From contig CAYWKA010000003.1 in the NCBI GenBank assembly GCA_964459265.1, forward strand, positions 1-53,433: a stretch of DNA of 53,433 nucleotides. Reading direction: 5' to 3'. Of this stretch, positions 1-53,433 are shown one piece after another. Within the stretch, counting starts at the first letter, position 1. The number at the start of each line of letters is the position of its first letter. This DNA comes from an uncultured Candidatus Saccharibacteria bacterium (lineage in GTDB: Bacteria; Patescibacteriota; Minisyncoccia; Minisyncoccales; Paceibacteraceae). The notes beneath the pieces were generated by a model. It was not told the DNA's origin. It ran no database searches and was given only the letters and a program-made list of their open reading frames with translations. Position numbers and translations under genes: made by a program.

Positions 1-2
1 TC

Positions 3-11
3 TGGTAAAAT
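3..11 (+). promoter_or_regulatory. Extended -10 promoter-like box TGGTAAAAT ahead of the tRNA-Arg / pilin / tRNA-Lys / rpsO string
   Basis: TGGTAAAAT (TGn + TAAAAT) lies 14 nt before the tRNA 5' end. The identical 9-mer sits just upstream of four other genes (8694, 9564, 33494, 41442). Any -35 would be off the window edge. Confidence 0.4.
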
Positions 12-25
12 ATATAAATGTAACT

Positions 26-97
26 GCCCCCGTGGCGTAATGGATAGCGTGAGGGCCTTCGGAGCCTTAGGTGAGGGTTCGAGTCCTTCCGGGGGCA
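26..97 (+). tRNA. tRNA-Arg (anticodon TCG)
   Basis: 72-nt cloverleaf folded by hand. Acceptor GCCCCCG/CGGGGGC, D-arm GCGT-AATGGATA-GCGT, anticodon stem AGGGC/GCCTT with loop CTTCGGA, T-arm GAGGG-TTCGAGT-CCTTC, discriminator A. No CCA is encoded. Confidence 0.82.
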
Positions 98-107
98 CTC
101 CAAACAT

Positions 108-653
108 ATGAAAAAATTATTTTTAATTATTTTTTTATTAAGCTTATCTCTTCCTTTAACCGCCTCGGCCGGCACTTACATTGCCGTGCATAATGGTACG
201 GCTGAAACAATTTGTTACGAAGGGTTAGTGCCATGCGGCAAAGAAGTTTCTATGGGCGGCAGTTGGGAAAATGGCCAATGCGTCGGAGGCACTGCCATAG
301 ATGCACCTTGTACTTTTTGTCATTTTTTTGTCATGTTGGATGGAATTTTTGATTTTATTTTATTTCAGCTAGTCCCGCCCTTAGCCGTTTTAATGCTGGC
401 CATTGGCGGAATAATGTATATTATGGCCTATTTCAGTGAAGCCGAAACTCTGGTCGGCGGCGCAAAAGGCGGACCGAAAATGTTAAGCCAGGCAAAAAAA
501 TTAATCACTTCCGTAATACTGGGCCTGATTATAATTTATGCTGGCTGGCTCCTGGTAGATTTATTCTTTGATGTAATCGGGGTAGCTGAATGGACCGGTC
601 TAAATCAGGGTTGGTTTTCCATCCAGTGCCAAATAACCATTCCTTCTTTTTAA
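108..653 (+). CDS. Secreted TrbC/VirB2-like T4SS pilin-family protein (CPR type)
   Basis: Signal peptide MKKLFLIIFLLSLSLPLTASA, then a Cys-bearing exposed segment (LVPCG...CTFCHFF). Two hydrophobic helices follow, joined by a short polar loop (...LAIGGIMYIMAYFSEAETLVGGAKGG...LGLIIIYAGWLLV). The same two-helix module heads ORFs 16174 and 19939. Confidence 0.6.
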   Translation: MKKLFLIIFLLSLSLPLTASAGTYIAVHNGTAETICYEGLVPCGKEVSMGGSWENGQCVGGTAIDAPCTFCHFFVMLDGIFDFILFQLVPPLAVLMLAIGGIMYIMAYFSEAETLVGGAKGGPKMLSQAKKLITSVILGLIIIYAGWLLVDLFFDVIGVAEWTGLNQGWFSIQCQITIPSF

Positions 654-660
654 TAGCCTG

Positions 661-733
661 GCCCCCATAGCTTAATTGGTAAAGCACCCGCCTCTTAAGC
701 GGAGGAGTCCAGGTTCGAGTCCTGGTGGGGGCA
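661..733 (+). tRNA. tRNA-Lys (anticodon CTT)
   Basis: 73-nt cloverleaf. Acceptor GCCCCCA/TGGGGGC, D-arm GCTT-AATTGGTA-AAGC, anticodon loop CTCTTAA, T-arm CCAGG-TTCGAGT-CCTGG, discriminator A. One C-A mismatch at 27:43. Confidence 0.82.
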
Positions 734-740
734 CAAATAT

Positions 741-1007
741 ATGTTGGAAAAAGACGAAAAAACAAAAATTATAACAAAATATAAGCTGCATGATTTAGAT
801 ACTGGTTCTCCCGAAGTCCAGATTGCTCTTTTGACTGAAGAAATCAAGGAGCTGCTTTTACATTTAAAGCGACACCCTAAAGATTTTCACTCCAAAAGAG
901 GTCTTTTGAAAATGGTTTCCAAACGAAGAAAACTTTTAAGTTACCTGAAAGAGGAAAGCACCAGAAGATATAACAGTATTATTAAAAAAATAGGTTTAAA
1001 GAAGTAA
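741..1007 (+). CDS. rpsO: 30S ribosomal protein S15
   Basis: 88 aa with S15 hallmarks ([50 protein letters not shown]). Lies upstream of pnp, as is usual. Confidence 0.95.
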
Positions 1008-1014
1008 TTTTATT

Positions 1015-1521
1015 ATGTCGATAATCAAACATTCCGGACAGCGAGTAGCTGTTTTAATTGACGTCCAAAATCTTTACCATTCTGCTAAAAACCTCTATGG
1101 AGCTCGGGTTAATTTCCGAGAAATTTTAAAATTAGCGGTTTCCCAAAGAAACTTAATCAGGGCTTTTGCTTACGTAGTCAAAACAAAAACTGGCGAAGAA
1201 AAGCCCTTTTTTGAGGCCTTAACTAAGTTAGGGATTGAAACCAGGGTAAGAGATTTGCAAGAATTCTACGGCGGCCTGAAAAAAGCAGACTGGGACGTGG
1301 GCATTACTATTGACGCTATTAGAATTTCTCCTAACGTAGACGCCATTGTTTTAGCTTCCGGCGATGGAGACTTTCTTCAGTTAGTAGAATTTTTGAAAAA
1401 CCAGGGGAAAAGAGTAGAGGTTATTGCTTTTGGCAGATCAGCTTCCGGCAAGTTAAAAGAAATAGCTGATGAATTCATTGATTTAGAAAAAAACCCAGAG
1501 AAATATTTATTAAAAAAATAA
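1015..1521 (+). CDS. NYN/LabA-like (PIN-related) domain protein, putative RNase
   Basis: RVAVLIDVQNLYHSAK...FAYV...DVGITIDAI...VLASGDGDFLQLVEFLK matches the NYN (DUF88/LabA) acidic-residue pattern. Confidence 0.7.
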   Translation: MSIIKHSGQRVAVLIDVQNLYHSAKNLYGARVNFREILKLAVSQRNLIRAFAYVVKTKTGEEKPFFEALTKLGIETRVRDLQEFYGGLKKADWDVGITIDAIRISPNVDAIVLASGDGDFLQLVEFLKNQGKRVEVIAFGRSASGKLKEIADEFIDLEKNPEKYLLKK

Positions 1522-1526
1522 GAAGA

Positions 1527-3641
1527 ATGGCTACTAATGAATTTAAACTAAATCTCAATGGTAGAGAATTAAAAATCGAGCTGAGAAACTTAGCCGAGCA
1601 GGCCTCAGGTTCCTGTTTGGTACAATACGGAGATACCTTAGTTTTAACTACGGCGGTAATTTCCAAGCATGACAGAGAAGGAGTAGATTTTTTCCCTTTA
1701 ACTGTAGAGTATGAAGAAAGATATTATGCCGCTGGTAAAATTTTGGGCTCCCGCTATATCAGAAGAGAAAGCCGTCCTTCAGACGAAGCTATTATAACTG
1801 CCAGGCTAATTGACAGAGCTATCAGACCAAGGTTTCCCCAAGGAATAAAAAAAGAAGTGCAGGTAGTAGCTACCTGTCTTTCTTGGGACAGAGAAAACGA
1901 CCCTGATATTATTGGTTTAATCGGAGCTTCTACCGCTCTCTCTATTTCAGAAATTCCTTGGGCTGGTCCCTTAGGAGTAGTCAGGGTGGGTCAAATCGAT
2001 GGAAAACTTATCTTGAACCCTACTTACGAACAGAGAGGGCAAAGTAATTTAGATTTAGTTTTTGCCGGTGTAAAGGAAGATAACGATATTTTAATTAATA
2101 TGATAGAAGGAGAAGGACAAGAAGTACCAGAAGAAACTATTTTAAAAGCGGTGGAATTCGCCAAACCTTATCTGAAAGAGTTAATTAATTTTCAAAAAGA
2201 TATCTCTAAAAACGCCAGTAAAGAAAAGATTTTATTAGAAGCAGCTCCGACTGATTTAGAATTAGAAAAAGACATAAAAGATTTCTTGGGCAAAAGATTA
2301 GAGAAATCCCTTTATCGGGAAAATAAAATTGAAAGGATGGAAGGGGTAAACGAGCTCAAAGAAGAGCTAGTCTATTATGTTGAAGGAAAATACCCCAGCG
2401 AAGGAAAAGGTGAATACGCTAAAGAATTTTTTGAAAAAGAAATTGACAGATTAGTTCATACCAACATTATTCAATCAAAAAAAAGACCCGATGGAAGAAA
2501 ATTAGACGAAATCAGACCTCTTCATTGTGAGGCCGGCCTTTTACCCAGAACCCATGGTTCTGGCCTTTTTATTAGAGGCCAAACCAAAGCTCTTTCTATT
2601 TTGACCTTGGGGGCGCCGGGAGATGTCAGATTAATGGAAGGCATGGAAATAGTGGGTCGAAAAAGATTTATGCACCATTATAATTTCCCTCCTTACAGTG
2701 CCGGGGAAATAAAACCAATGAGGGGACCGGGCCGAAGAGAAATTGGTCATGGGATGTTAACAGAAAAAGCTCTTATTCCTTTAATTCCCAGTTCTGATGA
2801 ATTTCCTTATACTATTAGAGTGGTTACGGAAATTCTCTCTTCTAACGGCTCTACTTCCATGGCTTCAGTTTCTTCTTCGGCTATAGCCCTAATGGATGCT
2901 GGCGTGCCAATAAAAAAGCCAGCAGCCGGTATTGCTTTGGGGTTAATGCAGGATGGGAAAGGTAATTATCAAATTCTAACTGACATTCAAGGACCTGAAG
3001 ACCATCACGGGGACATGGATTTTAAAGCGGCTGGGACAAAAGACGGCATCACCGCTATCCAGATGGATGTTAAAATAAAAGGGGTAAATGAAAAAATTCT
3101 TAAAGAAGCTTTAGAACAAGGGAAAAAAGCCAGATTAGCAATTTTAAATGAAATAAAAAAAGTTCTTGACAGGCCACGGCCAGAATTGTCACCTTATGCT
3201 CCCAGAATTTTGACTATTCAGATTAATCCGGAAAAAATTAGAGAAGTGATTGGCCCAGGAGGAAAAATTATTAATGAAATTATTGAGGAATGCGGAGTTT
3301 CCATAGACATTGAAGACACCGGTAAAGTTTTTGTTACAGCGGAAAAGGAAGAAGCAGCCCAAAAAGCTATTGCCTGGATAAAAAATATTACCAGAGAAGC
3401 CAAAGTAGGGGAGATCTTTCAAGGCCGGGTAACTAGAATTTTAGATTTCGGAGCTTTTGTGGAAATCCTGCCTGGCCAAGAAGGACTAATTCATATTTCT
3501 CAACTGGCTCCTTACCGAGTAAGAAAAGTGGAGGATGTAGTTAAAGTAGGAGAGATTGTACCAGTTAAAGTTATTTCTATCGATGAGCAAGGAAGAATAA
3601 ATCTTTCCTTAAAAGCAGTTAGAGAAAAACCTACATCTTAA
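1527..3641 (+). CDS. pnp: Polyribonucleotide nucleotidyltransferase (PNPase)
   Basis: 704 aa with two RNase PH-like halves (NFPPYSAGE..., GSTSMASV), then KH (IREVIGPGGKIINEI) and S1 (GEIFQGRVTRILDFGAFVEI) domains. Confidence 0.97.
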   Translation: MATNEFKLNLNGRELKIELRNLAEQASGSCLVQYGDTLVLTTAVISKHDREGVDFFPLTVEYEERYYAAGKILGSRYIRRESRPSDEAIITARLIDRAIRPRFPQGIKKEVQVVATCLSWDRENDPDIIGLIGASTALSISEIPWAGPLGVVRVGQIDGKLILNPTYEQRGQSNLDLVFAGVKEDNDILINMIEGEGQEVPEETILKAVEFAKPYLKELINFQKDISKNASKEKILLEAAPTDLELEKDIKDFLGKRLEKSLYRENKIERMEGVNELKEELVYYVEGKYPSEGKGEYAKEFFEKEIDRLVHTNIIQSKKRPDGRKLDEIRPLHCEAGLLPRTHGSGLFIRGQTKALSILTLGAPGDVRLMEGMEIVGRKRFMHHYNFPPYSAGEIKPMRGPGRREIGHGMLTEKALIPLIPSSDEFPYTIRVVTEILSSNGSTSMASVSSSAIALMDAGVPIKKPAAGIALGLMQDGKGNYQILTDIQGPEDHHGDMDFKAAGTKDGITAIQMDVKIKGVNEKILKEALEQGKKARLAILNEIKKVLDRPRPELSPYAPRILTIQINPEKIREVIGPGGKIINEIIEECGVSIDIEDTGKVFVTAEKEEAAQKAIAWIKNITREAKVGEIFQGRVTRILDFGAFVEILPGQEGLIHISQLAPYRVRKVEDVVKVGEIVPVKVISIDEQGRINLSLKAVREKPTS

Positions 3642-3657
3642 CTCCCGAAAAATCCTA

Positions 3658-5589
3658 ATGGCCCAAAATTCAAATCCGAGAGAAAAAGAAAAGGAAAAAT
3701 TAGAATTCCTTAAACGGGAAGAAATTAGGACAATGGCAAAAGACGTTGCCAAGCTAAGAGAAAGGGAAGCTCAAAAAGAAAGAGAAAAAGTAGCTGCCCT
3801 AAGCCCCGAGGAAAGAGAAAAACCTCCTCGACCATTAGCACCGGAGAAAGCTCCAGAAAAAGTTGAAAAAGTTCTCTTAGATACCTTAATTCCTAAAAAA
3901 CCTCCTCCTAAGCCTTCTTCAATCATAAAAATCCTAGTCAGAATAGGGGTTGTTTTAGTTTCTCTTTCGTTGATAGGTTTTGTTTACTGGTTTTTTGCAG
4001 TAAGACAGCCGGAAGAAATAACTCTCCCACCGGCAGGGGAAGAAGAGGAAGAACAAGAAAAAGAGGAAGAAGAAAAACCCGAAATAATTATTCCTGCTCC
4101 TTTAATTTCGGTAACTGAAACCCGTACCCCAGAAATTACTAAAATAGCAGAAATTCCCGAAATGTTTAATCAACTTATGAAAGAAGAAATACCGGAAGAA
4201 AGTTTAATCCAAATAGTATTTAAAAACTTAGAAGAAAAGCAAGTAGCCACCTTAGAAGACTTAGCTTCAGCTTACCAAGTGGAGGTTCCCTCAGGGTTTT
4301 ATCAAAAAATAGAAGAAAACTATACTCTTTTAACTTTCAGTCAAAAAGAAGGAGATAGAGTGGTTTTGGTGACAAAAGTAAAAGATAAAGAAGGGTTGAT
4401 AGATATATTTAAAACTTGGGAAGATAAAATAGTCAAAGAAGGGATTTGGATTTCTGGCAGAAAAATCCCTACCTTGGTTTCTTATTTCAGAACTGCTTCC
4501 GTGCAAGGGGTGGGCATTCGCTACTTAACCATTTCTAAACAGGATTTGGGAATTTGTTATGCCCAATTTGATGACTATTTCCTTTTTAGTAATTCTTTTC
4601 AAGGCATGGAAAGAGCGATTGAAGCGATTAGAGCTCAAGAGTTAGAAAAAAAAGTTGGTCAATTATTTATCATTGGCTTTGAAGGAACCACTATCACTTC
4701 GGAATTAGAAGAGATATTTAAAAAATATAGACCGGGTGGCGTACTTTTACTTTCCCAGAATATTGAAAATGCTGAGCAGTTAAAGAGTTTAATTGCCGGA
4801 CTTCAAGCACTTTCTTTGGAAGAAACCGGACTTCCTCTTTTAGTAGCTGCTGACCAAGAAGGAGGAGTTATCTCCCGAATTGGCTTTCTGCAAGAAAAAA
4901 CCGCTCAGTCAGAAATAAAAAGCCTTGAACAGGCCTACCAAGTAGGTCTAAATCGGGGGACGGAATTAAAGGATTTAGGAGTGAACTTAAATTTAGCTCC
5001 TCTTTTAGATTTGGCTGATGAAGAAGATTTTATCTTTAGCCGTTCTTTTCAAAAGCTAGCTACTGAAACCGGCCTTTTAGCTAAATCTCTGATTTTAGGT
5101 CAAAAAGCAGCCGGAATCTTAACTGCTATGAAACATTTCCCGGGTTACGGTGGAGTCATTTCTCATCCTGAAGACGAACTAGCGGTACTAGAAGCCCTTC
5201 CAGAAATATCTCAATTTGAAAAAGCTGCCGAAGCTAATCCCGAGTTGATAATGACAGCCAATGTTGTTTATAAAACCTTTGATTCTTTATTGCCTTTTAC
5301 TTTTTCTTCTCAGGCCATTCAATTTCTAAAAAATAATACTAATCCAGGAATTCTTGTTGTTTCTGATGATTTAGCTCAAGATTCTTTATTAAATAATTTT
5401 AATTTGAAAGAGACCGTAACCAAACCGATAGAAGCCGGGGTAGATATTTTAATTTTTTCTGGCTGGGACATAGAAACGACCCAAGGACTGGAAGCTTTTT
5501 ACCAGGCCTTCAAAAACGGAGAAGTTTCTAAGACACAGGTGGAGGCCGCTCTTTCCAGAATTATTCAATTAAAACAAAGCTTATTATAA
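3658..5589 (+). CDS. Membrane-anchored glycoside hydrolase family 3 (NagZ-like beta-N-acetylhexosaminidase) with a long charged N-terminal extension
   Basis: Lys/Glu/Pro-rich N-terminus and one TM helix (ILVRIGVVLVSLSLIGFVYWFF). The C-terminal half carries GH3 motifs (GQLFIIGFEG, LLVAADQEGG, MKHFPGYGG). Confidence 0.8.
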   Translation: MAQNSNPREKEKEKLEFLKREEIRTMAKDVAKLREREAQKEREKVAALSPEEREKPPRPLAPEKAPEKVEKVLLDTLIPKKPPPKPSSIIKILVRIGVVLVSLSLIGFVYWFFAVRQPEEITLPPAGEEEEEQEKEEEEKPEIIIPAPLISVTETRTPEITKIAEIPEMFNQLMKEEIPEESLIQIVFKNLEEKQVATLEDLASAYQVEVPSGFYQKIEENYTLLTFSQKEGDRVVLVTKVKDKEGLIDIFKTWEDKIVKEGIWISGRKIPTLVSYFRTASVQGVGIRYLTISKQDLGICYAQFDDYFLFSNSFQGMERAIEAIRAQELEKKVGQLFIIGFEGTTITSELEEIFKKYRPGGVLLLSQNIENAEQLKSLIAGLQALSLEETGLPLLVAADQEGGVISRIGFLQEKTAQSEIKSLEQAYQVGLNRGTELKDLGVNLNLAPLLDLADEEDFIFSRSFQKLATETGLLAKSLILGQKAAGILTAMKHFPGYGGVISHPEDELAVLEALPEISQFEKAAEANPELIMTANVVYKTFDSLLPFTFSSQAIQFLKNNTNPGILVVSDDLAQDSLLNNFNLKETVTKPIEAGVDILIFSGWDIETTQGLEAFYQAFKNGEVSKTQVEAALSRIIQLKQSLL

Positions 5590-5594
5590 TAAAA

Positions 5595-5963
5595 ATGAAC
5601 CAAAAATTACTTAAAGAAATAAAAGAAAAATTAGAGAAAGAAAAAATTAATTTAGAAAAAGAGTTAGAAAAATTTGCCAAAAAAGATGGAAAGCTTAAAG
5701 GAGATTGGGATACCCGTTTTCCTCACTGGAATGGCGATTCCGGCTCCTCAGCCCTGGAAAGAGCAGCTGACGAAGTGGAGGAATACAGCACTCTTTTACC
5801 GATTGAATATAATCTGGAATTAAGGTTAAAAAATATCAATCTAGCCCTAGAAAAGATTAAAAAGGGTCAATACGGGATTTGCGAAAATTGCGGCAAAAAG
5901 ATTGATGAAAAAAGATTGAAGGTTCACCCGGAGGCCCGTTTTTGCGTTAAGTGTAAACAATAA
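5595..5963 (+). CDS. DksA/TraR-family C4 zinc-finger protein
   Basis: Coiled-coil N-terminus and C-terminal CENCGKKIDEKRLKVHPEARFCVKC four-Cys finger. Confidence 0.8.
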   Translation: MNQKLLKEIKEKLEKEKINLEKELEKFAKKDGKLKGDWDTRFPHWNGDSGSSALERAADEVEEYSTLLPIEYNLELRLKNINLALEKIKKGQYGICENCGKKIDEKRLKVHPEARFCVKCKQ

Positions 5964-5971
5964 ATTAAAAT

Positions 5972-7522
5972 ATGCCTGCAAAAGTTTTCTCGGCAGCTAA
6001 TGTCGGCTTAGATGCCCAAATTATTGAAGTGGAAGTAGATGCCTCATATGGATTGAGGCATTTTGAAATTGTGGGGCTGCCTGATAAAGCAGTTCAGGAA
6101 TCCAAAGAAAGAGTAGGAGCAGCTATTAAAAGTTCCGGGTATCAGTCCCCTTACCAGCAACCGGTCCGGGTTTTGGTCTCTTTGGCTCCTGCTGACCTGA
6201 AAAAAGAGGGCTCTCTTTACGACCTTCCTATCTCTTTGGGTTTTCTTTCTGCCTCAAAACAAATAAATTTTAGCTCTCAAGGTCGGCTTTTGATTGGTGA
6301 ATTAGCTTTAGATGGAAAGTTAAGACCGGTTAAGGGAGTATTATCTTTTTCTCAAATTGTTAAAAAAGAAGGCTGGTCAGAAATAATTTTACCAAAAGAA
6401 AATGTTGGAGAAGCAGCTTTAATTAAAGGAGTAAAAGTAATCGGAGTAGAAAACTTAAGAGAAGCAATTGAGTACCTGGAAGGGAAAATTCAAATCTCCC
6501 CTTTTGAAATAAAAATAGAAAATTTTTTAAAAGACGGGGTGGCTGGTGGGTGGCGTCCAGTAGACTTAGCTTGGATTCACGGTCAAGAATCAGCTAAAAG
6601 AACTCTGGAAATTGTGGCAGCCGGTTCTCATAATTTATTGATGCAGGGACCTCCGGGAGCGGGAAAATCTTTATTAGCTAAAGCCCTTCCTTCTATTTTA
6701 CCTAAACTCTCTTTTGGAGAAGCTCTGGAAGTAACCAAAATTTATAGTATTGCCGGCCTTCTCCCAAAAGACTGTAACCCGCCCACCACCCCATTAATTA
6801 CTCTCAGACCTTTTCGTTCTCCCCACCACACCTCTTCTGAAGTGGCACTAATTGGCGGTGGAAATCCGCCAAGGCCGGGTGAAATTACTTTAGCTCATCG
6901 GGGAGTTTTATTTTTAGACGAGTTTCCGGAGTTTCATCGCGATGTTTTGGAAAGCTTGAGACAGCCGATAGAAGAGGGAAGAATTACTATTTTAAGAGCT
7001 AAGCATTTTCTCACTTTGCCGGCTCGCTTTACTCTGGTAGCGGCCAGTAATCCTTGTCCTTGCGGATTTCACGGTGACCCAGAAAAAGAGTGCCGTTGCA
7101 CTAATTCCCAAATTCAAAAATACCAAAGAAAGCTTTCCGGTCCCTTGATGGATAGAATTGATATTTTCATTAATGTCCCCCAGATAAAATATGAAAAACT
7201 AGTAGCGGCTGATGAAGAAAATATCAGCTTAAAAATCAGGGAGAAGGTAGAGAAAGCCAGAAAGATTCAAAAAGAAAGATTCAAAAACGAAAGGATTTTA
7301 ACTAATTCTGAAATGGAGGTTCCTCAAATTAAAAAATACTGCCAAATTGACAGTAAATCAGGAGCCCTTCTAAGAAACTATGTGAATTCGGGTCAGCTCT
7401 CAGCCAGAGGATATCACCGAGTGTTAAAAGTGGCTCGGACTATTGCTGATTTAGAAACCTCAGAAAATATATCTTTCGAACATCTCTCGGAGGCCTTAAT
7501 GTACCGCTTAAGAGAAACCTAA
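5972..7522 (+). CDS. comM: YifB/ComM-family Mg-chelatase-like AAA+ ATPase
   Basis: N-terminal Lon-protease-like domain, Walker A GPPGAGKS, Walker B VLFLDEFPEF, Cys cluster CPCGFHGDPEKECRC, and the typical C-terminal GYHRVLKVARTIADL. Confidence 0.93.
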   Translation: MPAKVFSAANVGLDAQIIEVEVDASYGLRHFEIVGLPDKAVQESKERVGAAIKSSGYQSPYQQPVRVLVSLAPADLKKEGSLYDLPISLGFLSASKQINFSSQGRLLIGELALDGKLRPVKGVLSFSQIVKKEGWSEIILPKENVGEAALIKGVKVIGVENLREAIEYLEGKIQISPFEIKIENFLKDGVAGGWRPVDLAWIHGQESAKRTLEIVAAGSHNLLMQGPPGAGKSLLAKALPSILPKLSFGEALEVTKIYSIAGLLPKDCNPPTTPLITLRPFRSPHHTSSEVALIGGGNPPRPGEITLAHRGVLFLDEFPEFHRDVLESLRQPIEEGRITILRAKHFLTLPARFTLVAASNPCPCGFHGDPEKECRCTNSQIQKYQRKLSGPLMDRIDIFINVPQIKYEKLVAADEENISLKIREKVEKARKIQKERFKNERILTNSEMEVPQIKKYCQIDSKSGALLRNYVNSGQLSARGYHRVLKVARTIADLETSENISFEHLSEALMYRLRET

Positions 7523-8550
7523 TATATGTATCCTTTAATTGAAGAGGAGCCTACTCTTAAAGTTCTATAATTCATTCTACCCAGCCCGATATAATTCATC
7601 TCCGAGAAAACTACTTTATCTCCTTTTACTTCCTCTACATAACCCACGTGGCCATAATATCTATTTCCGGAAAGAGATATGACCGATCCCACTTGGGGAA
7701 TACAATAGCTTCCTTTACAAACTGCGTAGCCTGACCGAATGGCGTTATTTAACCAATCTTTGGCATGACCCCAAGCTGGAATTGGTCTTTTTTGGGCAAC
7801 CCACCAGGTGCATTGTCCCCAAGGGAAAGCGTGGGATTGACCATAAAAATTGTTGGTAGAGGACCCGACAGAGGCGGCGGGAGTTTGAACAATTGAGACT
7901 GAAGGTAATTTCCCGTCAGGAATAATCAAAACCTCATTAATCACAATATCTCCTGCGCCAGAAAGATCATTAAATTCAATAACTTTTTCTGCATCAGTTT
8001 TATATTTTTCAGCCAAACTACCCACCGTATCTCCTTCTTTAACTAAGTGCATCACTCCCGTAACCGGTAAAATAAGAAGTTTCTGACCGGGCTGAATTAA
8101 TAAACTTTTCATGTCGTTGGCCCAAAGAATAGTGTCCAAAGAGATATCAAAACGAGCCGCAATGGCCCATAAGCTATCTCCTTCTTCTACAATATATTCA
8201 GTAATTTCTTTTCTTTCGGCAATATCACCCTCTCCCATCCACATCCCTAAAACCTGAGAGGTAATGACTACCGGTGGAGATACTGCTTTCAAGCTAGAAT
8301 TTTCAACGAAAAGAAAGTCGGGTGAGTCCAAGGAGGAGTTTTTAACCGGTCCAATAAAAGGCTCTTTAGGAAAACTCTCTTCCAACAAAGAAAAAATCCC
8401 TTGAACATTGAGGGAAATTGAAGATAGGCCAGGACCGGTAGAGACTATACTAAGCAAAATAACTGCCGTAATTCCTAAATAAAGGAAGGGGTCTCTGGAA
8501 GATCCCTTTATTTTTTTAAAATATCTCTTAAATGTAAAATAAGGCGACAT
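7519..8550 (-). CDS. Membrane-anchored LysM-LysM-CHAP peptidoglycan hydrolase
   Basis: N-terminal TM helix and two LysM repeats (YIVEEGDSLWAIAARFDISLDTILWANDM; HLVKEGDTVGSLAEKYKTDAEKVIEFNDL). C-terminal CHAP motifs are FPWGQCTWWV ... GHVGYVEEV. Confidence 0.85.
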   Translation of the reverse strand: MSPYFTFKRYFKKIKGSSRDPFLYLGITAVILLSIVSTGPGLSSISLNVQGIFSLLEESFPKEPFIGPVKNSSLDSPDFLFVENSSLKAVSPPVVITSQVLGMWMGEGDIAERKEITEYIVEEGDSLWAIAARFDISLDTILWANDMKSLLIQPGQKLLILPVTGVMHLVKEGDTVGSLAEKYKTDAEKVIEFNDLSGAGDIVINEVLIIPDGKLPSVSIVQTPAASVGSSTNNFYGQSHAFPWGQCTWWVAQKRPIPAWGHAKDWLNNAIRSGYAVCKGSYCIPQVGSVISLSGNRYYGHVGYVEEVKGDKVVFSEMNYIGLGRMNYRTLRVGSSSIKGYIY

Positions 8551-8693
8551 TTGATACCTTTTTTGATTTTCTCAAGAGCATCAGAAAAAGTCAAGCCCTC
8601 ACACCAAACGAGGAATAATTTCATTAATTAGCATTTAGTGCTTTCCTCGTTGTGATGTAAGGCAAGAGCTTTTCCCACAGGGTTAAAAATGTA

Positions 8694-8702
8694 TGGTAAA
8701 AT
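8694..8702 (+). promoter_or_regulatory. Extended -10 box TGGTAAAAT, 6 nt before the rsmA ATG (leaderless-type arrangement)
   Basis: TGGTAAAAT at 8694-8702 and ATG at 8709. No Shine-Dalgarno sequence in between (AATTTA). Confidence 0.45.
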
Positions 8703-8708
8703 AATTTA

Positions 8709-9518
8709 ATGCAGAACTTACTCAAGAAATACCAGCTTCGCCCCTCAAAAAAGCTGGGGCAGAATTTTTTAATTGACAAAGGAGCAATTAAAAAGGTTAT
8801 CAAGACAACTGATTTAAAAACTAAAGATGTTATCTTAGAAATTGGCCCGGGCTTGGGAGTTTTAACAAAAGAGTTGGTAAAAAAAGCAAGAAAAGTAATG
8901 GCGGTAGAAAAAGATTCTAAGATGGTGGAGATTTTGAAAGAGACTTTAAGAAATTTTAACAATGTAAAGATTGTGCAGGGAGACATCCTTAAGTTTCGAA
9001 TTCAAATCCCAAAGCAATATAAAGTAGTGGGGAATTTGCCATTTTACCTAACGGCGCCGGTAATTAGAAAGTTTTTAGAAGCTAAAAAACCGCCGAAAGA
9101 AATGATTTTGATTGTTCAAAAGGAGGTAGGGCAAAGAATTTGCGCTCGGCCGCCGGATATGAACCTTTTGGCGGTTTCGGTTCAATTTTATGCTAAACCG
9201 GAAATTATTTCTTATGTTTCCAAAAAGTCTTTTTGGCCTCAACCAAAAGTAGATGGTATGATTCTCCGAATCGCACCGCTGATCAACGCCAGGAGAAAAC
9301 TGATTAATACTGATTTATTCTTTAAAATCGTGAAGGCGGGGTTTTCTCAACCCCGAAAGCAACTAATTAACAATTTATCTAAAGGTTTGAAAACTAGCCG
9401 AGAAAAAGTTAAAAATTGGCTTTTGAAAAATCGTGTTCAACCTGAAAGAAGAGCCGAAACTTTAAGCGTGGGGGATTGGATGTTGTTAACTAAAAGCTTG
9501 CCTCGTTATGGCCGATAA
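8709..9518 (+). CDS. rsmA: 16S rRNA (adenine1518/1519-N6)-dimethyltransferase
   Basis: KKLGQNFLID and SAM-binding LEIGPGLGVLT motifs. 269 aa is the typical KsgA length. Confidence 0.93.
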   Translation: MQNLLKKYQLRPSKKLGQNFLIDKGAIKKVIKTTDLKTKDVILEIGPGLGVLTKELVKKARKVMAVEKDSKMVEILKETLRNFNNVKIVQGDILKFRIQIPKQYKVVGNLPFYLTAPVIRKFLEAKKPPKEMILIVQKEVGQRICARPPDMNLLAVSVQFYAKPEIISYVSKKSFWPQPKVDGMILRIAPLINARRKLINTDLFFKIVKAGFSQPRKQLINNLSKGLKTSREKVKNWLLKNRVQPERRAETLSVGDWMLLTKSLPRYGR

Positions 9519-9563
9519 CGATTGATATAAATTTCCTAATAATATACAATGGAGTAATCTATG

Positions 9564-9572
9564 TGGTAAAAT
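9564..9572 (+). promoter_or_regulatory. Extended -10 box TGGTAAAAT overlapping the first ATG of the VirB6-like gene
   Basis: TGGTAAAAT at 9564-9572 overlaps the ATG at 9571. A second in-frame ATG at 9580 lies 7 nt downstream of the box, where a leaderless start would fall. Confidence 0.4.
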
Positions 9573-12288
9573 GAAATTGATGGAAGGTAAAATTAAAAAA
9601 TTTTTTTCTAAGAAATCCGGCGGATTAGCAGCTTTTAATGCTGGCCCCGTAGCCAAGCGAAGTTTACGGCTCGGGGCTGTTTTATTTTGCGTTCTTTTAG
9701 GACTACTTTTGCCGTTTCATTTTATTCAAGCTCAAGGTGGAATTTTAGGAGCTATCATGAGTATCGGTGCTAACATCGTCACCATTTTTCTCCAGGTTAT
9801 CTTAGTTATTTCCAATATATTTATGGGGATAGCCGGTCTGATTCTAAACTGGGTTTTAAGTCCTTATTTTATGAGCTTACCCTATACTCATGGTGGAATT
9901 GTGGATGTCGGCTGGCCGATCGTTAGGGACTTTGCCAACTTATTTTTTGTTGTCGCTTTGGTTTTTATTGGTTTAGCTACCGCTCTCAGAATCAGCGAAT
10001 ATCAAGCTAAAAAAGCTCTCCCTCGATTAATTATTATTGCTCTTTTGATTAACTTTACTCCGGTTATCTGCGGACTAATTATGGATGCCACAAATATTTT
10101 GATGAACTTTTTCTTAGAAGAAGTATCTGGCTTGAAAACAATGGGAATTTTCATTATTCAGCAAGGAACAATACTTCATGATGTTTTTACGCATTTCCTT
10201 GATATTCGCTACGCTGCCGCCGCTTTAGGAAAAACCATAGTTATGATTGCTTTTGATTGGATAGGCGGCCTTATTTTTCTTATGTTTGCCCTTCTTTTTG
10301 TTTTGCGATACATAATGGTCTGGGTTTTGGTAATCGTTTCACCGATTGCCTTCCTTTCTAAAATTTTCCCAGGTGCCCAACAATATGTCTTCAGAAGCAT
10401 TTTAGGTTGGGACGAGTGGTGGCGACAGTTTATTGAATGGTCACTGCTTGGGATTACCGGAGGCTTCTTTCTTTATTTGGCTGAGCAACTAATAGTTTTA
10501 GCACCCGGTATGTTTCCTGCCGCTCCTCCTGATTTAGCTTGGGGCTGGCTTACTATCCCGGTTGTTGAGTTTATTAACAATCTTTTGCCTTACGGCGTAG
10601 TTTTAGCTTTCCTGCTGATCGGTTTTTTCACTGCCACTTCTACTTCAGCCATGGGAGCCAGTTTTGTTGTCAATTGGGCCAAGACTCAAGGTCCGGCTTT
10701 AGGCAAAGCAGCCCTCAAAGGCGGCTTGACTCCACTTAGAAAAGAAGTGCTGCCGCGATTAGAAAAAGGATTAAAAACAAAAGAAGCAGCTGGTTGGGTA
10801 TCTGGCAAATTAAGAAAGGTGCCTCTTGTCAGGCATGTGGGGCCAGTATCTGCTTTAAGAAGATACGGTGAGTGGCGAGAGGACATTGAAAAAGATATGG
10901 GTGCAATTACTGGTTCTTCATACACCATTGGGCAAGAAATAGGGGCAGGCTATTACCCTGGGAAGAAGGCAACAGCTGCATTATTGCAAATAACTAAGAG
11001 GGGGGATTCCCAAGATTATTTCAAGGGTATGAAAAAACGATATGGAATAGCTGAAGATGCCGATGATGAGATTCTTCTTGAAAATCCGAAATTCTTGAAA
11101 GAAACTGAGGATTTATTAAGAACAGCCTATCGAGCGGGATTAGGAAATGATATTACCAGAAGGGACCCAAGATTGGCAGCAGCCTTAGCTGGGAAAAAAG
11201 GAGTTGGGTTTAATTATGAAAAGGATAATTATGGCAAGGATATGACTGCAGCAACCGCCATAGCTAAAGCAACCAGAGAAGCCAGGGGCCAGCATATTAC
11301 TAACTGGGAAAAAGATGTGGTTGCCAATAAAGACGTTGTTAAAACTTTAATGAAGGACGGCGGATTAAGCGCTTTTAGACACATAGATGATAAAGTTAAA
11401 GAAGGCCGGCTGACTACTTTAGGAACAATGAAGAAAATTTGGGAAGACCATGTAGCAGATTATGCTAAATCAAAGAACAAAGCTAAATGGGATGATTTGA
11501 CTGAAGGTGAAAAGAAAGAAGCCGAAGAGAAGTTCATAAAAGAATATCCACGCTACTGGGACCCCAAAACTGGAGCAGCTTATAACCCAAGATTCCGCTC
11601 CGAAGGTTGGGTACGGAATCCTCGGGACTTATATAAAACTTTCCCGGAGCCATTAGTAGAAAAGGGCCTTGGTGTAGTACCGCCCGATTTCCGTGGGGAG
11701 GAAATACCCGAAGAGGAATTGGAAGCAATGAGACAAGCTGGCTGGGTGCCACCAAAAGTAGAATCAGCAGAAGAAAGAATGAGGGAAGAAGCAGAAAGAG
11801 AAGAAATAATCAAGAGCTGGCCCAAAGCAGAAAAAGGAATGCCTTCAAAGCTCCAAGGCTCAATAGAAGAAGGAGAAAAGTTAATTTCGGAAATTAAAGA
11901 ACAAGAAGCTACAATTAATAGTTTAGAGACAGCCATCAACGAATGGGGAGAGAACTTAGCTTCTTTAAGAGAAAGTTTAAGCAAAACTAACGAACAGATT
12001 AATTCTGGTCGATTATCTGGAGATGCCCTAACCAGGGCCAGAGAAAACCTGGCTATACTATACAAGAAGAGAAATGAGGCGGAAAGACAACGGGAAGAAA
12101 TAGAAGCTAAAGAAGCTGAAATTGAACCAGCCAGAGAAGCTGTTGAAAGCATAAAAATTCATTTATCTGAACTTTATAGAGAAGCTATTGAGCCCTTCTT
12201 AGAAGTAGAGGAAGAAAGAGAAAAGGCAGAAAAAAGAATAAAAGCAATGAAAGAAAAGGAGAAAAAAGTCAAAAAGAGTAAATTGTAA
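9571..12288 (+). CDS. TrbL/VirB6-like polytopic membrane protein with a ~500-aa charged coiled-coil C-terminal tail
   Basis: About 8-10 hydrophobic helices in the first ~400 aa (e.g. FVVALVFIGLATAL, LIIIALLINFTPVICGLIM, IMVWVLVIVSPIAFL). A Glu/Lys-rich tail with heptad-like stretches follows. It heads the T4SS-like gene string. The true start may be ATG 9580. Confidence 0.6.
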   Translation: MKLMEGKIKKFFSKKSGGLAAFNAGPVAKRSLRLGAVLFCVLLGLLLPFHFIQAQGGILGAIMSIGANIVTIFLQVILVISNIFMGIAGLILNWVLSPYFMSLPYTHGGIVDVGWPIVRDFANLFFVVALVFIGLATALRISEYQAKKALPRLIIIALLINFTPVICGLIMDATNILMNFFLEEVSGLKTMGIFIIQQGTILHDVFTHFLDIRYAAAALGKTIVMIAFDWIGGLIFLMFALLFVLRYIMVWVLVIVSPIAFLSKIFPGAQQYVFRSILGWDEWWRQFIEWSLLGITGGFFLYLAEQLIVLAPGMFPAAPPDLAWGWLTIPVVEFINNLLPYGVVLAFLLIGFFTATSTSAMGASFVVNWAKTQGPALGKAALKGGLTPLRKEVLPRLEKGLKTKEAAGWVSGKLRKVPLVRHVGPVSALRRYGEWREDIEKDMGAITGSSYTIGQEIGAGYYPGKKATAALLQITKRGDSQDYFKGMKKRYGIAEDADDEILLENPKFLKETEDLLRTAYRAGLGNDITRRDPRLAAALAGKKGVGFNYEKDNYGKDMTAATAIAKATREARGQHITNWEKDVVANKDVVKTLMKDGGLSAFRHIDDKVKEGRLTTLGTMKKIWEDHVADYAKSKNKAKWDDLTEGEKKEAEEKFIKEYPRYWDPKTGAAYNPRFRSEGWVRNPRDLYKTFPEPLVEKGLGVVPPDFRGEEIPEEELEAMRQAGWVPPKVESAEERMREEAEREEIIKSWPKAEKGMPSKLQGSIEEGEKLISEIKEQEATINSLETAINEWGENLASLRESLSKTNEQINSGRLSGDALTRARENLAILYKKRNEAERQREEIEAKEAEIEPAREAVESIKIHLSELYREAIEPFLEVEEEREKAEKRIKAMKEKEKKVKKSKL

Positions 12289-12303
12289 AATAAGTTAGAA
12301 GCT

Positions 12304-12759
12304 GTGCTAAAAGGCTACAACAGAGATCAATTATGGAAATTATATAATACTCTTCCTTCGGAACTAAAAGAGGCGCTTTTCGCAATAGAAACGGCTGACT
12401 ATATTTATGATGTTTGTGAAAAAAACGAAGTTAAAGACAAACAAATTACCGAAGTGGCCCGTTCTACGGGTAAGGTCTTGCTGGGGGTTTTACCACCAGA
12501 CGAATTCCAGGAAGATTTAGAAAAAAAGGTGGGGCTTGAAAAAGAAACAGCTAAAAAAGTAGCTCAAGAAATTAATCGTTTTATCTTTTATCCCTTGAAA
12601 GCAGTTCTGGAAAAACTTTACAAAACAGAAATTACTCCGCCCTCTAGGCCGATTACTGGAGTCGAAGAGACAACTGAAGAAGCTACCACCCCATCCAAAA
12701 AAAAAGAAGAACCTAAATCCCCGCCTAAAAAAGATGTTTATCGGGAACCTGTTGAATAA
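12304..12759 (+). CDS. Hypothetical protein (GTG start) in the T4SS-like string
   Basis: 151-aa ORF, tightly packed between neighbours, with a Pro/Lys/Glu-rich tail. I recognise no family. Confidence 0.55.
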   Translation: MLKGYNRDQLWKLYNTLPSELKEALFAIETADYIYDVCEKNEVKDKQITEVARSTGKVLLGVLPPDEFQEDLEKKVGLEKETAKKVAQEINRFIFYPLKAVLEKLYKTEITPPSRPITGVEETTEEATTPSKKKEEPKSPPKKDVYREPVE

Positions 12760-12761
12760 TT

Positions 12762-13172
12762 ATGAGATTTACTGTCCCACAATTTATTGAGCACGAGGCA
12801 AAAATAATTGGCCCTCTCACTTTCAAGCAATTTATGTTTATCGGGATAGCTGGCGCTATCTGTTTTATTCTTTACTTTACCGTCCCTTTTTCTATTTTTT
12901 TAATTGGCTGCGTGGTCTTGGGAGGAGGAGGAATCTCCCTTGCCTTTTTTAAAATTGGCGGTAGAAGTTTGCCGGTTCTTTTCGGAAATTTCTTAAAATT
13001 TTTTATCGGCCCGAAAATGTATATTTGGAAAAAAGGAGAAGCCCCAATAAAATTTTTTAAAAAAGAGGTGGTGAAGAAGGAAGAAGAAAAAGAAGATGAA
13101 CTGCCATTAAAAATTGCGGAAAAAAGTCGGTTAAAAAAACTAAGTACTCAAATTGAAACAAAAACTAAGTAA
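12762..13172 (+). CDS. PrgI-family (VirB3-like) small membrane protein
   Basis: N-terminus MRFTVPQFIEHEAKIIGPLTFKQFMFIGIAGAICFILYF plus a second helix. This is the characteristic PrgI-family start, and the gene lies directly upstream of VirB4, as in Gram-positive T4SS. Confidence 0.65.
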   Translation: MRFTVPQFIEHEAKIIGPLTFKQFMFIGIAGAICFILYFTVPFSIFLIGCVVLGGGGISLAFFKIGGRSLPVLFGNFLKFFIGPKMYIWKKGEAPIKFFKKEVVKKEEEKEDELPLKIAEKSRLKKLSTQIETKTK

Positions 13173-13175
13173 AAT

Positions 13176-13817
13176 ATGGCTCAGGCCTCTACTCAACAAT
13201 TTTTAGAAATTGACCAGATAAGAGAAGGAGTAATTGTTCTGAAAAATAAAGCCCTCAGAGGAGTACTAATGGTTTCTTCTCTTAATTTTGCTTTAAAGTC
13301 GGAAGATGAGCAAAAGGCTATTATTTATCAGTTCCAGAATTTTTTGAATTCTTTAGATTTTTCTTTAGAAATTGCGGTCCAGTCCCGAAAATTAAATATC
13401 ACGGGTTACCTTGATAAATTAAAAGAGCTGGAAACCCAACAAGAAAATGAACTTCTTAAGGTGCAAACTACTGAATACCAAAAATTTGTTAAAGAGCTGA
13501 TTGCCGGCGGGGCGATTATGTCTAAAAACTTTTTTGTAGTTGTCCCTTTCACTTTAGTAGAAATCCCAGGTATGAAACAGGCTAAAGGTTTTTTTGGGGG
13601 AAGGCCTGGTACTACTTTTAATGAGGACCGGTTTCATCGGGCCAAATCTCAGCTCTGGCAAAGAATGGAGTTTGTGGCTCTGGGATTAAGAAGGTGTGGT
13701 CTCCAATGTGTTCCTTTAAATACTTCTGAATTAATTGAGCTTTTCTGGAGCTTGTATCATCCTGAAGAAGCTGAAGTCGGTTATTATCCAGAAATCCCTT
13801 CAGAATTAATTCATTAA
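13176..13817 (+). CDS. VirB4/PrgJ N-terminal-domain-like protein (first piece of a split VirB4)
   Basis: QQFLEIDQIREGVIVLKNKALRGVLMVSSLNFALKSEDEQKAIIYQFQNFLNSL resembles the N-terminal segment of Gram-positive VirB4-type ATPases. The ORF ends 1 nt before the ATPase ORF. Confidence 0.55.
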   Translation: MAQASTQQFLEIDQIREGVIVLKNKALRGVLMVSSLNFALKSEDEQKAIIYQFQNFLNSLDFSLEIAVQSRKLNITGYLDKLKELETQQENELLKVQTTEYQKFVKELIAGGAIMSKNFFVVVPFTLVEIPGMKQAKGFFGGRPGTTFNEDRFHRAKSQLWQRMEFVALGLRRCGLQCVPLNTSELIELFWSLYHPEEAEVGYYPEIPSELIH

Positions 13818-13818
13818 A

Positions 13819-15609
13819 ATGAAAATAAAATTACCTTTTTTAAAAAAAGAAAGAGAAATACCGGAAAAAATTTTTGCCATCCCGGCCATTGAAGCAAAAG
13901 ACATTATTGCTCCCTCTTCTATTTCTTTAGCGGCTGACCACTTAAAATTAGGCAAGAGATTGGCTAGATCTTTCTTTATTTTTTCTTACCCTAGATACCT
14001 AAGCACGGCTTGGTTTTCTCCGGTTATTAACTTAGACACTCCTATGGATATTGGTCTACACGTCCATCCAGTAGAAACCGGAACGGTTTTAAAACAATTA
14101 AGGAAGAAAGTAACTGAAGTTCAAGCTGAAATCATAGAAAGGGAGGAAAAAGGTTTCATCCGTGATCCCGCCCTGGAAATCGCTTACCAAGACTTAGAAG
14201 CCTTAAGAGACAGATTGCAGACTGCCCAAGAAAGGATGTTCAAGTTTGGTCTTTATTTAACTGTCTACGCTAATAAAACCCGGGAATTAGAAGAAATTGA
14301 AAACACTTTAAGGTCAATTTTAGAATCAAGATTAATTTATATAAAACCTGCTCTTTATCAACAGAAGGAAGGATTCAATTGTACTTGTCCTTATGGCTTG
14401 GACCAGCTTCAAGTCCACACCTCAATGAATACCGACCCTTTGTCTTCTATTTTTCCTTTCGTTTCTTTTGATTTAAGTTCTAATGAGGGAATTTTATACG
14501 GTATAAATCAACACAACAATTCTTTAATTTTATTTGACAGATTCTCTTTGGAGAATGCCAATAGCGTTGTTTTCGCCAAAGCCGGTAGCGGTAAATCTTA
14601 TGCGGTAAAATTAGAAATTTTACGTTCTTTAATGCTGGGGGTAGACACTATTGTCATTGATCCTGAAAACGAATATAAATTTTTGGCCGACGCCGTTGGC
14701 GGCTCTTTCTTTAATATTTCTCTGGCCAGTCCCAACCATATCAATCCTTTTGATTTACCAACTCCTAGACCAGACGAAAAACCGGCTGATGTTTTAAGAA
14801 CAAACGTCATTAATCTGGTAGGGCTACTGAGAATTATGTTGGGCGGCCTTACCCCGGAAGAAGATGCCATTATCGATAGAGCTTTAACCGAAACTTACGG
14901 AGCCCGAGACATTACTCCCGAAACTGACCCTCAAACATGGGAAGAGAAAATTCCTTTAATGTCTGATTTTGAAGCGGTTTTAGAAGGGCTGGAAGGAGCA
15001 GAATCTTTAGTCAGAAGGGTAAGAAAGTTTACCAAAGGAACTTTCGCAGAATTTTTCAACCAACCCACCAATATCTCCATGGACAAACCTTTTGTATCTT
15101 TCGGCATCAGAGACATGGAAGACGAACTACGGCCTATAGCTATGTTTATTGTTATGAGATACATCTGGAACAAAGTTAGGTCGGAATTAAAAAAAAGAAT
15201 TTTAGTGGTGGATGAGGCCTGGTGGATAATGCAGACCTCAGACGGCGCTTCTTTTCTATACGGAATAGCTAAACGGGCCAGGAAATACTGGTTGGGGGTA
15301 ACTACCATCACTCAAGATGTGATTGATTTTATGAAGTCAGATTACGGCAAACCAATTATTACCAATTCCTCTCTACAGCTTTTGATGAAACAGAGTCCGG
15401 CTACCATGGATGTGGTCCAAAAAACTTTTAATTTGACTGAAGAAGAAAAGTATCTTTTATTAGAAGCTGAAGTCGGTGAAGGAATGTTCTTCGCTGGCCA
15501 GAAACATGTGGCTATAAAGGTGGTGGCTTCTTACACTGAAGACCAAATTATCACTACCGCCCCGGAAGAAGTTTTAAGAATTAAAAAAGCTAAAGGATTA
15601 CCAGTTTAA
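13819..15609 (+). CDS. VirB4-family T4SS ATPase (C-terminal two-thirds)
   Basis: Walker A FAKAGSGKSYAVK and Walker B RILVVDEAWWIM. The preceding APSSISLAADHLKLGKRLARSFFIFSYPRYL block is typical of VirB4/TraE/PrgJ. Confidence 0.8.
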   Translation: MKIKLPFLKKEREIPEKIFAIPAIEAKDIIAPSSISLAADHLKLGKRLARSFFIFSYPRYLSTAWFSPVINLDTPMDIGLHVHPVETGTVLKQLRKKVTEVQAEIIEREEKGFIRDPALEIAYQDLEALRDRLQTAQERMFKFGLYLTVYANKTRELEEIENTLRSILESRLIYIKPALYQQKEGFNCTCPYGLDQLQVHTSMNTDPLSSIFPFVSFDLSSNEGILYGINQHNNSLILFDRFSLENANSVVFAKAGSGKSYAVKLEILRSLMLGVDTIVIDPENEYKFLADAVGGSFFNISLASPNHINPFDLPTPRPDEKPADVLRTNVINLVGLLRIMLGGLTPEEDAIIDRALTETYGARDITPETDPQTWEEKIPLMSDFEAVLEGLEGAESLVRRVRKFTKGTFAEFFNQPTNISMDKPFVSFGIRDMEDELRPIAMFIVMRYIWNKVRSELKKRILVVDEAWWIMQTSDGASFLYGIAKRARKYWLGVTTITQDVIDFMKSDYGKPIITNSSLQLLMKQSPATMDVVQKTFNLTEEEKYLLLEAEVGEGMFFAGQKHVAIKVVASYTEDQIITTAPEEVLRIKKAKGLPV

Positions 15610-15618
15610 TAAAAATCT

Positions 15619-16158
15619 ATGGCTTTACCAGTAATTGCGGCTGGCGCTGCTAAGGGATTAGCAGCAGCTGGCAGGGGAGTAAAAGCAGCTAAAGGAGTTC
15701 AGAAGGCAGGGGAAATAGGAAAAAGAGTGGGCAGGGCAGTTCAAAAAAGACCTCTCCCGGGAGCACCGACACCAGGAACTGAAGAAAAGGCGCCAGATGA
15801 AGCAACTAATAAATTTTCTGCCCTGACTCGTCCTGGAGTGATTATGCTGATTATCGCGATTTTTATTGATATTTTTGGCGTAATTTGTCTTCTCTTGGAT
15901 ATTTTTTTTGGAGTTGGGGAAATTCCTTCCTGGATTTCTGACGGCGCCGGTATTGTTTTTATTGGCGGATGGATATGGTTTAGGTCAGGCAGAGTGGAAG
16001 TACCGGAAAGAGCAAAACAAAGAACAGAAAAAGGATTAAAGAAGCTTTTCCGGGGAAAATATAAAAAATTTTTGACCCCTATTTTGGGAGAAGTCGCTCC
16101 TTTTGTTGGCGCTTTTCCTTTCTGGAGTTTAGCTGCTTATTACGAGCTAACAAGTTAA
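15619..16158 (+). CDS. Hypothetical membrane protein of the T4SS-like string
   Basis: Ala/Gly/Lys-rich N-terminus followed by 3-4 hydrophobic helices. No family recognised. Confidence 0.55.
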   Translation: MALPVIAAGAAKGLAAAGRGVKAAKGVQKAGEIGKRVGRAVQKRPLPGAPTPGTEEKAPDEATNKFSALTRPGVIMLIIAIFIDIFGVICLLLDIFFGVGEIPSWISDGAGIVFIGGWIWFRSGRVEVPERAKQRTEKGLKKLFRGKYKKFLTPILGEVAPFVGAFPFWSLAAYYELTS

Positions 16159-16173
16159 ATGAGAAATTAAGAA

Positions 16174-18642
16174 ATGCTGAAAAACAGCCAAGTCAAATTA
16201 TTAGTTTTATTTTTGCTCCTTTTTCTTTTTTTAGGAGCATCTTTTATTTTAGCCCAAAAACCTTTAGAGGTAACTTATCCAGAACTTCCCGGAGTTAAAA
16301 CCCCCACTACCACCAAAGAGGCCCTGCCCGATTACATAAGGTATGTTTTTCATTTGGGTTTATTTTTGGCCGGCCTTTTGGCTTTCGGCTCTTTTGTCTA
16401 TGGCGGCTTCCGCTATTTAACTTCAGGTGGCTCTCCTGCCGTCCAAAAGGATGCTGTTTCTCAAATTACGTCCGGCTTTTTGGGGTTAGCTATTTTAATT
16501 TTTACCTTCGTTCTTCTTAATATGATAAATCCTCAATTAACCGCCTTTAATGTTTCTTTGCCACACGTACCCTTGAGCAATTTAGTGGTTAGTTTGCCTA
16601 AAATTGGCGCTACCAATTACTTGGAAATTCCCTTGGGAGGTTTAATTGAAAATCTCTGGGGGAGGCGAAGCCCCACCTATCCTTCGGGATTTAAGCCGAT
16701 TGACTGTTACGATTTTGACACAGACGGGATTAATCCTAGTGGTGATGCTGTTGGTCTTCTCACCAACCATGACCGTTTGGACTGCATCAAGGAACTTTCT
16801 GCTGCTATTAAGGTAAAAGCGGAAAAATTAAAAGAGCCGGTAGAAGAATTAAGCCGGTACTATACCTGCGACAACTGCTGTGAAGATTGCTGCAATAATG
16901 TTTGTTCAAACTGGGTAACTTGCGCTGATATTTGTGATGAAGGAGGAGTCTGGCCTTGGTGGCAATGGGAAAATTGCGAAGGGACTTGTTGCCAAGGCAC
17001 CCAAAATGAGGGCTGCTGGGGGAGTTGCGGGCCTTATGATTGTTGCGAAGGATTAGGAATGGACGGCTGGAAGAATTTTTGTCCGGGGCTTTGTTGTGAA
17101 TACTTTCAGGAATGTAAGTGCGAAGAATGCCTGGGCAGTATTTGTCGTTATCCTGAAGACAAGAAGACAATCTGTAATTATACTGATTTAATTATTCAAG
17201 ATTTAATTGAGCAAATTAAAGAGGCCCTGATTGAGTTTCAGGTCAAAATGGGGTTTTTCCCTTTGACTGAAAAGATGAGAAAGTCTGATAATCTTGACCT
17301 GTTATTGTCAGTTGGCAACACTAAAACTTTAATCAAAAATCTTTTGCTCTACCAAGAGCCGGGTTACAGCCAAATAGATAAAGACAAACTGAAAAATATC
17401 TTAAAAATTAAAGAAGTAATGACTTATCTTATTAACGAGTGGCCATACCGCGCACTGCTTCTTGACAACCAAAACTTAGTCAAGACAATGGCTAGAATTT
17501 TAGGTCTTTTGGAAAACGAAGTGGCCATTAACGAAATTGCCTGGATGGGAACAATAGCCGATGAAAACCAAGAATGGTTAGAATTGTATAACAATACTAA
17601 CGGCGGAATTTCGCTTGATGGCTGGCAGCTAAAAGCGGCTGACGGCAGTCCCGAGATTCCTCTCTCCGGCCAAATTCCCGCCCAGGGTTTTTATCTTTTA
17701 GAGAACGATGAATCGGCTACTAATTTACCAGCTGGCTCAATTTTTAGCGGAAATTTAAATAATGACGGTGAAATCTTGGAACTTTATGACCAGTTTGGCA
17801 ATCTGGTGGAAAGAGTTAATTGCCAGACCGGCTGGTTTGCCGGCGAAAAAAACCCGGCAACCTCAATGGAAAGAATAAATCCTCAGGGAAGAGGTTCAGA
17901 TTACGAAAACTGGCTGAATAATTTATCGAGCGATGTTAAAGAAGAGCAGAAAAAAGATTTTATTAACGGAGCAGACCAGGATGGAAATCCAATTTACGGT
18001 ACTCCCAAAGAACCCAACAGTAACGGGCTGAGAATCGCTTCTTATCCCTCCCTTGAACTTTTAGCGTATGAAATCAGCGCAAAAATAATTAGCGAGGAAG
18101 AAACAAGGGAAAAACTAATTTTGTTTTTAAGAAAAGATGAGAATCTGGAAAAAATAATGAAGGGAAACGAAGAGTTTTTAGGTGATGTTTTGATGGGCGA
18201 CGACGACAGACTAAAAAGATTGCTAAAAGAAAGAGAAGTTTTAAAAATTTTATTTGAGGATGAAGGCAATCTTAATACAATTTTAGCTGATAGCCATATT
18301 GAAGAGCTCTTCCGCCAACTTTTAAATATGGAAGAGCCAGAAAAGGATGCGGCCTGGCAGGATTTAATTGCTAATAAATTAACCGAAGTAGTAACCAATT
18401 CGAAAATCATCAGCGATTTTGAAAAAGATTTATCTTGGGTGGTGGAAGCCGGAGACATAATGCAAGAATGCGCCGAAGACCCTATTAGCATTGATCAAGC
18501 CAGAGTCCCTGAGTTTATTTCCGGCATAGTAATAGAAAAGGTCCCCGAATGGGAAGAGATCGAAACCGGCCTTAAACTTCCGGGCGAAACTGAGACCAGC
18601 CATGATCCAGCTATTTTCTATTGTCATAAACTTTTATGGTAA
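16174..18642 (+). CDS. Pilin-module fusion protein: VirB2-like N-terminal module + cysteine-dense block + lamin-tail domain (LTD)
   Basis: Signal peptide, then the pilin module (LEVTYPELPGVKTPTT...GGFRYLTSGGSPAVQKDAVSQITSGFLG...NMINPQL). About 25 Cys fall in ~150 aa (YYTCDNCCEDCCNNVCSNW...). The LTD signature is INEIAWMGTIADENQEWLELYNNTNGGISLDGWQLKAADG...GEILELYD. Confidence 0.7.
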   Translation: MLKNSQVKLLVLFLLLFLFLGASFILAQKPLEVTYPELPGVKTPTTTKEALPDYIRYVFHLGLFLAGLLAFGSFVYGGFRYLTSGGSPAVQKDAVSQITSGFLGLAILIFTFVLLNMINPQLTAFNVSLPHVPLSNLVVSLPKIGATNYLEIPLGGLIENLWGRRSPTYPSGFKPIDCYDFDTDGINPSGDAVGLLTNHDRLDCIKELSAAIKVKAEKLKEPVEELSRYYTCDNCCEDCCNNVCSNWVTCADICDEGGVWPWWQWENCEGTCCQGTQNEGCWGSCGPYDCCEGLGMDGWKNFCPGLCCEYFQECKCEECLGSICRYPEDKKTICNYTDLIIQDLIEQIKEALIEFQVKMGFFPLTEKMRKSDNLDLLLSVGNTKTLIKNLLLYQEPGYSQIDKDKLKNILKIKEVMTYLINEWPYRALLLDNQNLVKTMARILGLLENEVAINEIAWMGTIADENQEWLELYNNTNGGISLDGWQLKAADGSPEIPLSGQIPAQGFYLLENDESATNLPAGSIFSGNLNNDGEILELYDQFGNLVERVNCQTGWFAGEKNPATSMERINPQGRGSDYENWLNNLSSDVKEEQKKDFINGADQDGNPIYGTPKEPNSNGLRIASYPSLELLAYEISAKIISEEETREKLILFLRKDENLEKIMKGNEEFLGDVLMGDDDRLKRLLKEREVLKILFEDEGNLNTILADSHIEELFRQLLNMEEPEKDAAWQDLIANKLTEVVTNSKIISDFEKDLSWVVEAGDIMQECAEDPISIDQARVPEFISGIVIEKVPEWEEIETGLKLPGETETSHDPAIFYCHKLLW

Positions 18643-19934
18643 AGTTTAAAAAACAAATCGCCACAATTCTTATTCTGGCTTTTTCTCTTTCTTTAGTTCC
18701 TGATTTTTTATACAATGGAGAAAGAGAAGAGGTTGCCGCCGCAATGAGCTGCCCTTATCCGGATTGTGAGGTAGTAGAAAAAGAAGGACAAACTTATTGT
18801 ACTAATTGCCCAATTGATTGTCAGTTCGGAACAGAAATAGTTACTAATAAATCCTGTCTTCCTTTAGAAGGAACCGGAGAATGGCTTTGCGGAAAAGAAA
18901 TCCCGATTGGAGAAGTAATTGACAGAAGCGCGATTTTGGCTTCCAAAATGCTGGCCGAATTTAGCGGCATGATTGAAAATGGTCAAATAATGGTAGAAAA
19001 AACCGAAGAGATACTTCACGGTAATTCAGAAAAGGGAATCCCGGCCATTGCTGATTGGGAATGCGGAAATATATGCGCTACCAGATGTTATAAATATTTT
19101 CAGATTCCTGATCTTCTTGAACCTCCTGGTCCTGATTGGGAGCTAATTGAAGGTCCGCCGGGTCTATGCGCCAGCGGCCCTCAACCGCCTAGTATTATTG
19201 GCGCTAAAACTGACTGCCAAGAAGACGTTAGCCGATGCGAAACTTGCGCTCAATTCTTAGCTAATGAAAGTTATTGCTGGGAAACCACCTTTGCTCCTGA
19301 CCTTCTTTTCCCAGCAGATACCGTAACCTGTAAATACTGTCCTCTAAGTTGCCAGACAAAATGTTATGTTTTTCGTTGCGGGGCATATAGAGGACGACCG
19401 GGATGCTATAACTATTTTTTCCGACCAGTCATTGATGGCTATGACTACATTGAAAACGCTCAAGAAGGACTGAAAAACGATATTGATGAAAAGTATTTTG
19501 ACGAAGGAGAATTAAAGGATTTGCCAGAAAATTTTAAGTTCAAAAAGTCGTATATCTTAGAGCAGCTTGATTTTTCTCGCTGCGAACTGGCTCAATGCTG
19601 GATACCAGCTGATGAATATCAAAAGGTAATGGAGGGCGAATTGGCCGGGAAACATCTTTTAAGCTGCAGAACCGTCTCGGATGCGGACCTTTTAGAAGAT
19701 GACCAGCTTCTCTGTTTATCTTTTCAAATTGTCAACGAATGGGAGAAAATCAAAGAACTTTGGGGAGAAATGGAAGAAGCGCCTTGGTGGCGGAAACCTT
19801 TAATTTTTTTACAGATAGTTTGGGAAACAATCTTATCCGCAGGAAAATTTCTGTGGGGATTGATAAAAGAATGGTTTAACGTAGGCAAAGAAGAAGGATG
19901 CTACCCAAACAATTATTATTGTTGTTATTTCTAA
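18636..19934 (+). CDS. Secreted cysteine-rich protein (about 28 Cys), translationally coupled to the preceding gene
   Basis: The ATG overlaps the upstream stop (ATGGTAA). N-terminal hydrophobic signal ATILILAFSLSLV, Cys scattered throughout, C-terminal amphipathic stretch, and the ending CYPNNYYCCYF. Confidence 0.65.
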   Translation: MVKFKKQIATILILAFSLSLVPDFLYNGEREEVAAAMSCPYPDCEVVEKEGQTYCTNCPIDCQFGTEIVTNKSCLPLEGTGEWLCGKEIPIGEVIDRSAILASKMLAEFSGMIENGQIMVEKTEEILHGNSEKGIPAIADWECGNICATRCYKYFQIPDLLEPPGPDWELIEGPPGLCASGPQPPSIIGAKTDCQEDVSRCETCAQFLANESYCWETTFAPDLLFPADTVTCKYCPLSCQTKCYVFRCGAYRGRPGCYNYFFRPVIDGYDYIENAQEGLKNDIDEKYFDEGELKDLPENFKFKKSYILEQLDFSRCELAQCWIPADEYQKVMEGELAGKHLLSCRTVSDADLLEDDQLLCLSFQIVNEWEKIKELWGEMEEAPWWRKPLIFLQIVWETILSAGKFLWGLIKEWFNVGKEEGCYPNNYYCCYF

Positions 19935-19938
19935 AACA

Positions 19939-21390
19939 ATGAGAAAAGCGTTGTTAATATTTCTTCTTTCTTCAGTTTTTATAGCTGGTTTTTGCCTGGC
20001 AGCGGAGAGGGGATTAGAGATTGAATATCCGTCTCTGCCCGGGGTAGAAACACCAACGACCGTTAAAACTGCTCTGCCTGATTTTATCAGATACTTTTTT
20101 ACTTTTTCAATAATAATCGCTGGCGTTTTAGCTTTTGGGGCAATAGTCCTCGGCGGAATACGTTATTTAACTTCAGCAGGGGCGGCGGCGGCGATGAGTG
20201 ACGCTAAAGACCAAATTACTTCCGGCTTCCTGGGGGTAATTATTCTCCTTTCTTCTTTTTTAATTTTAAACACTATCAACCCTCAACTTATCCTTCCTGA
20301 AAAACCGCCGCTTACCCCGACTGAAAGCGGAGTCAGAATTTACTCAAACACTGACAACTGTGGAGAAACTGCGATTGACGAAGATAAAGAAATCAATTCA
20401 ATGAAAGTTTTTCAAAATCTCCCAGTATTTAAAAAAGAGAGGGAAGGGGAAATCGTTCTTGACTGGGGAAGCGATGGCGAATACCAAATTGAATCAGTTG
20501 AATTTCTTTGTGGCCCGGAAGAACTAACCGTAGAAATTTTTCCTGAGGAAGATTTTAGTGGAACTCCTTACTTACTTGATTATGAAGAATCAGAGTATAT
20601 AGAAGGAATTACTCACTGTGAAGATTTCAGCAGCAGTACTGACCACCGCTCAATTAAATTGGATTGGCATATTCCTGGAGTTTATCTTTATGCCGAAGAT
20701 GACTGTTCTGACGAACCTAAAATTTATCAAGCCAGCTCAGATACTTTGCCCGATTTTGATAACAGAACCCAAGCGATAAAATTAATCGGCGGGGACTATG
20801 ACGCTTCCTTAGGAAAATATCAGATTAGATACGGTGTAGCTTTGCACGAACATGAAAATCATCAAGGAAGAGCCGCCATATTTGATTTTGACACCGTTGT
20901 TAACGCTGTTGGCTATGGCCAATGTTATCCGATTAGTAATATCACAAGCACCGGCCAGGTTAATATGACGTTTTATGTTTCTTCAATTACGGTTTATCAA
21001 GAACCAAGATATAAAGAAGACGGCACAGAACAAATAATTGGTGCCGGGGTAAGATTTTACGAGAATAAAAACTATGCCATGCATGATGAAGGGGCAGATT
21101 GTGAATCAAAAAAGCCACCACAAATTTTTGGTGATGGCCGATCAGTCAGCAATGTAGATCCTTTAACTTACTGTGCTGACGGTTGCAGTTCGGGATGCAA
21201 TGATAAGTTTACCTCAATGGAAATGGATGGTCACTATATAGTCTTACTGTTTGAGCATGAAGATTATCAAGGCAGGTGTCAGGTTGAAACCGTCAGTAAC
21301 CCCGACTTTAGACCACACCCTATTGGTCAATGTGGCTGGCTGGGGAGGACTGATTGCTTAACTTCTTTTATCGTCAGGGCTAGAAAATAA
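19939..21390 (+). CDS. Pilin-module fusion protein with a C-terminal domain of Greek-key (beta/gamma-crystallin-like) repeats
   Basis: The N-terminal ~120 aa are paralogous to ORF 16174 (LEIEYPSLPGVETPTT...GGIRYLTSAGAAAAMSDAKDQITSGFLG...NTINPQL). C-terminal repeats fit (Y/F)xxxx(Y/F)xG...S, e.g. LLFEHEDYQGRCQVE...CLTSFIV. Confidence 0.6.
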   Translation: MRKALLIFLLSSVFIAGFCLAAERGLEIEYPSLPGVETPTTVKTALPDFIRYFFTFSIIIAGVLAFGAIVLGGIRYLTSAGAAAAMSDAKDQITSGFLGVIILLSSFLILNTINPQLILPEKPPLTPTESGVRIYSNTDNCGETAIDEDKEINSMKVFQNLPVFKKEREGEIVLDWGSDGEYQIESVEFLCGPEELTVEIFPEEDFSGTPYLLDYEESEYIEGITHCEDFSSSTDHRSIKLDWHIPGVYLYAEDDCSDEPKIYQASSDTLPDFDNRTQAIKLIGGDYDASLGKYQIRYGVALHEHENHQGRAAIFDFDTVVNAVGYGQCYPISNITSTGQVNMTFYVSSITVYQEPRYKEDGTEQIIGAGVRFYENKNYAMHDEGADCESKKPPQIFGDGRSVSNVDPLTYCADGCSSGCNDKFTSMEMDGHYIVLLFEHEDYQGRCQVETVSNPDFRPHPIGQCGWLGRTDCLTSFIVRARK

Positions 21391-21392
21391 CT

Positions 21393-21854
21393 TTAAGGAT
21401 AAGGCCTGATTACCACACTCCTTACTGGCTCTTGGCCGATGCTCTCAGTAGTAATATCTGGACGCTCAGCTAATTCTAAATGAATAATCCTTCTCTCGTA
21501 AGCCGGCATTGGTGCCAGCTGTTTTTCTTTTTTGGTGAGAGCTACTTCATCAGCCAGAGAACAAGCTAATTCTTTTAAATACTCTGTTTTCTTTTTTTTG
21601 TACCCCAGAATATCAAGGTCAATAAAAAAAGGCTCTGAGATTTTTCTTTTTAATATTGCTTTCAGGAGATGTTGAGTCTCAGCTAAGGTCTTTCCTCCCT
21701 CGCCAATTAAAATCCGGGGTTCGTCCAATTTTAAGTTGATGGGGACGGTTGAATCCTTTGGCGGCAAAACTTCCACCTCAACTTCTAAGGTCATCTTTTG
21801 GAAGAATTCCTCCGTTATTGTTTTTATTTTTTTAATATCATTCCGGCTGAGCAT
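21393..21854 (-). CDS. khpB: Jag/KhpB-type RNA-binding protein (KH + R3H)
   Basis: C-terminal R3H motif RRIIHLELAERPDITTESIG. It sits downstream of yidC, as in the conserved jag position. Confidence 0.85.
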   Translation of the reverse strand: MLSRNDIKKIKTITEEFFQKMTLEVEVEVLPPKDSTVPINLKLDEPRILIGEGGKTLAETQHLLKAILKRKISEPFFIDLDILGYKKKKTEYLKELACSLADEVALTKKEKQLAPMPAYERRIIHLELAERPDITTESIGQEPVRSVVIRPYP

Positions 21855-22569
21855 AAGTGGACTTCTTTAAAATTAGATGCTGCTGTCCAATTGAAAATAG
21901 GGCAGTTATTATCCAGTAAACGGCGATGGCGGCTGGCAATCGCCAAAGAATAAAAACGGTGAAAATCGGGAAAAGATAAAGCATTTGTTTTTGCATCATT
22001 TCGGAAAATTGGGCTGTCTTATCAGCACCAGCTGTTTTTCTGTCTTTGGGTATCATCATTTTGGACTGAAAAAATTGAGCAACACCGGCTACTAACGCTA
22101 AAATCAGACTGGCCTGACTAAGATTTATTAATCCTAAAAAATAAGGATCAATAGTCCCGGGGTGATGGACAAAACCGTAAAGCAGGTTCATTGTTTCTGG
22201 TTGAAATCCTTTCCAAAAAACTCGGTAGAGAGCAATCAAAATCGGCAGTTGAATTAAAAGAGGCAGACAGCCACCGAAAGGATTGATTTTTTCTCTCTGG
22301 TACAGTTCCATCATTTCCTTGGCCTGTTTCTCTTTATTGTCTTTGTGTTTATTTTGAATTTCTTGAATTTTGGGTTGTAACTCGGTCAATACTCTCTGGG
22401 ATTTTATTGATTTTACCATTAAAGGATAGAGGATTAATCTAATCAAAACAGTTAAAACAATCACCGCCACTCCAAAGTCGTGGCCCGGCAGATATTCATA
22501 CAGTAAAATCAAGGCATTAAACAGCGGCTGATATAAAATTGTATTAAAAGCGTTGATTAGTATGTCCAT
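21838..22569 (-). CDS. yidC: Membrane protein insertase YidC/Oxa1 (short form)
   Basis: Five-TM Oxa1 core (ILYPLMVKSIKSQRVLTELQPKIQEIQNKHKDN...NPFGGCLPLLIQLPILIALY), in rnpA-yidD-yidC synteny. Confidence 0.93.
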   Translation of the reverse strand: MDILINAFNTILYQPLFNALILLYEYLPGHDFGVAVIVLTVLIRLILYPLMVKSIKSQRVLTELQPKIQEIQNKHKDNKEKQAKEMMELYQREKINPFGGCLPLLIQLPILIALYRVFWKGFQPETMNLLYGFVHHPGTIDPYFLGLINLSQASLILALVAGVAQFFQSKMMIPKDRKTAGADKTAQFSEMMQKQMLYLFPIFTVFILWRLPAAIAVYWIITALFSIGQQHLILKKSTYAQPE

Positions 22570-22576
22570 GTTTTTA

Positions 22577-22786
22577 TCAAGGAAGATCTATTCCGCCAGG
22601 GTTCCAAGGATTACACCTAAAAACCCTTTTCATTCCCTTCCAGCTTCCTTTTAATAGGCCGTATTTTTTTATCGTTTGATAGGTATATTCTGAACAGGTT
22701 GGATAAAAACGGCAATTAAATCCTAAACTGGGCGAAATAAACTTTTGGTAAAATTTAATAATTTTTAAAATTGATTCATTAAACAT
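22577..22786 (-). CDS. yidD: Membrane protein insertion efficiency factor YidD
   Basis: FYQKFISP...[10 protein letters not shown]...RCNPW motif set; 69 aa. Confidence 0.93.
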
Positions 22787-22798
22787 TGAGGTAAATTT

Positions 22799-23137
22799 TT
22801 AATTCATTAAGCGTTTGGTTTTCTTAAGTAAAGTATCGATTATTTCTTCGGTTTCTTTAAAGCTCTTTGTTTCTAACCCGGGGAGGGCTACAATAATTAT
22901 ATCTAATCCTTTTTTTATTGTTTTCAATTTGGTTTTAATCAAAGCTCTTATTCTTCTTTTTATTTTGTTGCGTACTGCAGCTTTTTTTGAGATTTTCCGA
23001 GAAACAACAAACCCGAAGCGAGGTTGCGATTCTTCATTTTCAGCCACCAACAGCATTAAAAAACCTTCTTTGAATTTCTTTCCTTTTTTAAAAACATTTT
23101 CAAAGTCTTTTTTCTTTAAACCTTTGTCAACTGCCAT
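22799..23137 (-). CDS. rnpA: Ribonuclease P protein component
   Basis: Basic 112-aa protein ([24 protein letters not shown]-type RNR motif) directly downstream of rpmH. Confidence 0.9.
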
Positions 23138-23253
23138 CTTTTTTTTCTTCTCCTTTTAGCTAAAACTCGTTTTCCTCCTTTAGTCTTTTTTCTTTTTCTA
23201 AAACCGTGTGTTTTTTTTCTTTTTCGTTTTTTGGGTTGATAGGTAATGCTCAT
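23116..23253 (-). CDS. rpmH: 50S ribosomal protein L34
   Basis: An internal ATG at 23253 gives a 45-aa protein, [45 protein letters not shown]. The longer tracked ORF (to 23313) adds a non-conserved hydrophobic extension. Confidence 0.9.
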
Positions 23254-23428
23254 ATATTGAGCCGCGTTAGACGCGGCGAAGATAGAAATAAAGATAAACC
23301 CCGAAGAGGGCAAATTTCATCGACTATTTTATAGTAACAAAAATTTTATTTATGGGCAATCCCCAACTTCTCCCCAGGATATTAACAGTTCACGATATTT
23401 TTAAAGGGATTTACTGTTTATTGACTTG

Positions 23429-23437
23429 TGCTATAAT
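23429..23437 (+). promoter_or_regulatory. Extended -10 promoter-like box TGCTATAAT upstream of dnaA
   Basis: TGcTATAAT at 23429-23437, 28 nt before the ATG at 23466. Confidence 0.4.
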
Positions 23438-23465
23438 AATAAAGGTGTTTAATTGTTTCGCTACT

Positions 23466-24815
23466 ATGGAAAAAGAAGAGCTCTGGCAAGCGGTCCTGGC
23501 CCAAATCCAACTGAACATTTCCCCGGCCAATTTCGCTACCTGGTTTAAAGGAACAGAAATAAATTCCCAAAAAGAAGGGGAAGTTTTAATTTTAGTTCCT
23601 AATTCTTTTGCCAAAGAGTGGCTGGAACAAAAATATGGAAAAACTATTTTAAAAATCCTTCATAGTTTGGACGAAGATATTAAGGACGTGGAATATGAGG
23701 TTAGAAAATCTAGCTTGAAAGTCACTAAAAAAGCCTCAGTCCCTTTTTTAGAAACCGGCCAATTGGAATTTCAGGAATTTGAGGTTGATAAAGACACAAA
23801 TTTAAATCCCCGATATACTTTTGAAAGCTTTATTATTGCCCCCTTCAATGAACTGGCTCAAGCTGCTAGTTGGGCAGCAGCTAAAAACCCGGGCCAGGTT
23901 TACAATCCTTTATTTATTTACGGAGGAGTAGGATTAGGAAAGACCCATCTTTTGCAAGCTACCGGCAACGAAACAATTAAGAGCTTTCCCCAAAAAAAAG
24001 TTAAGTATATCCCTTCAGAACAATTTACCTCCGGGGTAGTTTCTTCAATTAGAAATCGCGAAGTAGAGAGTTTCCGTTCTAGATATCAAACAATTGATGT
24101 TTTAATAATTGACGACGTCCAATTTTTAGCTGGTAAGGAAAAAACTCAGGAAGAGTTTTTCCACACTTTCAATTCTTTATACGAAAAAAATAAGCAAATA
24201 ATCCTTTCTTCTGACCGACCGCCCAAAGCCATCCCGGCTTTAGCTGAAAGGTTACGTTCCAGGTTTGAAGGAGGAATGATAGCTGATATTAGTTATCCTG
24301 ACTATGAAACCAGAGTAGCTATCTTAAAAGCTAAGGGGTTGGAAAGAAAAACCGAACTCCCAGAAGAAATTTTGAATTACGTTGCCTCTAATGTCCAGAG
24401 GAACGTTAGAGAACTAGAAGGAGCTCTCAATCGACTGATAGCCTACCAGAAACTTCAAGGAACAACTCCTAATTTAGAAACTGCTAAATCCTTATTGAAA
24501 AATTTAATTGCTGCCCCGAATAAAGCAGTTACCGCCAAGAAAATAATTGAATCGGTGGCTCAGTTTTATGACTTAAAAGAGAAAGAAATTATTTCTCTTT
24601 CGCGGAAAAAAGAAATTGTTAGACCTCGTCAAATAGCTATGTATTTATTAAGAGAGGAACTAAAAGGCTCTTTTCCTTTTATCGGAAGGAAGTTTGGAGG
24701 GAAGGATCATACCACCGCCATTCATGCTTATGAAAAAATTGCTGGCGAGGTGGAAAAAAACGAAAATTTTGCTGAGGAAATTAACTTAATAAAGCAGCGA
24801 ATTCTAAGTGTCTAA
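23466..24815 (+). CDS. dnaA: Chromosomal replication initiator DnaA
   Basis: MEKEELWQAVLAQIQ... is a typical DnaA N-terminus. Also AAA+ Walker A GGVGLGKTHLL, box VII, and the C-terminal DNA-binding helix (GGKDHTTAIHAYEKI). The tracked ORF start at 23352 adds 38 non-conserved residues. Confidence 0.95.
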   Translation: MEKEELWQAVLAQIQLNISPANFATWFKGTEINSQKEGEVLILVPNSFAKEWLEQKYGKTILKILHSLDEDIKDVEYEVRKSSLKVTKKASVPFLETGQLEFQEFEVDKDTNLNPRYTFESFIIAPFNELAQAASWAAAKNPGQVYNPLFIYGGVGLGKTHLLQATGNETIKSFPQKKVKYIPSEQFTSGVVSSIRNREVESFRSRYQTIDVLIIDDVQFLAGKEKTQEEFFHTFNSLYEKNKQIILSSDRPPKAIPALAERLRSRFEGGMIADISYPDYETRVAILKAKGLERKTELPEEILNYVASNVQRNVRELEGALNRLIAYQKLQGTTPNLETAKSLLKNLIAAPNKAVTAKKIIESVAQFYDLKEKEIISLSRKKEIVRPRQIAMYLLREELKGSFPFIGRKFGGKDHTTAIHAYEKIAGEVEKNENFAEEINLIKQRILSV

Positions 24816-24940
24816 ATTGAGGAAAAGTTTTAAAAGGATTAATTCCCCTTTTTTATACTTTTTCAATTCACAGCTATTCCTCAAGATATTAAAACCTAAT
24901 CTCTTTTAAAAATAAAAAATAATTTATTATAATAACAATA

Positions 24941-26068
24941 ATGAAAATAATAATATTACAAAAAATATTAAAAGAAGGCCTTAAAATTGTAGAAAGGATT
25001 TCTCAAAAAACTCCTTCTTTACCAATTCTTCAAAATATTCTTTTAAAAAGTAAAAAGAATTTCCTTAGTTTAGAAAGTACCAATTTAGAAATAGGAATAA
25101 AATGGTGGGCCTTAATAAAATTAACTAAAGAAGGAGAAATAGTTATCCCCACTCGAATTTTTTCTAATTTAATAAACCTTTTACCAGAGAAGCCGATTAA
25201 TTTAGAGGCTAAAAACACTGACCTTCTAATCTCTTGCGAAAATTATAAAACTGAAATTAAAGGATTTTCCTCTTCGGAGTTTCCTATTATTCCCTACTTA
25301 AAAGAAGGAGAGCAAATCTCTCTTCCAGCTTCCCTTTTCTGCCGAGCCCTGTCTCAAGTGGTGAACGTTGCTTCTCCTTCAATAGCTCGACCTGAGGTTT
25401 CAGGAGTTTACTTTTCTTTCCAAAAAGACCTAATAAAAATGGTGGCTACCGACAGTTTCCGTTTGGGAGAAAAAAAACTTTTTCTAAAATCGTCTCTCTT
25501 GCAAGAATATTCTTTAATTTTACCTCAACAAACCGCCAGAGAAATTATAAATATTTTTGGTGAAAAACGAGGAGATATCCAAATTTATTTTTCTTCTAAC
25601 CAAATTCTTTTTGAATCGATGATGCCAGAAGTAAATCATCCTCAGGTTCAACTTAGTTCAAAATTAATTGAGGGTGAGTACCCAAACTATCAAGAGATTG
25701 TTCCTAAAAAATACGAAACTCAAGTTATTTGCTCTCAAAACGAACTTTTAAACCAAATTAAAGCAGCTAGTATTTTTAGTGGGAAGGTTAGTGAGGTTAA
25801 AATAAAAATAGACCCTAAAGAAAAAAAGATTTATGTTCTTAGCCAAAGTCCGGACTTAGGAGAATATAAAAGTTTCTTTCCAGCTAAAATTAAAGGTAAA
25901 GAAGTTCAAGCCGCTTTTAACCATCGTTTTTTAACCGAAGGATTAGCCGAAATTAAAACTCCAGAAGTGGCTCTGGAGTTAGTCTCAGAGGAAAGTCCTG
26001 TTATCATTAAACCCGCTTCAGGAGAAGAGAATTATCTTTACGTAGTGATGCCGATTAAGGCCAGTTAA
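24941..26068 (+). CDS. dnaN: DNA polymerase III beta sliding clamp
   Basis: 375 aa, immediately after dnaA. Three-domain clamp pattern (LESTNLEIGI..., MVATDSFRL..., LIEGEYPNY). Confidence 0.9.
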   Translation: MKIIILQKILKEGLKIVERISQKTPSLPILQNILLKSKKNFLSLESTNLEIGIKWWALIKLTKEGEIVIPTRIFSNLINLLPEKPINLEAKNTDLLISCENYKTEIKGFSSSEFPIIPYLKEGEQISLPASLFCRALSQVVNVASPSIARPEVSGVYFSFQKDLIKMVATDSFRLGEKKLFLKSSLLQEYSLILPQQTAREIINIFGEKRGDIQIYFSSNQILFESMMPEVNHPQVQLSSKLIEGEYPNYQEIVPKKYETQVICSQNELLNQIKAASIFSGKVSEVKIKIDPKEKKIYVLSQSPDLGEYKSFFPAKIKGKEVQAAFNHRFLTEGLAEIKTPEVALELVSEESPVIIKPASGEENYLYVVMPIKAS

Positions 26069-26110
26069 TCTTTTACCCGAGCGAGGCAAAGCCGAACGAA
26101 GGGTTGGAGA

Positions 26111-28051
26111 TTAAGGCGAACTCAAAGAAGTAAACTTCATTGACTCCAAAGCTTCTTTCATAAAATTGTGGAAGATGGGACCGGCCAAAGTAACTGCCGG
26201 TTTTTTTGCCATAGAAGCATTATTGTTATTCCCTACCCAAACTCCAGTAACTAAAGAAGAGGTGTATCCTATCGCCCAAGCATCTCTAAAATCCTGAGTA
26301 GTCCCGGTTTTAGCGGCTACCCGGTGTTCTTCAAAAAATAAAGCTGATCTAGTTCCAAACATAGGAGCTCTGGCCTCATTGTCAGATAAAATATCATTAA
26401 TCAACTGACAAGTTTGGCTGGGGAGCACCCTTTTTAAACTTTTTTCGTTTATTTCAATAATATTGCCTTTTTGGTCCTCAATTTTTAAAATTGCTATCGG
26501 AGGAACTTTTAGACCTTCGGTGGCAAAAACTCCGTAAGCTGAAACCATTTCCAGCAATTTTACTTCCCAGCCTCCTAAAACAATCGAAGGTCCGAAAGGC
26601 GGTTTTAAAGTAGTGATTCCTAATTTTTCAGCAGTTTCAATGCTGTCGGGTAAACCGGCGAAATTAAGAAGAACTTTTACCGAAGGAACGTTAATCGATT
26701 GAGCCAGAGCTTGTCTTAAAGTAACCGGTCCCCGGAAGAGACCGTCGTAATTTTGAGGAATATACTCTTTCCCCCCCCAGAGCCCAAAATTAGTTTCTTC
26801 GTCAACAATCACAGTTTGGTCGCTATAGCCCTTGTTAAAAGCAGTAGCATAAACAAAAGGTTTAAAAGCCGAGCCCGGTTGACGACCAGGATTGTCTTTA
26901 GTGCCGACAACCGCATTAAACTGAGGGTCAAACAAGCAATTAGCTCCAGACGAACAATCTTCGGGATAGGGGCTATCAAAGTAATCTTTTGAACCTACTA
27001 AAGCTAAAATTTCACCAGTTTTAGGGTCTAGGGCCACTAAAGCAGCATTGTGAGCGTTATAATAAAGGTGGTTTGTTTCTGCTCCTTCTTCAACTACTTT
27101 TTCAGCTAACTTTTGCAGTTCCCAATCTAAAGAAGTATAAACTTTTAACCCCTTTTCCATTAAGAAAATATCGCTGTACTTTTCTTCTAAAAGCTCTTTC
27201 ACCCAGAGAGTAAAATGAGGGGCCTCAATAGGTTGTAAAATTTTAGCAAACTCAATTTCTTCTTCTTTAGCTTCGTTTGCTTCAGTTTGGCTAATAAAAT
27301 TTTCCTTGGCCATTCGGTCTAAAACATAATTTTTCCTTTCCAAAAGTTCTATTTTATAACTTCCATAAGGAGAAAGATGGCTGGGAGCTTTAATCAAAGC
27401 GGCCAGAACAGCGGCTTCCTCTAAAGAGGCCTCAGAAACTGATTTTTTAAAATAGGTCTGGCTAGCCGCTTCCACTCCGTAACAATTAGAGCCAAAAGGA
27501 ACTTGGTTTAGATACCACTCTAAAATTTGCTCTTTAGCATAACGACGGTCTAACTCTAAAGAAAGGACTATTTCTCTTATTTTTCTTTCAGCTGTTTTTT
27601 CAGTGGTTAAAAAAGCTGAACGAATTAATTGTTGAGGAATGGTAGAACCGCCATAAGCTGGTTGCAATAATTGTAAGTCGGCCAGGACCGCTCTGACTAT
27701 TCCCTTAAAATCTACCCCGAAATGATGATAAAAATCGGCATCCTCAACAGCGATAACGGCTTTTTCTAAGTAGTCGGGGATTACGTCTAAAGAAACCAGG
27801 GTTCTTTTTTCTTCCCCATAAATTTCGTATAAAAGATGCTCACCAGAACGGTCATAGATTTTAGTGGATTGAGGGAAGGGTCTTTCAGTAAATTTTTCCG
27901 GCCGGGGCAGATCTTTAGCATAATAAATAAACAAAAAAGCTCCTCCTAATAAGAAAACTAAAAAAATAAAAAATAAAACCTTTAGCCCGGGTAAAACCCT
28001 CCCTCCTTTCTTTTTTTGAAAGATTTTTAGGTATCTTTTTCTCTCGACCAT
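26111..28051 (-). CDS. Class A penicillin-binding protein (glycosyltransferase GT51 + transpeptidase)
   Basis: TM anchor, GT51 motifs EDADFYHHFG / GGSTIPQQL / RKIREI, and transpeptidase motifs SAFKPF (SxxK) and KTGTT. Confidence 0.93.
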   Translation of the reverse strand: MVERKRYLKIFQKKKGGRVLPGLKVLFFIFLVFLLGGAFLFIYYAKDLPRPEKFTERPFPQSTKIYDRSGEHLLYEIYGEEKRTLVSLDVIPDYLEKAVIAVEDADFYHHFGVDFKGIVRAVLADLQLLQPAYGGSTIPQQLIRSAFLTTEKTAERKIREIVLSLELDRRYAKEQILEWYLNQVPFGSNCYGVEAASQTYFKKSVSEASLEEAAVLAALIKAPSHLSPYGSYKIELLERKNYVLDRMAKENFISQTEANEAKEEEIEFAKILQPIEAPHFTLWVKELLEEKYSDIFLMEKGLKVYTSLDWELQKLAEKVVEEGAETNHLYYNAHNAALVALDPKTGEILALVGSKDYFDSPYPEDCSSGANCLFDPQFNAVVGTKDNPGRQPGSAFKPFVYATAFNKGYSDQTVIVDEETNFGLWGGKEYIPQNYDGLFRGPVTLRQALAQSINVPSVKVLLNFAGLPDSIETAEKLGITTLKPPFGPSIVLGGWEVKLLEMVSAYGVFATEGLKVPPIAILKIEDQKGNIIEINEKSLKRVLPSQTCQLINDILSDNEARAPMFGTRSALFFEEHRVAAKTGTTQDFRDAWAIGYTSSLVTGVWVGNNNNASMAKKPAVTLAGPIFHNFMKEALESMKFTSLSSP

Positions 28052-28075
28052 AGTCCTATTTTATCACTCTTTGTT

Positions 28076-28106
28076 AATAAAAACAGCCCCCTTTTATTGG
28101 AAGCTG
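28076..28106 (-). terminator. Rho-independent terminator (minus strand) closing the orphan unit
   Basis: On the minus strand: CAGCUUCC-AAUAAAA-GGGGGCUG (8 bp including two G-U) followed by UUUUUAUU. Confidence 0.5.
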
Positions 28107-28117
28107 CTTGCATATTA

Positions 28118-28148
28118 AATTAAACCCCCCGTAACGGGGGGTTTAATT
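28118..28148. terminator. Perfect 13-bp inverted repeat (bidirectional hairpin)
   Basis: AATTAAACCCCCC-GTAAC-GGGGGGTTTAATT. It overlaps the stop codon of the small acidic ORF. Confidence 0.5.
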
Positions 28149-28269
28149 ACTCAGCTTTTTCTTCGTCACCTTCTGAAGCTCCTTCTGGAGTTTCAGGAGC
28201 ACTTTTTTCTCCTTCTGGCTCTTCGGTTTCGCAGATAAAAGGAGTTAGAACTTTATCTTCGTAAATCAT
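28147..28269 (-). CDS. Possible 40-aa highly acidic peptide, or a non-coding part of an sRNA
   Basis: ATG at 28269 to TAA at 28147 encodes MIYEDKVLTPFICETEEPEGEKSAPETPEGASEGDEEKAE. It lies between a consensus promoter and two hairpins but has no Shine-Dalgarno sequence, so coding status is uncertain. Confidence 0.3.
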   Translation of the reverse strand: MIYEDKVLTPFICETEEPEGEKSAPETPEGASEGDEEKAE

Positions 28270-28384
28270 GGTTTTTTATAATAGGTTATCCCGCTTTCGG
28301 CGGGACGTTTATTTTTATTTAATTTATATCGACCTTTCCGAACACATAAAACTATCTTATGTGCTTGGTGGGTTCTACAGAGTC

Positions 28385-28412
28385 ATTATACGTATCGAAA
28401 AAAACTTGTCAA
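28385..28412 (-). promoter_or_regulatory. Near-consensus sigma70-type promoter TTGACA-N16-TATAAT (minus strand)
   Basis: The reverse complement reads TTGACAAGTTTTTTTCGATACGTATAAT. It starts 4 nt downstream of the stop of ORF 28416-28724. Confidence 0.55.
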
Positions 28413-28415
28413 GGG

Positions 28416-28724
28416 CTAAACCGTATTTATGTTTACTTTTTCTTTCCTGAACCCTTTCCGTTTTTTGTCCCAACACCAGATTTCTACCGTCAGTTCCACT
28501 TCGTGTTCCTTAAGGAACCCTGTTATCTTTTTTCTTTTGGCCGAAACGTTGGGTAGGGTGGTTAGTTGAATATACTTTTTCTGCCGTCCTTTTAAAGCTA
28601 AGACGTCAATAACCCCAAAGACGTCAGTTTGTTTAAACTTTATTTTTGGAGGGTACCAGACAACCCAGCCGGTTTCTTCCAGCACCCGAACCGCTTTTTT
28701 CCTAGTAACTGCTTCTTTTGGCAT
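28416..28724 (-). CDS. Small PD-(D/E)xK nuclease-fold-like protein (putative)
   Basis: 102 aa. TDVFGVIDVLALKGRQKKYIQLTT fits a D...D-x-(L/A)-x-K restriction-endonuclease-like core. The assignment rests on this motif only. Confidence 0.4.
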   Translation of the reverse strand: MPKEAVTRKKAVRVLEETGWVVWYPPKIKFKQTDVFGVIDVLALKGRQKKYIQLTTLPNVSAKRKKITGFLKEHEVELTVEIWCWDKKRKGFRKEKVNINTV

Positions 28725-28809
28725 CGAAATAAATATTTTATATTTATCGAAGATTGAAATGAAGCATTAGCTTCATCTCTGGCTCATCAATCATCAAGGT
28801 GATTTTTTA

Positions 28810-29529
28810 CTACATTTTTATATTGGAGTATATTTCTTGGACGGCATCGTTTTCGTCCAGGGCTTCGAAAAGTTTTTGGCAAGCCTGTTTATCTTTTTCT
28901 TCTAACTTAATTTGCTCTTTGGCTACCCAATCTAAAGAAGTTGTTTCGGTCTCGATATTCTTATCTTCCAGGTTTTTCTTGACTTTTTCCAATTCTTCGG
29001 GCTTAGTATAAACATCTAATACGCCGTCGTGCCAATAAATATCTTCCGCCCCCGCTTCAATAGCTGCTATTTCCAGTTCTTCCTTGTCTTTCCCTTGAGG
29101 ATTAACGGTAATCGTCCCCTTTCTTTCAAAGAGCCATTTTACCGAACCTTCGCCGACTAATTTCCCGCCGTTTTGGTATAGAATCTGCTTGATTTCTCCT
29201 AAAGTCCGGTTTTTATTGTCAGTAATCCCTTCAATAATAACAGCTATTCCGCCCGGGCCGTAGGCCTCAAAAACAACCGATTCTAATTGAACCCCCTCTA
29301 ATTCGCCAGTACCTCGTTTGACAGCCCTTTCAATGTTCTCGGCTGGCATGTTAAGACTTTTAGCTCTTTCAATGATTAGTCTTAATTTAGAATTAAACTC
29401 CGGATTGTCACTTCCTTCTTTAGCCGCAACGGTAATTTCTTTGGCCATTTTAGAAAACGCCTTGCTTCTTTTAGCATCGGCTAATCCCTTTTTATGTTTT
29501 ATGCCGGCCCAATGAGAATGCCCGCTCAT
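28810..29529 (-). CDS. yebC: YebC/PmpR-family transcriptional regulator
   Basis: MSGHSHWAGIKHKKGLADAKRSKAFSKMAKEI is the invariant YebC N-terminus; 239 aa. Confidence 0.95.
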   Translation of the reverse strand: MSGHSHWAGIKHKKGLADAKRSKAFSKMAKEITVAAKEGSDNPEFNSKLRLIIERAKSLNMPAENIERAVKRGTGELEGVQLESVVFEAYGPGGIAVIIEGITDNKNRTLGEIKQILYQNGGKLVGEGSVKWLFERKGTITVNPQGKDKEELEIAAIEAGAEDIYWHDGVLDVYTKPEELEKVKKNLEDKNIETETTSLDWVAKEQIKLEEKDKQACQKLFEALDENDAVQEIYSNIKM

Positions 29530-30449
29530 ACCGTTTTATTATATACCTTTTTTGTTCGGTCTTTAAGTAATAAAATTATTATGCCAGAGAAAAAAGCTAC
29601 TCCCAAGGCAACCCAAAAAGGGAAATCAGCAGGCTCTCTGGATGTTTGTTCGCCAATTGCCGCTAACTCTTTTATAGGTTTTTCTTTCGCTTCTTTTTCT
29701 GGAATAGTTTCTTTTACTTTTTCAGAAAATTCAGCTTCTCTCGACTCCGGAATTAAAGAAGGAACAACATTGGCAGACCCCGGAGTTAAAACCCCGCTCC
29801 AGGCCCAGCCAGATTCGGTTCGGTTGTAAGATTCTCCCCGCGGAGCCTTTTTATAACTGACCGCGTCAATTATGTTTCCGTCAGGTTGGATAAGCTTTAA
29901 TCCGTCGCCGCTGTTGTTCAGGGTAATTTTGGTAACAGGACGGGTGAGAACTAAAAAACCCAGGGTTTTAATTATTGTTTTTTCGGGGAAAATATAAGTT
30001 TTAGTAGTACCGACCGTGTCGGTAACCCGCCATTCAGAAAGGTCAACTTCAAAAGCGTTTTGATTAAAAATTTCAATCCATTCTTCTTCGGTATCAAGTC
30101 CTTCAGGAGAAGGAAGAAATTCATTTACAACAACGCCTCCGGGATAAGTTATTAATTTAGGCGCTTCTTTTTCTTCGTTTTCTATCCAAGCTAAACCCTG
30201 CTCTTTGATATCTTCAACTCTCGCCTCGCTTATGCCTTTTATCTTGGTAAGTTCGTCTAAGGAAGAAAACGGCCTTAAAGAAATCAGCTCTCTCGCCCTC
30301 GTTTCCCCTATGTGAACGATTTTAACTAAATCTTCTAAAGGAGCAGTATTAATGTCTATTTTCTCTGCGGCAAAAACAAAAATAATCACCGACAATCCGG
30401 TTGAAACAACCAAGCAGAAAACCAATAAAGCCCTTGACAAATTACGCAT
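29526..30449 (-). CDS. ComEA-type helix-hairpin-helix DNA-binding domain fused to a lamin-tail domain, with N- and C-terminal hydrophobic anchors
   Basis: HhH: IDINTAPLEDLVKIVHIGETRARELISLRPFSSLDELTKIKGISEARVEDIKEQG. LTD: VVVNEFLPSPEGLDTEEEWIEIFNQNAFEVDLSEWRVTD...GDGLKLIQPDG. C-terminal FPFWVALGVAFFSGIIILLL plus a basic tail. ATGA overlap with yebC. Confidence 0.8.
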   Translation of the reverse strand: MRNLSRALLVFCLVVSTGLSVIIFVFAAEKIDINTAPLEDLVKIVHIGETRARELISLRPFSSLDELTKIKGISEARVEDIKEQGLAWIENEEKEAPKLITYPGGVVVNEFLPSPEGLDTEEEWIEIFNQNAFEVDLSEWRVTDTVGTTKTYIFPEKTIIKTLGFLVLTRPVTKITLNNSGDGLKLIQPDGNIIDAVSYKKAPRGESYNRTESGWAWSGVLTPGSANVVPSLIPESREAEFSEKVKETIPEKEAKEKPIKELAAIGEQTSREPADFPFWVALGVAFFSGIIILLLKDRTKKVYNKTV

Positions 30450-30462
30450 AAACTGTTAAAAT
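30434..30462 (+). promoter_or_regulatory. Consensus sigma70-type promoter TTGACA-N17-(TGn)TAAAAT on the plus strand
   Basis: TTGACA at 30434-30439, a 17-nt spacer ending in TGT, and TAAAAT at 30457-30462. It overlaps the start codon of the minus-strand comEA-LTD gene and points into the intergenic region. Confidence 0.55.
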
Positions 30463-30468
30463 ATAAGA

Positions 30469-30616
30469 TAAACTTTGTTTAAAAACAGCCCTAGATCTGG
30501 GGGCGGGATTCTTCTCTTGATGGACAATCTGGCTTAGGCGAGATTCCTCCTCAGAAAGATTCTAAACTTAAGTTCCTACGCTTTGGTGCCCCCAGCTCCG
30601 GGGCTGTTTTTATTTT
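30469..30616 (+). ncRNA. Predicted ~150-nt structured small RNA of unknown class, antisense to the pilB-comEA intergenic region
   Basis: The start is inferred ~7 nt after the -10. A long closing helix pairs 30481-30492 with 30600-30611 (12 bp) and 30497-30504 with 30588-30595 (8 bp, CTGGGGGC/GCCCCCAG). The 3' end GGGGCTGTTTTTATTTT is terminator-like. Confidence 0.45.
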
Positions 30617-30620
30617 AGAA

Positions 30621-31916
30621 TTATTCAGCGGCCACCCTTTCCACTTCCTCTATAGTAGTGATTCCTTCTAACGCTTTAACTAAACCGTCTTGATACATTG
30701 TGACCATTCCTCTTTTTACCGCTTCTTCTTTAAGAGCGGCGATGGAAGGGTTCTTTAAGATAAACTTTTCCATTTTGTCATCAACCAAAAAAGCCTCAAA
30801 GATACCAATTCGCCCCCGATAACCGGTATAGTTGCAGCTTTTACACCCCTGAGCTTTAGGGATTTTTATTGCCCTGCCAGTTTTAAGGATTTCCACTTCT
30901 TTGGAAACTCTTTTTAAACTCTTTTTTATTTTCTTTAATTCTGAAGAGCTCGGTTTGACTAATTTTCCGCACTTTTGACAAATTTTTCTGACCAACCTTT
31001 GGGCAACCGCCATATTTATAGCTGGCCCGATATCGGCTGGTTTAGCCCCCAAATTAACCAATCTAGCTATAGTACCGGCAGCGTCATTAGTGTGTAGAGT
31101 AGTAAAGACTAAATGGCCGGTAAGAGCAGCTTGAAGGGCGATTTCGCAAGTTTCCAAATCTCTTATTTCGCCCACCAGAATTACATCAGGGTCTTGGCGC
31201 ATAATTGATTTAAGGCCGGTGGCAAAGTCATACCCCGATTTAGGGTCAGTTTGGGTTTGGGAGATTCCTTTTAAATGGTATTCAATAGGGTCTTCAATGG
31301 TAATAATTTTGACTTCCGGTTTATGAATTTCTCTTAAAAAAGAATAAAGAGTAGTAGTTTTCCCCGAACCGGTGGGTCCGGTAACAATAATCATTCCATT
31401 AGGTTTTTTGATTTCTTTTTTAAATAAAGCAAACAAATCATTTCTTAGCCCTAGTGTTTTTAAATCTAATAAGCTTTTTGGGTTTAAAATTCTCAAGACG
31501 ACTGACTCTCCGTATTCTGAGGGCAGGAGAGAAGCTCTAATCTCTACAGTTGTTTCATTAAGTGCCGCTGACAATCTCCCGTCTTGAGGGCGGTCAGTGA
31601 TGTTTAATTTGACTCCCGAAAGGAGCTTTAGGCGGGAAAGAATAGTGTCATACAGTTGTTTTTCAAAAAAAATAAGGTCTTGCAAAACCCCATCAATTCT
31701 TATACGAACTTTTGTTTTTTCTTCTTTTGGTTCAAAATGGATATCAGAGGCTTCAAGTAAGATTGCGCCTCCAAAAATAACTTCTAAAATTTCAGTAACA
31801 TTTTTAACTAAAGAGTTCTCAACTTTTTTCTTAAAATCAGTAATATTTTTAATTTCTTTAAGGCTAGCCGGCGAGATTTTTACTTCACCAGTAATCTTCT
31901 TTGAAATTTGAGGCAT
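30621..31916 (-). CDS. GspE/PilB-family type IV pilus / type II secretion assembly ATPase (short form)
   Basis: Walker A GPTGSGKTTT, Asp box, Walker B ILVGEIRD, His box TGHLVFTTLHTNDA, and a tetracysteine motif CQKCGK...CKSCNYTGYRGRIGIFE. Confidence 0.9.
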   Translation of the reverse strand: MPQISKKITGEVKISPASLKEIKNITDFKKKVENSLVKNVTEILEVIFGGAILLEASDIHFEPKEEKTKVRIRIDGVLQDLIFFEKQLYDTILSRLKLLSGVKLNITDRPQDGRLSAALNETTVEIRASLLPSEYGESVVLRILNPKSLLDLKTLGLRNDLFALFKKEIKKPNGMIIVTGPTGSGKTTTLYSFLREIHKPEVKIITIEDPIEYHLKGISQTQTDPKSGYDFATGLKSIMRQDPDVILVGEIRDLETCEIALQAALTGHLVFTTLHTNDAAGTIARLVNLGAKPADIGPAINMAVAQRLVRKICQKCGKLVKPSSSELKKIKKSLKRVSKEVEILKTGRAIKIPKAQGCKSCNYTGYRGRIGIFEAFLVDDKMEKFILKNPSIAALKEEAVKRGMVTMYQDGLVKALEGITTIEEVERVAAE

Positions 31917-32084
31917 GGTCGCTGAAACTTCGTTTCATCTCCCCCTTCGCTTTTACTTCGCAAAAGCTCAGGAAAAGATTAAAATTAAATAATACTTCAC
32001 TTATTTGCAATTTATCTTATTTTTCCTCGGAAGTCAATGAGCTTTACTCATTTTCTCCTTCATCCGTGGAGGATTCGGAAGTCA

Positions 32085-32555
32085 ATGCGATTTAAAAAAT
32101 ACCTTACTAAAAATCCTTCTCAAACTAAGAAATTGGGTGAAAAACTGGTTCAAGAAATTTTAAATAGCCCGTTTCCAAAAGAGACTTTAGTTTTAGGGTT
32201 GAAAGGAGATTTAGGAGGAGGGAAAACCACTTTTTTACAGGGCTTTGCTAAAGGGTTGGGGATAAAAGAGAAGATATTAAGCCCGACCTTTATTATTCTA
32301 AAAAAAATCAAAATGCAATCCGCCAGCTGGCGGACAAACTTCAAAAACTTTTATCATATTGATTGTTATCGCATTGAAAAGCCAAGAGAACTTTTAAGTT
32401 TAGGGTTTAAGAAAATTATTACTAATCCTCAGAATGTTGTAGCGATTGAGTGGGCAGATAGAATTGATAAAATACTTCCGGCAAAAACCATCATTATAAA
32501 TTTTGAGTTCGTCGACCAAAAAACTAGAAAAATTACAATAGGTTTTAAAAAATGA
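32085..32555 (+). CDS. tsaE: tRNA threonylcarbamoyladenosine (t6A) biosynthesis protein TsaE
   Basis: P-loop GDLGGGKTTFLQGFAKGLGI and YHIDCYR motif. ATG 32085 is preferred over the tracked 32037 (non-conserved extension; GGAGGA lies upstream of 32085). Confidence 0.85.
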   Translation: MRFKKYLTKNPSQTKKLGEKLVQEILNSPFPKETLVLGLKGDLGGGKTTFLQGFAKGLGIKEKILSPTFIILKKIKMQSASWRTNFKNFYHIDCYRIEKPRELLSLGFKKIITNPQNVVAIEWADRIDKILPAKTIIINFEFVDQKTRKITIGFKK

Positions 32556-33451
32556 TTGAAAAAAAACGTCTAATCATTATTGATAGCAACTCTTTAATTC
32601 ATCGGGCTTATCATGCCTTACCTCCTTTAACTACAAAAAGAGGAGAATTGGTTAACGCTATCTACGGTTTTTTATTAGTTTTTTTGAAAGCAATTCGAGA
32701 GTTTCAGCCGGATTTCATTGCCGCTTGCTTTGATTTTCCCGCCCCAACTTTCCGTCACAAAAAATTTAAGGAATATAAAGCCAAAAGACTGCCCGCTCCA
32801 GAAGAGCTTTATCAGCAAATCCCAAAAGTGAAAGAACTTTTAAAAGGATTTAATGTCCAAATTTTTGAAAAAGAAGGCTACGAAGCCGACGATATTATTG
32901 GTACCATTTCTAAATTAGCTCCCCAAAAGCAGGTTCTTCCAGAGATTGAAACTATTATTTTAAGCGGGGATCTCGACACCCTTCAATTAGTTGACTCCCA
33001 TACTAAAGTTTATGTTTTAAGAAAAGGAGTTAAAGATACTATTTTATATAATAGAGAAGCGGTTGAAGAAAAATATCAAGGCCTTAACCCTTGGCAACTG
33101 CTCGATTTCAAAGCTCTCATGGGAGATCCTTCAGATAATATTCCCGGAGTAACCGGAATTGGTAAAAAAACAGCAACCGAGTTAATTAAGGAGTTCGGAA
33201 GCTTAGAAAATCTTTATCAAAATTTAGAAAGAAAGAGCGAAAAAACTGAAAAAATAAAACCAAAGATTAGAGAGATATTATTGAAATATAGAGAGCAAGC
33301 TTTTTTTAGTAAAACCTTAGTTCAGATTAAAAAAGATGTACCAATAGATTTTAATTTTAAAAAATGTAGTTTTGGTGAATACGATAAAAAAAAGGCGGCT
33401 CAGACCTTAAGGAATCTGGAATTTTATAGCTTACTTAATAAATTACCATAA
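32552..33451 (+). CDS. Stand-alone 5'-3' exonuclease / flap endonuclease (Pol I N-terminal domain homolog)
   Basis: LIIIDSNSLIHRAYHALPPL...GELVNAIYGF, EADDIIGT, and the H3TH region GDPSDNIPGVTGIGKKTA. 299 aa with no polymerase domain. Confidence 0.9.
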   Translation: MIEKKRLIIIDSNSLIHRAYHALPPLTTKRGELVNAIYGFLLVFLKAIREFQPDFIAACFDFPAPTFRHKKFKEYKAKRLPAPEELYQQIPKVKELLKGFNVQIFEKEGYEADDIIGTISKLAPQKQVLPEIETIILSGDLDTLQLVDSHTKVYVLRKGVKDTILYNREAVEEKYQGLNPWQLLDFKALMGDPSDNIPGVTGIGKKTATELIKEFGSLENLYQNLERKSEKTEKIKPKIREILLKYREQAFFSKTLVQIKKDVPIDFNFKKCSFGEYDKKKAAQTLRNLEFYSLLNKLP

Positions 33452-33455
33452 TCTT

Positions 33456-33487
33456 CTCTTAAAATTACTCCATTTAAGAGTTTTTTT
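33456..33487 (+). terminator. Rho-independent terminator after the 5'-3' exonuclease gene
   Basis: CTCTTAAA-ATTACTCCA-TTTAAGAG followed by TTTTTTT. Confidence 0.55.
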
Positions 33488-33493
33488 GTTTTC

Positions 33494-33502
33494 TGGTAAA
33501 AT
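33494..33502 (+). promoter_or_regulatory. Extended -10 box TGGTAAAAT ahead of the signalling island
   Basis: TGGTAAAAT lies 23 nt before ATG 33526 and immediately after the terminator. Confidence 0.45.
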
Positions 33503-33525
33503 AAAAGAAGATTAGAAAAACTAAA

Positions 33526-34149
33526 ATGAAAAGCAATAAAATTACAAGAAAAGAGGTAGAAGAAGCAATTTCAAATCCAGCCAAAATAAAAGGGCTTATT
33601 TTAAAAGAAGGAATTTATAAAGAGCTTAAAGAAAAATTAGGCAACGATGGGATAAAGATAGTTGAGAAAGAGGCTAAAGGTTTGGGGTTTTCTTTTTCTC
33701 CAGCAGAGATAAAAGACCTTGAATGGTATCCGGCTGGCACGCTAATCGGGATTTTTTTTATCTTACAGGAAAAATTTAATTTTAAAGAAAAGGATTTTGC
33801 TGAACTGGGAGAAATAGCACCAAAAATTTCTTCTACAATAAGATTACTGATGAAATACTTTGCTATTCCCGAAAAAATAGCCAAAATTGCTGCTCCTAGA
33901 TTATGGAAAAGGTTTTTTAATCAAGGTAAAGTTGAAGTTTGCGAATTCAAAGATTCTAAGACAGAAGGCTCTTTGATTGTTAGAGTAAAAGATTTTAAAT
34001 TGCATCCCTTACATTTTTTTTATCTAGGATATTATTTTCTGGGTATAACTAAGTTAGCAAAAAAATTCAAAGAAGTTAGAGTCAAAGAAACCAAGTCTCC
34101 TTTTGGGGGAGATGAATATCAGGAATACTTAATAAGATGGAAACATTAG
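33526..34149 (+). CDS. V4R/DUF2378-like (H-NOX-like clan) putative ligand-binding protein, paralog 1
   Basis: 207 aa. Shared paralog pattern WYP.G..., (R/A)RLW.R(F/Y)FN.G, FKLHPLH.FYL..(Y/F)F.GI.KL, ending VKETKSPFGGDEYQEYLIRW, which resembles the V4R C-terminal E-x-x-C-x-x-G-D-x-x-C motif with the Cys lost. Family call is tentative. Confidence 0.5.
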   Translation: MKSNKITRKEVEEAISNPAKIKGLILKEGIYKELKEKLGNDGIKIVEKEAKGLGFSFSPAEIKDLEWYPAGTLIGIFFILQEKFNFKEKDFAELGEIAPKISSTIRLLMKYFAIPEKIAKIAAPRLWKRFFNQGKVEVCEFKDSKTEGSLIVRVKDFKLHPLHFFYLGYYFLGITKLAKKFKEVRVKETKSPFGGDEYQEYLIRWKH

Positions 34150-34802
34150 CAATTATGGAAAAAAAATCTATAAAATTTTATATTCCGTCACTTGAAGAAA
34201 TAAAAAAAATAATGAAAATGCCTATAAAGGTAAGGGGTTCTGCTTTTGAAGGTGAATTAGAATATATTTTAAAAAAGAAAGGAGAAAAAGGATTAAAAGC
34301 AGTGGAGAAAAAAACAGAAGAGTTAGGTTACCCCATAAAATATAAAGAAATACAGGATACCAAGTGGTATCCGGTAGGTTTAAAAATGATTTCTGATTAT
34401 GCTTATCTAACCGTTTTTAATTGGGGGGAAAAAGAGATAGCTGAGATAGCGGAATCTTCAACAAAAGTTTCTTTTATTGTCAGGTTATTTATGAGACACT
34501 TTCTCTCTGTAGAGCAGATTTTTAGAGCTAGTGCTAGATTGTGGTCAAGATATTTTAATACCGGCCTCCTTGAAATAGTTGATTTTCATAATGTTGAAAA
34601 AAGAGGTGGTCACGGCTATGGTATTTTACGACTAAAGAATTTTAAACTGCATCCTCTTCACTGTTTCTATTTAAGCCATTTCTTTATAGGAATAGCAAAA
34701 TTAACAGACCCAAGATTGAAAGAAGTAAAGGCTGAAGAAACCAAATGTATGTTTAGAGGTGACGATTATCATGAATATTTATTAAAGTGGACCTATAAGT
34801 AA
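34137..34802 (+). CDS. V4R/DUF2378-like putative ligand-binding protein, paralog 2
   Basis: 221 aa and collinear with paralog 1 (...FKLHPLHCFYLSHFFIGIAKL...VKAEETKCMFRGDDYHEYLLKW). An alternative start at ATG 34155 would remove the 13-nt overlap. Confidence 0.5.
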   Translation: METLAIMEKKSIKFYIPSLEEIKKIMKMPIKVRGSAFEGELEYILKKKGEKGLKAVEKKTEELGYPIKYKEIQDTKWYPVGLKMISDYAYLTVFNWGEKEIAEIAESSTKVSFIVRLFMRHFLSVEQIFRASARLWSRYFNTGLLEIVDFHNVEKRGGHGYGILRLKNFKLHPLHCFYLSHFFIGIAKLTDPRLKEVKAEETKCMFRGDDYHEYLLKWTYK

Positions 34803-34812
34803 AAAAATATCA

Positions 34813-36624
34813 ATGATTGAAAAAGAATCTAAAAGGCAGGAGTTAGAAATATTAAAAGAAGATTTCGAGGACCTCAAAAAATATTTAGATGAATTAAGAG
34901 AAATTCTGCCCGTTTCAGTTTGTACTTTAAGTTCCTTTTTAGTGGTGGTTGATATGAATAAAACTGCAGAAATTCTGACCGGCTATGCTCCCTTGGAAAT
35001 AATAGGACAACACGTTGGAGTACTTTTTTATCCCCAAAAAGATATAGTAAAACTCCTCGAAGAGGTTCAGAACAAAGAAAGAATTAGAGAAAAAGAAACC
35101 ACCCTAGTTACTAAAAATAAAGAAAAAATTCCAGTTTCTATTTCTATTTCTTTGAGAAAAGATCCAAAAGGAAACCCGATCGGTTACTTTTTAACCATTA
35201 TTGACCTTTCTAAGATTAAAAAGTATCAAAAACAGTTGGAGAAATATACTAAGGAATTAGAAGAGGCTAAGACTGCTTCAGATATAAGAGCGGAAGCAAT
35301 AACTAGGGAGTTGAGTGGGCTGACTAAAAACTTAGAGCATAAGATTGAAGAGAGAACGTTAGAGTTAGAACAATCAAAGAAGGCCTTGACTAATATGTTA
35401 GAGGATACGGAAGAGGCCCGAAAGATAGCTGAAGAAAGAACAAAAGAAGCAGAAGAAAGAGCAAAAGAATTGGAGGAAAGAACTCAAGAATTAGAAAAAT
35501 TAAGAACCGCTCTAGCGAATATATTAGAGGACGTTGATAAGTTAAGGGTTCTGGCCGAAGAAGAAAGAGATAAAACTAGAGCCATTATTACTAATTTTGC
35601 TGACGGTTTGGTAGTTCTGGACAAAAAAAATCGGATTACTTTAATTAATCCTGAGGGAAAAAGTTTACTTGGAGTTGGAGCAGAGGAAGTGGAAGGGAAA
35701 ATTCTCGACACTCTTACTGAAAAATCACCGTTTAAAAAACTTGCTGCGTTATTAAAAAAGAAAGAAGGAGGGAAGGCTTTATCTAGAGAAGAACTTTCTT
35801 TTAAAGAACCCCCTGAACAAATCTTAGAAATCACCAGTGTTTCTTTAGCTCCTCGAGAAGAAACGGTTATAATTTTGCACGATATTAGCCGAGAGAAAAT
35901 GGTAGAAAGATTAAAAACAGAATTTGTTTCTCTGGCTGCTCACCAGCTAAGGACTCCTCTATCGGCGATTAAATGGACCTTAAGAATGCTGTTAGATGGA
36001 GATCTTGGGGAGATAACCAAAGAACAGAAAGATTTTATTGAAAAGACTTATCAAAGCAACGAAAGAATGATTTCTTTAATCAACGACCTTTTAAATGTAA
36101 CCAGAATTGAAGAAGGAAGGTATCTTTACCGGCCCCAACTCGCCCAGATTGAAGAGGTAGTTCAATTTGTTATAACTTCTTATCAGGATGAAGTTAAAAA
36201 GAAAAAACTTAAACTTGAATTTAAAAAACCCACAAAGAAATTACCAGAAGTAAAAATAGATATTGAGAAAATGAGACTGGCTATTCAGAACTTTCTTGAT
36301 AATGCTATAAGATATACTCCTTCTGGCGGGAAAGTGACAGTATCTATAAGAGATACCAAAAAGAGCATAGAGTTCCAAATTCAGGATACGGGGATAGGAA
36401 TTCCCAAAGATCAGCAAGAGAGAGTATTTACTAAGTTTTTCCGGGCAGCTAATGCGATACGATCAGAAACCGAAGGCTCCGGTCTGGGTCTTTACATCAC
36501 AAAAAATATTATTGAAGCTCACGGTGGTAAAACTTGGTTTGAATCTGAAGAAGGGAAAGGCGCCACCTTTTATTTTACGATTCCCATTAAAGAGAAATTT
36601 ACAGAATTTTTAAAAACGTTCTAA
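34813..36624 (+). CDS. Soluble PAS-coiled coil-PAS sensor histidine kinase
   Basis: No TM segment. H-box FVSLAAHQLRTPLSAIKW, N-box NFLDNAIRYTP, G-boxes IQDTGIGIP and GSGLGLYITKNIIEAHGG. The central coiled coil carries repeated AL.N(M/I)LED motifs. Confidence 0.9.
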   Translation: MIEKESKRQELEILKEDFEDLKKYLDELREILPVSVCTLSSFLVVVDMNKTAEILTGYAPLEIIGQHVGVLFYPQKDIVKLLEEVQNKERIREKETTLVTKNKEKIPVSISISLRKDPKGNPIGYFLTIIDLSKIKKYQKQLEKYTKELEEAKTASDIRAEAITRELSGLTKNLEHKIEERTLELEQSKKALTNMLEDTEEARKIAEERTKEAEERAKELEERTQELEKLRTALANILEDVDKLRVLAEEERDKTRAIITNFADGLVVLDKKNRITLINPEGKSLLGVGAEEVEGKILDTLTEKSPFKKLAALLKKKEGGKALSREELSFKEPPEQILEITSVSLAPREETVIILHDISREKMVERLKTEFVSLAAHQLRTPLSAIKWTLRMLLDGDLGEITKEQKDFIEKTYQSNERMISLINDLLNVTRIEEGRYLYRPQLAQIEEVVQFVITSYQDEVKKKKLKLEFKKPTKKLPEVKIDIEKMRLAIQNFLDNAIRYTPSGGKVTVSIRDTKKSIEFQIQDTGIGIPKDQQERVFTKFFRAANAIRSETEGSGLGLYITKNIIEAHGGKTWFESEEGKGATFYFTIPIKEKFTEFLKTF

Positions 36625-36830
36625 TGAAACCCACTATGGTGCCTTCCTTTTTCTGGACTTGCTGATACGTTGACTGTTTTTGTATTCGGTTTTTTAGTTT
36701 ATCTTCCTGTTGGAAAAATTTTAATAATATTCTAAAATTAATAAAGAAACCATCTCTTGGCCGAGAAATAAAGACGGAAGAATGGTTAAAAGCCAACTAA
36801 AGGTCGGAAAAAAAAATTATATAAAAAAAT

Positions 36831-37844
36831 ATGAGCAAAAAATCATTAATCAGATTAATTATATTCTTATTAATAGTAGTGGTAATTGGAGTATACTTTT
36901 TAGTAATACAAAGAGCCGAAGAACTCTCTCCAAAGGTCTATCGGGTAGGTATTCTATCTGGCTTAAGTTATGCTGCTGAGGCAGCCGACGGTTTTAAAAC
37001 CGGAATGGCCGAGTTGGGTTACTTAGAGGGTGAGAATATCATTTATGACTACCAGGAAACAGACTTTGACATGACTGGATACAGAAGAATACTTAAGAAA
37101 TTCGTGGAAGACCAAGTTGACTTGATTTTCGTTTTTCCTACCGAAGCCACTCAAGAAGCCAAGATAGCCACTCAGGGGACAGAAATCCCCGTGGTGTTTA
37201 CCATTGCCAACATAGAAGGTACTGGTCTGGTTGAGAGTGTGACCGAGCCCGGGGGAAATATCACTGGTGTTCGCTACCCCGGCCCGGACATCGCCCTCCA
37301 ACGCTTCGAGATTATGCGTGAACTGGCGCCAGAGGCCAAACGAATATGGATACCCTATCAACGAGGTTATCCTATTGTCGCCAGTCAGTTGGAGGTATTG
37401 TATTTGGCGGCCGAAGCGGTCGGTATCACCTTAATAGAAGCTCCGGCTGACAATGCAGCAGAAGTCCAGGCTCTTCTTGATGAGCGAGCTAAGTTAGATG
37501 ATATTGGTCTGGATGCCATTCTGGCTTTAGCTGAACCTCTTTATGTGACTCCCGATGCTTTTTTAGCAATGTGTCAATTCGCGGCTGAGCATAAAATTCC
37601 CAACGCCGGCGCTTTAATAGAAGTAGAAGGTTGTGGGTCTCTTTTTGGCGTCCATATTCATAACTTCAATACTGGAAAGCAAGTAGCTCCCCTGGCTGAT
37701 AAAATATTAAAAGGTACTCCAGCTGGTAACATCCCGGTTGTTTCAGCCGAGCCCTACTTTCAGCTTAATTACAAAGTGGCTCAGGAGATGGGGCTAACAG
37801 TGCCTGAGGGTTTATTGGAGAGGGCAGACGAGATAATTCGTTAA
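36831..37844 (+). CDS. Membrane-anchored ABC-type substrate-binding protein (ABC_sub_bind family), paralog 1
   Basis: N-terminal TM anchor, then YRVGILSGL...DLIFVFPTEATQEAK...IPVVF...GGNITGVRYP...IPYQRGYP..., typical of the PF04392-type periplasmic binding fold. No permease or ATPase gene nearby. Confidence 0.75.
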   Translation: MSKKSLIRLIIFLLIVVVIGVYFLVIQRAEELSPKVYRVGILSGLSYAAEAADGFKTGMAELGYLEGENIIYDYQETDFDMTGYRRILKKFVEDQVDLIFVFPTEATQEAKIATQGTEIPVVFTIANIEGTGLVESVTEPGGNITGVRYPGPDIALQRFEIMRELAPEAKRIWIPYQRGYPIVASQLEVLYLAAEAVGITLIEAPADNAAEVQALLDERAKLDDIGLDAILALAEPLYVTPDAFLAMCQFAAEHKIPNAGALIEVEGCGSLFGVHIHNFNTGKQVAPLADKILKGTPAGNIPVVSAEPYFQLNYKVAQEMGLTVPEGLLERADEIIR

Positions 37845-37886
37845 ATCTAGCCAAAGGTTGTAGTTTAAAATTAATAAAATACTATT

Positions 37887-38891
37887 ATGTCCAAATCAAA
37901 ATTAATTGTCAGTTTTTTAATAATTGTTTTATTGGTTGTTGGAGTTTACTTCCTATTATTACCCAAGAGAGAAGAGGGAAGGATCTATCGAGTAGGCATT
38001 TTATCTGGACTGGTTTTTGCTGAAGATGCAGCGGACGGTTTCAAGGCCGGGATGGAAAAACTGGGCTATATTGAGGGCAAAAACATTATCTATGACCTTC
38101 AGAAAACAGACTTTGATATAACTGAGTACAGGAGAATACTCAAGAAATTCGTGGAAGACAAGGTTGACTTGATTTTCGTCTTTCCCACCGAAGCATCTCA
38201 AGAGGCGAAGGCAGCCACCCAAGGGACGGGTATCCCTGTAGTCTTCTCAGTTGCCAATATAGAAGATACTGGTCTGATAGAGAGCGTGGCCGAGCCCGGA
38301 GGAAATATCACTGGCGTTCGCTACCCCGGTCCGGACATCGCCCTCCAACGCTTTGAAGTTATGCGCGAACTAGCACCGGAAACTAAACATATGTTAATAC
38401 CTTATCAACGAGGTTATCCTATTGTCGCCAGTCAGTTGGAGGCATTGCGTCCGGTAGCGGCAGCCGCGGGTGTAACCTTGACCGAGCTTCCTGCCGATGA
38501 TGCAGCAGAAGTTAAAACCAGTCTAGAGGCGCTTATCGCATCTGGTGATATTAGCATAGACGCAATCCTTATCATACCTGAGCCCCTTGGCGTGACGGCT
38601 GAACCCTTTCTGGAATTAGCCCGCTTTGCGGCTGAACAGAAGATTCCAATTGGTGGGGCCTTGATGGAGGTGGAGGGTTATAGTTCTCTTTTCGATATTG
38701 GAATTAACCACTTCAAAACAGGCGAACAAGCAGCACCCTTGGCTGATAAGGTTCTTAGAGGTACTCCAGCTGGCGCAATAATAGTTGTTTCATCTGAAAC
38801 TTTCCTGAAGTTCAACTACAAATTGGCTCAAGAATTAGGATTGACAGTATCTAAAGGCTTATTAGAGAGGGCGACTGAGATAATTCGTTAA
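37887..38891 (+). CDS. Membrane-anchored ABC-type substrate-binding protein, paralog 2
   Basis: Collinear with paralog 1, with near-identical nucleotide stretches (e.g. 37260-37330 versus 38290-38360). Confidence 0.75.
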   Translation: MSKSKLIVSFLIIVLLVVGVYFLLLPKREEGRIYRVGILSGLVFAEDAADGFKAGMEKLGYIEGKNIIYDLQKTDFDITEYRRILKKFVEDKVDLIFVFPTEASQEAKAATQGTGIPVVFSVANIEDTGLIESVAEPGGNITGVRYPGPDIALQRFEVMRELAPETKHMLIPYQRGYPIVASQLEALRPVAAAAGVTLTELPADDAAEVKTSLEALIASGDISIDAILIIPEPLGVTAEPFLELARFAAEQKIPIGGALMEVEGYSSLFDIGINHFKTGEQAAPLADKVLRGTPAGAIIVVSSETFLKFNYKLAQELGLTVSKGLLERATEIIR

Positions 38892-38970
38892 GGTATCACA
38901 CTAGCTAAAAGTTAAATAAAGGGATCCAGTCCTCCTCAAGGTCGGAAAATAAATTTATATAAAAAAATAT

Positions 38971-39972
38971 ATGAGCAAAAAATTATTAATTGGACTAATA
39001 ATTGTTGTATTGGTAGTGATTGGAGGGTATTTTCTATTAACTGAGAAAGAAGAAGCACCCAAGGTTTACCGGGTCGGCGTCCTTTGGACTGGTGGGGATT
39101 TCTTTATCGATCTGTTTGATGCCTTCAAAGAGAAAATGACAGAACTGGGTTATATTGAGGGCCAGAATATAGTTTACGATGTGTATGAAGCTCCTGAGCC
39201 GGTTGGGAATGAGCAAACCGTTCAAAAATTTATAGACGAAAAAGTTGATCTGATATTCTCGTTTGCAACCGAAGCAACCGTGGAGGCTAAGAAAGTCGCC
39301 GCGGGGACAGGAATCCCGGTTGTCTTTAGTTGCGCTTTCATAGAAGGTACTGGTCTGGTAGATAGTGTACGCACTCCTGGCGGCAATATCACTGGCGTTC
39401 GCTACCCCACCACTGAAAGCGCTACCGGTCGTCTGGAATTCTTACACGAGATAGCGCCCCAGGTTAAACGAGTCTGGATACCTTGTCTTAAAGATTATCC
39501 AACGGTTTCTTCTCAATTTGAAGCAATGGAGCCGGTAGCCTCATCTTTAGGGATGACCTTGATACCCGGGCTTTTCACTAGTCCGGCGGAAGTTAAAGCT
39601 TATCTTGATGAACGCGCTGCTTCGGCTGATATCGGTATGGACGCCATTATCATGCTGGCTGAACCTTTTTCTATCACACCTGAGGTTACTGAGTTAGTAT
39701 TTAAGTTTGCCGATGAGTATAGATTGCCTGTTAGCAGTGCTATGGTTTTTAAAGAAACCTATGGACCCATCATTGGTTTTCATCCTACTAATACCAAAAT
39801 GGGCAGTTTGGCTGCGCCTCTGGTCGACAAAGTTCTAAAGGGCATACCGGCTGGCACAATCCCTGTTGTTACAGCTGACAATGATCTGCGCCTAAATTAT
39901 AAACTTATCCAAGAGCTAGGATTAACCGTGAGCGAAGGCTTATTGATGAGGGCGACTGAGATAATTCGTTAA
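38971..39972 (+). CDS. Membrane-anchored ABC-type substrate-binding protein, paralog 3 (more divergent)
   Basis: Same architecture and motifs (YRVGVLW..., DLIFSFATEATVEAK, GGNITGVRYP, ending RATEIIR). Its upstream leader is similar to that of paralog 1. Confidence 0.75.
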   Translation: MSKKLLIGLIIVVLVVIGGYFLLTEKEEAPKVYRVGVLWTGGDFFIDLFDAFKEKMTELGYIEGQNIVYDVYEAPEPVGNEQTVQKFIDEKVDLIFSFATEATVEAKKVAAGTGIPVVFSCAFIEGTGLVDSVRTPGGNITGVRYPTTESATGRLEFLHEIAPQVKRVWIPCLKDYPTVSSQFEAMEPVASSLGMTLIPGLFTSPAEVKAYLDERAASADIGMDAIIMLAEPFSITPEVTELVFKFADEYRLPVSSAMVFKETYGPIIGFHPTNTKMGSLAAPLVDKVLKGIPAGTIPVVTADNDLRLNYKLIQELGLTVSEGLLMRATEIIR

Positions 39973-40026
39973 TACGTTAAATTTTGAAATAAACCTTGTT
40001 AAAAATCCTGCTTAAAGTAAATTGTT

Positions 40027-41331
40027 ATGGTAATTACTAACCAAGAGAAAAAAATAAGGAAATTCCGGAGCCTAAGAGTAACTTTAGCTATTGCTTTTTT
40101 AACCTTAAGCGCGGCAGTTTTACTGGTTGCCGGTGGTTTGCAGATGTATTTCAGTTTTCGCGCCCAACAAAGAATCATTGCCGAACAACAGCAACTCATC
40201 GCTAAAGATGCAGCTAATACAGTCAAGAGTTTTATTATAGAGAAATTTAGTATTTTGGAGAAAGTAGTCACTCTTGGTGGCAGGCTGGCAATTGTTGGCC
40301 AGAAAGAACAGAAGCTAACATTAGAAGAATTGCTTGGTAAAGAGCTTTCCTTCCGCCAATTAATTTTATTTAATACAGAAGGACGGGAATTAGTAAAAGC
40401 CTCCCGCCTTTCAGAATTATTGTCAGAGCAATTAATAAAGTATGATAAAGATGAACTTTTTTCCAAGGTCAGCCAGAAAGAAATATACATCAGCTCTGTA
40501 TATATTGACGAAATGACCAGTGAGCCAATGGTAGTAATGGCTGTTCCGCTGACAGATGTCTTCGGTGATTTCAGAGGAATCTTAATGGCCGAAGTAAACT
40601 TGAAATTCATGTGGGATACAGTAGCTACGATAAAGATCGGTGAGGCAGGTCTGGCTTATGTGGTCGATAAGGACGGCGATTTGATAGCTTTTAATGACAT
40701 CGCCCGTGTTTTAAGAGGAGAAAACTTAATTCATCTTAAAGAGGTGAGTGAATTCGTTAAGGGTGAGGACTTGACCTATCAGCCCGGGGCTGATATATCA
40801 AAAGGTATCCAAGATACTTATGTTATATCTAATCATGCCCATCTTGTTACACCCGATTGGGCAGTGGTGGTTGAATTGCCGGCCTTAGAAGCATACCAAG
40901 CAGTGATTTATGGGATAGGACTATCAATAGGGATTATTATTCTAAGTGCCATCTTTGCTGCTTGGATTGGCTTCTATCTTTCAGCAAGAATTACTAAACC
41001 AATAATAAGTTTAAGAAACGCCGCCATTGAAATAGGTAAAGGAAAACTAGATACAAAAATAGAAATTAAAACCAAGGATGAAATAGGAGAACTAGCTGCC
41101 GCCTTTGACCAGATGACTAAGGATTTACAGGAATCAAGGGTAGAACTGGAAAAATACAGTAAGGAATTAGAAAAAAAAGTTAGAGAGAGAACAAAAGAAT
41201 TAGAATCAAAAATGGCAGAATTAGAAAGGTTCAATAAGCTGGCAGTCGGCCGAGAATTAAAGATGGTCGAACTTAAAAAAACTATAAAAAAACTAGAGGA
41301 ACAGTTGAAAAAGACTAAACCAGCAAGTTAA
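40027..41331 (+). CDS. Membrane sensor: TM - Cache-like extracytoplasmic domain - TM - HAMP - signalling coiled coil, with no output domain
   Basis: Two TM helices flank a ~270-aa domain (…AYVVDKDGDLIAFND…). HAMP: RITKPIISLRNAAIEIGKGKLDTKIEIKTKDEIGELAAAFDQMTKDL. The protein ends in the coiled coil ELERFNKLAVGRELKMVELKK. Confidence 0.8.
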   Translation: MVITNQEKKIRKFRSLRVTLAIAFLTLSAAVLLVAGGLQMYFSFRAQQRIIAEQQQLIAKDAANTVKSFIIEKFSILEKVVTLGGRLAIVGQKEQKLTLEELLGKELSFRQLILFNTEGRELVKASRLSELLSEQLIKYDKDELFSKVSQKEIYISSVYIDEMTSEPMVVMAVPLTDVFGDFRGILMAEVNLKFMWDTVATIKIGEAGLAYVVDKDGDLIAFNDIARVLRGENLIHLKEVSEFVKGEDLTYQPGADISKGIQDTYVISNHAHLVTPDWAVVVELPALEAYQAVIYGIGLSIGIIILSAIFAAWIGFYLSARITKPIISLRNAAIEIGKGKLDTKIEIKTKDEIGELAAAFDQMTKDLQESRVELEKYSKELEKKVRERTKELESKMAELERFNKLAVGRELKMVELKKTIKKLEEQLKKTKPAS

Positions 41332-41441
41332 AGATGAAATTTCATAATTTTATTTCACCTTACTGGTTGAAAACGACAACCCATCCGCTGTATCCTCCCC
41401 TTAGCTTTGCTAAGTAAAACGCTTGCCAGACCTCTTTCGCA

Positions 41442-41450
41442 TGGTAAAAT
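41442..41450 (+). promoter_or_regulatory. Extended -10 box TGGTAAAAT, 8 nt before the response-regulator ATG
   Basis: TGGTAAAAT at 41442-41450 and ATG at 41459. No Shine-Dalgarno sequence in between. Confidence 0.45.
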
Positions 41451-41458
41451 AAAATAAC

Positions 41459-41830
41459 ATGGCCAAAAGAATCTTAATCGTTGAGGATGAAGAAATTATA
41501 ACTAGTCTCCTCCAAAAAAAATTAGCTAAAGAAGGCTACGAAATCTCAATAGCCCGAGAGGGAGAAACAGGGCTTAAGATGATGAGAGAAGAAAAGCCCG
41601 ATCTTGTTTTACTCGATATTATTATGCCAAAGATGGGAGGACTTGAGGTTATGGAAGAAATGGCGAAAGACAGAAGAATAAAAGGTATCCCAGTAATTGT
41701 TATTTCTAATTCTGGCCAACCCGTGGAAATCGACCGAGCCCAAAAATTAGGAGCAAAAGATTGGTTAATTAAAACAGAATTTGACCCTCAAGAAGTAATC
41801 GATAAAGTAGTGAAACAGATAGGTAAATAA
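41459..41830 (+). CDS. Stand-alone response-regulator receiver (CheY-like)
   Basis: ILIVEDEE..., phospho-acceptor context LVLLDIIMPKMGG, VIVISN, K in AKDWLIKT. 123 aa with no output domain. Confidence 0.9.
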   Translation: MAKRILIVEDEEIITSLLQKKLAKEGYEISIAREGETGLKMMREEKPDLVLLDIIMPKMGGLEVMEEMAKDRRIKGIPVIVISNSGQPVEIDRAQKLGAKDWLIKTEFDPQEVIDKVVKQIGK

Positions 41831-41901
41831 GTAATCCCTCAACCCTTACTTATCTTTTGTTGCTTCGCCCCTATTTTTTCCACGCGGGGATTACAAAGAC
41901 T

Positions 41902-42270
41902 ATGGCAAAAAATATTTTAATTATTGAAGATGACAGATTTTTAAGAGAGCTTATCGCTCAGAAACTTTATAAAGAAAATTTTGGAGTTTCCGAGGCAGTT
42001 GACGGAGAAGAAGGAATCAAAAAAATAAAAAGCGAAAAGCCTGATTTAATTTTACTTGATTTAATTTTACCTGGCATAGATGGCTTCGAAGTTTTATCTC
42101 GGATGAAAGATGACCCTACCTTGACTTCAATTCCAGTGATTATTCTTTCCAATCTTGGCCAGAAAGAAGACGTCGAGAAAGGATTAAAACTTGGGGCGGT
42201 GGATTACTTAATTAAAGCCCACTTTACCCCTGGAGAAATTATTGATAAAATCAAAGCCGTTCTTAAATAA
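41902..42270 (+). CDS. Stand-alone response-regulator receiver (CheY-like), second copy
   Basis: MAKNILIIEDD..., LILLDLILPGIDG, VIILSN, AVDYLIKA. ATG 41902 is preferred over the tracked TTG start at 41857. Confidence 0.9.
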   Translation: MAKNILIIEDDRFLRELIAQKLYKENFGVSEAVDGEEGIKKIKSEKPDLILLDLILPGIDGFEVLSRMKDDPTLTSIPVIILSNLGQKEDVEKGLKLGAVDYLIKAHFTPGEIIDKIKAVLK

Positions 42271-42273
42271 TGT

Positions 42274-43008
42274 ATGCCCGAGTTGCCGGAAGTTGAGACA
42301 ATTCGGCGGCAATTAGCTCAGAAAATTATTGGTAAAAGACTAAATGGCCAGAAAATCATTAATGTTCGGAGAAGAGCCAAGATTCTCATAATTGATTTTG
42401 CCGACGGTTCAAACTTAATCTTCCACCTGAAATTAACTGGGCAATTGATTTTTAATGGGAAACCTTCGTTATATACGCGTAAGGTTTTTAATTTTGCAGA
42501 TGGTTCGCAGCTGTTTTTTAATGATGTGCGTAAATTTGGCTGGTGGAAAAAAACAAAAGGAACAAGGAAAATAGAAGAAGGGTTCGGCCCTGAAGCATTA
42601 GAAATTGATTTTAAAACCTTCAAAGTTCTTTTAAAGAAACGGCCGAATTCAAAAATTAAGCCTTTACTTATGGATCAGAAATCCATTGCTGGCATTGGCA
42701 ATATTTATTCAGATGAGATTTTGTTCGCAGCTAAAATTAATCCTTTGCGACAGGTTAAAACATTAGACGATAAGGAAGTTCGACAGATTTTCCAGAATAT
42801 CAAAAAAATTTTAAGAAAAGCCATTCAGTATCGCGGAACTACCGAGCAATATTACCGCGATGCTTGCGGTCAAAAGGGTAATTACCTTCAATTTCTTAAA
42901 GTTTACGGCCGGGAAGGTAAAAAATGTGGTCGTTGCGGGACCATTATAAAAAAAATAAAATTAGCTGGCCGCTCTGCCCATTTCTGCCCTAACTGTCAAC
43001 TGCCTTAA
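42274..43008 (+). CDS. mutM: Formamidopyrimidine-DNA glycosylase (Fpg/MutM)
   Basis: Catalytic N-terminus MPELPEVE, H2TH region, and C-terminal zinc finger CGRCGTIIKKIKLAGRSAHFCPNCQ. Confidence 0.93.
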   Translation: MPELPEVETIRRQLAQKIIGKRLNGQKIINVRRRAKILIIDFADGSNLIFHLKLTGQLIFNGKPSLYTRKVFNFADGSQLFFNDVRKFGWWKKTKGTRKIEEGFGPEALEIDFKTFKVLLKKRPNSKIKPLLMDQKSIAGIGNIYSDEILFAAKINPLRQVKTLDDKEVRQIFQNIKKILRKAIQYRGTTEQYYRDACGQKGNYLQFLKVYGREGKKCGRCGTIIKKIKLAGRSAHFCPNCQLP

Positions 43009-43025
43009 TTATTTAATAAAAATTT

Positions 43026-43700
43026 ATGTTTACCCAATTAGTAATGCTTTCAACGATTATTTTGCTTTCCTTCGTTGGAAATGAAACTCTTAAAACAAGT
43101 CGGCGAATAAATTATTTCCTCGGGAAGGTACTATCGCTGGGTTTATTTCTTGTCGCCTTTGGAATTCTTACTTATATGGTCAGAGATATTCTTACCCAGT
43201 TTGAATTATATAAATTCCAACTTACAATTGGTAAGGCTGGTATATTTTTTCATACTTTAGGGGGCGTTTTGATACTTCAATTTTTAACTCAAGAATTTAC
43301 CCCGGAACGTTTTAAAAAAGTCTTCTTTTTGATATGTTTATTATCCATTATTGTTGTCTTGATTGGTTTAATGAGTTTCCCCTTGGTCAGCGAGGTAACT
43401 CAAGCTCCTTTTGAACCTTTTTCTTACAAGGTAATAAGGCATGCTCCTGCGGGAACACCGAGTAATGTTACAATATTTATCTTTATATTTGGCCCCGCTT
43501 TACTAACCAGTATAGTTTTATATAACACCTTTAAGTTAAAAGAGAAAAAATTAAGAACCAAAGGCCTACTTTACGGAATGGGCTTCCTGTTTTTATTCCT
43601 TCCTTCGCTTATCTGTCTATTCATTTCTCCGATTTATGCCAGATGGGGATATCTAATAGGAGCCATTTTGCTACTCAAGGCATTTAGAATAAAAGTGTAA
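43026..43700 (+). CDS. Hypothetical polytopic membrane protein
   Basis: 224 aa with about 6-7 hydrophobic helices. No family recognised. Confidence 0.55.
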   Translation: MFTQLVMLSTIILLSFVGNETLKTSRRINYFLGKVLSLGLFLVAFGILTYMVRDILTQFELYKFQLTIGKAGIFFHTLGGVLILQFLTQEFTPERFKKVFFLICLLSIIVVLIGLMSFPLVSEVTQAPFEPFSYKVIRHAPAGTPSNVTIFIFIFGPALLTSIVLYNTFKLKEKKLRTKGLLYGMGFLFLFLPSLICLFISPIYARWGYLIGAILLLKAFRIKV

Positions 43701-43754
43701 TTTAAAGTATTCTTAACAAAAGGGGGTAGAAGAAAGAGTTTTTTTATTTCTCTT

Positions 43755-44690
43755 ATGATAATTTTTCTTTACGGTCAAGATACATACAGGTCGCGGCGGA
43801 AATTAAACGAAATAATAGAACAATACAGAAAAATTCATAAAAGCGGCCTGAATTTAAAATACTTTAATGGTGAAAATCTAAATTTTCAAGATTTTCAAGA
43901 TGAGGTTCAATCTGTTTCAATGTTCGCTGAAAAAAAATTGATAATTTTAACTAATACGGCCAAAAATGAGAAATTTAAAGAACGCTTTTTAGCCGAATTA
44001 AAAAAGTTCATTAACTCAGATGACGTAATTCTGTTCTATGAAGAAGGAGAGATTCTTAGAGGAAACTCTTTAACTAAAATTTTTAAAAAAGCAGAAAAAT
44101 CTCAGGAGTTTCAACCTTTGGAGGGTCAAAAACTGAAAAGTTGGGCCAGGAAAGAACTCAATAATTATAGAACAGACATTAATCCAGAAGCCCTGGAAAA
44201 GCTCATTGAGTTTGTCGGAAACGATCTTTGGCAACTCTCAAATGAGATAAAGAAACTGGCTGATTACAAAAAGGGTAAAAAAATTGAACCAGCAGATATA
44301 GAACTTCTGGTTAGGTCAAACGAAGGGAACGATATTTTCAAGACCATTAACTCCCTCGCCTTAAAGGATAAAAAGCAGGCCTTAGAATTAATCCACAAGC
44401 ACTTAGAAAAAGGAGATAATCCCTTATATCTTTTGGCAATGATTGCTTTCCAATTTCGGAACTTACTAATCATAAAAAATCTTAGCCAAAAATATCAATC
44501 TCCTTACGCTATTTCTAAAATAACCCATTTCCACCCTTTTTTGGTAAAAAAGTGCTATGTCTTAGCTCAGAAATTTACCATTCCGGAATTAAAAAAAATC
44601 TACCAAAAAATATTTGAAGTAGATCTGTCTATAAAAAGTGGCAAATTAGAGCCAGAAACCGCTTTGGATTTACTTATTGCTGAGGTTTAA
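43755..44690 (+). CDS. holA: DNA polymerase III delta subunit
   Basis: MIIFLYGQDTYRSRRKL start, length and helical C-terminal half are typical of short HolA proteins. The call rests on weak, pattern-level similarity. Confidence 0.6.
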   Translation: MIIFLYGQDTYRSRRKLNEIIEQYRKIHKSGLNLKYFNGENLNFQDFQDEVQSVSMFAEKKLIILTNTAKNEKFKERFLAELKKFINSDDVILFYEEGEILRGNSLTKIFKKAEKSQEFQPLEGQKLKSWARKELNNYRTDINPEALEKLIEFVGNDLWQLSNEIKKLADYKKGKKIEPADIELLVRSNEGNDIFKTINSLALKDKKQALELIHKHLEKGDNPLYLLAMIAFQFRNLLIIKNLSQKYQSPYAISKITHFHPFLVKKCYVLAQKFTIPELKKIYQKIFEVDLSIKSGKLEPETALDLLIAEV

Positions 44691-44940
44691 AAACCATTCT
44701 GGTCATCCTTGATTTTTTTCTGTCTGCCGCATTCTTCTTAATTAAGCCGGTCTTAGCTGCTTTATCTAAAATCTTGTAAACCTGAGGTAAAAGCTTTTTT
44801 GCTTCAGTAATTTTTTTTTCTAAAACCAAACTATTAACTTCTTTTAAGAGGCTTTTTAGTTTTCTCCTTTTGGCAAAATTTCGGGTTCTTCGTTTTTGAT
44901 TTTGACGAAGGGCTTTTTTAGCTGATTTAGTGATTGGCAT
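44674..44940 (-). CDS. rpsT: 30S ribosomal protein S20
   Basis: MPITKSAKKALRQNQKRRTRNFAKRRKLKSLLKE... is a typical S20. ATG 44940 is preferred over the tracked 44958. Confidence 0.9.
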   Translation of the reverse strand: MPITKSAKKALRQNQKRRTRNFAKRRKLKSLLKEVNSLVLEKKITEAKKLLPQVYKILDKAAKTGLIKKNAADRKKSRMTRMVFKPQQ

Positions 44941-46924
44941 ATATTCTTTTTTTACCACTTTTGATTTCTTTTATCAAGTCGCGGATTTCTGCTGCTCTTT
45001 CAAAATCTAAGTTTTTAGCAGCCGTTTTCATTTCCTTTTCCAAGAGATTTATATCACCAATCGTCCCAAATTCAGAAGCCACCTGTTTTTCTTTAGAAAC
45101 AAATGGCCAGGCTCTGATTTCCTTTATAATTGGTTGAGGAGTTATTTTATGTTTTTTATTAAAAATCTCTTGAATTTTTCTTCTTCTGGAAACCTCTTGA
45201 ATAGCCGTCTTCATAGATTGAGTTATTTTATCTGCATAGAGAATAACGTACCCTTCTTGATGACGGGCGGCCCGGCCCATAGTTTGAATTAAAGTAACTT
45301 CATTTCTCAAAAAACCCTCTTTGTCAGCATCTAAAATTGCCACCAGGGCTACTTCCGGCAAATCTAACCCCTCTCTTAAAAGATTAATTCCAACTAAAAC
45401 ATCAAATTTCCCTTCCCTGAAATTTTTAAGAATTTGAGGTCTCTCTAAAGTTTTAACTTCGGCATGAAGCCATTGGGTTTTAATACTTTTCTCAGCTAAA
45501 TAATCGGAAAGAGCTTCAGCCAACCTTTTAGTTAAAGTCAGTACCAAAACCCTTTGTTTTTTAGCAGTTCTTTTATTGATTTCCTCAATGAGATTTTGAA
45601 TTTGATTTTTAGTTGACCTTACCTCAATTGAGGGTTCTAAAAGACCGGTTGGTCTAATTAACTGTTCAACAATATATTTAGGTTTGCCCTGAGTTTGTTG
45701 AAGGGCTTTTTTCTTTTCGTATTCTTCGGGCGTAGCGGAAACATAAATTATTTGAGAAGCCTTTTGATTAAATTCCTCAAAAGTTAAAGGTCGATTATCA
45801 ACAGCCGAGGGCAACCTGAATCCATACTCAATTAAAGTTCTTTTTCTGGCCCTATCTTGCACTGCCATTGCTCTTAGTTGGGGTATAGTCATATGAGATT
45901 CGTCAATAAAGACCAGTAAATCTTTTTGGAAATAATCAATTAAAGTATAAGGAGCTTGGCCTGGCTTTCTAAACTCTAAATGCCGTGAGTAATTTTCAAC
46001 CCCGTGACAATAACCGGTCTCCTTTAACATTTCCAGATCATAGTTAGTTCTTTGCTCTAATCTTTGGACTTCTAACAATTTCCTTCCCCTCTTTAGTTTT
46101 TTTAATTGCTCTTGAAGTTCCAGCTTAATGTTTTCAATGGCTATGCCTAATTTATCTGAAGGAGTAACCCAAAAGTGAGCCGGATATATTCTATACGCCA
46201 TAACACGACGATCGTCGTGGTGGGGCGTTTTTGTTCGTGATAGAAAAGAAGGAGATAAAACCGAAATTTTATCAATTTCATCACCAAAAAACTCTACTCT
46301 AACAATTTCTTCGCCGGTGACTAAATAAATATCAATGACGTTTCCGCGAGCTCTAAAGGCGCCGGGCTTAAAATCAATATCGTTTCTCTGATATTGTAAA
46401 TTAGTCAGATGAGAAATAAAATCTTTTCTTTTTATCTTTTGGCCAGATTTAATTCCCAAAGCAACCTTTTGATAGTCTTCCGGAGAACCAATGTTGTAAA
46501 TGCAAGAGACCGAAGCCACCACAATTACGTCATTTCTAGATAAAACATCTTGAGTGGCCGCATGTCTTAATCTGTCAATTTCCTCGTTAATTTTGGCATC
46601 TTTTTCAATGTAGGTATCGGTTTGGGGGATATAGGCCTCGGGTTGATAATAGTCGTAATAAGAAACGAAATAATGAGCCGCATTTTTAGGAAAGAACTCT
46701 TTAAATTCTTGATAAGTTTGAGCCGCCAAGGTTTTATTGTGAGAGATAATTAAAACTGGCCTTTGTAATTTCTCAATTACATTAGCCATGGTAAAGGTTT
46801 TGCCCGAACCCGTAACTCCTAAAAGCACTTGGTGTTGTGCCCCAGCTTTTAAATTTTTAACTAATTTTTCAATCGCCTGAGGCTGATCGCCAGTGGGCTT
46901 AAACTGTGAAACAAGCCTAAACAT
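44927..46924 (-). CDS. uvrB: Excinuclease ABC subunit B
   Basis: Walker A GVTGSGKTFT, helicase motifs, beta-hairpin region, and the C-terminal UVR domain (MKTAAKNLDFERAAEIRD). Confidence 0.97.
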   Translation of the reverse strand: MFRLVSQFKPTGDQPQAIEKLVKNLKAGAQHQVLLGVTGSGKTFTMANVIEKLQRPVLIISHNKTLAAQTYQEFKEFFPKNAAHYFVSYYDYYQPEAYIPQTDTYIEKDAKINEEIDRLRHAATQDVLSRNDVIVVASVSCIYNIGSPEDYQKVALGIKSGQKIKRKDFISHLTNLQYQRNDIDFKPGAFRARGNVIDIYLVTGEEIVRVEFFGDEIDKISVLSPSFLSRTKTPHHDDRRVMAYRIYPAHFWVTPSDKLGIAIENIKLELQEQLKKLKRGRKLLEVQRLEQRTNYDLEMLKETGYCHGVENYSRHLEFRKPGQAPYTLIDYFQKDLLVFIDESHMTIPQLRAMAVQDRARKRTLIEYGFRLPSAVDNRPLTFEEFNQKASQIIYVSATPEEYEKKKALQQTQGKPKYIVEQLIRPTGLLEPSIEVRSTKNQIQNLIEEINKRTAKKQRVLVLTLTKRLAEALSDYLAEKSIKTQWLHAEVKTLERPQILKNFREGKFDVLVGINLLREGLDLPEVALVAILDADKEGFLRNEVTLIQTMGRAARHQEGYVILYADKITQSMKTAIQEVSRRRKIQEIFNKKHKITPQPIIKEIRAWPFVSKEKQVASEFGTIGDINLLEKEMKTAAKNLDFERAAEIRDLIKEIKSGKKRIYANH

Positions 46925-46965
46925 AACAGATTAATTTTGGCTCAAATTTTCTCTTTTTTCAAGTT

Positions 46966-46981
46966 TAAGTTAGAATAAAAT
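46966..46981 (+). promoter_or_regulatory. Promoter-like 16-mer TAAGTTAGAATAAAAT (-10 TAGAAT, 7 nt before the ATG)
   Basis: TAGAAT at 46971-46976 and ATG at 46984. The identical 16-mer is found at 49112-49127 ahead of rtcB. Confidence 0.4.
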
Positions 46982-46983
46982 TA

Positions 46984-48201
46984 ATGAAGGATTTGATTAA
47001 AAAATTTATCCCCCCTTTTTTGCTTAGTTGGTATCATTTTGGATTGGCTCTTTTGGGTGCAGTTTTATACAGGTTTCCTTCAAAAAAGCTGAAGGTAGTT
47101 GGGGTTACCGGCACCAACGGTAAAACCACTGTGATTAATTTAACAACTAAGATTTTAGAAACAGCGGGGTATAAGGTAGCATCTTTATCTTCCATTAAAT
47201 TTAAAATTGGCGACAAAGAAAGTCCCAATACCTTGAAGATGACCATGCCTGGTCGCTTCAAAATTCAGAAATTTTTAAGACAAGCAGTAAATAATAAATG
47301 CCAATATGCAGTTTTGGAAGTAACCTCCGAGGGGATCAAACAGCATCGCCATCAATTTATTGATTTTGATGTGGCGGTTTTTACTAATTTAAGTCCCGAA
47401 CATATTGAAGCTCATGGAAGCTTCGAAAATTATAGAGCCGCCAAAGGAAAACTTTTCCAAGCCACTAAAGGCACTCACGTCATCAACGTTGACGACAAAA
47501 ACGCTCAATATTTTTTACAATTTCCGGCCAATAAAAAATACACTTATGGTTTAACTCAAGGAGACATTAATACTAAAAACACTCAATTTAAATTAAAGTT
47601 GATTGGTGATTTTAATCTTTATAATGCTCTGGCAGCAATTTGTGTTGGTCTGTCTCAAAGAATTAATTTGGAAACTTGCCAAAAGGCGGTAGAAAAAGCT
47701 GAAGGAATTCCCGGCAGAATGGAAATGGTAATTAAAGAACCATTCAAAGTATTAGTCGATTACGCGGTTACTCCCGATGCTTTAGAGAAGCTTTACCAGG
47801 CAATCAAGAAAATATTTTCTCCGCAAAGAATAATAGCTGTTTTTGGTTCTTGCGGTGGAGGAAGGGATAAATGGAGAAGACCGGTTCTTGGTAAGGTTGC
47901 CGCTCAATATTGCGACAAAGTGATTATTACTAATGAAGATCCGTATGACGAGGACCCCTACCAGATTTTATCAATGATAAAATCTGGAATTTCCAAATCC
48001 CAATTCCCAACCTCCAATTTTTATGAGATTTTAGATAGAAGAGAGGCGATTAGAAAATCTTTAGAATTAGCGAAACCAGGAGATATCGTAGTGATCACCG
48101 GCAAGGGTTGTGAACCTTGGATTTGCGTGAAGGGAGGTAAAAAAATACCTTGGGACGACAGAAAAGTTGCTCGTGAGGAATTTGAAAAACTAAGTTTATG
48201 A
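46984..48201 (+). CDS. murE: Mur ligase family protein, MurE-like, lacking the canonical N-terminal domain
   Basis: GVTGTNGKTT P-loop, EVTSEG, FTNLSPEHIEAHGSFENY, VDYAVTPDAL, GSCGGGRDKWRRP. ITNEDPYDEDP stands in place of the DNPR motif. A hydrophobic N-terminal 30 aa replaces domain 1. Confidence 0.75.
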   Translation: MKDLIKKFIPPFLLSWYHFGLALLGAVLYRFPSKKLKVVGVTGTNGKTTVINLTTKILETAGYKVASLSSIKFKIGDKESPNTLKMTMPGRFKIQKFLRQAVNNKCQYAVLEVTSEGIKQHRHQFIDFDVAVFTNLSPEHIEAHGSFENYRAAKGKLFQATKGTHVINVDDKNAQYFLQFPANKKYTYGLTQGDINTKNTQFKLKLIGDFNLYNALAAICVGLSQRINLETCQKAVEKAEGIPGRMEMVIKEPFKVLVDYAVTPDALEKLYQAIKKIFSPQRIIAVFGSCGGGRDKWRRPVLGKVAAQYCDKVIITNEDPYDEDPYQILSMIKSGISKSQFPTSNFYEILDRREAIRKSLELAKPGDIVVITGKGCEPWICVKGGKKIPWDDRKVAREEFEKLSL

Positions 48202-48605
48202 AAAAATTTGAAATCCTATCCCATAGGGCCGATCTTAAAATTAGGGCTTTTGGTGAAGATAAAAAAGAGCTTTTTTTAAATATGCTTTTAGCGATGACTA
48301 AAAGCCAAAAACCCGAAATCAAAATTACTAAAAAAGTTAAAAGAAAAATTAAAATAAACTCCCCTGATTTATTGACTCTTTTAGTTGATTTTTTGAGTGA
48401 AGCACTTTATCTGGGCCAAGTTAATAAAGAAGTTTATAATAATGTAAATTTTAAAAAATTTACTGATAGAAAAATCGAAGGAGAACTTACCGGTCAAAAA
48501 GTAGAAAGATTTGGTGAAGACATCAAGGCAGTCACTTATCATAATTTAGAAGTGCGGCAAAAAAAAGATAAAAATTGGGAAGCCATAGTTTTATTTGACG
48601 TTTGA
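48198..48605 (+). CDS. Archease (RtcB cofactor)
   Basis: FEILSHRADLKIRAFG start and C-terminal IKAVTYHNLEV motif. ATGA overlap with the murE-like gene. Confidence 0.85.
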   Translation: MKKFEILSHRADLKIRAFGEDKKELFLNMLLAMTKSQKPEIKITKKVKRKIKINSPDLLTLLVDFLSEALYLGQVNKEVYNNVNFKKFTDRKIEGELTGQKVERFGEDIKAVTYHNLEVRQKKDKNWEAIVLFDV

Positions 48606-48630
48606 CAATTATTAAAATTTGATATACAAT
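48602..48630 (+). promoter_or_regulatory. Sigma70-type promoter TTGACA-N17-TACAAT
   Basis: TTGACA overlaps the archease stop codon. TACAAT is at 48625-48630. A ~60-nt leader ends in AAGGAGG before ATG 48700. Confidence 0.45.
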
Positions 48631-48699
48631 AAAATTTGAGTAATAATGAATTACAGGTACTTTCTCATTTCGTAATTATCAACTCCAAAGGAGGGGAGA

Positions 48700-49086
48700 A
48701 TGCAAATAAGACCGATTGAGGAAAAAGAAGAAGAATGTTTTCCAGCGTTGTTTTCACTCGATAAGTGGATTCAAAGATTAAGAGGAGGAGGTTTAGACAT
48801 TGAAGTTGCTGAAAAAGATAAGGAATTAATAGAATACCGATTGATGGACGAGGACTTGAGGAAGACTGTCTCCAGAATGATAAAAGAATGTGCGGAAAGG
48901 TTTGAGTTTAAAAAATTCTTACTCATTCTCAACAAAAAAGAAAAAAGGATTTGTTACTTCGATGCCAATAAGGATGTGGATAGAATCGTGATTAACTTTT
49001 CCTATTTTTCCGGGAACGAAAAATCCCAAGAAAGCCTTCATCTGGCAGGAAAAATGGCCAGAGCTTTTTCAGGGACTGCGGTTTAG
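48700..49086 (+). CDS. Hypothetical protein between archease and rtcB
   Basis: 128 aa with a strong SD (AAAGGAGGGGAGA-ATG), its own promoter-like element and its own terminator. No family recognised. Confidence 0.6.
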   Translation: MQIRPIEEKEEECFPALFSLDKWIQRLRGGGLDIEVAEKDKELIEYRLMDEDLRKTVSRMIKECAERFEFKKFLLILNKKEKRICYFDANKDVDRIVINFSYFSGNEKSQESLHLAGKMARAFSGTAV

Positions 49087-49106
49087 TGCAGTCCTTTTAT
49101 TTTTTA
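49073..49106 (+). terminator. Rho-independent terminator
   Basis: GGACTGC-GGTTTAGT-GCAGTCC followed by TTTTATTTTTT. The stop codon lies in the loop. Confidence 0.7.
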
Positions 49107-49111
49107 AAATC

Positions 49112-49127
49112 TAAGTTAGAATAAAAT
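49112..49127 (+). promoter_or_regulatory. Promoter-like 16-mer TAAGTTAGAATAAAAT ahead of rtcB
   Basis: Identical to 46966-46981. TAGAAT at 49117-49122 and ATG at 49132. Confidence 0.4.
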
Positions 49128-49131
49128 ATAT

Positions 49132-50577
49132 ATGATTTCGAAAAAAGATTTTAGAAAAATAAATGACTACTTGTGGGAAATTCCCAAATCTTTTAGAGAT
49201 GACATGCTGGTTCCGGCCCGGGCTTATATTTCAGTAGAAATGCTGGAAGATGCTTTACGGGATAAATCTCTTTACCAATTAGTTAATGTGGCTACTCTGC
49301 CGGGAATAATAAATTATAGTTTAGCTATGCCAGACATGCATGAAGGTTACGGTTTTCCAATTGGTGGAGTGGCTGCCATGGATATTAAGACAGGCGTAAT
49401 TTCACCTGGCGGGGTCGGCTACGACATTAATTGCGGAATGAGGTTGTTAAAATCGGAATATTCTGAAAAAGAAATTAAACCACATTTAGAAAAATTAGCT
49501 ACCGAAATCCAAAAAGAAGTCCCTTCTGGTTTAGGCCGGGGAAGACAGTTAAAATTAGACATCTCGTCTATTAATAAAGTTTTAGAAGGCGGAGCCCAAA
49601 GATTAGTGGAACAAGGATATGGAGAGAAGGAAGATTTAGAGAACTGCGAATCGAATGGTAAACTTTCTCAAGCCGATACTTCTATGGTTTCTGACCATGC
49701 TAAAAATCGGGGGAGAGATCAAGTAGGGACTTTAGGCTCCGGTAATCATTTTTTGGAAATTCAAAAAGTAGACGAAGTATTTAACGAGAAAACAGCTGAA
49801 ACTTTCGGTTTGTTTAAAGATCAGGTCGTTATCATGATTCACACTGGCTCACGAGGCTTAGGTCATCAAATTGCTACCGATTACATAAGAATAATGATGA
49901 GAGCTATGGATAAATACGGAATAAGATTGCCTGACCGGGAATTAGCTGCTTGCCCGATTAATTCTTCCGAAGGTCAAAGATATTTTTCGGCTATGGCCTG
50001 CGGGGCAAATTACGCTTGGGCGAACCGTCAAATGATAGCACGTTTTACCAGAAAAGCCTGGCAGTCAGTTTTAGGAGAAAAAACTTCTCCCTTAACTCTT
50101 CTTTATGATGTTGCTCATAATATCGCAAAAATTGAAAAACATGTCGTTGATGGGAAGGAAATTGAAGTATGTGTTCATCGAAAGGGCGCTACTCGAGCTT
50201 TTCCTTCAGAGCATAGCGAAATTCCAGGAAAATATCGTTTAGTCGGCCAGCCGGTTTTAATCCCCGGTTCAATGGGCACTGCCTCCTATGTTTTAGTTGG
50301 AACAAAAGAAGGTAAAGAAGCTTGGTTTAGTACTTGTCACGGTGCCGGCAGAGCAATGTCCCGCCATGAGGCAATGAGGCGAGCCTCTGGACAAGAAGTG
50401 GTAAATAGATTAGAATCAAAAGGAATTGTCATAAAATGCTGGTCTCTTAGAGGTATTGCTGAAGAAGCACCGATGGCTTATAAAAATATTGATGATGTCG
50501 TAGAAGTCGTTCATAACTCTGGTTTATCAAAGAAAGTAGTTAGATTGAAACCTTTGGCAGTAATTAAAGGTGAGTAA
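49132..50577 (+). CDS. rtcB: RNA 3'-phosphate ligase RtcB
   Basis: GYDINCG, GSGNHFLEIQ, HTGSRGLGHQ, HRKGAT, GSMGT, CHGAGR: the full RtcB metal and GMP-histidine motif set. Confidence 0.97.
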   Translation: MISKKDFRKINDYLWEIPKSFRDDMLVPARAYISVEMLEDALRDKSLYQLVNVATLPGIINYSLAMPDMHEGYGFPIGGVAAMDIKTGVISPGGVGYDINCGMRLLKSEYSEKEIKPHLEKLATEIQKEVPSGLGRGRQLKLDISSINKVLEGGAQRLVEQGYGEKEDLENCESNGKLSQADTSMVSDHAKNRGRDQVGTLGSGNHFLEIQKVDEVFNEKTAETFGLFKDQVVIMIHTGSRGLGHQIATDYIRIMMRAMDKYGIRLPDRELAACPINSSEGQRYFSAMACGANYAWANRQMIARFTRKAWQSVLGEKTSPLTLLYDVAHNIAKIEKHVVDGKEIEVCVHRKGATRAFPSEHSEIPGKYRLVGQPVLIPGSMGTASYVLVGTKEGKEAWFSTCHGAGRAMSRHEAMRRASGQEVVNRLESKGIVIKCWSLRGIAEEAPMAYKNIDDVVEVVHNSGLSKKVVRLKPLAVIKGE

Positions 50578-50633
50578 GATGAAAAAACTGCTAAATCAAT
50601 ATATAATTAATTTTTCAAATCGCTTTTTTATTG

Positions 50634-50807
50634 ATGGAAAAAGAGAAAATGCCACAATCTTTACGAAAATATGTCCGTCGAGAAAAAGCTCGGATTCGCC
50701 GGGAGGTTTTAGATGTTAAAAAACAAGAAGAATTAATTGCAGAATTATATAAAAAATTAACAAAAAAAGATGAAGATAAACGAAATTTACAACCTAGCAA
50801 TAAATAA
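50634..50807 (+). CDS. Possible 57-aa basic protein, below the ORF-track length cut-off
   Basis: ATG 50634 to TAA 50805-50807 encodes MEKEKMPQSLRKYVRREKARIRREVLDVKKQEELIAELYKKLTKKDEDKRNLQPSNK. It fills an otherwise empty 190-nt gap and overlaps the next gene by 38 nt. Confidence 0.35.
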   Translation: MEKEKMPQSLRKYVRREKARIRREVLDVKKQEELIAELYKKLTKKDEDKRNLQPSNK

Positions 50808-51720
50808 AGGAATTGAAGCTGATTTTCGGGGGAAAGAGGGGATAGAAAAGTTTTTAAGAGAAAAAAAGAAAAAGTATGAAAAACTTTCTGGAAGAGAGAA
50901 AGAAGAATTTGACATAGAATCCTTAGAAAATCCTTATTTAGACTCAAGAATTTACCATATTGCTGAAGATAAAGAAACCAAAAAAGTAATGGTAGGGATT
51001 GACATTGAACCTGCCGAGCTTTTATTAGCCAAGGAAATCGGCGGTGTAGATTTAGTTATTGCCCATCACCCTTTAGGAAAAGGACTGGCCCATTTGGCCG
51101 ATGTAATGGATTTGCAATGCGACGTTCTGAATCTCTATGGGGTGCCAATTAATATTGCCGAAGGGCTAATGAAAGAAAGAATTGAAGAAGTGGCTAGAGG
51201 GGTAAATAGATTGAACCATCAAAGGACAGTTGATGCAGCTAAACTTTTAAAAATAAACTTAATGAATTCCCATACTCCAGCCGATAATTTAGCCGCTCAA
51301 TTTTTGAAGGAAAAAATTGAAAAAGAAAAACCCGAAAGGATAGAAGGCTTGATGGATTTATTAAAAGAAATTCCAGAATATAAAGAGGCAATTAAGTTTG
51401 GAGCTGGTCCTAAAATTTTTGTAGGAAGCCCCGAGAACAGATGCGGAAAAATTTCCATAGCTGAAATTACTGGTGGTACCGAACCTACTCCTAAAATTTA
51501 TGAAAAAATGGCTCAAGCCGGAATTGGAACGATAATTGGTATGCATATGTCTGAAGATCAAAAAAAGGAAGCTCAAGCAGCAAATATCAATGTGGTTATT
51601 GCCGGCCATATGTCTTCTGACTCTTTAGGCATGAATTTATTCTTAGATGAATTAGAAAAACAAGGAATTGAAATAATTCCCTGTTCCGGGTTAATTAGAG
51701 TTTCTCGCTTAGAAAAATAA
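50770..51720 (+). CDS. NIF3 (DUF34)-family dinuclear-metal protein, divergent
   Basis: VDLVIAHHPL, LMNSHTPADN and VVIAGHMSSD match the conserved His/Asp metal-ligand blocks of NIF3/YbgI proteins. Confidence 0.6.
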   Translation: MKINEIYNLAINKGIEADFRGKEGIEKFLREKKKKYEKLSGREKEEFDIESLENPYLDSRIYHIAEDKETKKVMVGIDIEPAELLLAKEIGGVDLVIAHHPLGKGLAHLADVMDLQCDVLNLYGVPINIAEGLMKERIEEVARGVNRLNHQRTVDAAKLLKINLMNSHTPADNLAAQFLKEKIEKEKPERIEGLMDLLKEIPEYKEAIKFGAGPKIFVGSPENRCGKISIAEITGGTEPTPKIYEKMAQAGIGTIIGMHMSEDQKKEAQAANINVVIAGHMSSDSLGMNLFLDELEKQGIEIIPCSGLIRVSRLEK

Positions 51721-51755
51721 GTTTAAGCCTTACCGCTAGAGCACAATTTTGATCG

Positions 51756-51781
51756 CCGCCTTCACTTAAGAGGCGGTTTTT
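51756..51781 (+). terminator. Rho-independent terminator after the NIF3-like gene
   Basis: CCGCCT-TCACTTAAG-AGGCGG followed by TTTTT. Confidence 0.6.
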
Positions 51782-51921
51782 CTATATGTTCGGCGTCTAC
51801 ACGCATCTTGTTTCGCGACATTTTCAAAAAAATGCTATTTGAATTTCGGTAAAAATAGAGATGCACCGGCGCACAAAAACAAAGTCCCAGGTACGGTGTG
51901 TAATTGTAATACCCAGGACTT

Positions 51922-53322
51922 TTATATGTAATAATAGACGTAATAACCCTTGGTTGACCTTGAGATTTCTTCCAGCTGTTCTTTTTTGTCTTGAGAGATA
52001 ACCTCTTTTAAGGATATTACTCTCCCTTGGTCAAAGACCAGCAAATCTAAACCGGTATTGAATCCGCCAATATACTCTGTATGGCTTAGTTTATTACCCG
52101 CTTCAACGGAGAAAGCGGTTTGTTCTTGGGCTGTCTCGAACTTTTTACAGGAAAGATTTTCAGGCTCAATAAAGTGTCCAAGTACGCCAGGATAATAGTG
52201 GTCTAAAGCCATTTTCAGCCAATCGTCGTTGTGTGTAAGCAGCTGTTTTTTGGTGATGACCTTTTGTTCGTATAGCGGCTTAACTAGATTTTTCAATAAA
52301 CAATCAAGGGCTCTGGAATAAGGATTATAGAGTAATTCCTGGAACTCATAGGCTCTAAGCAGAAGAAAGCGGAAAAGCCGTTCGGCATCTATGAAGGCAA
52401 ATTCAGTCCGGTCGGCAGTAAATTTGATGTCTTGCCAAACATCCATAACCAAAGGGTGAGTCAAACAGAAGTCCCTTATTTTTCCCGGTCGCTGACGGCC
52501 AACATGATAACAATCCAGAGCGGTATAACAGATTTTATCAATAGCATCCAAAAGCCTACCGAATAATCCTTGATTTTTAACCATCTTTTGGGCAAAAGAC
52601 AGATTAAAGCCGAACTGCTCAGACCACTTTTTAGTCAGACCATAATGTCTGATTGACCAGGCAAAGTTTTTTTCCTCGTCCAGTTCTTTTGGGTCCACTC
52701 TTTTTACCGAATCACCGCCAGCCGGTATTGCAATATCGTGGCAGCCAGCCGTTAAAACCTTATCGATTCTTGCTTTTTGAGGAAAATCATTACGAGCTAG
52801 TATAACTTCCATTAAGATAGCCACCAATAAAGAGTGAAGGCCGCGGCTATGGGGGAATTGGTGAGTTAAGTAAATAATAGTGTAATCTTTCTCCCATTCT
52901 TCGGGCCGTGGCGGCACTAAATAACCAAGTTGGCTAATACCGCTTAATCTCCAAAAAGCTTCATAGCTAGTTAATGTATGGAACAAACCTTCTCCATCAA
53001 GATCAACATAAAAATCCGTTGAGCTAAAGGGGAACATCCATTGCTGGAAACCGATTGGGTCTCCAAAATCGTCAATTACGAAAATGTGTTCGTCCCGAGG
53101 GATAATAAAAACTTCGGGATGGCGAGAATCAGCAAATTCCATAACAGACGTTTCTCTTCCTCCTATTGCCTCCACCGCTTTTTCCGCTGTTTTTATTTCG
53201 CCGTGGCGGCGCATATGGCGACGAATAGCCTTTTGTTTCGTTCTTAAATCAGGATGCTCTCCGAAAGTGCGCGGAGTTATTTCAGAAGAAGGCAAAAGAA
53301 GAAATTTGTCTACTTTATCCAT
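51922..53322 (-). CDS. Divergent HD-domain phosphohydrolase (SAMHD1/dGTPase-like core) with an N-terminal extension
   Basis: FWRLSGISQLGYLVP...THQFPHSRGLHSLLVA...LTAGCHDIAIPAGGDS follows the RL..I.QLG...H.RF.HSLGV...HD pattern. The start at ATG 53322 is supported by AAGGAGG 5 nt upstream. Confidence 0.65.
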   Translation of the reverse strand: MDKVDKFLLLPSSEITPRTFGEHPDLRTKQKAIRRHMRRHGEIKTAEKAVEAIGGRETSVMEFADSRHPEVFIIPRDEHIFVIDDFGDPIGFQQWMFPFSSTDFYVDLDGEGLFHTLTSYEAFWRLSGISQLGYLVPPRPEEWEKDYTIIYLTHQFPHSRGLHSLLVAILMEVILARNDFPQKARIDKVLTAGCHDIAIPAGGDSVKRVDPKELDEEKNFAWSIRHYGLTKKWSEQFGFNLSFAQKMVKNQGLFGRLLDAIDKICYTALDCYHVGRQRPGKIRDFCLTHPLVMDVWQDIKFTADRTEFAFIDAERLFRFLLLRAYEFQELLYNPYSRALDCLLKNLVKPLYEQKVITKKQLLTHNDDWLKMALDHYYPGVLGHFIEPENLSCKKFETAQEQTAFSVEAGNKLSHTEYIGGFNTGLDLLVFDQGRVISLKEVISQDKKEQLEEISRSTKGYYVYYYI

Positions 53323-53367
53323 CGGTACCTCCTTTCCAATTTTTAGTATTGGTAGTGTTCTGTTGTG

Positions 53368-53396
53368 TTCATAGCACAAAAAATACAATTTGTCAA
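53368..53396 (-). promoter_or_regulatory. Sigma70-type promoter TTGACA-N17-(TGc)TATGAA for the HD-domain gene
   Basis: The reverse complement reads TTGACAAATTGTATTTTTTGTGCTATGAA. The tracked upstream ATG (53388) lies inside the spacer. Confidence 0.5.
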
Positions 53397-53433
53397 CGCT
53401 GGTTGAATTTTGGGAAAATAAAGTCGAACTTTT

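What the first reader, a model, noticed from the sequence alone, without database searches (positions are those of the whole stretch)
9571..21390. Minimal Gram-positive-type T4SS-like locus with no relaxase or coupling protein
Nine co-directional ORFs are packed with gaps of about 15 nt or less, or with overlaps. They are: a polytopic TrbL/VirB6-like protein with a ~500-aa charged coiled-coil tail; a 151-aa unknown; a PrgI/VirB3-like protein; VirB4 in two pieces (GSGKS, VVDEAW); a 179-aa membrane protein; and three secreted Cys-rich proteins, two headed by a VirB2-like pilin module. A free-standing pilin paralog sits at 108-653. No VirD4-type coupling ATPase, relaxase, VirB8/PrgL, VirB11 or integrase is visible anywhere in the window, so a conjugation role is doubtful. 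In a CPR-type episymbiont this could instead be a surface filament or injection apparatus for host attachment or for DNA or substrate exchange. The accessory subunits (151-aa, 179-aa and the three Cys-rich proteins) have no family I can name.
Basis: partly seen in the sequence, partly recalled or inferred. Interest (0 to 1): 0.8.

Follow-up and report, generated by a model that had tools for sequence, protein, structure and literature searches.

The report
Chromosomal Patescibacteria-type type IV secretion locus
This is a real nine-gene type IV secretion system of an ultra-small Paceibacteria (CPR) bacterium with no DNA-transfer genes nearby, but this kind of system was already described for these bacteria in 2023-2025, so it is a typical new example whose only less-described feature is its unusually large pilin-fusion surface proteins.

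Summary
Nine co-directional ORFs (9571-21390) are separated by 1-15 nt or overlap by 7 nt.

Tools identify:
- an extended VirB6-like protein;
- a PrgI/VirB3 protein (above the Pfam cut-off);
- a TrsD-like VirB4 N-terminal piece plus a VirB4 ATPase (above the NCBIfam CD1110 cut-off);
- two proteins with VirB2-like (PF18895) N-terminal hairpins, plus a third, weaker pilin paralog at 108-653.

No relaxase, coupling protein, VirB8, VirB11 or integrase was found among the window ORFs of at least 100 aa that were scanned against Pfam. The locus lies between rsmA and jag-yidC-rnpA-dnaA. That position and the core gene order recur in most of 80 related Paceibacteria genomes.

Wang et al. 2023 (Cell), Quiñonero-Coronel et al. 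2025 (Microb Genom) and a 2025 FEMS review describe this Patescibacteria T4SS. They report the separate TrsD, the VirB2 arrays, the missing relaxase and the dnaA proximity, and Tn-seq showed it essential in a Saccharibacterium.

Added here:
- The "pilins" in this clade are mostly 250-2100-aa fusions of an N-terminal pilin hairpin to Cys-rich ectodomains: βγ-crystallin fold in the 483-aa protein, a lamin-tail domain in the 822-aa protein.
- The 432-aa Cys-rich protein belongs to a narrow family whose core is fused to pilin modules in other genomes.

Verdict: new member of a known kind, moderate interest.

The parts
9571..12288 (+). Extended VirB6-like polytopic membrane protein (905 aa): a VirB6-like core of about 400 aa followed by a hydrophilic tail of about 465 aa that is not conserved.
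   Evidence: The window protein itself has no Pfam hit. Six of 32 locus homologs hit PF04610 TrbL and 2 hit TrbL_4. Many database homologs carry PF19590 TrbL_3 or PF04610. The AF2 model of residues 1-440 has pLDDT 81.4. Its top PDB fold hits are TrwI/VirB6 of R388 (8rt9_F, 8rtd_L, 7o3v; E 0.018-0.13, prob 0.99-1.0, TM by target 0.44-0.49). At least 7 hydrophobic helices; the tail is 38% charged. Only the N-terminal ~37% aligns in relatives.
12304..12759 (+). 151-aa soluble accessory protein of unknown family: a helical N-terminal domain, a K/E/P-rich linker, and a conserved C-terminal D-x-Y-R-E-P-[IVL]-E peptide.
   Evidence: Found just upstream of PrgI in 50 of 80 related loci. The alignment shows invariant Y146 and E148 and near-invariant D144 and R147. 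Within the loci the motif occurs only in this family. No consistent Pfam hit among 40 members. No TM segment.
12762..13172 (+). PrgI/VirB3-like small membrane protein (136 aa).
   Evidence: PF12666 PrgI, 29.1 bits against a gathering cut-off of 27, E 1.5e-6. Present in 72 of 80 loci directly upstream of the TrsD-like gene.
13176..13817 (+). TrsD-like protein (213 aa), equivalent to a free-standing VirB4 N-terminal domain.
   Evidence: Matches the N-terminal parts of VirB4 models: NF045975 positions 102-214 (E 3.2e-10), NF045971 positions 2-107 (E 1.5e-6) and NF041427 TrsD (E 1.2e-3), all below their curated cut-offs. Present in 77 of 80 loci at a median 66% identity. Homologous 213-aa genes carry PF26593 TraC-like. 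It is in a different reading frame from virB4, with 1 nt between the two genes.
13819..15609 (+). VirB4 ATPase (596 aa), MPF-FATA/CD1110 type, with Walker A (GSGKS) and Walker B (VVDEAW) motifs.
   Evidence: NF045971 conju_CD1110, 368.9 bits against a cut-off of 325, covering model positions 183-734 of 752. PF19044, PF12846 and PF01935 also match. The closest solved structure is the Thermoanaerobacter VirB4 C-terminal domain 4AG5, E 3.7e-45. It is 70-89% identical to homologs in 80 Paceibacteria-type genomes.
15619..16158 (+). 179-aa small membrane protein of unknown family, located directly after virB4.
   Evidence: A homolog follows virB4 in 33 of 80 loci. The alignment has invariant W118 and P167 and conserved G116, P161 and W169. 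No meaningful Pfam hit among 30 members. One strong hydrophobic segment at residues 74-92.
16174..18642 (+). Pilin-headed surface protein (822 aa): signal peptide, VirB2-like hairpin (~29-125), a region holding 25 of its 28 cysteines (residues 178-334), a lamin-tail domain (448-549) and an acidic C-terminal region.
   Evidence: PF18895, 19.7 bits (below the 26.6 cut-off), and PF00932 LTD, 40.1 bits (above 34.3). The pilin-module profile scores 125.7 bits, E 8e-39. It is 56% identical to the 483-aa protein over residues 8-122 only. Full-length homologs occupy the same position in L005, L009, L085 and L086.
18636..19934 (+). Secreted or anchored Cys-rich protein (432 aa, 28 Cys) of a narrow unnamed family. 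Its start overlaps the upstream gene by 7 nt.
   Evidence: 51 homolog clusters, all about 360-460 aa and none with a Pfam hit. Alignment A6 has many invariant Cys and a C-terminal EEGCYPxNYYCC motif. Only 48 representatives at E<=1e-3 among 1.84 billion proteins. No sequence match in the PDB. Its core is fused behind PF18895 modules in P0305, P0310, P0313 and P0326, and behind a GH5-like domain in P0329. The position between the two pilin-headed genes is conserved.
19939..21390 (+). Pilin-headed surface protein (483 aa): signal peptide, VirB2-like helical hairpin (48-112) and a β-rich ectodomain containing βγ-crystallin-fold domains.
   Evidence: PF18895, 23.7 bits as the whole protein and 25.6 bits as the isolated module (cut-off 26.6). 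Most of the 120 listed homologs carry PF18895 and several carry PF00030 Crystall. AF2 pLDDT 83.0 with helices 2-22, 48-78 and 83-112 followed by β strands. The Foldseek PDB top hits are γ-crystallins, E 1e-6, prob 1.0, TM by target 0.65-0.72.
108..653 (+). Free-standing, divergent pilin-like paralog (181 aa), lying between tRNA-Arg and tRNA-Lys.
   Evidence: PF18895, 22.4 bits (below cut-off), E 1.3e-4. Pilin-module profile 19.9 bits, E 8e-6. tRNA genes at 26-98 and 661-734. This assignment is weaker than for the other two pilin modules.
7519..8550 (-). Membrane-anchored LysM-LysM-CHAP peptidoglycan hydrolase. It is a candidate VirB1-like cell-wall hydrolase for the system; the association is unproven.
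   Evidence: PF01476 LysM (two copies) and PF05257 CHAP. One TM-like segment at 21-39. It holds the same position upstream of rsmA in 26 loci. In L085 the same position holds a LysM plus Peptidase_M23 protein. PMC12102498 reports that VirB1 homologs associate with virB4 in Paceibacteria specifically.

Best explanation
The locus is the chromosomal, vertically inherited type IV secretion system typical of Patescibacteria. It derives from the monoderm MPF-FATA conjugation machinery and has been repurposed away from conjugation.

Shown by the analyses here:
- The core consists of an extended VirB6-like membrane protein, PrgI/VirB3, a free-standing VirB4 N-terminal domain (TrsD-like) and the VirB4 ATPase.
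- It is accompanied by proteins whose N-termini are VirB2-like pilin hairpins.
- It is fixed next to the replication origin, between housekeeping genes.
- No DNA-processing partner (relaxase or coupling protein) is present in the window.

Inferred from the R388 structural model and from Saccharibacteria genetics:
- VirB4 hexamers, docked to the membrane through PrgI and TrsD, power extraction of the pilin hairpins from the membrane and their assembly on a VirB6 platform.
- A pilin's C-terminus faces outward, so the hairpin would carry the fused Cys-rich ectodomains (βγ-crystallin domains, or Cys-rich region plus lamin-tail domain) to the cell surface or to the tip of a short filament.
- There, together with the co-translated 432-aa Cys-rich partner, they would contact the envelope of the host (basibiont) cell.
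- The apparatus would then serve attachment and exchange of proteins or other molecules with the host, not plasmid transfer.
For: Family assignments:
- VirB4 is above the curated cut-off and PrgI is above the Pfam cut-off.
- The TrsD-like piece covers the missing N-terminus of the VirB4 model.
- VirB6 is supported by family Pfam hits and by the best PDB fold hits, TrwI/VirB6.
- 35 of 39 pilin modules hit PF18895, and one hits TrbC/VirB2 PF04956.

Context:
- rsmA lies upstream. jag, yidC and rnpA lie downstream, followed by dnaA at 23352 and dnaN.
- The same order recurs in most of 80 related genomes and in L085 and L086.
- VirB4 (median 74.5% identity) and TrsD (66.4%) are at least as conserved as DnaA (66.1%) in the same genomes, which fits strong purifying selection.
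- GC content across the locus is unremarkable, 0.36-0.42.
- No relaxase, T4CP or integrase in the window.

Ectodomains:
- βγ-crystallin fold and LTD.
- Cys enrichment in 84 pilin-fusion ectodomains: median 3.6% against 1.26% background.
- The core of the 432-aa family is fused to pilin modules in other genomes.

Literature:
- The homologous Saccharibacteria cluster SEML1_0006-0019 is essential for epibiotic growth and has no recognizable coupling protein or relaxase among its subunits (PMC10633639).
- Phylum-wide survey (PMC12102498).
- Review (PMC12857230).
Against: - No experiment exists for any Paceibacteria T4SS. Essentiality and host-interaction role are extrapolated from one Saccharibacterium.
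- The window's own pilin modules and VirB6 fall below the Pfam cut-offs. They are assigned through their families and predicted folds.
- The VirB6 fold match is marginal in E-value (0.018) and in TM-score (0.44-0.49).
- A 350-700-aa domain on every subunit would probably prevent packing into a VirB2-type helical filament. The 'pilins' may therefore not form a pilus at all and may be only membrane-anchored surface proteins.
- A VirD4-like protein could be encoded elsewhere in the genome. PMC12102498 finds such homologs, far from virB4, in most Patescibacteria genomes.
- No VirB8-like component was found.
Confidence: 0.72

Rival explanations
1. DNA-uptake machine. The T4SS works in reverse, like Helicobacter ComB or the archaeal Ced system. 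It would capture and import environmental or host DNA as a nucleotide or gene source, with the lamin-tail domain of the 822-aa protein contributing to DNA capture.
For: ComB- and Ced-type systems also lack a relaxase (established knowledge), and CedB and CedD appear among the weaker VirB4 model hits. An LTD occurs both in the 822-aa protein and in a ComEA-like HHH_3+LTD protein at 29526-30449, next to a PilB-type ATPase. From my own knowledge, LTDs accompany some extracellular bacterial nucleases. Patescibacteria lack nucleotide biosynthesis (PMC10633639).
Against: In S. epibionticum, competence depends on comEC and type IV pili, and a comEC deletion abolishes transformation without affecting viability. 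The T4SS remains essential there, so its essential role is not DNA uptake (PMC12857230). DNA binding by the LTD was not tested here. The other ectodomains (βγ-crystallin fold, the 432-aa family) have no link to DNA.
Confidence: 0.12
2. Ordinary conjugation apparatus. The relaxase, oriT and coupling protein lie elsewhere in the genome or on an element outside the 53-kb window.
For: VirB4 is of the MPF-FATA conjugative lineage. Coupling-protein genes are often distant from virB4, and VirD4 homologs exist in most Patescibacteria genomes (PMC12102498).
Against: The locus is embedded between rsmA and jag-yidC-rnpA-dnaA in dozens of genomes, with no integrase or compositional break. Only 109 relaxases were found in 3,035 Patescibacteria genomes, against 2,474 VirB4 proteins (PMC12102498). 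The t4cp homolog is not essential in S. epibionticum although the T4SS is. Monoderm conjugation systems lack VirB2 pilins.
Confidence: 0.05
3. Decoupled parts. The VirB3/TrsD/VirB4/VirB6 core is a T4SS remnant, but the pilin-headed Cys-rich proteins are autonomous membrane-anchored adhesins or wall proteins. They would use the two-helix hairpin only as an anchor, be exported by Sec, and not be handled by VirB4.
For: The fusion proteins have Sec-type signal peptides. Their ectodomains are too large for canonical pilus packing (inference). Pilin-headed genes are present in 65 of 80 loci, and their position varies, upstream or downstream of the core and sometimes on the opposite strand.
Against: They stay linked to virB4 within about 10 kb in those 65 loci. 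Their spacing suggests translational coupling with the core operon. In S. epibionticum the pilin array is as essential as the T4SS core. Canonical VirB2 also enters the membrane through Sec before VirB4 acts on it (established knowledge).
Confidence: 0.11

Closest known systems
Patescibacteria-clade T4SS, as in Southlakia epibionticum ML1 SEML1_0006-0019 (Wang et al. 2023, PMC10633639) and the phylum-wide survey (Quiñonero-Coronel et al. 2025, PMC12102498)
   Same: The core is the same: extended VirB6-like protein(s) with long hydrophilic tails, PrgI/VirB3, a separate TrsD-like gene directly upstream of virB4, an MPF-FATA-type VirB4 and PF18895 VirB2-like pilin genes in the cluster. No relaxase or T4CP is nearby. 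The location is chromosomal, near dnaA, rnpA, ksgA and rpmH.
   Different: - The Saccharibacteria pilins are six small proteins of 103-185 aa. Here two of the three pilin modules head 822- and 483-aa Cys-rich proteins, and across 80 related loci the median pilin-module ORF is 450 aa.
- There is no lysozyme or peptidase gene inside the operon. A LysM-CHAP gene lies 1 kb upstream on the other strand.
- There is no NTF2-like (VirB8-fold) gene like SEML1_0012.
- The 151-, 179- and 432-aa genes were not compared with the Saccharibacteria cluster, so it is not known whether they have counterparts there.
Monoderm conjugative T4SS of class MPF-FATA (pCF10 Prg/Pcf, pGO1 Trs, CTn2 CD1110 family, pIP501 Tra)
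   Same: VirB4 passes the CD1110-family model cut-off. PrgI is present. There is a TrsD-like protein as in pGO1. A VirB6/PrgH-type polytopic protein is present. A CHAP-type hydrolase lies nearby. There are no outer-membrane core components.
   Different: There is no relaxase, no VirD4/TcpA coupling protein, no PrgL/TraM (VirB8-like) protein, no surface adhesin of the PrgB type and no mobile-element context. It has VirB2-like pilin modules, which monoderm conjugation systems lack.
R388 Trw / Agrobacterium VirB (MPF-T) systems, the structural reference
   Same: The VirB6 fold is the best PDB match for the 905-aa protein. The VirB3-VirB4-VirB6 inner-membrane logic is the same. The pilin modules are two-helix hairpins preceded by a signal peptide.
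   Different: There are no VirB5, VirB7, VirB9, VirB10 or VirB11 proteins. VirB4 is split. The pilin modules carry large C-terminal ectodomains, which might functionally replace a VirB5-type tip adhesin (inference only).
T4SS-derived DNA-import systems (Helicobacter ComB, archaeal Ced)
   Same: These are also T4SS-related machines without a relaxase that are used for something other than donor-driven conjugation. CedB and CedD are weak VirB4-model hits.
   Different: There are no ComB7-10-type components. VirB4 is far closer to the CD1110 family than to Ced (368.9 against 43.7 bits). In the one tested Patescibacterium, competence runs through ComEC and type IV pili, not the T4SS.

Membership tests
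Patescibacteria-clade T4SS (PMC12102498 / PMC10633639) | VirB4 ATPase of MPF-FATA ancestry | tested here: met
   NF045971 conju_CD1110, 368.9 bits against a cut-off of 325. The closest solved structure is a Firmicute VirB4, 4AG5, E 3.7e-45. Walker A and B motifs are visible in the translation.
Patescibacteria-clade T4SS (PMC12102498 / PMC10633639) | VirB4 falls in the monophyletic Patescibacteria VirB4 clade | not tested
   No tree with reference MPF classes was built. As a proxy, the 80 best genome matches (70-89% identity) are almost all Paceibacteria/Parcubacteria-type or other CPR MAGs, some labelled only 'bacterium' and one labelled Pseudomonadota. The paper places 2,425 of 2,474 Patescibacteria VirB4 proteins in that clade.
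Patescibacteria-clade T4SS (PMC12102498 / PMC10633639) | Separate TrsD-like (VirB4 N-terminal-domain) gene next to virB4 | tested here: met
   The 213-aa ORF matches the N-terminal parts of VirB4 models and NF041427 TrsD, all below their curated cut-offs. It is present in 77 of 80 loci. Homologs carry PF26593 TraC-like.
Patescibacteria-clade T4SS (PMC12102498 / PMC10633639) | PrgI/VirB3 homolog next to virB4 | tested here: met
   PF12666, 29.1 bits against a cut-off of 27. Present in 72 of 80 loci.
Patescibacteria-clade T4SS (PMC12102498 / PMC10633639) | VirB6/TrbL-type polytopic protein, often extended | tested here: met
   The window protein itself is below Pfam reporting. Its family carries PF19590 or PF04610. 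The AF2 model (pLDDT 81.4) has TrwI/VirB6 as its top PDB fold matches, although with marginal E-values of 0.018 or weaker.
Patescibacteria-clade T4SS (PMC12102498 / PMC10633639) | VirB2-like (PF18895) pilin genes near virB4 | tested here: met
   The window modules score 19.7-25.6 bits against a cut-off of 26.6. At family level 35 of 39 modules hit PF18895, best E 6.9e-12. AF2 predicts the signal peptide and the two-helix hairpin.
Patescibacteria-clade T4SS (PMC12102498 / PMC10633639) | No relaxase or coupling protein near virB4; chromosomal position near dnaA, rnpA and ksgA | tested here: met
   Pfam scans of the window ORFs found neither. rsmA/ksgA is directly upstream. jag, yidC, rnpA, dnaA and dnaN are directly downstream.
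Patescibacteria-clade T4SS (PMC12102498 / PMC10633639) | Required for epibiotic growth on a host | not testable with these tools
   This is known only from Tn-seq in S. epibionticum.
Conjugative T4SS / integrative conjugative element | Relaxase (MOB) and oriT | tested here: not met
   No relaxase domain was found in any scanned ORF of the 53-kb window. The rest of the genome could not be reached, because the longest contigs retrieved end at or near the window ends.
Conjugative T4SS / integrative conjugative element | VirD4/TcpA-type coupling ATPase | tested here: not met
   None in the window (same calls). One elsewhere in the genome cannot be excluded.
Conjugative T4SS / integrative conjugative element | Mobile-element context (integrase, compositional island, variable insertion site) | tested here: not met
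   No integrase was found. GC content is 0.36-0.42, like its neighbours. The position between housekeeping genes is fixed across most of 80 genomes.
Conjugative T4SS / integrative conjugative element | VirB8-like (PrgL/TraM, NTF2 fold) channel subunit | tested here: inconclusive
   There is no sequence-level hit.
Canonical VirB2/TrbC pilin | Signal peptide plus two hydrophobic helices joined by a short loop | tested here: met
   AF2 predicts helices 2-22, 48-78 and 83-112 in the 483-aa protein. Hydrophobic segments are listed. PF18895 is matched at family level and one module hits PF04956.
Canonical VirB2/TrbC pilin | Small mature subunit (about 70-120 aa) able to pack into a helical pilus | tested here: not met
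   The 822- and 483-aa proteins carry ectodomains of about 700 and 370 aa beyond the hairpin. Only the 181-aa paralog at 108-653 is of near-pilin size. Polymerisation itself is not testable here.
βγ-crystallin superfamily (ectodomain of the 483-aa protein) | Paired Greek-key βγ-crystallin fold | tested here: met
   Foldseek top 50 hits are γ/β-crystallins, E down to 1e-6, prob 1.0, TM by target 0.65-0.72 for the γ-crystallin hits. Sub-threshold Pfam hits to PF00030, PF08964 and PF03995. Some homologs carry PF00030. Ca2+-binding motifs were not examined.

The most novel reading that the evidence does not exclude
In Paceibacteria the VirB2-like hairpin may have become a general N-terminal 'hand-over' module rather than a filament subunit. 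It would couple a changing repertoire of disulfide-rich ectodomains to the T4SS, so that the machine's main substrates are its own pilin-fusion proteins. The ectodomains seen include the βγ-crystallin fold, the lamin-tail domain and the domain of the 432-aa family, whose core is also found fused to a GH5-like glycosidase. The fusions would be displayed at, or pushed into, the host envelope as interchangeable host-specificity determinants. The evidence does not exclude this reading, and it is not discussed in the papers I read.
Probability: 0.3. Interest if true: 0.65.

Novelty: new member of a known kind. Interest (0 to 1): 0.35.

Why it matters
The Patescibacteria T4SS is the first T4SS reported as essential for the bacterium that carries it, and its substrate and direction of transport are unknown (PMC12857230). 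This locus adds no new kind of system.

It does document the Paceibacteria form in detail. The core (VirB6, a 151-aa protein, PrgI, TrsD, VirB4) is as conserved as DnaA. Attached to it is a fast-changing set of pilin-headed, cysteine-rich surface proteins.

If those fusions are the parts that touch the host, they are the obvious candidates for host-range determinants in a class that makes up a large share of groundwater and sediment microbial diversity and has almost no cultured members. They also give concrete targets (βγ-crystallin, LTD and 432-aa-family domains) for binding and localisation experiments.

Tried and rejected
- Sequence-profile searches of the PDB gave only chance-level matches for the VirB6-like family and the pilin modules, and no match for the 432-aa family. 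Only the fold comparison was informative.
- Pfam scans of 40 homologs of the 151-aa protein and 30 homologs of the 179-aa protein gave only scattered single hits at E>1e-4. I treat these as noise. The Phage_holin_3_6 hit (E 0.063) was rejected for the same reason.
- I tested whether the 432-aa protein is related to the Cys-rich region of the 822-aa protein. BLASTP found nothing better than E 0.48, so they are not detectably related.
- A frameshift or assembly artefact as the cause of the TrsD/VirB4 split was rejected. The split is present in 77 of 80 related loci, and distant relatives have separate 213-aa and ~595-aa gene calls.
- An ICE or genomic-island origin was rejected on context and composition.
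- Attempts to extend beyond the window to look for a distant T4CP or relaxase failed. The longest contigs retrieved end within about 1 kb of the window ends, and one end protein is not on record.
- Promoter and terminator scans were uninformative: 32 promoter-like sites against 26.5±4.8 in shuffles, and 24 terminator-like sites against 15.5±4.3. One promoter-like site, at 9522-9550, falls in the rsmA-to-first-gene gap.
- A literature search for crystallin-pilin fusions in CPR found one paper containing all three terms; I did not read it.

Full report
**Observation.** They are packed with gaps of 15, 2, 3, 1, 9, 15, -7 and 4 nt. They are not chance ORFs. Each has homologs in related genomes. 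Identical 822-, 432- and 483-aa gene calls in the same order appear on the four independently assembled metagenome contigs shown, out of 24 read that carry the identical 483-aa protein. Hydrophobicity, charge and cysteine counts match the description, with one correction: only the last ~185 residues of the 905-aa protein look coiled-coil (weak SMC-like match at 731-902).

**Core components.**
- *PrgI/VirB3.* The 136-aa ORF passes the Pfam PrgI cut-off (29.1 against 27 bits).
- *VirB4.* The 596-aa ORF passes the NCBIfam cut-off for the CD1110 family of VirB4-like conjugal ATPases (368.9 against 325 bits), matching model positions 183-734. Its closest solved relative is the Thermoanaerobacter VirB4 C-terminal domain (4AG5, E 3.7e-45).
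- *TrsD-like piece.* The 213-aa ORF matches the missing N-terminal positions of the same VirB4 models, and weakly matches TrsD. "VirB4 in two pieces" is therefore literally correct, but it is not damage. The separate N-terminal gene is present in 77 of 80 related loci. Distant relatives have separate gene calls that carry PF26593 TraC-like. It is the TrsD homolog reported in about 2,200 Patescibacteria genomes (PMC12102498).
- *VirB6-like protein.* The 905-aa protein has no Pfam hit of its own. However, 6 of 32 locus homologs hit TrbL/VirB6, and many database homologs carry PF19590 TrbL_3 or PF04610. An AlphaFold2 model of residues 1-440 (pLDDT 81.4) has R388 TrwI/VirB6 chains as its best matches in the whole PDB (prob 0.99-1.0, E 0.018-0.13, TM by target 0.44-0.49). 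I accept it as an "extended VirB6". Its hydrophilic tail is not conserved: only the N-terminal ~37% aligns in relatives.

**Pilin-headed proteins.** A profile built from the N-terminal 100 residues of the 483-aa family finds exactly three ORFs in the window: 19939-21390, 16174-18642 and, weakly, 108-653.
- The first two share 56% identity over ~115 N-terminal residues and nothing beyond that.
- The window modules fall just below the PF18895 cut-off, but 35 of 39 related modules hit PF18895 and one hits TrbC/VirB2 PF04956.
- The AlphaFold2 model of the 483-aa protein (pLDDT 83.0) shows a signal helix, a two-helix hairpin (48-78, 83-112) and a β-rich ectodomain. The ectodomain's best PDB matches are γ-crystallins (E 1e-6, TM by target 0.65-0.72).
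- The 822-aa protein carries a region holding 25 of its 28 cysteines (residues 178-334) and a lamin-tail domain above the Pfam cut-off.
- The 432-aa protein between them belongs to a narrow family: 51 clusters, and 48 representatives at E<=1e-3 among 1.84 billion proteins. It has no Pfam or PDB sequence match and many invariant cysteines.
- Its core domain recurs in other genomes fused behind PF18895 pilin modules, and once behind a GH5-like glycosidase. This links it to the same extracellular repertoire.
- The three-gene unit, including the 7-nt overlap, is conserved at 40-46% identity.

**Other accessory genes.**
- The 151-aa protein sits just upstream of PrgI in 50 of 80 loci. It ends in a conserved D-x-Y-R-E-P-[IVL]-E peptide after a low-complexity linker. 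This looks like a tethered docking peptide, but its partner is unknown.
- The 179-aa membrane protein follows virB4 in 33 of 80 loci.
- Neither protein has a named family.
- A LysM-LysM-CHAP hydrolase at 7519-8550 on the minus strand keeps its place upstream of rsmA in 26 loci. In one relative it is replaced by a LysM plus Peptidase_M23 protein. It is a candidate VirB1-like wall hydrolase. The published survey notes that VirB1 homologs associate with virB4 specifically in Paceibacteria, but I could not show a functional link.

**Context.**
- The locus lies between rsmA/ksgA and jag-yidC-rnpA, with dnaA and dnaN immediately beyond.
- Its GC content is unremarkable.
- The window ORFs scanned against Pfam encode housekeeping, type IV pilus/competence, sensory or unassigned proteins. 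None is a relaxase, VirD4/TcpA, VirB8, VirB11 or integrase.
- The best genome matches are Candidatus Paceibacter normanii (89%), then Nealsonbacteria, Wildermuthbacteria and other Parcubacteria/Paceibacteria MAGs.
- Across these genomes the order rsmA, VirB6-like, 151-aa, PrgI, TrsD, VirB4, [179-aa], [pilin fusions], jag-yidC-rnpA-dnaA is largely kept.
- VirB4 (median 74.5% identity) and TrsD (66.4%) are at least as conserved as DnaA (66.1%) in the same genomes. One caveat applies: the genomes were chosen by VirB4 similarity.

**What is known.** All of this matches published descriptions.
- Wang et al. 2023 (PMC10633639) found by Tn-seq that the S. epibionticum cluster SEML1_0006-0019 is essential for epibiotic growth. 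The cluster comprises a lysozyme, VirB4, a TrsD-like protein, PrgI, two extended VirB6-like proteins and six small PF18895 pilins. It resembles Gram-positive conjugative systems and has no recognizable coupling protein or relaxase.
- Quiñonero-Coronel et al. 2025 (PMC12102498) surveyed 3,035 genomes. They report a monophyletic Patescibacteria VirB4 clade nested in MPF-FATA, widespread TrsD, PrgI/VirB3, VirB6 and VirB2 arrays, almost no relaxases, and proximity to dnaA, dnaN, rnpA, ksgA and rpmH in Paceibacteria.
- The 2025 FEMS review (PMC12857230) repeats this and speculates about a conduit for exchange with the host.

**What may be less described.** In the 80 related loci, 92 complete ORFs carry the pilin module.
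- Their median length is 450 aa. Only 8 are 250 aa or shorter.
- In 84 of them the module ends within the first ~160 residues and at least 100 aa follow it. Those extensions are cysteine-rich: median 3.6% against 1.26% for all ORFs.
- The profile was built from a fusion family, so small divergent pilins are under-counted.
- The Saccharibacteria pilins are 103-185 aa.
- The papers I read do not discuss such fusions: term searches found no mention of pilin fusions or lamin-tail domains in the survey paper, and a literature search for crystallin-pilin fusions in CPR returned one paper that I did not read.

**Mechanism.**
- *Shown:* the composition, the context, the conservation and the predicted folds.
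- *Inferred from the R388 model and Saccharibacteria genetics:* VirB4 hexamers, held at the membrane by PrgI and TrsD, extract the pilin hairpins from the membrane and load them onto a VirB6 platform. Both ends of a VirB2-type hairpin face outward, so the fused ectodomains would end up on the surface or at the tip of a short structure. With the 432-aa partner, they would bind the host envelope.
- *Open problem:* a 370-700-aa ectodomain on every subunit is hard to reconcile with a canonical helical pilus. Tip-only or sparse incorporation, or a non-filamentous cap on VirB6 analogous to VirB5, seems more likely. The 181-aa paralog at 108-653 is the only candidate for a conventional subunit.
- *Rivals:* DNA import (probability 0.12), true conjugation with distant partners (0.05), and pilin-headed proteins that are independent of the T4SS (0.11).

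**Verdict.** This is a genuine, well-conserved Paceibacteria example of the known Patescibacteria T4SS: a new member of a known kind. Interest is moderate (0.35). It rests mainly on the pilin-ectodomain fusion architecture and on the open question of what this essential machine transports.

Noticed in passing
window 12304-12759 (C-terminus, residues 144-151): The 151-aa protein family ends in a conserved D-x-Y-R-E-P-[IVL]-E peptide after a K/E/P-rich linker. In the 80 related loci only this family carries the motif (26 ORFs found by regular expression). It looks like a tethered docking peptide with an unknown partner.
   Followed up: partly
P0305, P0310, P0313, P0326, P0329 (relatives of window 18636-19934): The core of the 432-aa Cys-rich family (profile positions ~80-335) occurs in other genomes as the C-terminal part of 605-727-aa proteins whose N-terminus is a PF18895 pilin module. 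It occurs once behind a GH5-like glycosidase domain.
   Followed up: partly
window 7519-8550 (-) and L085:1-1021 (-): The cell-wall hydrolase upstream of rsmA keeps its position but swaps its catalytic domain between relatives: LysM plus CHAP here, LysM plus Peptidase_M23 in L085.
   Followed up: no
window 29526-30449 (-) and 30621-31916 (-): A ComEA-like protein that combines a helix-hairpin-helix motif with a lamin-tail domain sits next to a PilB/T2SSE-type ATPase. The same lamin-tail domain type occurs in the 822-aa pilin-headed protein.
   Followed up: no
window 36831-42270: Three tandem ABC_sub_bind (PF04392) paralogs lie in a patch of higher GC (about 0.45 against about 0.38). They are followed by a dCache-HAMP sensor and two receiver-only response regulators, and a PAS histidine kinase lies just upstream at 34813-36624. 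This is an unusually rich sensory cluster for a reduced genome.
   Followed up: no
window 26-734: The divergent 181-aa pilin-like ORF (108-653) fills almost exactly the space between tRNA-Arg(TCG) at 26-98 and tRNA-Lys(CTT) at 661-734.
   Followed up: no
window 13176-15609 compared with 23352-24815, across loci L001-L080: VirB4 (median 74.5% amino-acid identity) and TrsD (66.4%) are at least as conserved as DnaA (66.1%), and more conserved than YidC (59%) or RsmA (57%), in the same set of genomes. The set was chosen by VirB4 similarity, so the comparison is biased.
   Followed up: partly
window 21388-21395: The last T4SS gene and the convergent jag/R3H gene end 2 nt apart, which leaves no room for a terminator between them.
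   Followed up: no
window 51922-53388 (-), 33526-34802 (+), 43026-43700 (+), 48700-49086 (+): Several ORFs have no Pfam hit at all: 488 aa with a TTG start (called as 466 aa on another contig), 207 aa, 221 aa, 224 aa and 128 aa.
   Followed up: no
window 48198-50577: An archease gene (48198-48605) and an RtcB RNA ligase gene (49132-50577) lie close together, separated by a 128-aa ORF with no Pfam hit. These are RNA repair or tRNA ligation genes.
   Followed up: no

What the first reader, a model, noticed from the sequence alone, without database searches (positions are those of the whole stretch)
16174..18642. VirB2-like pilin module fused to a ~700-aa cargo that includes a lamin-tail domain
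Classical T4SS pilins are ~100 aa. Here the two-helix pilin module (residues ~1-125) continues into a cysteine-dense block, a helical region and a clear LTD (INEIAWMG...EWLELYN...LDGWQL...GEILELYD, about 17524-17890). The same module occurs three times in the window (108-653 alone; 16174 and 19939 as fusions). This suggests one filament scaffold displaying alternative tip or decoration domains. Bacterial LTDs are typically attached to extracellular nucleases and competence-type proteins, and a second LTD is fused to ComEA at 29526-30449. That links this apparatus to extracellular DNA by inference only.
Basis: partly seen in the sequence, partly recalled or inferred. Interest (0 to 1): 0.7.

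Follow-up and report, generated by a model that had tools for sequence, protein, structure and literature searches.

The report
Pilin-like anchor carrying large surface cargo
An ultra-small (Parcubacteria-type) bacterium encodes, inside its chromosomal type IV secretion gene cluster, an 822-residue protein with a short pilin-like membrane hairpin joined to a large acidic extracellular part that includes a lamin-tail domain; the fusion is real and conserved, and such cargo-bearing "pilins" turn out to be the rule in this lineage, which points to a surface display or host-contact role, not a plain pilus subunit.

Summary
ORF 16174-18642 is an intact 822-aa gene. The identical protein is on at least 24 independently assembled contigs, and 41 full-length orthologues (41-78% identity) all carry both the PF18895 "T4SS_pilin" hairpin and an LTD. 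It lies in a conserved cluster next to dnaA: VirB6-like, PrgI/VirB3, split VirB4, this gene, a translationally coupled Cys-rich 432-aa protein, then a second pilin-module protein whose cargo is a beta/gamma-crystallin fold.

Three corrections:
- **Long is normal.** Of the 147 nearest 50%-identity clusters carrying this module, 140 exceed 250 aa (median 470). Their cargo includes crystallin, SLT, M23 and C39 domains. Sixteen proteins carry 2-6 modules in tandem.
- **VirB2 homology is not shown.** No sequence homology to genuine VirB2 is detectable (hhalign probability 0.4%). "VirB2-like" rests on topology, gene context and the Pfam name.
- **The DNA link is weak.** The LTD is an insert that a syntenic sister clade lacks, its net charge is -19, and it is only 26% identical to the ComEA LTD.

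Best reading: a modular pilin-like subunit of the Patescibacteria T4SS-like machine that displays extracellular cargo. Whether a filament exists is unproven. This is a new variant of a known kind.

The parts
16174..16254 (+). Sec-type signal peptide of the 822-aa protein (aa 1-27; predicted cleavage between the invariant A27 and Q28)
   Evidence: Hydrophobic N-terminus. A27 and Q28 are invariant in 41 orthologues. The same ..FA|Q..LE..YP junction is seen in 40 diverse modules.
16255..16527 (+). Pilin-like module (aa 28-118): conserved mature N-terminal segment QKPLEVTYP...LPDYIRY, followed by two about 30-residue hydrophobic helices joined by the loop R80-YLTSGGSPAVQ-K92
   Evidence: PF18895 E 9e-4 in the full protein and 3.9e-5 for the module alone. 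All 41 orthologues and 28 of 28 diverse modules hit PF18895. AF2 models helices 53-83 and 88-118. This is the most conserved part of the protein: 85% mean column identity against about 66% for the cargo. 9007 representative clusters match it at E<=1e-3.
16528..16611 (+). Flexible linker rich in Pro/Ser/Val/Leu (aa 119-146)
   Evidence: pLDDT below 50 for aa 125-144. Length and sequence vary among orthologues.
16612..16863 (+). Junction domain (aa 147-230) with the invariant motif E151-I-P-x-G-x3-E-N-L161 and a long helix at 201-227 (DRLDCIKELSAAIKVKAEKLKEPVEEL)
   Evidence: Invariant columns. pLDDT 81-93. A similar EIPIGE motif occurs in the next gene and in P0055 and P0071.
16864..17178 (+). 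Cysteine-dense block (aa 231-335; 23 Cys, several CC doublets)
   Evidence: Cys positions and their conservation. Model confidence is low (pLDDT 47-71). No Pfam, PDB or BFVD match.
17179..17508 (+). Helical-repeat array 1 (aa 336-445)
   Evidence: AF2 models short helices with pLDDT 87-96. BLAST shows internal similarity to array 2. No structural match.
17509..18009 (+). Lamin-tail domain (Ig-like beta sandwich, aa 446-612), inserted between the two helical arrays
   Evidence: PF00932 at 40.1 bits, above the 34.3 cut-off. Foldseek matches lamin A/C and B1 Ig-folds with prob 1.0. It is absent from the syntenic orthologues P0044-47 while both flanks align. Net charge -19.
18010..18468 (+). Helical-repeat array 2 (aa 613-765)
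   Evidence: AF2 models helices with pLDDT 85-95. It is retained in the LTD-less orthologues.
18469..18642 (+). Conserved C-terminal cap (aa 766-822, ...DPAIFYCHKLLW) plus the stop codon. The stop overlaps the start of the next gene (ATGGTAA at 18636-18642).
   Evidence: Invariant C766, D811, F815, Y816, C817, W822. The overlap is read directly from the sequence.
18636..19934 (+). Translationally coupled partner gene: a 432-aa protein with an N-terminal hydrophobic segment (signal peptide or anchor) and 28 Cys, ending ...NNYYCCYF
   Evidence: ORF and Cys count. There are 51 homologues, all stand-alone at 357-460 aa with no Pfam domain, always downstream of the 822-aa orthologue.
19939..21390 (+). 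Second pilin-module protein (483 aa): the same module (51% identity) with a two-domain beta/gamma-crystallin-fold cargo
   Evidence: Alignment. PF18895 E 5e-5. AF2 model pLDDT 74. Foldseek matches gammaD-crystallin at E 6e-7, target TM 0.72.
108..653 (+). Distant, short (181 aa) PF18895-type protein located between two tRNA genes
   Evidence: PF18895 E 1.3e-4. 28% identity with insertions. Module profile E 1.5e-4. tRNAs at 26-98 and 661-734.
13819..15609 (+). VirB4-type ATPase (596 aa) of the Gram-positive CD1110 type
   Evidence: NF045971 at 368.9 bits, above the 325 cut-off. P-loop_TraG, AAA_10 and DUF87 hits.
13176..13817 (+). Separate N-terminal domain of VirB4 (213 aa; TraC-like / TrsD-like)
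   Evidence: PF26593 TraC-like in the precomputed annotation. The NF045975, NF045971 and TrsD models match on their N-terminal parts.
12762..13172 (+). PrgI / VirB3-like small membrane protein (136 aa)
   Evidence: PF12666 PrgI at 29.1 bits, above the 27 cut-off.
9571..12288 (+). Polytopic membrane protein (905 aa) with a long coiled-coil tail: candidate VirB6 analogue, inferred only
   Evidence: Multiple hydrophobic segments in aa 29-362. No Pfam or NCBIfam family match. The position is syntenic in relatives.
15619..16158 (+). Small membrane protein (179 aa) between VirB4 and the 822-aa gene; role unknown
   Evidence: Hydrophobic segment at aa 65-106. No family match. Present in L001-L003 and L005 (156 aa there), absent in L004.

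Best explanation
The 822-aa protein is a modular, pilin-like subunit of the chromosomal T4SS-like apparatus of a Parcubacteria/Paceibacteria-type bacterium (Nealsonbacteria-like clade).

Shown:
- It has a Sec signal peptide and a two-helix PF18895 hairpin whose loop carries conserved basic residues (R80, K92).
- A flexible linker follows, then about 680 aa of very acidic cargo: a junction domain, a Cys-rich block, and two helical-repeat arrays with an Ig-like LTD inserted between them.
- It is encoded directly after VirB4. Its stop overlaps the start of a Cys-rich 432-aa protein, and a second protein with the same module and a beta/gamma-crystallin cargo follows.

Inferred:
- After signal-peptide cleavage the hairpin sits in the membrane with both ends outside, so the cargo is extracellular.
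- As for VirB2 pilins, the VirB4/VirB3/VirB6-type machine engages the hairpin. Hairpins associate side by side, as a ring, cap or filament layer.
- The protein is a low-copy, tip-, cap- or sheath-type component that presents its cargo to the outside. It probably works together with the 432-aa partner and the crystallin-bearing paralogue, for contact with a host cell or surface.
- The LTD is an accessory binding module, not the core of the function.
For: - The fusion is conserved. 41 orthologues at 41-78% identity all have both domains. The identical protein is on at least 24 contigs.
- Topology and fold.
- The module is the most conserved region, 85% against about 66% mean column identity. This implies constrained contacts.
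- Synteny with VirB4, the TraC-like domain, PrgI and the polytopic protein next to dnaA holds in four lineages. It matches the published Patescibacteria T4SS layout (PMC12102498).
- The ATGGTAA overlap with the next gene indicates coupled translation.
- The same module carries other extracellular cargo. The neighbouring gene has a crystallin fold. Among 104 representatives there are Crystall in 7, SLT in 3, SLT_3 in 2, Peptidase_M23 in 3, Peptidase_C39_2 in 4 and Peptidase_C70 in 4.
- Natural polypeptides with 2-6 tandem modules joined by S/G/P linkers show that modules can sit side by side.
- In solved conjugative pili the helix-loop-helix loop is basic and faces the lumen, while the N and C termini lie together at the other end (PMC12037004). 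C-terminal cargo would therefore point outward.
- Predicted pilins in the T4SS cluster of the Saccharibacterium Southlakia epibionticum are essential (PMC10633639; PMC12857230).
- Type IV pili give a precedent for grafting bulky modules onto pilins that probably sit at the tip (PMC8179133).
Against: - No sequence-level homology to genuine VirB2 was found: hhalign probability 0.4%, and no solved pilin in profile searches.
- This protein's own PF18895 score is below Pfam's cut-off.
- No filament has been seen in any of these organisms. The cluster contains no short module gene that could form a shaft.
- The cargo has no recognisable binding or enzymatic domain apart from the LTD, so "host contact" is an inference.
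Confidence: 0.5

Rival explanations
1. Membrane anchor only. The two-helix module is just a bitopic hairpin anchor and possibly a docking element for the VirB4/VirB6 complex. The three proteins (822, 432 and 483 aa) form a fixed cell-surface complex around the secretion channel. This would be functionally analogous to surface adhesins or extended VirB6 domains of Gram-positive T4SSs. No pilus is ever polymerised.
For: - No detectable homology to VirB2. The best non-significant matches are generic TM hairpins such as HtrII.
- The cluster has no cargo-free module gene.
- Gram-positive-type T4SSs normally lack pili (PMC12102498; PMC10633639).
- Enzymatic cargo such as SLT, M23 and C39 on the same module fits a membrane-tethered enzyme at least as well as a filament subunit.
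Against: - The hairpin and its short extracellular N-terminal segment are conserved far more strongly than a simple anchor needs: 85% column identity, with invariant E32, Y35, P36.
- Tandem arrays of up to six modules in one chain are hard to explain for a mere anchor.
- Structure-based annotation by others calls the Saccharibacterial counterparts pilins (PMC10633639).
Confidence: 0.25
2. Pro-protein. The polypeptide is cleaved in or near the linker (aa 119-146). Either a small mature pilin is released, by analogy with the C-terminal trimming of TrbC and TrhA, or the acidic cargo is released as a secreted or T4SS-delivered factor.
For: - Classical conjugative pilins are C-terminally processed: 27 residues are removed from TrbC and 5 from TrhA (PMC12037004).
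- The linker is predicted to be disordered and exposed.
- This would solve the missing-shaft-subunit problem.
Against: - No conserved cleavage motif stands out in the linker, which varies in length and sequence.
- Known trimming removes a few to 27 residues, not about 700.
- No protease gene lies in the cluster.
- Tandem poly-module proteins with short linkers suggest the chains stay intact.
Confidence: 0.1
3. DNA receptor. The LTD-bearing cargo captures extracellular DNA for uptake through the T4SS-like machine or the competence system, linking it functionally to the ComEA-LTD protein at 29526-30449.
For: - The nearest LTDs in the database sit in proteins with ComEA-type HHH domains, PLD-type nuclease domains, OB-folds and a T2SSK pseudopilin domain.
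- The LTD occurs in the extracellular nuclease ExeM, where deleting it lowers in-vitro activity (PMC6085458).
- The Patescibacteria T4SS has been proposed as a candidate route for nucleotide acquisition (PMC11665869).
Against: - The LTD has net charge -19 (family -10 to -26) and the whole cargo -60, pI 4.4. This is unfavourable for direct DNA binding.
- The LTD is missing from the syntenic orthologues P0044-47, which keep the rest of the protein. An unsupported NJ tree suggests secondary loss.
- The two LTDs in the window are only 26% identical.
- In ExeM the LTD is dispensable for extracellular DNA degradation in vivo, and its role is unknown.
- No relaxase, coupling protein or nuclease domain lies in the cluster.
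Confidence: 0.08
4. Artefact. The long ORF is a chimeric assembly or a read-through of two genes.
For: None found.
Against: - The identical 822-aa product is on at least 24 contigs from independent assemblies.
- 43 full-length homologues of 774-915 aa have invariant residues spread from M1 to W822.
- Gene order is syntenic in four lineages.
Confidence: 0.01

Closest known systems
VirB2-like pilin arrays of the Patescibacteria T4SS (PF18895; Wang et al. 2023 Cell, PMC10633639; Quinonero-Coronel et al. 2025 Microb Genom, PMC12102498)
   Same: - The same Pfam family.
- The same chromosomal cluster type: Gram-positive-type VirB4, PrgI/VirB3 and a polytopic VirB6-like protein, with no relaxase or coupling protein, next to dnaA.
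- Several divergent pilin-module genes per cluster.
   Different: [quoted passage not shown] In the text I searched they do not mention C-terminal cargo, LTD, crystallin domains or tandem poly-modules.
- Here the module carries about 700 aa of cargo, and the cluster has no cargo-free module gene.
Classical conjugative pilins VirB2 / TrbC / TraA / TrhA (PF04956 and relatives)
   Same: - Signal peptide, then a helix-loop-helix with a basic loop.
- Encoded next to VirB3/VirB4-type genes.
- The termini are expected on the outer face.
   Different: - No detectable sequence homology.
- The mature proteins are about 70-80 aa with no extra domain, whereas this one is about 795 aa.
- The classical pilins belong to diderm systems. 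Their polymerisation with phospholipid is demonstrated; here it is unknown.
Modular type IV pilins (S. sanguinis PilB/PilC, CofB, GspK; Raynaud et al. 2021, PMC8179133)
   Same: The design principle: a small polymerising N-terminal pilin module, a short linker, and a bulky functional module of very varied type. The modular subunit probably sits at the tip.
   Different: - The filament superfamily is unrelated.
- Type IV pilins have a class III signal peptide and a single N-terminal helix and are assembled by PilB/PilC-type machines.
- This protein has a Sec signal peptide and a two-helix hairpin and sits in a VirB4 cluster.
Bacterial LTD proteins (extracellular nuclease ExeM, PMC6085458; ComEA-LTD as at 29526-30449)
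   Same: An Ig-like lamin-tail domain in an exported or surface protein. The closest LTD sequences come from Patescibacteria and other environmental bacteria.
   Different: - This protein has no nuclease, HHH or OB domain.
- Its LTD is inserted inside a helical-repeat array and is dispensable in a sister clade.
T4SS tip and adhesin components (VirB5 at pilus tips; PrgB-type adhesins of Gram-positive T4SSs)
   Same: The proposed role: a surface-exposed, machine-associated component for target contact. No VirB5 or PrgB homologue is reported in Patescibacteria, so that niche is open.
   Different: There is no sequence or fold similarity. The attachment here would be through a covalently fused pilin-like hairpin.

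Membership tests
Pfam PF18895 T4SS_pilin | HMM match at or above the curated gathering score (26.6 bits) | tested here: inconclusive
   This protein scores 19.7 bits (E 9e-4) in full and 24.1 bits for the module alone, both below the cut-off. All 41 orthologues match at E<=0.01 (best 2.6e-8). 17 of the long homologues carry PF18895 in the precomputed annotation, and 28 of 28 diverse modules match (best 6e-10). It is a member at family level and sub-threshold individually.
VirB2/TrbC conjugative pilins (PF04956) | Detectable sequence homology to genuine VirB2/TrbC | tested here: not met
   hhalign of 28 modules (A3) against 15 database VirB2 proteins with PF04956 (A4) gives probability 0.4%, E 0.17. 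PF04956 is hit by 1 of 28 modules at E 0.05. A profile search of PDB sequences finds no pilin. Caveat: the VirB2 alignment is narrow (58-85% identity to its first sequence, an Agrobacterium VirB2).
VirB2/TrbC conjugative pilins (PF04956) | Signal peptide followed by two hydrophobic helices joined by a short basic loop | tested here: met
   Hydropathy. AF2 models helices 53-83 and 88-118. R80 is invariant and K92 nearly invariant.
VirB2/TrbC conjugative pilins (PF04956) | Small mature size (about 70-120 aa) without extra domains | tested here: not met
   The mature protein is about 795 aa with at least five further structural regions.
VirB2/TrbC conjugative pilins (PF04956) | Gene linked to virB3/virB4/virB6-type genes | tested here: met
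   VirB4 (NF045971 above its cut-off), PrgI (PF12666) and the TraC-like domain lie immediately upstream. VirB6 is only inferred.
VirB2/TrbC conjugative pilins (PF04956) | Polymerises into an extracellular filament with phospholipid | not testable with these tools
   This needs cryo-EM or cryo-ET, or at least multimer modelling. Only single chains could be modelled here.
Lamin tail domain (PF00932) | HMM match above the gathering score and an Ig-like beta-sandwich fold | tested here: met
   40.1 bits, above the 34.3 cut-off. All 41 orthologues match. Foldseek matches lamin A/C and B1 Ig-folds with prob 1.0 and target TM 0.44-0.68.
Patescibacteria chromosomal T4SS (MPF_FATA-related; PMC12102498) | Gram-positive-type VirB4, PrgI/VirB3, a pilin-module gene near virB4, a location near dnaA, and no relaxase or coupling protein | tested here: met
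   VirB4 of the CD1110 family. PrgI. Pilin modules directly downstream. dnaA at 23352. No relaxase or T4CP domain in any window ORF that was scanned; not every ORF was scanned. Organism: the closest species representatives are Parcubacteria, Nealsonbacteria and Paceibacter.
Modular type IV pilins (T4P/T4F) | Class III signal peptide (G|F/M-x3-E) and a single long N-terminal helix | tested here: not met
   The N-terminus MLKNSQVKLLVLFLLLFLFLGASFILA|QKPLE is a Sec-type signal peptide with no prepilin motif, and two helices follow. The resemblance is in design only.

The most novel reading that the evidence does not exclude
Patescibacteria use a VirB4-powered, pilin-like two-helix module as a general display platform. 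Rings or filaments are built from, or capped by, subunits that each carry a large extracellular cargo: LTD plus helical and Cys-rich arrays, beta/gamma-crystallins, peptidoglycan hydrolases or proteases. Some are even made as covalent poly-pilins of 2-6 modules. This would be the T4SS counterpart of modular type IV pilins. It would explain how the essential but functionally unassigned T4SS of these epibionts contacts and remodels the host surface.
Probability: 0.3. Interest if true: 0.8.

Novelty: new variant of a known kind. Interest (0 to 1): 0.6.

Why it matters
- **An open question becomes testable.** The T4SS is essential in the one Saccharibacterium tested by Tn-seq, yet its role in Saccharibacteria is described as "completely unknown" (PMC11665869). 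Reviews single out its VirB2-like pilins as the most surprising feature of a monoderm T4SS (PMC12857230).
- **Cargo gives clues to function.** In a large Paceibacteria-centred subfamily these "pilins" are mostly carriers of big extracellular domains. That gives concrete, testable handles: which ligands the cargo binds, whether subunits polymerise, and whether hydrolase-bearing versions breach the host wall.
- **The pilin label needs caution.** It rests on topology and context, not on demonstrable homology to VirB2.

Tried and rejected
- **Profile of 28 modules against all PDB sequences.** No pilin was found. The best hits were HtrII TM hairpins at E 0.3. The full-family profile gave the same result.
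- **hhalign against genuine VirB2.** Nothing was found. The VirB2 bait recalled from memory was first verified as 100% identical to an annotated virB2. One attempt with the full-length bait timed out.
- **Retrieving R388 by accession.** It is not in the collection.
- **Foldseek of the full model.** Against PDB and BFVD only the LTD matched. Nothing matched the hairpin, the Cys block or the helical arrays.
- **Idea that the 432-aa neighbour is a paralogue of the cargo.** Rejected. hhalign of A6 against A2 aligns only the signal peptides.
- **Idea that the 822-aa and 432-aa proteins are fused in other lineages (P0055, P0071).** There is only weak, local support. The EIPIGE-plus-helix motif gives hhalign probability 50% and 22%. 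The P0071 locus lacks a separate gene of the 432-aa type. This is unresolved.
- **Recent duplication between the two LTDs in the window.** Rejected at 26% identity.
- **NCBIfam.** It gave no name for the 822-, 432-, 483-, 181-, 179-, 151- or 905-aa proteins.
- **Promoter and terminator scan of the cluster.** Counts were about as expected by chance or only modestly above it, so uninformative.
- **Read-through artefact as the source of tandem-module proteins.** Rejected. The junctions have no Met or signal peptide and are S/G/P linkers.


Full report

Yes. The + strand carries an uninterrupted ATG-initiated ORF at 16174-18642 encoding 822 aa.

Pfam finds a lamin-tail domain (PF00932) at aa 448-549, E 5e-10, 40.1 bits, above the curated cut-off of 34.3. 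It also finds a sub-threshold T4SS_pilin match (PF18895) at aa 58-116, E 9e-4, 19.7 bits against a cut-off of 26.6.

Hydropathy and an AlphaFold2 model built on 41 orthologues (mean pLDDT 77, pTM 0.69) give this layout:

| Region (aa) | Feature | Model confidence |
|---|---|---|
| 1-27 | Signal peptide | low |
| 53-83, 88-118 | Two helices joined by a four-residue turn | pLDDT about 70-76 |
| 125-144 | Disordered linker | pLDDT below 50 |
| 147-230 | Well-modelled junction domain | pLDDT 81-93 |
| 232-334 | Cysteine block with 23 Cys | pLDDT about 47-71 |
| 339-442 | Helical-repeat array 1 | pLDDT 87-96 |
| 450-610 | Beta sandwich (LTD) | mostly 74-92 |
| 627-764 | Helical-repeat array 2 | pLDDT 85-95 |

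Foldseek against the PDB matches only the beta sandwich, to the Ig-fold of lamins A/C and B1 (prob 1.0).

The module recurs in the window:
- In 19939-21390 it is 51% identical and scores E 1.5e-44 against a profile of the module.
- In 108-653 it is distant: 28% identity, profile E 1.5e-4.

**2. Is the fusion genuine?**

Yes.
- The identical 822-aa product was read on 24 contigs from separate assemblies.
- A search of 5.8 billion proteins returned 43 full-length homologues (774-915 aa, 41-78% identity, about 100% coverage).
- In an alignment of 41 of them, invariant residues run from M1 to W822, and every member hits both PF18895 (best 2.6e-8) and PF00932.

A chimeric assembly or a missed gene boundary is therefore excluded.

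**3. Context**

The gene lies in a tight, co-directional cluster:

| Coordinates | Product |
|---|---|
| 9571-12288 | 905-aa polytopic protein; VirB6 analogue by inference only |
| 12304-12759 | 151-aa protein |
| 12762-13172 | PrgI / VirB3-like |
| 13176-13817 | 213-aa TraC/TrsD-like N-terminal domain of VirB4 |
| 13819-15609 | 596-aa VirB4 of the Gram-positive CD1110 family (NF045971, 368.9 bits against a cut-off of 325) |
| 15619-16158 | 179-aa membrane protein |
| 16174-18642 | the 822-aa protein |
| 18636-19934 | 432-aa protein with 28 Cys |
| 19939-21390 | 483-aa second pilin-module protein |

- The stop of the 822-aa gene overlaps the start of the 432-aa gene (ATGGTAA). This is the classic arrangement for coupled translation.
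- Downstream on the other strand lie khpB/jag, yidC, yidD and rnpA, followed by dnaA and dnaN.
- This order is kept in relatives at 46% identity and beyond.
- No relaxase or coupling protein occurs among the window ORFs that were scanned.
- Full-length orthologues among GTDB species representatives are confined to Parcubacteria CG1_02_39_15, a Nealsonbacteria MAG, Candidatus Paceibacter normanii and one bin labelled Saccharibacteria.

This is the chromosomal, MPF_FATA-related T4SS of Patescibacteria described by Quinonero-Coronel et al. 2025. That description includes its position near dnaA, its lack of a relaxase and its "VirB2-like" PF18895 genes (PMC12102498).

**4. How unusual is a long "pilin"?**

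It is unusual compared with classical VirB2, but not within its own subfamily. An exhaustive HMMER search with the module (aa 28-130) against 1.84 billion representatives found 9007 clusters at E<=1e-3 and 1449 at E<=1e-10.

- Among the 147 best new representatives the median length is 470 aa. Only 7 are 250 aa or shorter, and 140 exceed 250 aa.
- The module is N-terminal in 194 of the 199 proteins in which it was detected.
- A Pfam scan of 104 of the representatives finds PF18895 in 101. The recognisable C-terminal domains are beta/gamma-crystallin (7), Peptidase_C39_2 (4), Peptidase_C70 (4), SLT (3), SLT_3 (2) and Peptidase_M23 (3). Most cargo has no Pfam match.
- The window's 483-aa paralogue was modelled (pLDDT 74). 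Its cargo matches two-domain gamma-crystallins (E 6e-7, target TM about 0.7).
- Sixteen representatives hold 2-6 modules in tandem in one chain, joined by Ser/Gly/Pro linkers with no Met or signal peptide at the junctions. One of them is four modules followed by an SLT lytic transglycosylase.

So "one scaffold, many cargoes" is well supported. The LTD-bearing architecture is one narrow branch of it.

**5. Is the module a VirB2-type pilin?**

Topology and context say yes:
- Signal peptide, then two hydrophobic helices.
- A conserved basic loop (R80 invariant, K92 nearly so).
- A position next to VirB3 and VirB4.

Sequence does not confirm it:
- A profile of 28 diverse modules finds no solved pilin in the PDB (best hit a generic HtrII hairpin at E 0.3).
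- Only 1 of 28 modules touches PF04956, at E 0.05.
- hhalign against 15 database VirB2 proteins gives probability 0.4%. The bait sequence was checked as 100% identical to an annotated virB2.
- That VirB2 alignment is narrow, so very remote homology is not excluded.

I therefore file the protein under PF18895 at family level. I treat "VirB2-like" as a working analogy, not a demonstrated membership.

The module is the most conserved part of the protein, at 85% mean column identity against about 66% for the cargo. This argues for constrained protein-protein contacts and against a passive anchor.

**6. The LTD and the DNA inference**

- Orthologues P0044-47 (570-593 aa) occupy the same syntenic slot. 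They align over aa 1-458 and 629-822 but lack the LTD. The LTD is therefore a discrete insert between two related helical arrays.
- A quick neighbour-joining tree, without support values, places an LTD-bearing sequence (P0043) basal to both groups. This suggests secondary loss.
- The LTD is very acidic: net -19, family range -10 to -26. The whole cargo has net charge -60 and pI 4.4.
- The two LTDs in the window are 26% identical.
- The closest LTDs elsewhere do sit in proteins with ComEA-type HHH, PLD-nuclease, OB-fold and T2SSK domains, but also with beta-helix, PKD and dockerin domains.
- In the one studied case, ExeM, the LTD's role is unknown and it is dispensable for DNA degradation in vivo (PMC6085458).

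The DNA link is thus possible but weakly supported. A general extracellular binding or spacer role fits better.

**7. Mechanism proposed**

Shown: export signal, hairpin, linker, extracellular-type cargo, operon membership, coupling to the 432-aa gene, and family-wide modularity.

Inferred:
- After signal-peptide cleavage the hairpin inserts with both ends outside.
- The VirB4/VirB3/VirB6-type machine engages it, as it does VirB2.
- Hairpins associate laterally, and the cargo projects outward. In solved conjugative pili the basic loop lines the lumen, while the termini lie together at the opposite end (PMC12037004).
- The cargo is bulky and no cargo-free module gene is in the cluster. I therefore favour a low-copy tip, cap or sheath role together with the 432-aa and 483-aa proteins (confidence 0.5).
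- The rivals are a purely membrane-anchored surface complex (0.25), a cleaved pro-protein (0.1) and a DNA receptor (0.08).

The design parallels modular type IV pilins (PMC8179133) but belongs to an unrelated machinery.

**8. Novelty**

The Patescibacteria T4SS and its PF18895 genes are published. In the searchable literature I found no mention of large C-terminal cargo, LTD or crystallin fusions, hydrolase fusions or tandem poly-modules. I rate it a new variant of a known kind, with interest 0.6.

Noticed in passing
Related proteins P0081-P0090, P0102, P0108, P0111, P0148, P0195, P0216 (representatives): Natural "poly-pilins": 2-6 pilin-like modules in tandem in a single polypeptide, joined by Ser/Gly/Pro linkers with no start codons or signal peptides at the junctions. 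P0081 is four modules plus an SLT lytic transglycosylase. P0083 alternates modules and cargo.
   Followed up: partly
window 13176-13817 and 13819-15609: VirB4 is split into a 213-aa TraC/TrsD-like N-terminal domain gene and a 596-aa ATPase gene, separated by one base. The split is conserved in relatives.
   Followed up: partly
window 16624-16656 (aa 151-161 of the 822-aa protein) and 18897-18926 (aa 88-97 of the 432-aa protein): A shared short motif, E-I-P-[IL]-G-x-[LV]-[IV]-[ED], is followed by a long helix. It is invariant in both families and occurs twice in the distant pilin-plus-Cys-rich proteins P0055 and P0071. It may be a docking element, or a trace of an ancestral fusion of the two genes.
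   Followed up: partly
window 18604-18639 and 19896-19931: Both proteins end in conserved aromatic-Cys C-termini...DPAIFYCHKLLW and ...GCYPNNYYCCYF, with invariant residues in each family. Their meaning is unknown.
   Followed up: no
window 29526-30449 (-) and 30621-31916 (-): ComEA (HHH_3) fused to an LTD and a C-terminal hydrophobic tail lies near a T2SSE-family (PilB/PilT-type) ATPase on the same strand, about 170 bases away.
   Followed up: no
window 7519-8550 (-): A LysM plus CHAP peptidoglycan hydrolase lies two genes upstream of the T4SS cluster. Relatives have LysM plus Peptidase_M23 at the same syntenic position. It is a candidate VirB1 analogue.
   Followed up: no
window 36831-41331: Three tandem paralogues of an ABC_sub_bind substrate-binding protein are followed by a dCache-HAMP membrane protein, and a PAS histidine kinase lies just upstream at 34813-36624.
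   Followed up: no
window 108-653, between tRNA-Arg (26-98) and tRNA-Lys (661-734): The only short PF18895-type gene in the window belongs to a different subfamily (Cys-containing N-terminal segment, insertions in the hairpin) and sits 9 kb from the T4SS cluster. Whether it supplies a shaft subunit is unknown.
   Followed up: partly
locus L006 (contig of P0071), 549-5654: In a more distant lineage the slot after VirB4 holds a 910-aa pilin plus Cys-rich protein, followed by two crystallin-type pilin-module proteins, with no separate gene of the 432-aa type.
   Followed up: partly

Follow-up and report, generated by a model that had tools for sequence, protein, structure and literature searches.

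Small RNAs that are encoded convergently with a protein gene, overlap its 3' end, and alter the processing or stability of its mRNA are exemplified by GadY, a cis-antisense RNA lying opposite gadX, and AspocR of Listeria provides an example of an antisense RNA under the control of a riboswitch. The structured non-coding RNAs raiA, OLE, and Bacteroidales-1 are orphans of another kind, being lineage-specific and found by comparative genomics.

The locus considered here belongs to a 558-kb, 96% complete genome of the CPR/Paceibacteria type, and lies on a stretch of 53,433 nucleotides that is referred to below as the window. An earlier note had placed in one of its intergenic gaps a separately transcribed, structured RNA on the plus strand, a proposal that is supported by the comparative evidence, at a length of ~140-150 nt. 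This evidence shows a stand-alone gene for a predicted folded non-coding RNA of ~140 nt, encoded on the plus strand and, as judged from sequence comparison, a single-copy member of an uncatalogued family found across the class Paceibacteria. Full-text searches of the literature returned no description of a pilB-convergent RNA. We consider it an even chance (a probability of roughly 0.5) that the product is a stable, trans-acting folded RNA, probably one that binds protein, and that its closing stem is shared with pilB as the terminator of that gene.

Flanking genes and promoter

Both genes that border the element are on the minus strand, and are separated by a gap of 171 nt. Positions 30621..31916 encode an ATPase of the PilB/GspE family (PF00437, E = 6e-116) that, at 431 aa, is missing the usual N-terminal domain; this gene is convergent with the RNA, and its stop codon (30621-30623) lies 5 nt past the RNA's U-tract. 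The second gene, at 29526..30449, is comEA-like and specifies a helix-hairpin-helix and a lamin-tail domain. The ATG of the comEA-like gene (CAT at 30447-30449, minus strand) is positioned within the spacer of the RNA promoter, and the promoter scan of this window predicted no promoter of its own for the minus-strand comEA within the RNA gene. A weak -10-like word, TAGAAT, exists on the minus strand inside the RNA gene, and such a minus-strand signal at the DNA level could account for some of the conservation of AAUUCUAAAC. The sole ATG in the RNA opens a frame of 5 codons that is without conservation in homologues.

The promoter assigned to the RNA, TTGACA-N17-TGTTAAAAT (30434-30462, plus strand), is directed into the pilB/comEA gap. 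Its -35 hexamer (TTGACA, 30434-30439) and extended -10 element (TGT-TAAAAT, 30454-30462, conserved in homologues) were recognized both by reading the sequence and by the promoter scan, in which the site scored 11/12 plus the TG extension and ranked second within 8 kb. A promoter of the form TTGAC(A/T)-N15-19-TAnnnT precedes the RNA on the same strand in 37/38 homologues of the order, at a distance of 3-20 nt from the closing stem P1 with one exception. Among 20 genomes of other orders from which the 3' flank of the pilB orthologue was fetched, 19 have the same promoter type facing pilB. The claim that the RNA possesses its own promoter is thereby supported, and that promoter is predicted to be of the near-consensus sigma-70 type. 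Placing the start of the RNA ~7 nt after the -10 element and its end in the U-tract, both on sequence grounds, gives a predicted transcript of ~140-150 nt at ~30470-30616 on the plus strand.

Predicted fold and covariation

The minimum-energy fold of the plus strand has a stability of -62.3 kcal/mol (z = -6.05), which was equalled by none of 200 shuffled sequences, and the fold of the minus strand is weaker (-54.6 kcal/mol). The closing stem, P1, is formed by a 5' strand at 30480-30504, with outer (30480-30492) and inner (30497-30504) segments, and a 3' strand at 30588-30612 that, together with the U-tract TTTTTATTTT (30607-30616), constitutes a predicted intrinsic terminator, listed by the same scan as the promoter. 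The long closing helix described in the earlier note is recovered with its coordinates intact: the outer pairing of AAAAACAGCCCT (30481-30492) with GGGGCTGTTTTT (30600-30611) and the inner pairing of CTGGGGGC (30497-30504) with GCCCCCAG (30588-30595) are both present in the minimum-energy fold. The resulting stem of ~20 bp encloses an 83-nt interior that forms a three-way junction.

From this junction extends a long arm, P2-P3 (30506-30563, plus strand), defined by the fold and the alignments, which is the part conserved class-wide. P2 pairs 30506-30516 with 30553-30563, and its first pair, at the base of the helix, is near-invariant (G-U in 36/38 sequences) and is followed by an internal loop. 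P3 pairs 30522-30533 with 30538-30550 and is capped by the tetraloop UUAG (30534-30537), which is replaced by GAGA, GCGA, UACG, or UUCG among homologues; the tip of P3 also accepts insertions of ~60 nt. The remainder of the interior, at 30564-30587, consists of the junction sequence UCUAAAC and the hairpin P4 (30566-30587), with a conserved loop UUCC(U/C)A. Across the class, the near-constant unpaired or junction nucleotides are CUUAG, GGA/UCCUCGG, UCUAAAC, and UUCCYA.

A number of internal motifs that had been singled out by inspection take on a different meaning in this fold. All three (A/G)GATTC words can be located, each one base later than first given (at 30506, 30541, and 30557) and each serving as a strand of P2 or P3 rather than as a repeat. 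The 10-nt palindrome AACTTAAGTT is found at 30565-30574, where it supplies the 5' strand of P4, but its palindromic character is not kept in homologues. The two strands of a postulated inner helix, GGCTTAGG and CCTACGCT, are complementary at 7/8 positions here, yet the helix is absent from the fold, and a helix or kissing contact between the apex and the P4 loop gains no support from comparison, mean complementarity being 4.57 within genomes and 4.61 between genomes.

Compensatory changes were looked for in relatives and found. In an alignment of 17 sequences, 24 of 43 pairs called by RNAalifold were compensatory, and in a model alignment of 38 sequences 93% of the cells were paired and 33/49 pairs had changed on both sides, a result reached in 0/500 shuffles; with slid partners, pairing fell to 43-58%. 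Within the 38 sequences, compensatory changes were found at 15/20 pairs of P1 (95.5% of cells paired) and at 4/7 pairs of P4 (80% paired). A class-wide alignment of the core showed compensatory changes at 22/29 pairs, and all seven pairs of P4 covary at this level.

The strand of the RNA can be assigned from the same data, because G-U pairs greatly exceed A-C mismatches when the 38 homologues are read as the plus strand (207 versus 49). The plus strand is also the more stable in 35/38 homologues, with a mean gain of 11.6 kcal/mol. A U-tract (>= 5 T in 9 nt) follows P1 in 35/38 homologues, and an A-tract, corresponding to a U-run on the minus strand, is positioned ahead of P1 in 23/38. At the present locus the stem carries a U-run on the plus strand and an A-run on its other side, as would a predicted intrinsic bidirectional terminator. 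These tracts support the suggestion, made at the outset, that the same element would act as a terminator on the minus strand.

Distribution of the family

DNA search and the covariance model R1, which covers 30481-30616, both found one copy of the element in the genome. Homologues recognizable at the DNA level, with 70-85% identity, occur in ~20 families of the order. R1 extends this distribution to 130 (86%) of the 151 order genomes that were sampled, from ~80 families, with one true match per genome accompanied by a weak reverse-strand echo from the near-palindromic stem. The RNA described here scores 111.3 bits (E = 2e-30), and nearly all order matches lie between E = 1e-15 and 1e-37, values that, like those of the second model R2, are approximate by design.

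Run without filters, R1 also detects the P2-P3-P4 core, on the strand of the promoter that faces pilB, in most of the 20 pilB flanks from other orders. The closing stem in those orders has a different sequence (CUSUAGGCA / UGCCUASAG), and some lineages possess an extra hairpin between P1 and P2 that generates a four-way junction. The comparison shows a single core common to the three-way form of the order and the four-way forms found in other orders. R2, a covariance model of the core built for class-wide searching, was run on 121 genomes of the class and gave exactly one match in each of 76, a rate (63%) that is a lower bound because strict filters were used. At the sensitivity of R2, there were no matches in 144 genomes from the other classes of the phylum.

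Linkage to pilB and the antisense alternative

In all of the ~50 order loci fetched, the RNA is tail-to-tail with a pilB orthologue. Similarly, 66 of the 76 class matches of R2 are just downstream of a listed pilB, and 66/66 of these are on the opposite strand; the PilB proteins concerned are 45-60% identical across the class. Loss of the fourth hairpin was at one point tied to the short, 431-aa PilB, an association that was rejected on finding several lineages with a ~560-aa PilB that are also without the hairpin. In 27/37 loci the pilB stop codon is located -6 to +7 nt from the last pair of P1, often within the U-tract, and the arrangement as a whole has the layout of GadY, with convergent genes and the 3' end of the RNA overlapping or abutting the 3' end of pilB.

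On the promoter side the neighbor varies among genomes, and is a comEA-like gene, a ruvB-like ORF (~340 aa), or yebC. In 25/38 order loci, the RNA promoter contains the ATG of an ORF that is 60 aa or longer. Because the neighbor's ATG is usually placed in the promoter spacer, the -35 region read in antisense supplies the first codons, M-x-N-L-S-R, of whichever gene is involved. Full-length members with their own terminator are found away from pilB in at least five genomes (G405, G371, G433, G385, and G408), in three of which yebC lies within ~1.5 kb on the promoter side.

One explanation of this layout is that the RNA acts only in cis, as an antisense regulator or insulator, through its complementarity to the pilB 3' UTR and to read-through from pilB into comEA or ruvB, such that duplex formation, RNase III cleavage, or polymerase collision would set the survival of pilB mRNA and transcription downstream. 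The unbroken convergence with pilB, the position of its stop codon in or beside the U-tract, a downstream gene that starts inside the RNA promoter with no predicted promoter of its own at this locus, and a minus-strand stem that is itself stable and bears a U-run in 23/38 homologues are all consistent with this explanation. However, a conserved fold is not needed for antisense pairing, yet the helices covary with a G-U bias toward one strand, the loops and junction are conserved class-wide, and the family survives away from pilB in several genomes. The earlier note had also assumed complementarity to the 5' region of comEA, but the RNA begins ~20 nt upstream of the comEA ATG and so cannot cover the start codon or the ribosome-binding region. 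We therefore regard a role restricted to cis-antisense control as unlikely, though far from negligible, and plain antisense to pilB-comEA read-through, with a partner that varies, loops that are conserved, and members unlinked to pilB, finds no support as the main function. Antisense action is possible as an added cis effect. Nonetheless, a housekeeping RNA that acted purely in trans would not ordinarily be linked so tightly to pilB, and some cis relation to pilB could turn out to be the main function.

Known RNA classes and further alternatives

The element was compared with known RNA families at several levels of stringency. A scan of the window with Rfam 15 at the gathering threshold returned two tRNAs only and nothing on the element, and at E <= 10 the best matches to the element were miRNA-type models with E > 1. 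Neither a match nor a consistent weak match was obtained with Rfam over 19 loci from other orders, and ARAGORN found no tRNA or tmRNA on the element. Identity with tmRNA is rejected on the further ground that the genome's own copy is located elsewhere, on contig C1, and both 5S rRNA and RNase P RNA are likewise encoded elsewhere in the genome. Identity with a Y RNA or an Hfq-dependent small RNA is also rejected, since there was no match to Ro/TROVE (PF05731) in the genome and no gene for Hfq was found there.

The signal recognition particle (SRP) RNA was another candidate. Neither the region nor the genome as a whole matched models RF00169 and RF01854 at E <= 10, and 0/41 relatives matched. 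The protein partners were also sought: Ffh (PF02978) was found neither in the genome nor in 41 relatives nor in 201 genomes of the phylum, PF00448 (Ffh/FtsY) was absent from the genome and from 5 near-complete CPR genomes, three of them single-contig, and tblastn with an E. coli Ffh query gave no match. These searches agree with an earlier report that Parcubacteria are without ffh and ffs (PMC4508563). An SRP RNA is thus rejected, because no model matches and the lineage is without Ffh and FtsY.

A different possibility is that the RNA is a diverged relative of 6S RNA that would bind the sigma-70 RNA polymerase holoenzyme, as 6S RNA does when it templates product RNA. The attraction of this idea is partly one of elimination, as 6S and SRP RNA are the only near-universal bacterial small RNAs that went undetected in the genome, where RNase P RNA, 5S rRNA, and tmRNA were all found. 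It is also partly structural, as the long closing stem is combined with a branched center and a long terminal arm; the RNA is, in addition, preceded by a consensus promoter and present almost throughout the lineage, and the two short hairpins of the four-hairpin relatives could, moreover, melt into a bubble. Against it, the 6S model RF00013 has no match at E <= 10 in the region, the genome, or the variants from other orders, and a length of ~140 nt is below that of a typical 6S RNA. In addition, the large two-sided central bubble of 6S RNA is not seen: in the order the 5' side of the junction amounts to 2-4 nt, which leaves no open template strand, and the 3' side is occupied in the consensus by hairpin P4. 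On balance a 6S-like identity appears improbable.

A long shot of a similar order is that the RNA is a subunit of a Paceibacteria-specific ribonucleoprotein. It might serve the adjacently encoded PilB/ComGA-like ATPase or DNA-uptake machinery as scaffold or cofactor, a version for which the pRNA of phi29, with its packaging ATPase, is a loose analogue, or it might have assumed a housekeeping function in a lineage that lost the SRP and is without a recognizable 6S RNA.

It is more doubtful still that the element is a riboswitch-like sensor, in which a ligand bound at the junction would decide between stopping at P1 and reading through into pilB as antisense. Invariant junction nucleotides with variable helix tips, set on a three- or four-way junction, are typical of aptamers; here the closing stem of the aptamer would be the terminator, and the strictly convergent position would make any read-through antisense to pilB. 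However, at ~20 bp P1 is very stable and no competing anti-terminator is visible, no riboswitch family matches, and members that are not beside pilB keep the same design.

Least credible of all is a large bidirectional terminator, repeat, or mobile element that yields no RNA product, which the stem with its flanking A and U runs and the recurrence of the 15-nt 3' motif at 28076-28090 (minus strand) might suggest, but the element is present as a single copy, which rules out a repeat or mobile element, its consensus promoter is conserved at a fixed distance, its 83-nt interior is conserved and covarying, and the motif, which does recur where the earlier note had seen it, does so at chance level (E = 0.26). 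The second occurrence of the motif is the 3' half of another terminator hairpin.

Proposed function of the RNA

The reading that we favor, a stable folded RNA acting in trans, draws on the combination of loops and a junction that hardly change with helices that drift and covary, across a class whose PilB proteins share only 45-60% identity. Such a pattern fits an RNA that folds to bind a ligand or a protein, rather than one that works by complementarity alone. With both of its ends paired and a strong promoter, the RNA would be stable and abundant. Action in trans would then proceed through the conserved internal loop, the junction, and the loop of P4, most likely by protein binding. The candidate working elements are the CUUAG/UC internal loop, the GGA/UCC helix, the UCUAAAC junction, and the UUCCYA loop, to which may be added the G-G or G-U mismatch beneath the tetraloop.

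The closing stem would have a second use, as the terminator of the convergent pilB gene, which it would also insulate from the comEA-like or ruvB-like gene that lies downstream. Shared use of one terminator would explain the lasting tail-to-tail layout of the RNA and pilB, and effects in antisense on the 3' ends of pilB or on read-through, if any, would be a by-product of that layout.

Significance

The Paceibacteria (Parcubacteria/CPR) are a very large group in which cultivation is rare; one cultivated member of the class, Minisyncoccus archaeiphilus, is grown in co-culture (PMC12281837, PMC10936435). Their genomes measure ~0.5-1 Mb, and few of their regulators are known. A central role is likely for an RNA that is present in single copy, is strongly conserved, possesses a consensus promoter, and occurs in 86% of the sampled genomes of one order and in no less than 63% of the class; it would be among the first RNAs specific to the Paceibacteria lineage. 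Its constant place opposite the gene for a pilus/competence ATPase offers a concrete starting point for work on its function. There is also a consequence for annotation, as such gaps are now left blank or read as terminators, and with the two covariance models, R1 and R2, annotation could be extended to the RNA across thousands of metagenome-assembled genomes.

Comparison with known systems

Resemblances to described RNAs are partial in each case. Like 4.5S/SRP RNA (RF00169), the pilB-facing RNA is predicted to be a small, stable RNA with paired ends, but the helix-8 motif, with its GNAR tetraloop and its symmetric and asymmetric loops, is absent from it, as judged by the lack of a model match at E = 10. 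With 6S RNA (SsrS) it has in common a long closing stem, a long terminal arm, a near-universal presence in its lineage, and probable abundance, but it is ~40 nt shorter and has a three-way junction in place of the two-sided bubble. Y RNA/YrlA, the partner of Ro (Rsr), whose gene is usually adjacent, is similar in that both ends form a long stem to which a branched module is added; here, the neighbors are pilB and the comEA-like gene, with no Ro gene and no Rfam match.

As with GadY, the RNA is encoded opposite the 3' end of a gene, and every full-length mRNA of the supposed target carries its complement. Unlike GadY, it has a conserved, covarying fold of tertiary type with conserved loops, and some of its relatives are not beside the supposed target. 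In being a stand-alone gene with strong covariation that is confined to one large lineage, the RNA resembles raiA, OLE, and Bacteroidales-1, and it is set apart from them by being nearly always locked tail-to-tail to one protein gene.

Overlap of the RNA promoter with the adjacent gene

The promoter of the predicted RNA, a folded transcript of ~140 nt encoded on the plus strand between pilB and a comEA-like gene, contains within its spacer the start of the gene on the promoter side, both in the window (30434-30449) and at the homologous loci L009-L060 of other genomes. At 25 of 38 loci, an ATG at the position of the RNA promoter opens the promoter-side gene, and the first codons of that gene, M-x-N-L-S-R, are the -35 region read antisense. 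The same N-terminus is common to the comEA-like gene and to a ruvB-like ORF of ~340 aa.

Variation in the RNA and its setting

The tip of P3, the outer helix of the long arm, carries lineage-specific insertions of 20-60 nt at four homologous loci (L027, G044:C1, about 153848-154050; L081; L086; and L072), and some of these inserts fold into additional hairpins. Expansion is thus tolerated at the tip, which probably faces away from any binding surface. Linkage to pilB is not universal in the class, as the RNA does not adjoin that gene at L094-L096 (genomes G405, G371 and G433), L098 (G385) or L099 (G408). Three pilB-unlinked genomes, all of one family, have yebC within about 1.5 kb of the RNA on its promoter side, and in these the terminator of the RNA is distinct from that of the convergent gene.

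Other signals in the window

Positions 30300-30405 of the plus strand, antisense to the comEA-like gene and within its coding region, score 20.2 bits with the model of the ribosomal S15 leader (E = 0.019; gathering score, 39.5), a weak resemblance that is most likely due to chance. On the minus strand, a perfect TTGACA-N16-TATAAT promoter (28412-28385) is directed into an ORF-poor stretch closed by a hairpin, AGCAGCUUCC-AAUAAAA-GGGGGCUGUU, followed by U's (~28076-28110). This unit (28076-28412) may specify another small RNA or else a messenger for an acidic peptide of 40 aa; the 15 nt that it shares with the terminator of the folded RNA are no more than chance would give (E = 0.26).

SRP components and the linked ATPase

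Neither Ffh, FtsY nor SRP RNA was detectable in the source genome or in 41 relatives. The M domain of Ffh was found in 0 of 201 genomes of the phylum, a provisional zero that stems partly from a first-look filter yielding few candidates, and the SRP54 GTPase domain in none of five near-complete CPR genomes, of which three are assembled as single contigs. Absence of SRP in Parcubacteria has been published before (Nelson & Stegen 2015, PMC4508563).

A second, full-length PilB paralogue (G000:C12:5079-6299; 607-aa frame, 44% identity) is present in the source genome, with no RNA adjoining it. The RNA-linked PilB/GspE ATPase (30621-31916) is just 431 aa long in the source order, where it lacks the N-terminal ~130 aa, whereas orthologues in other orders, with open frames of about 555-600 aa, possess that part.
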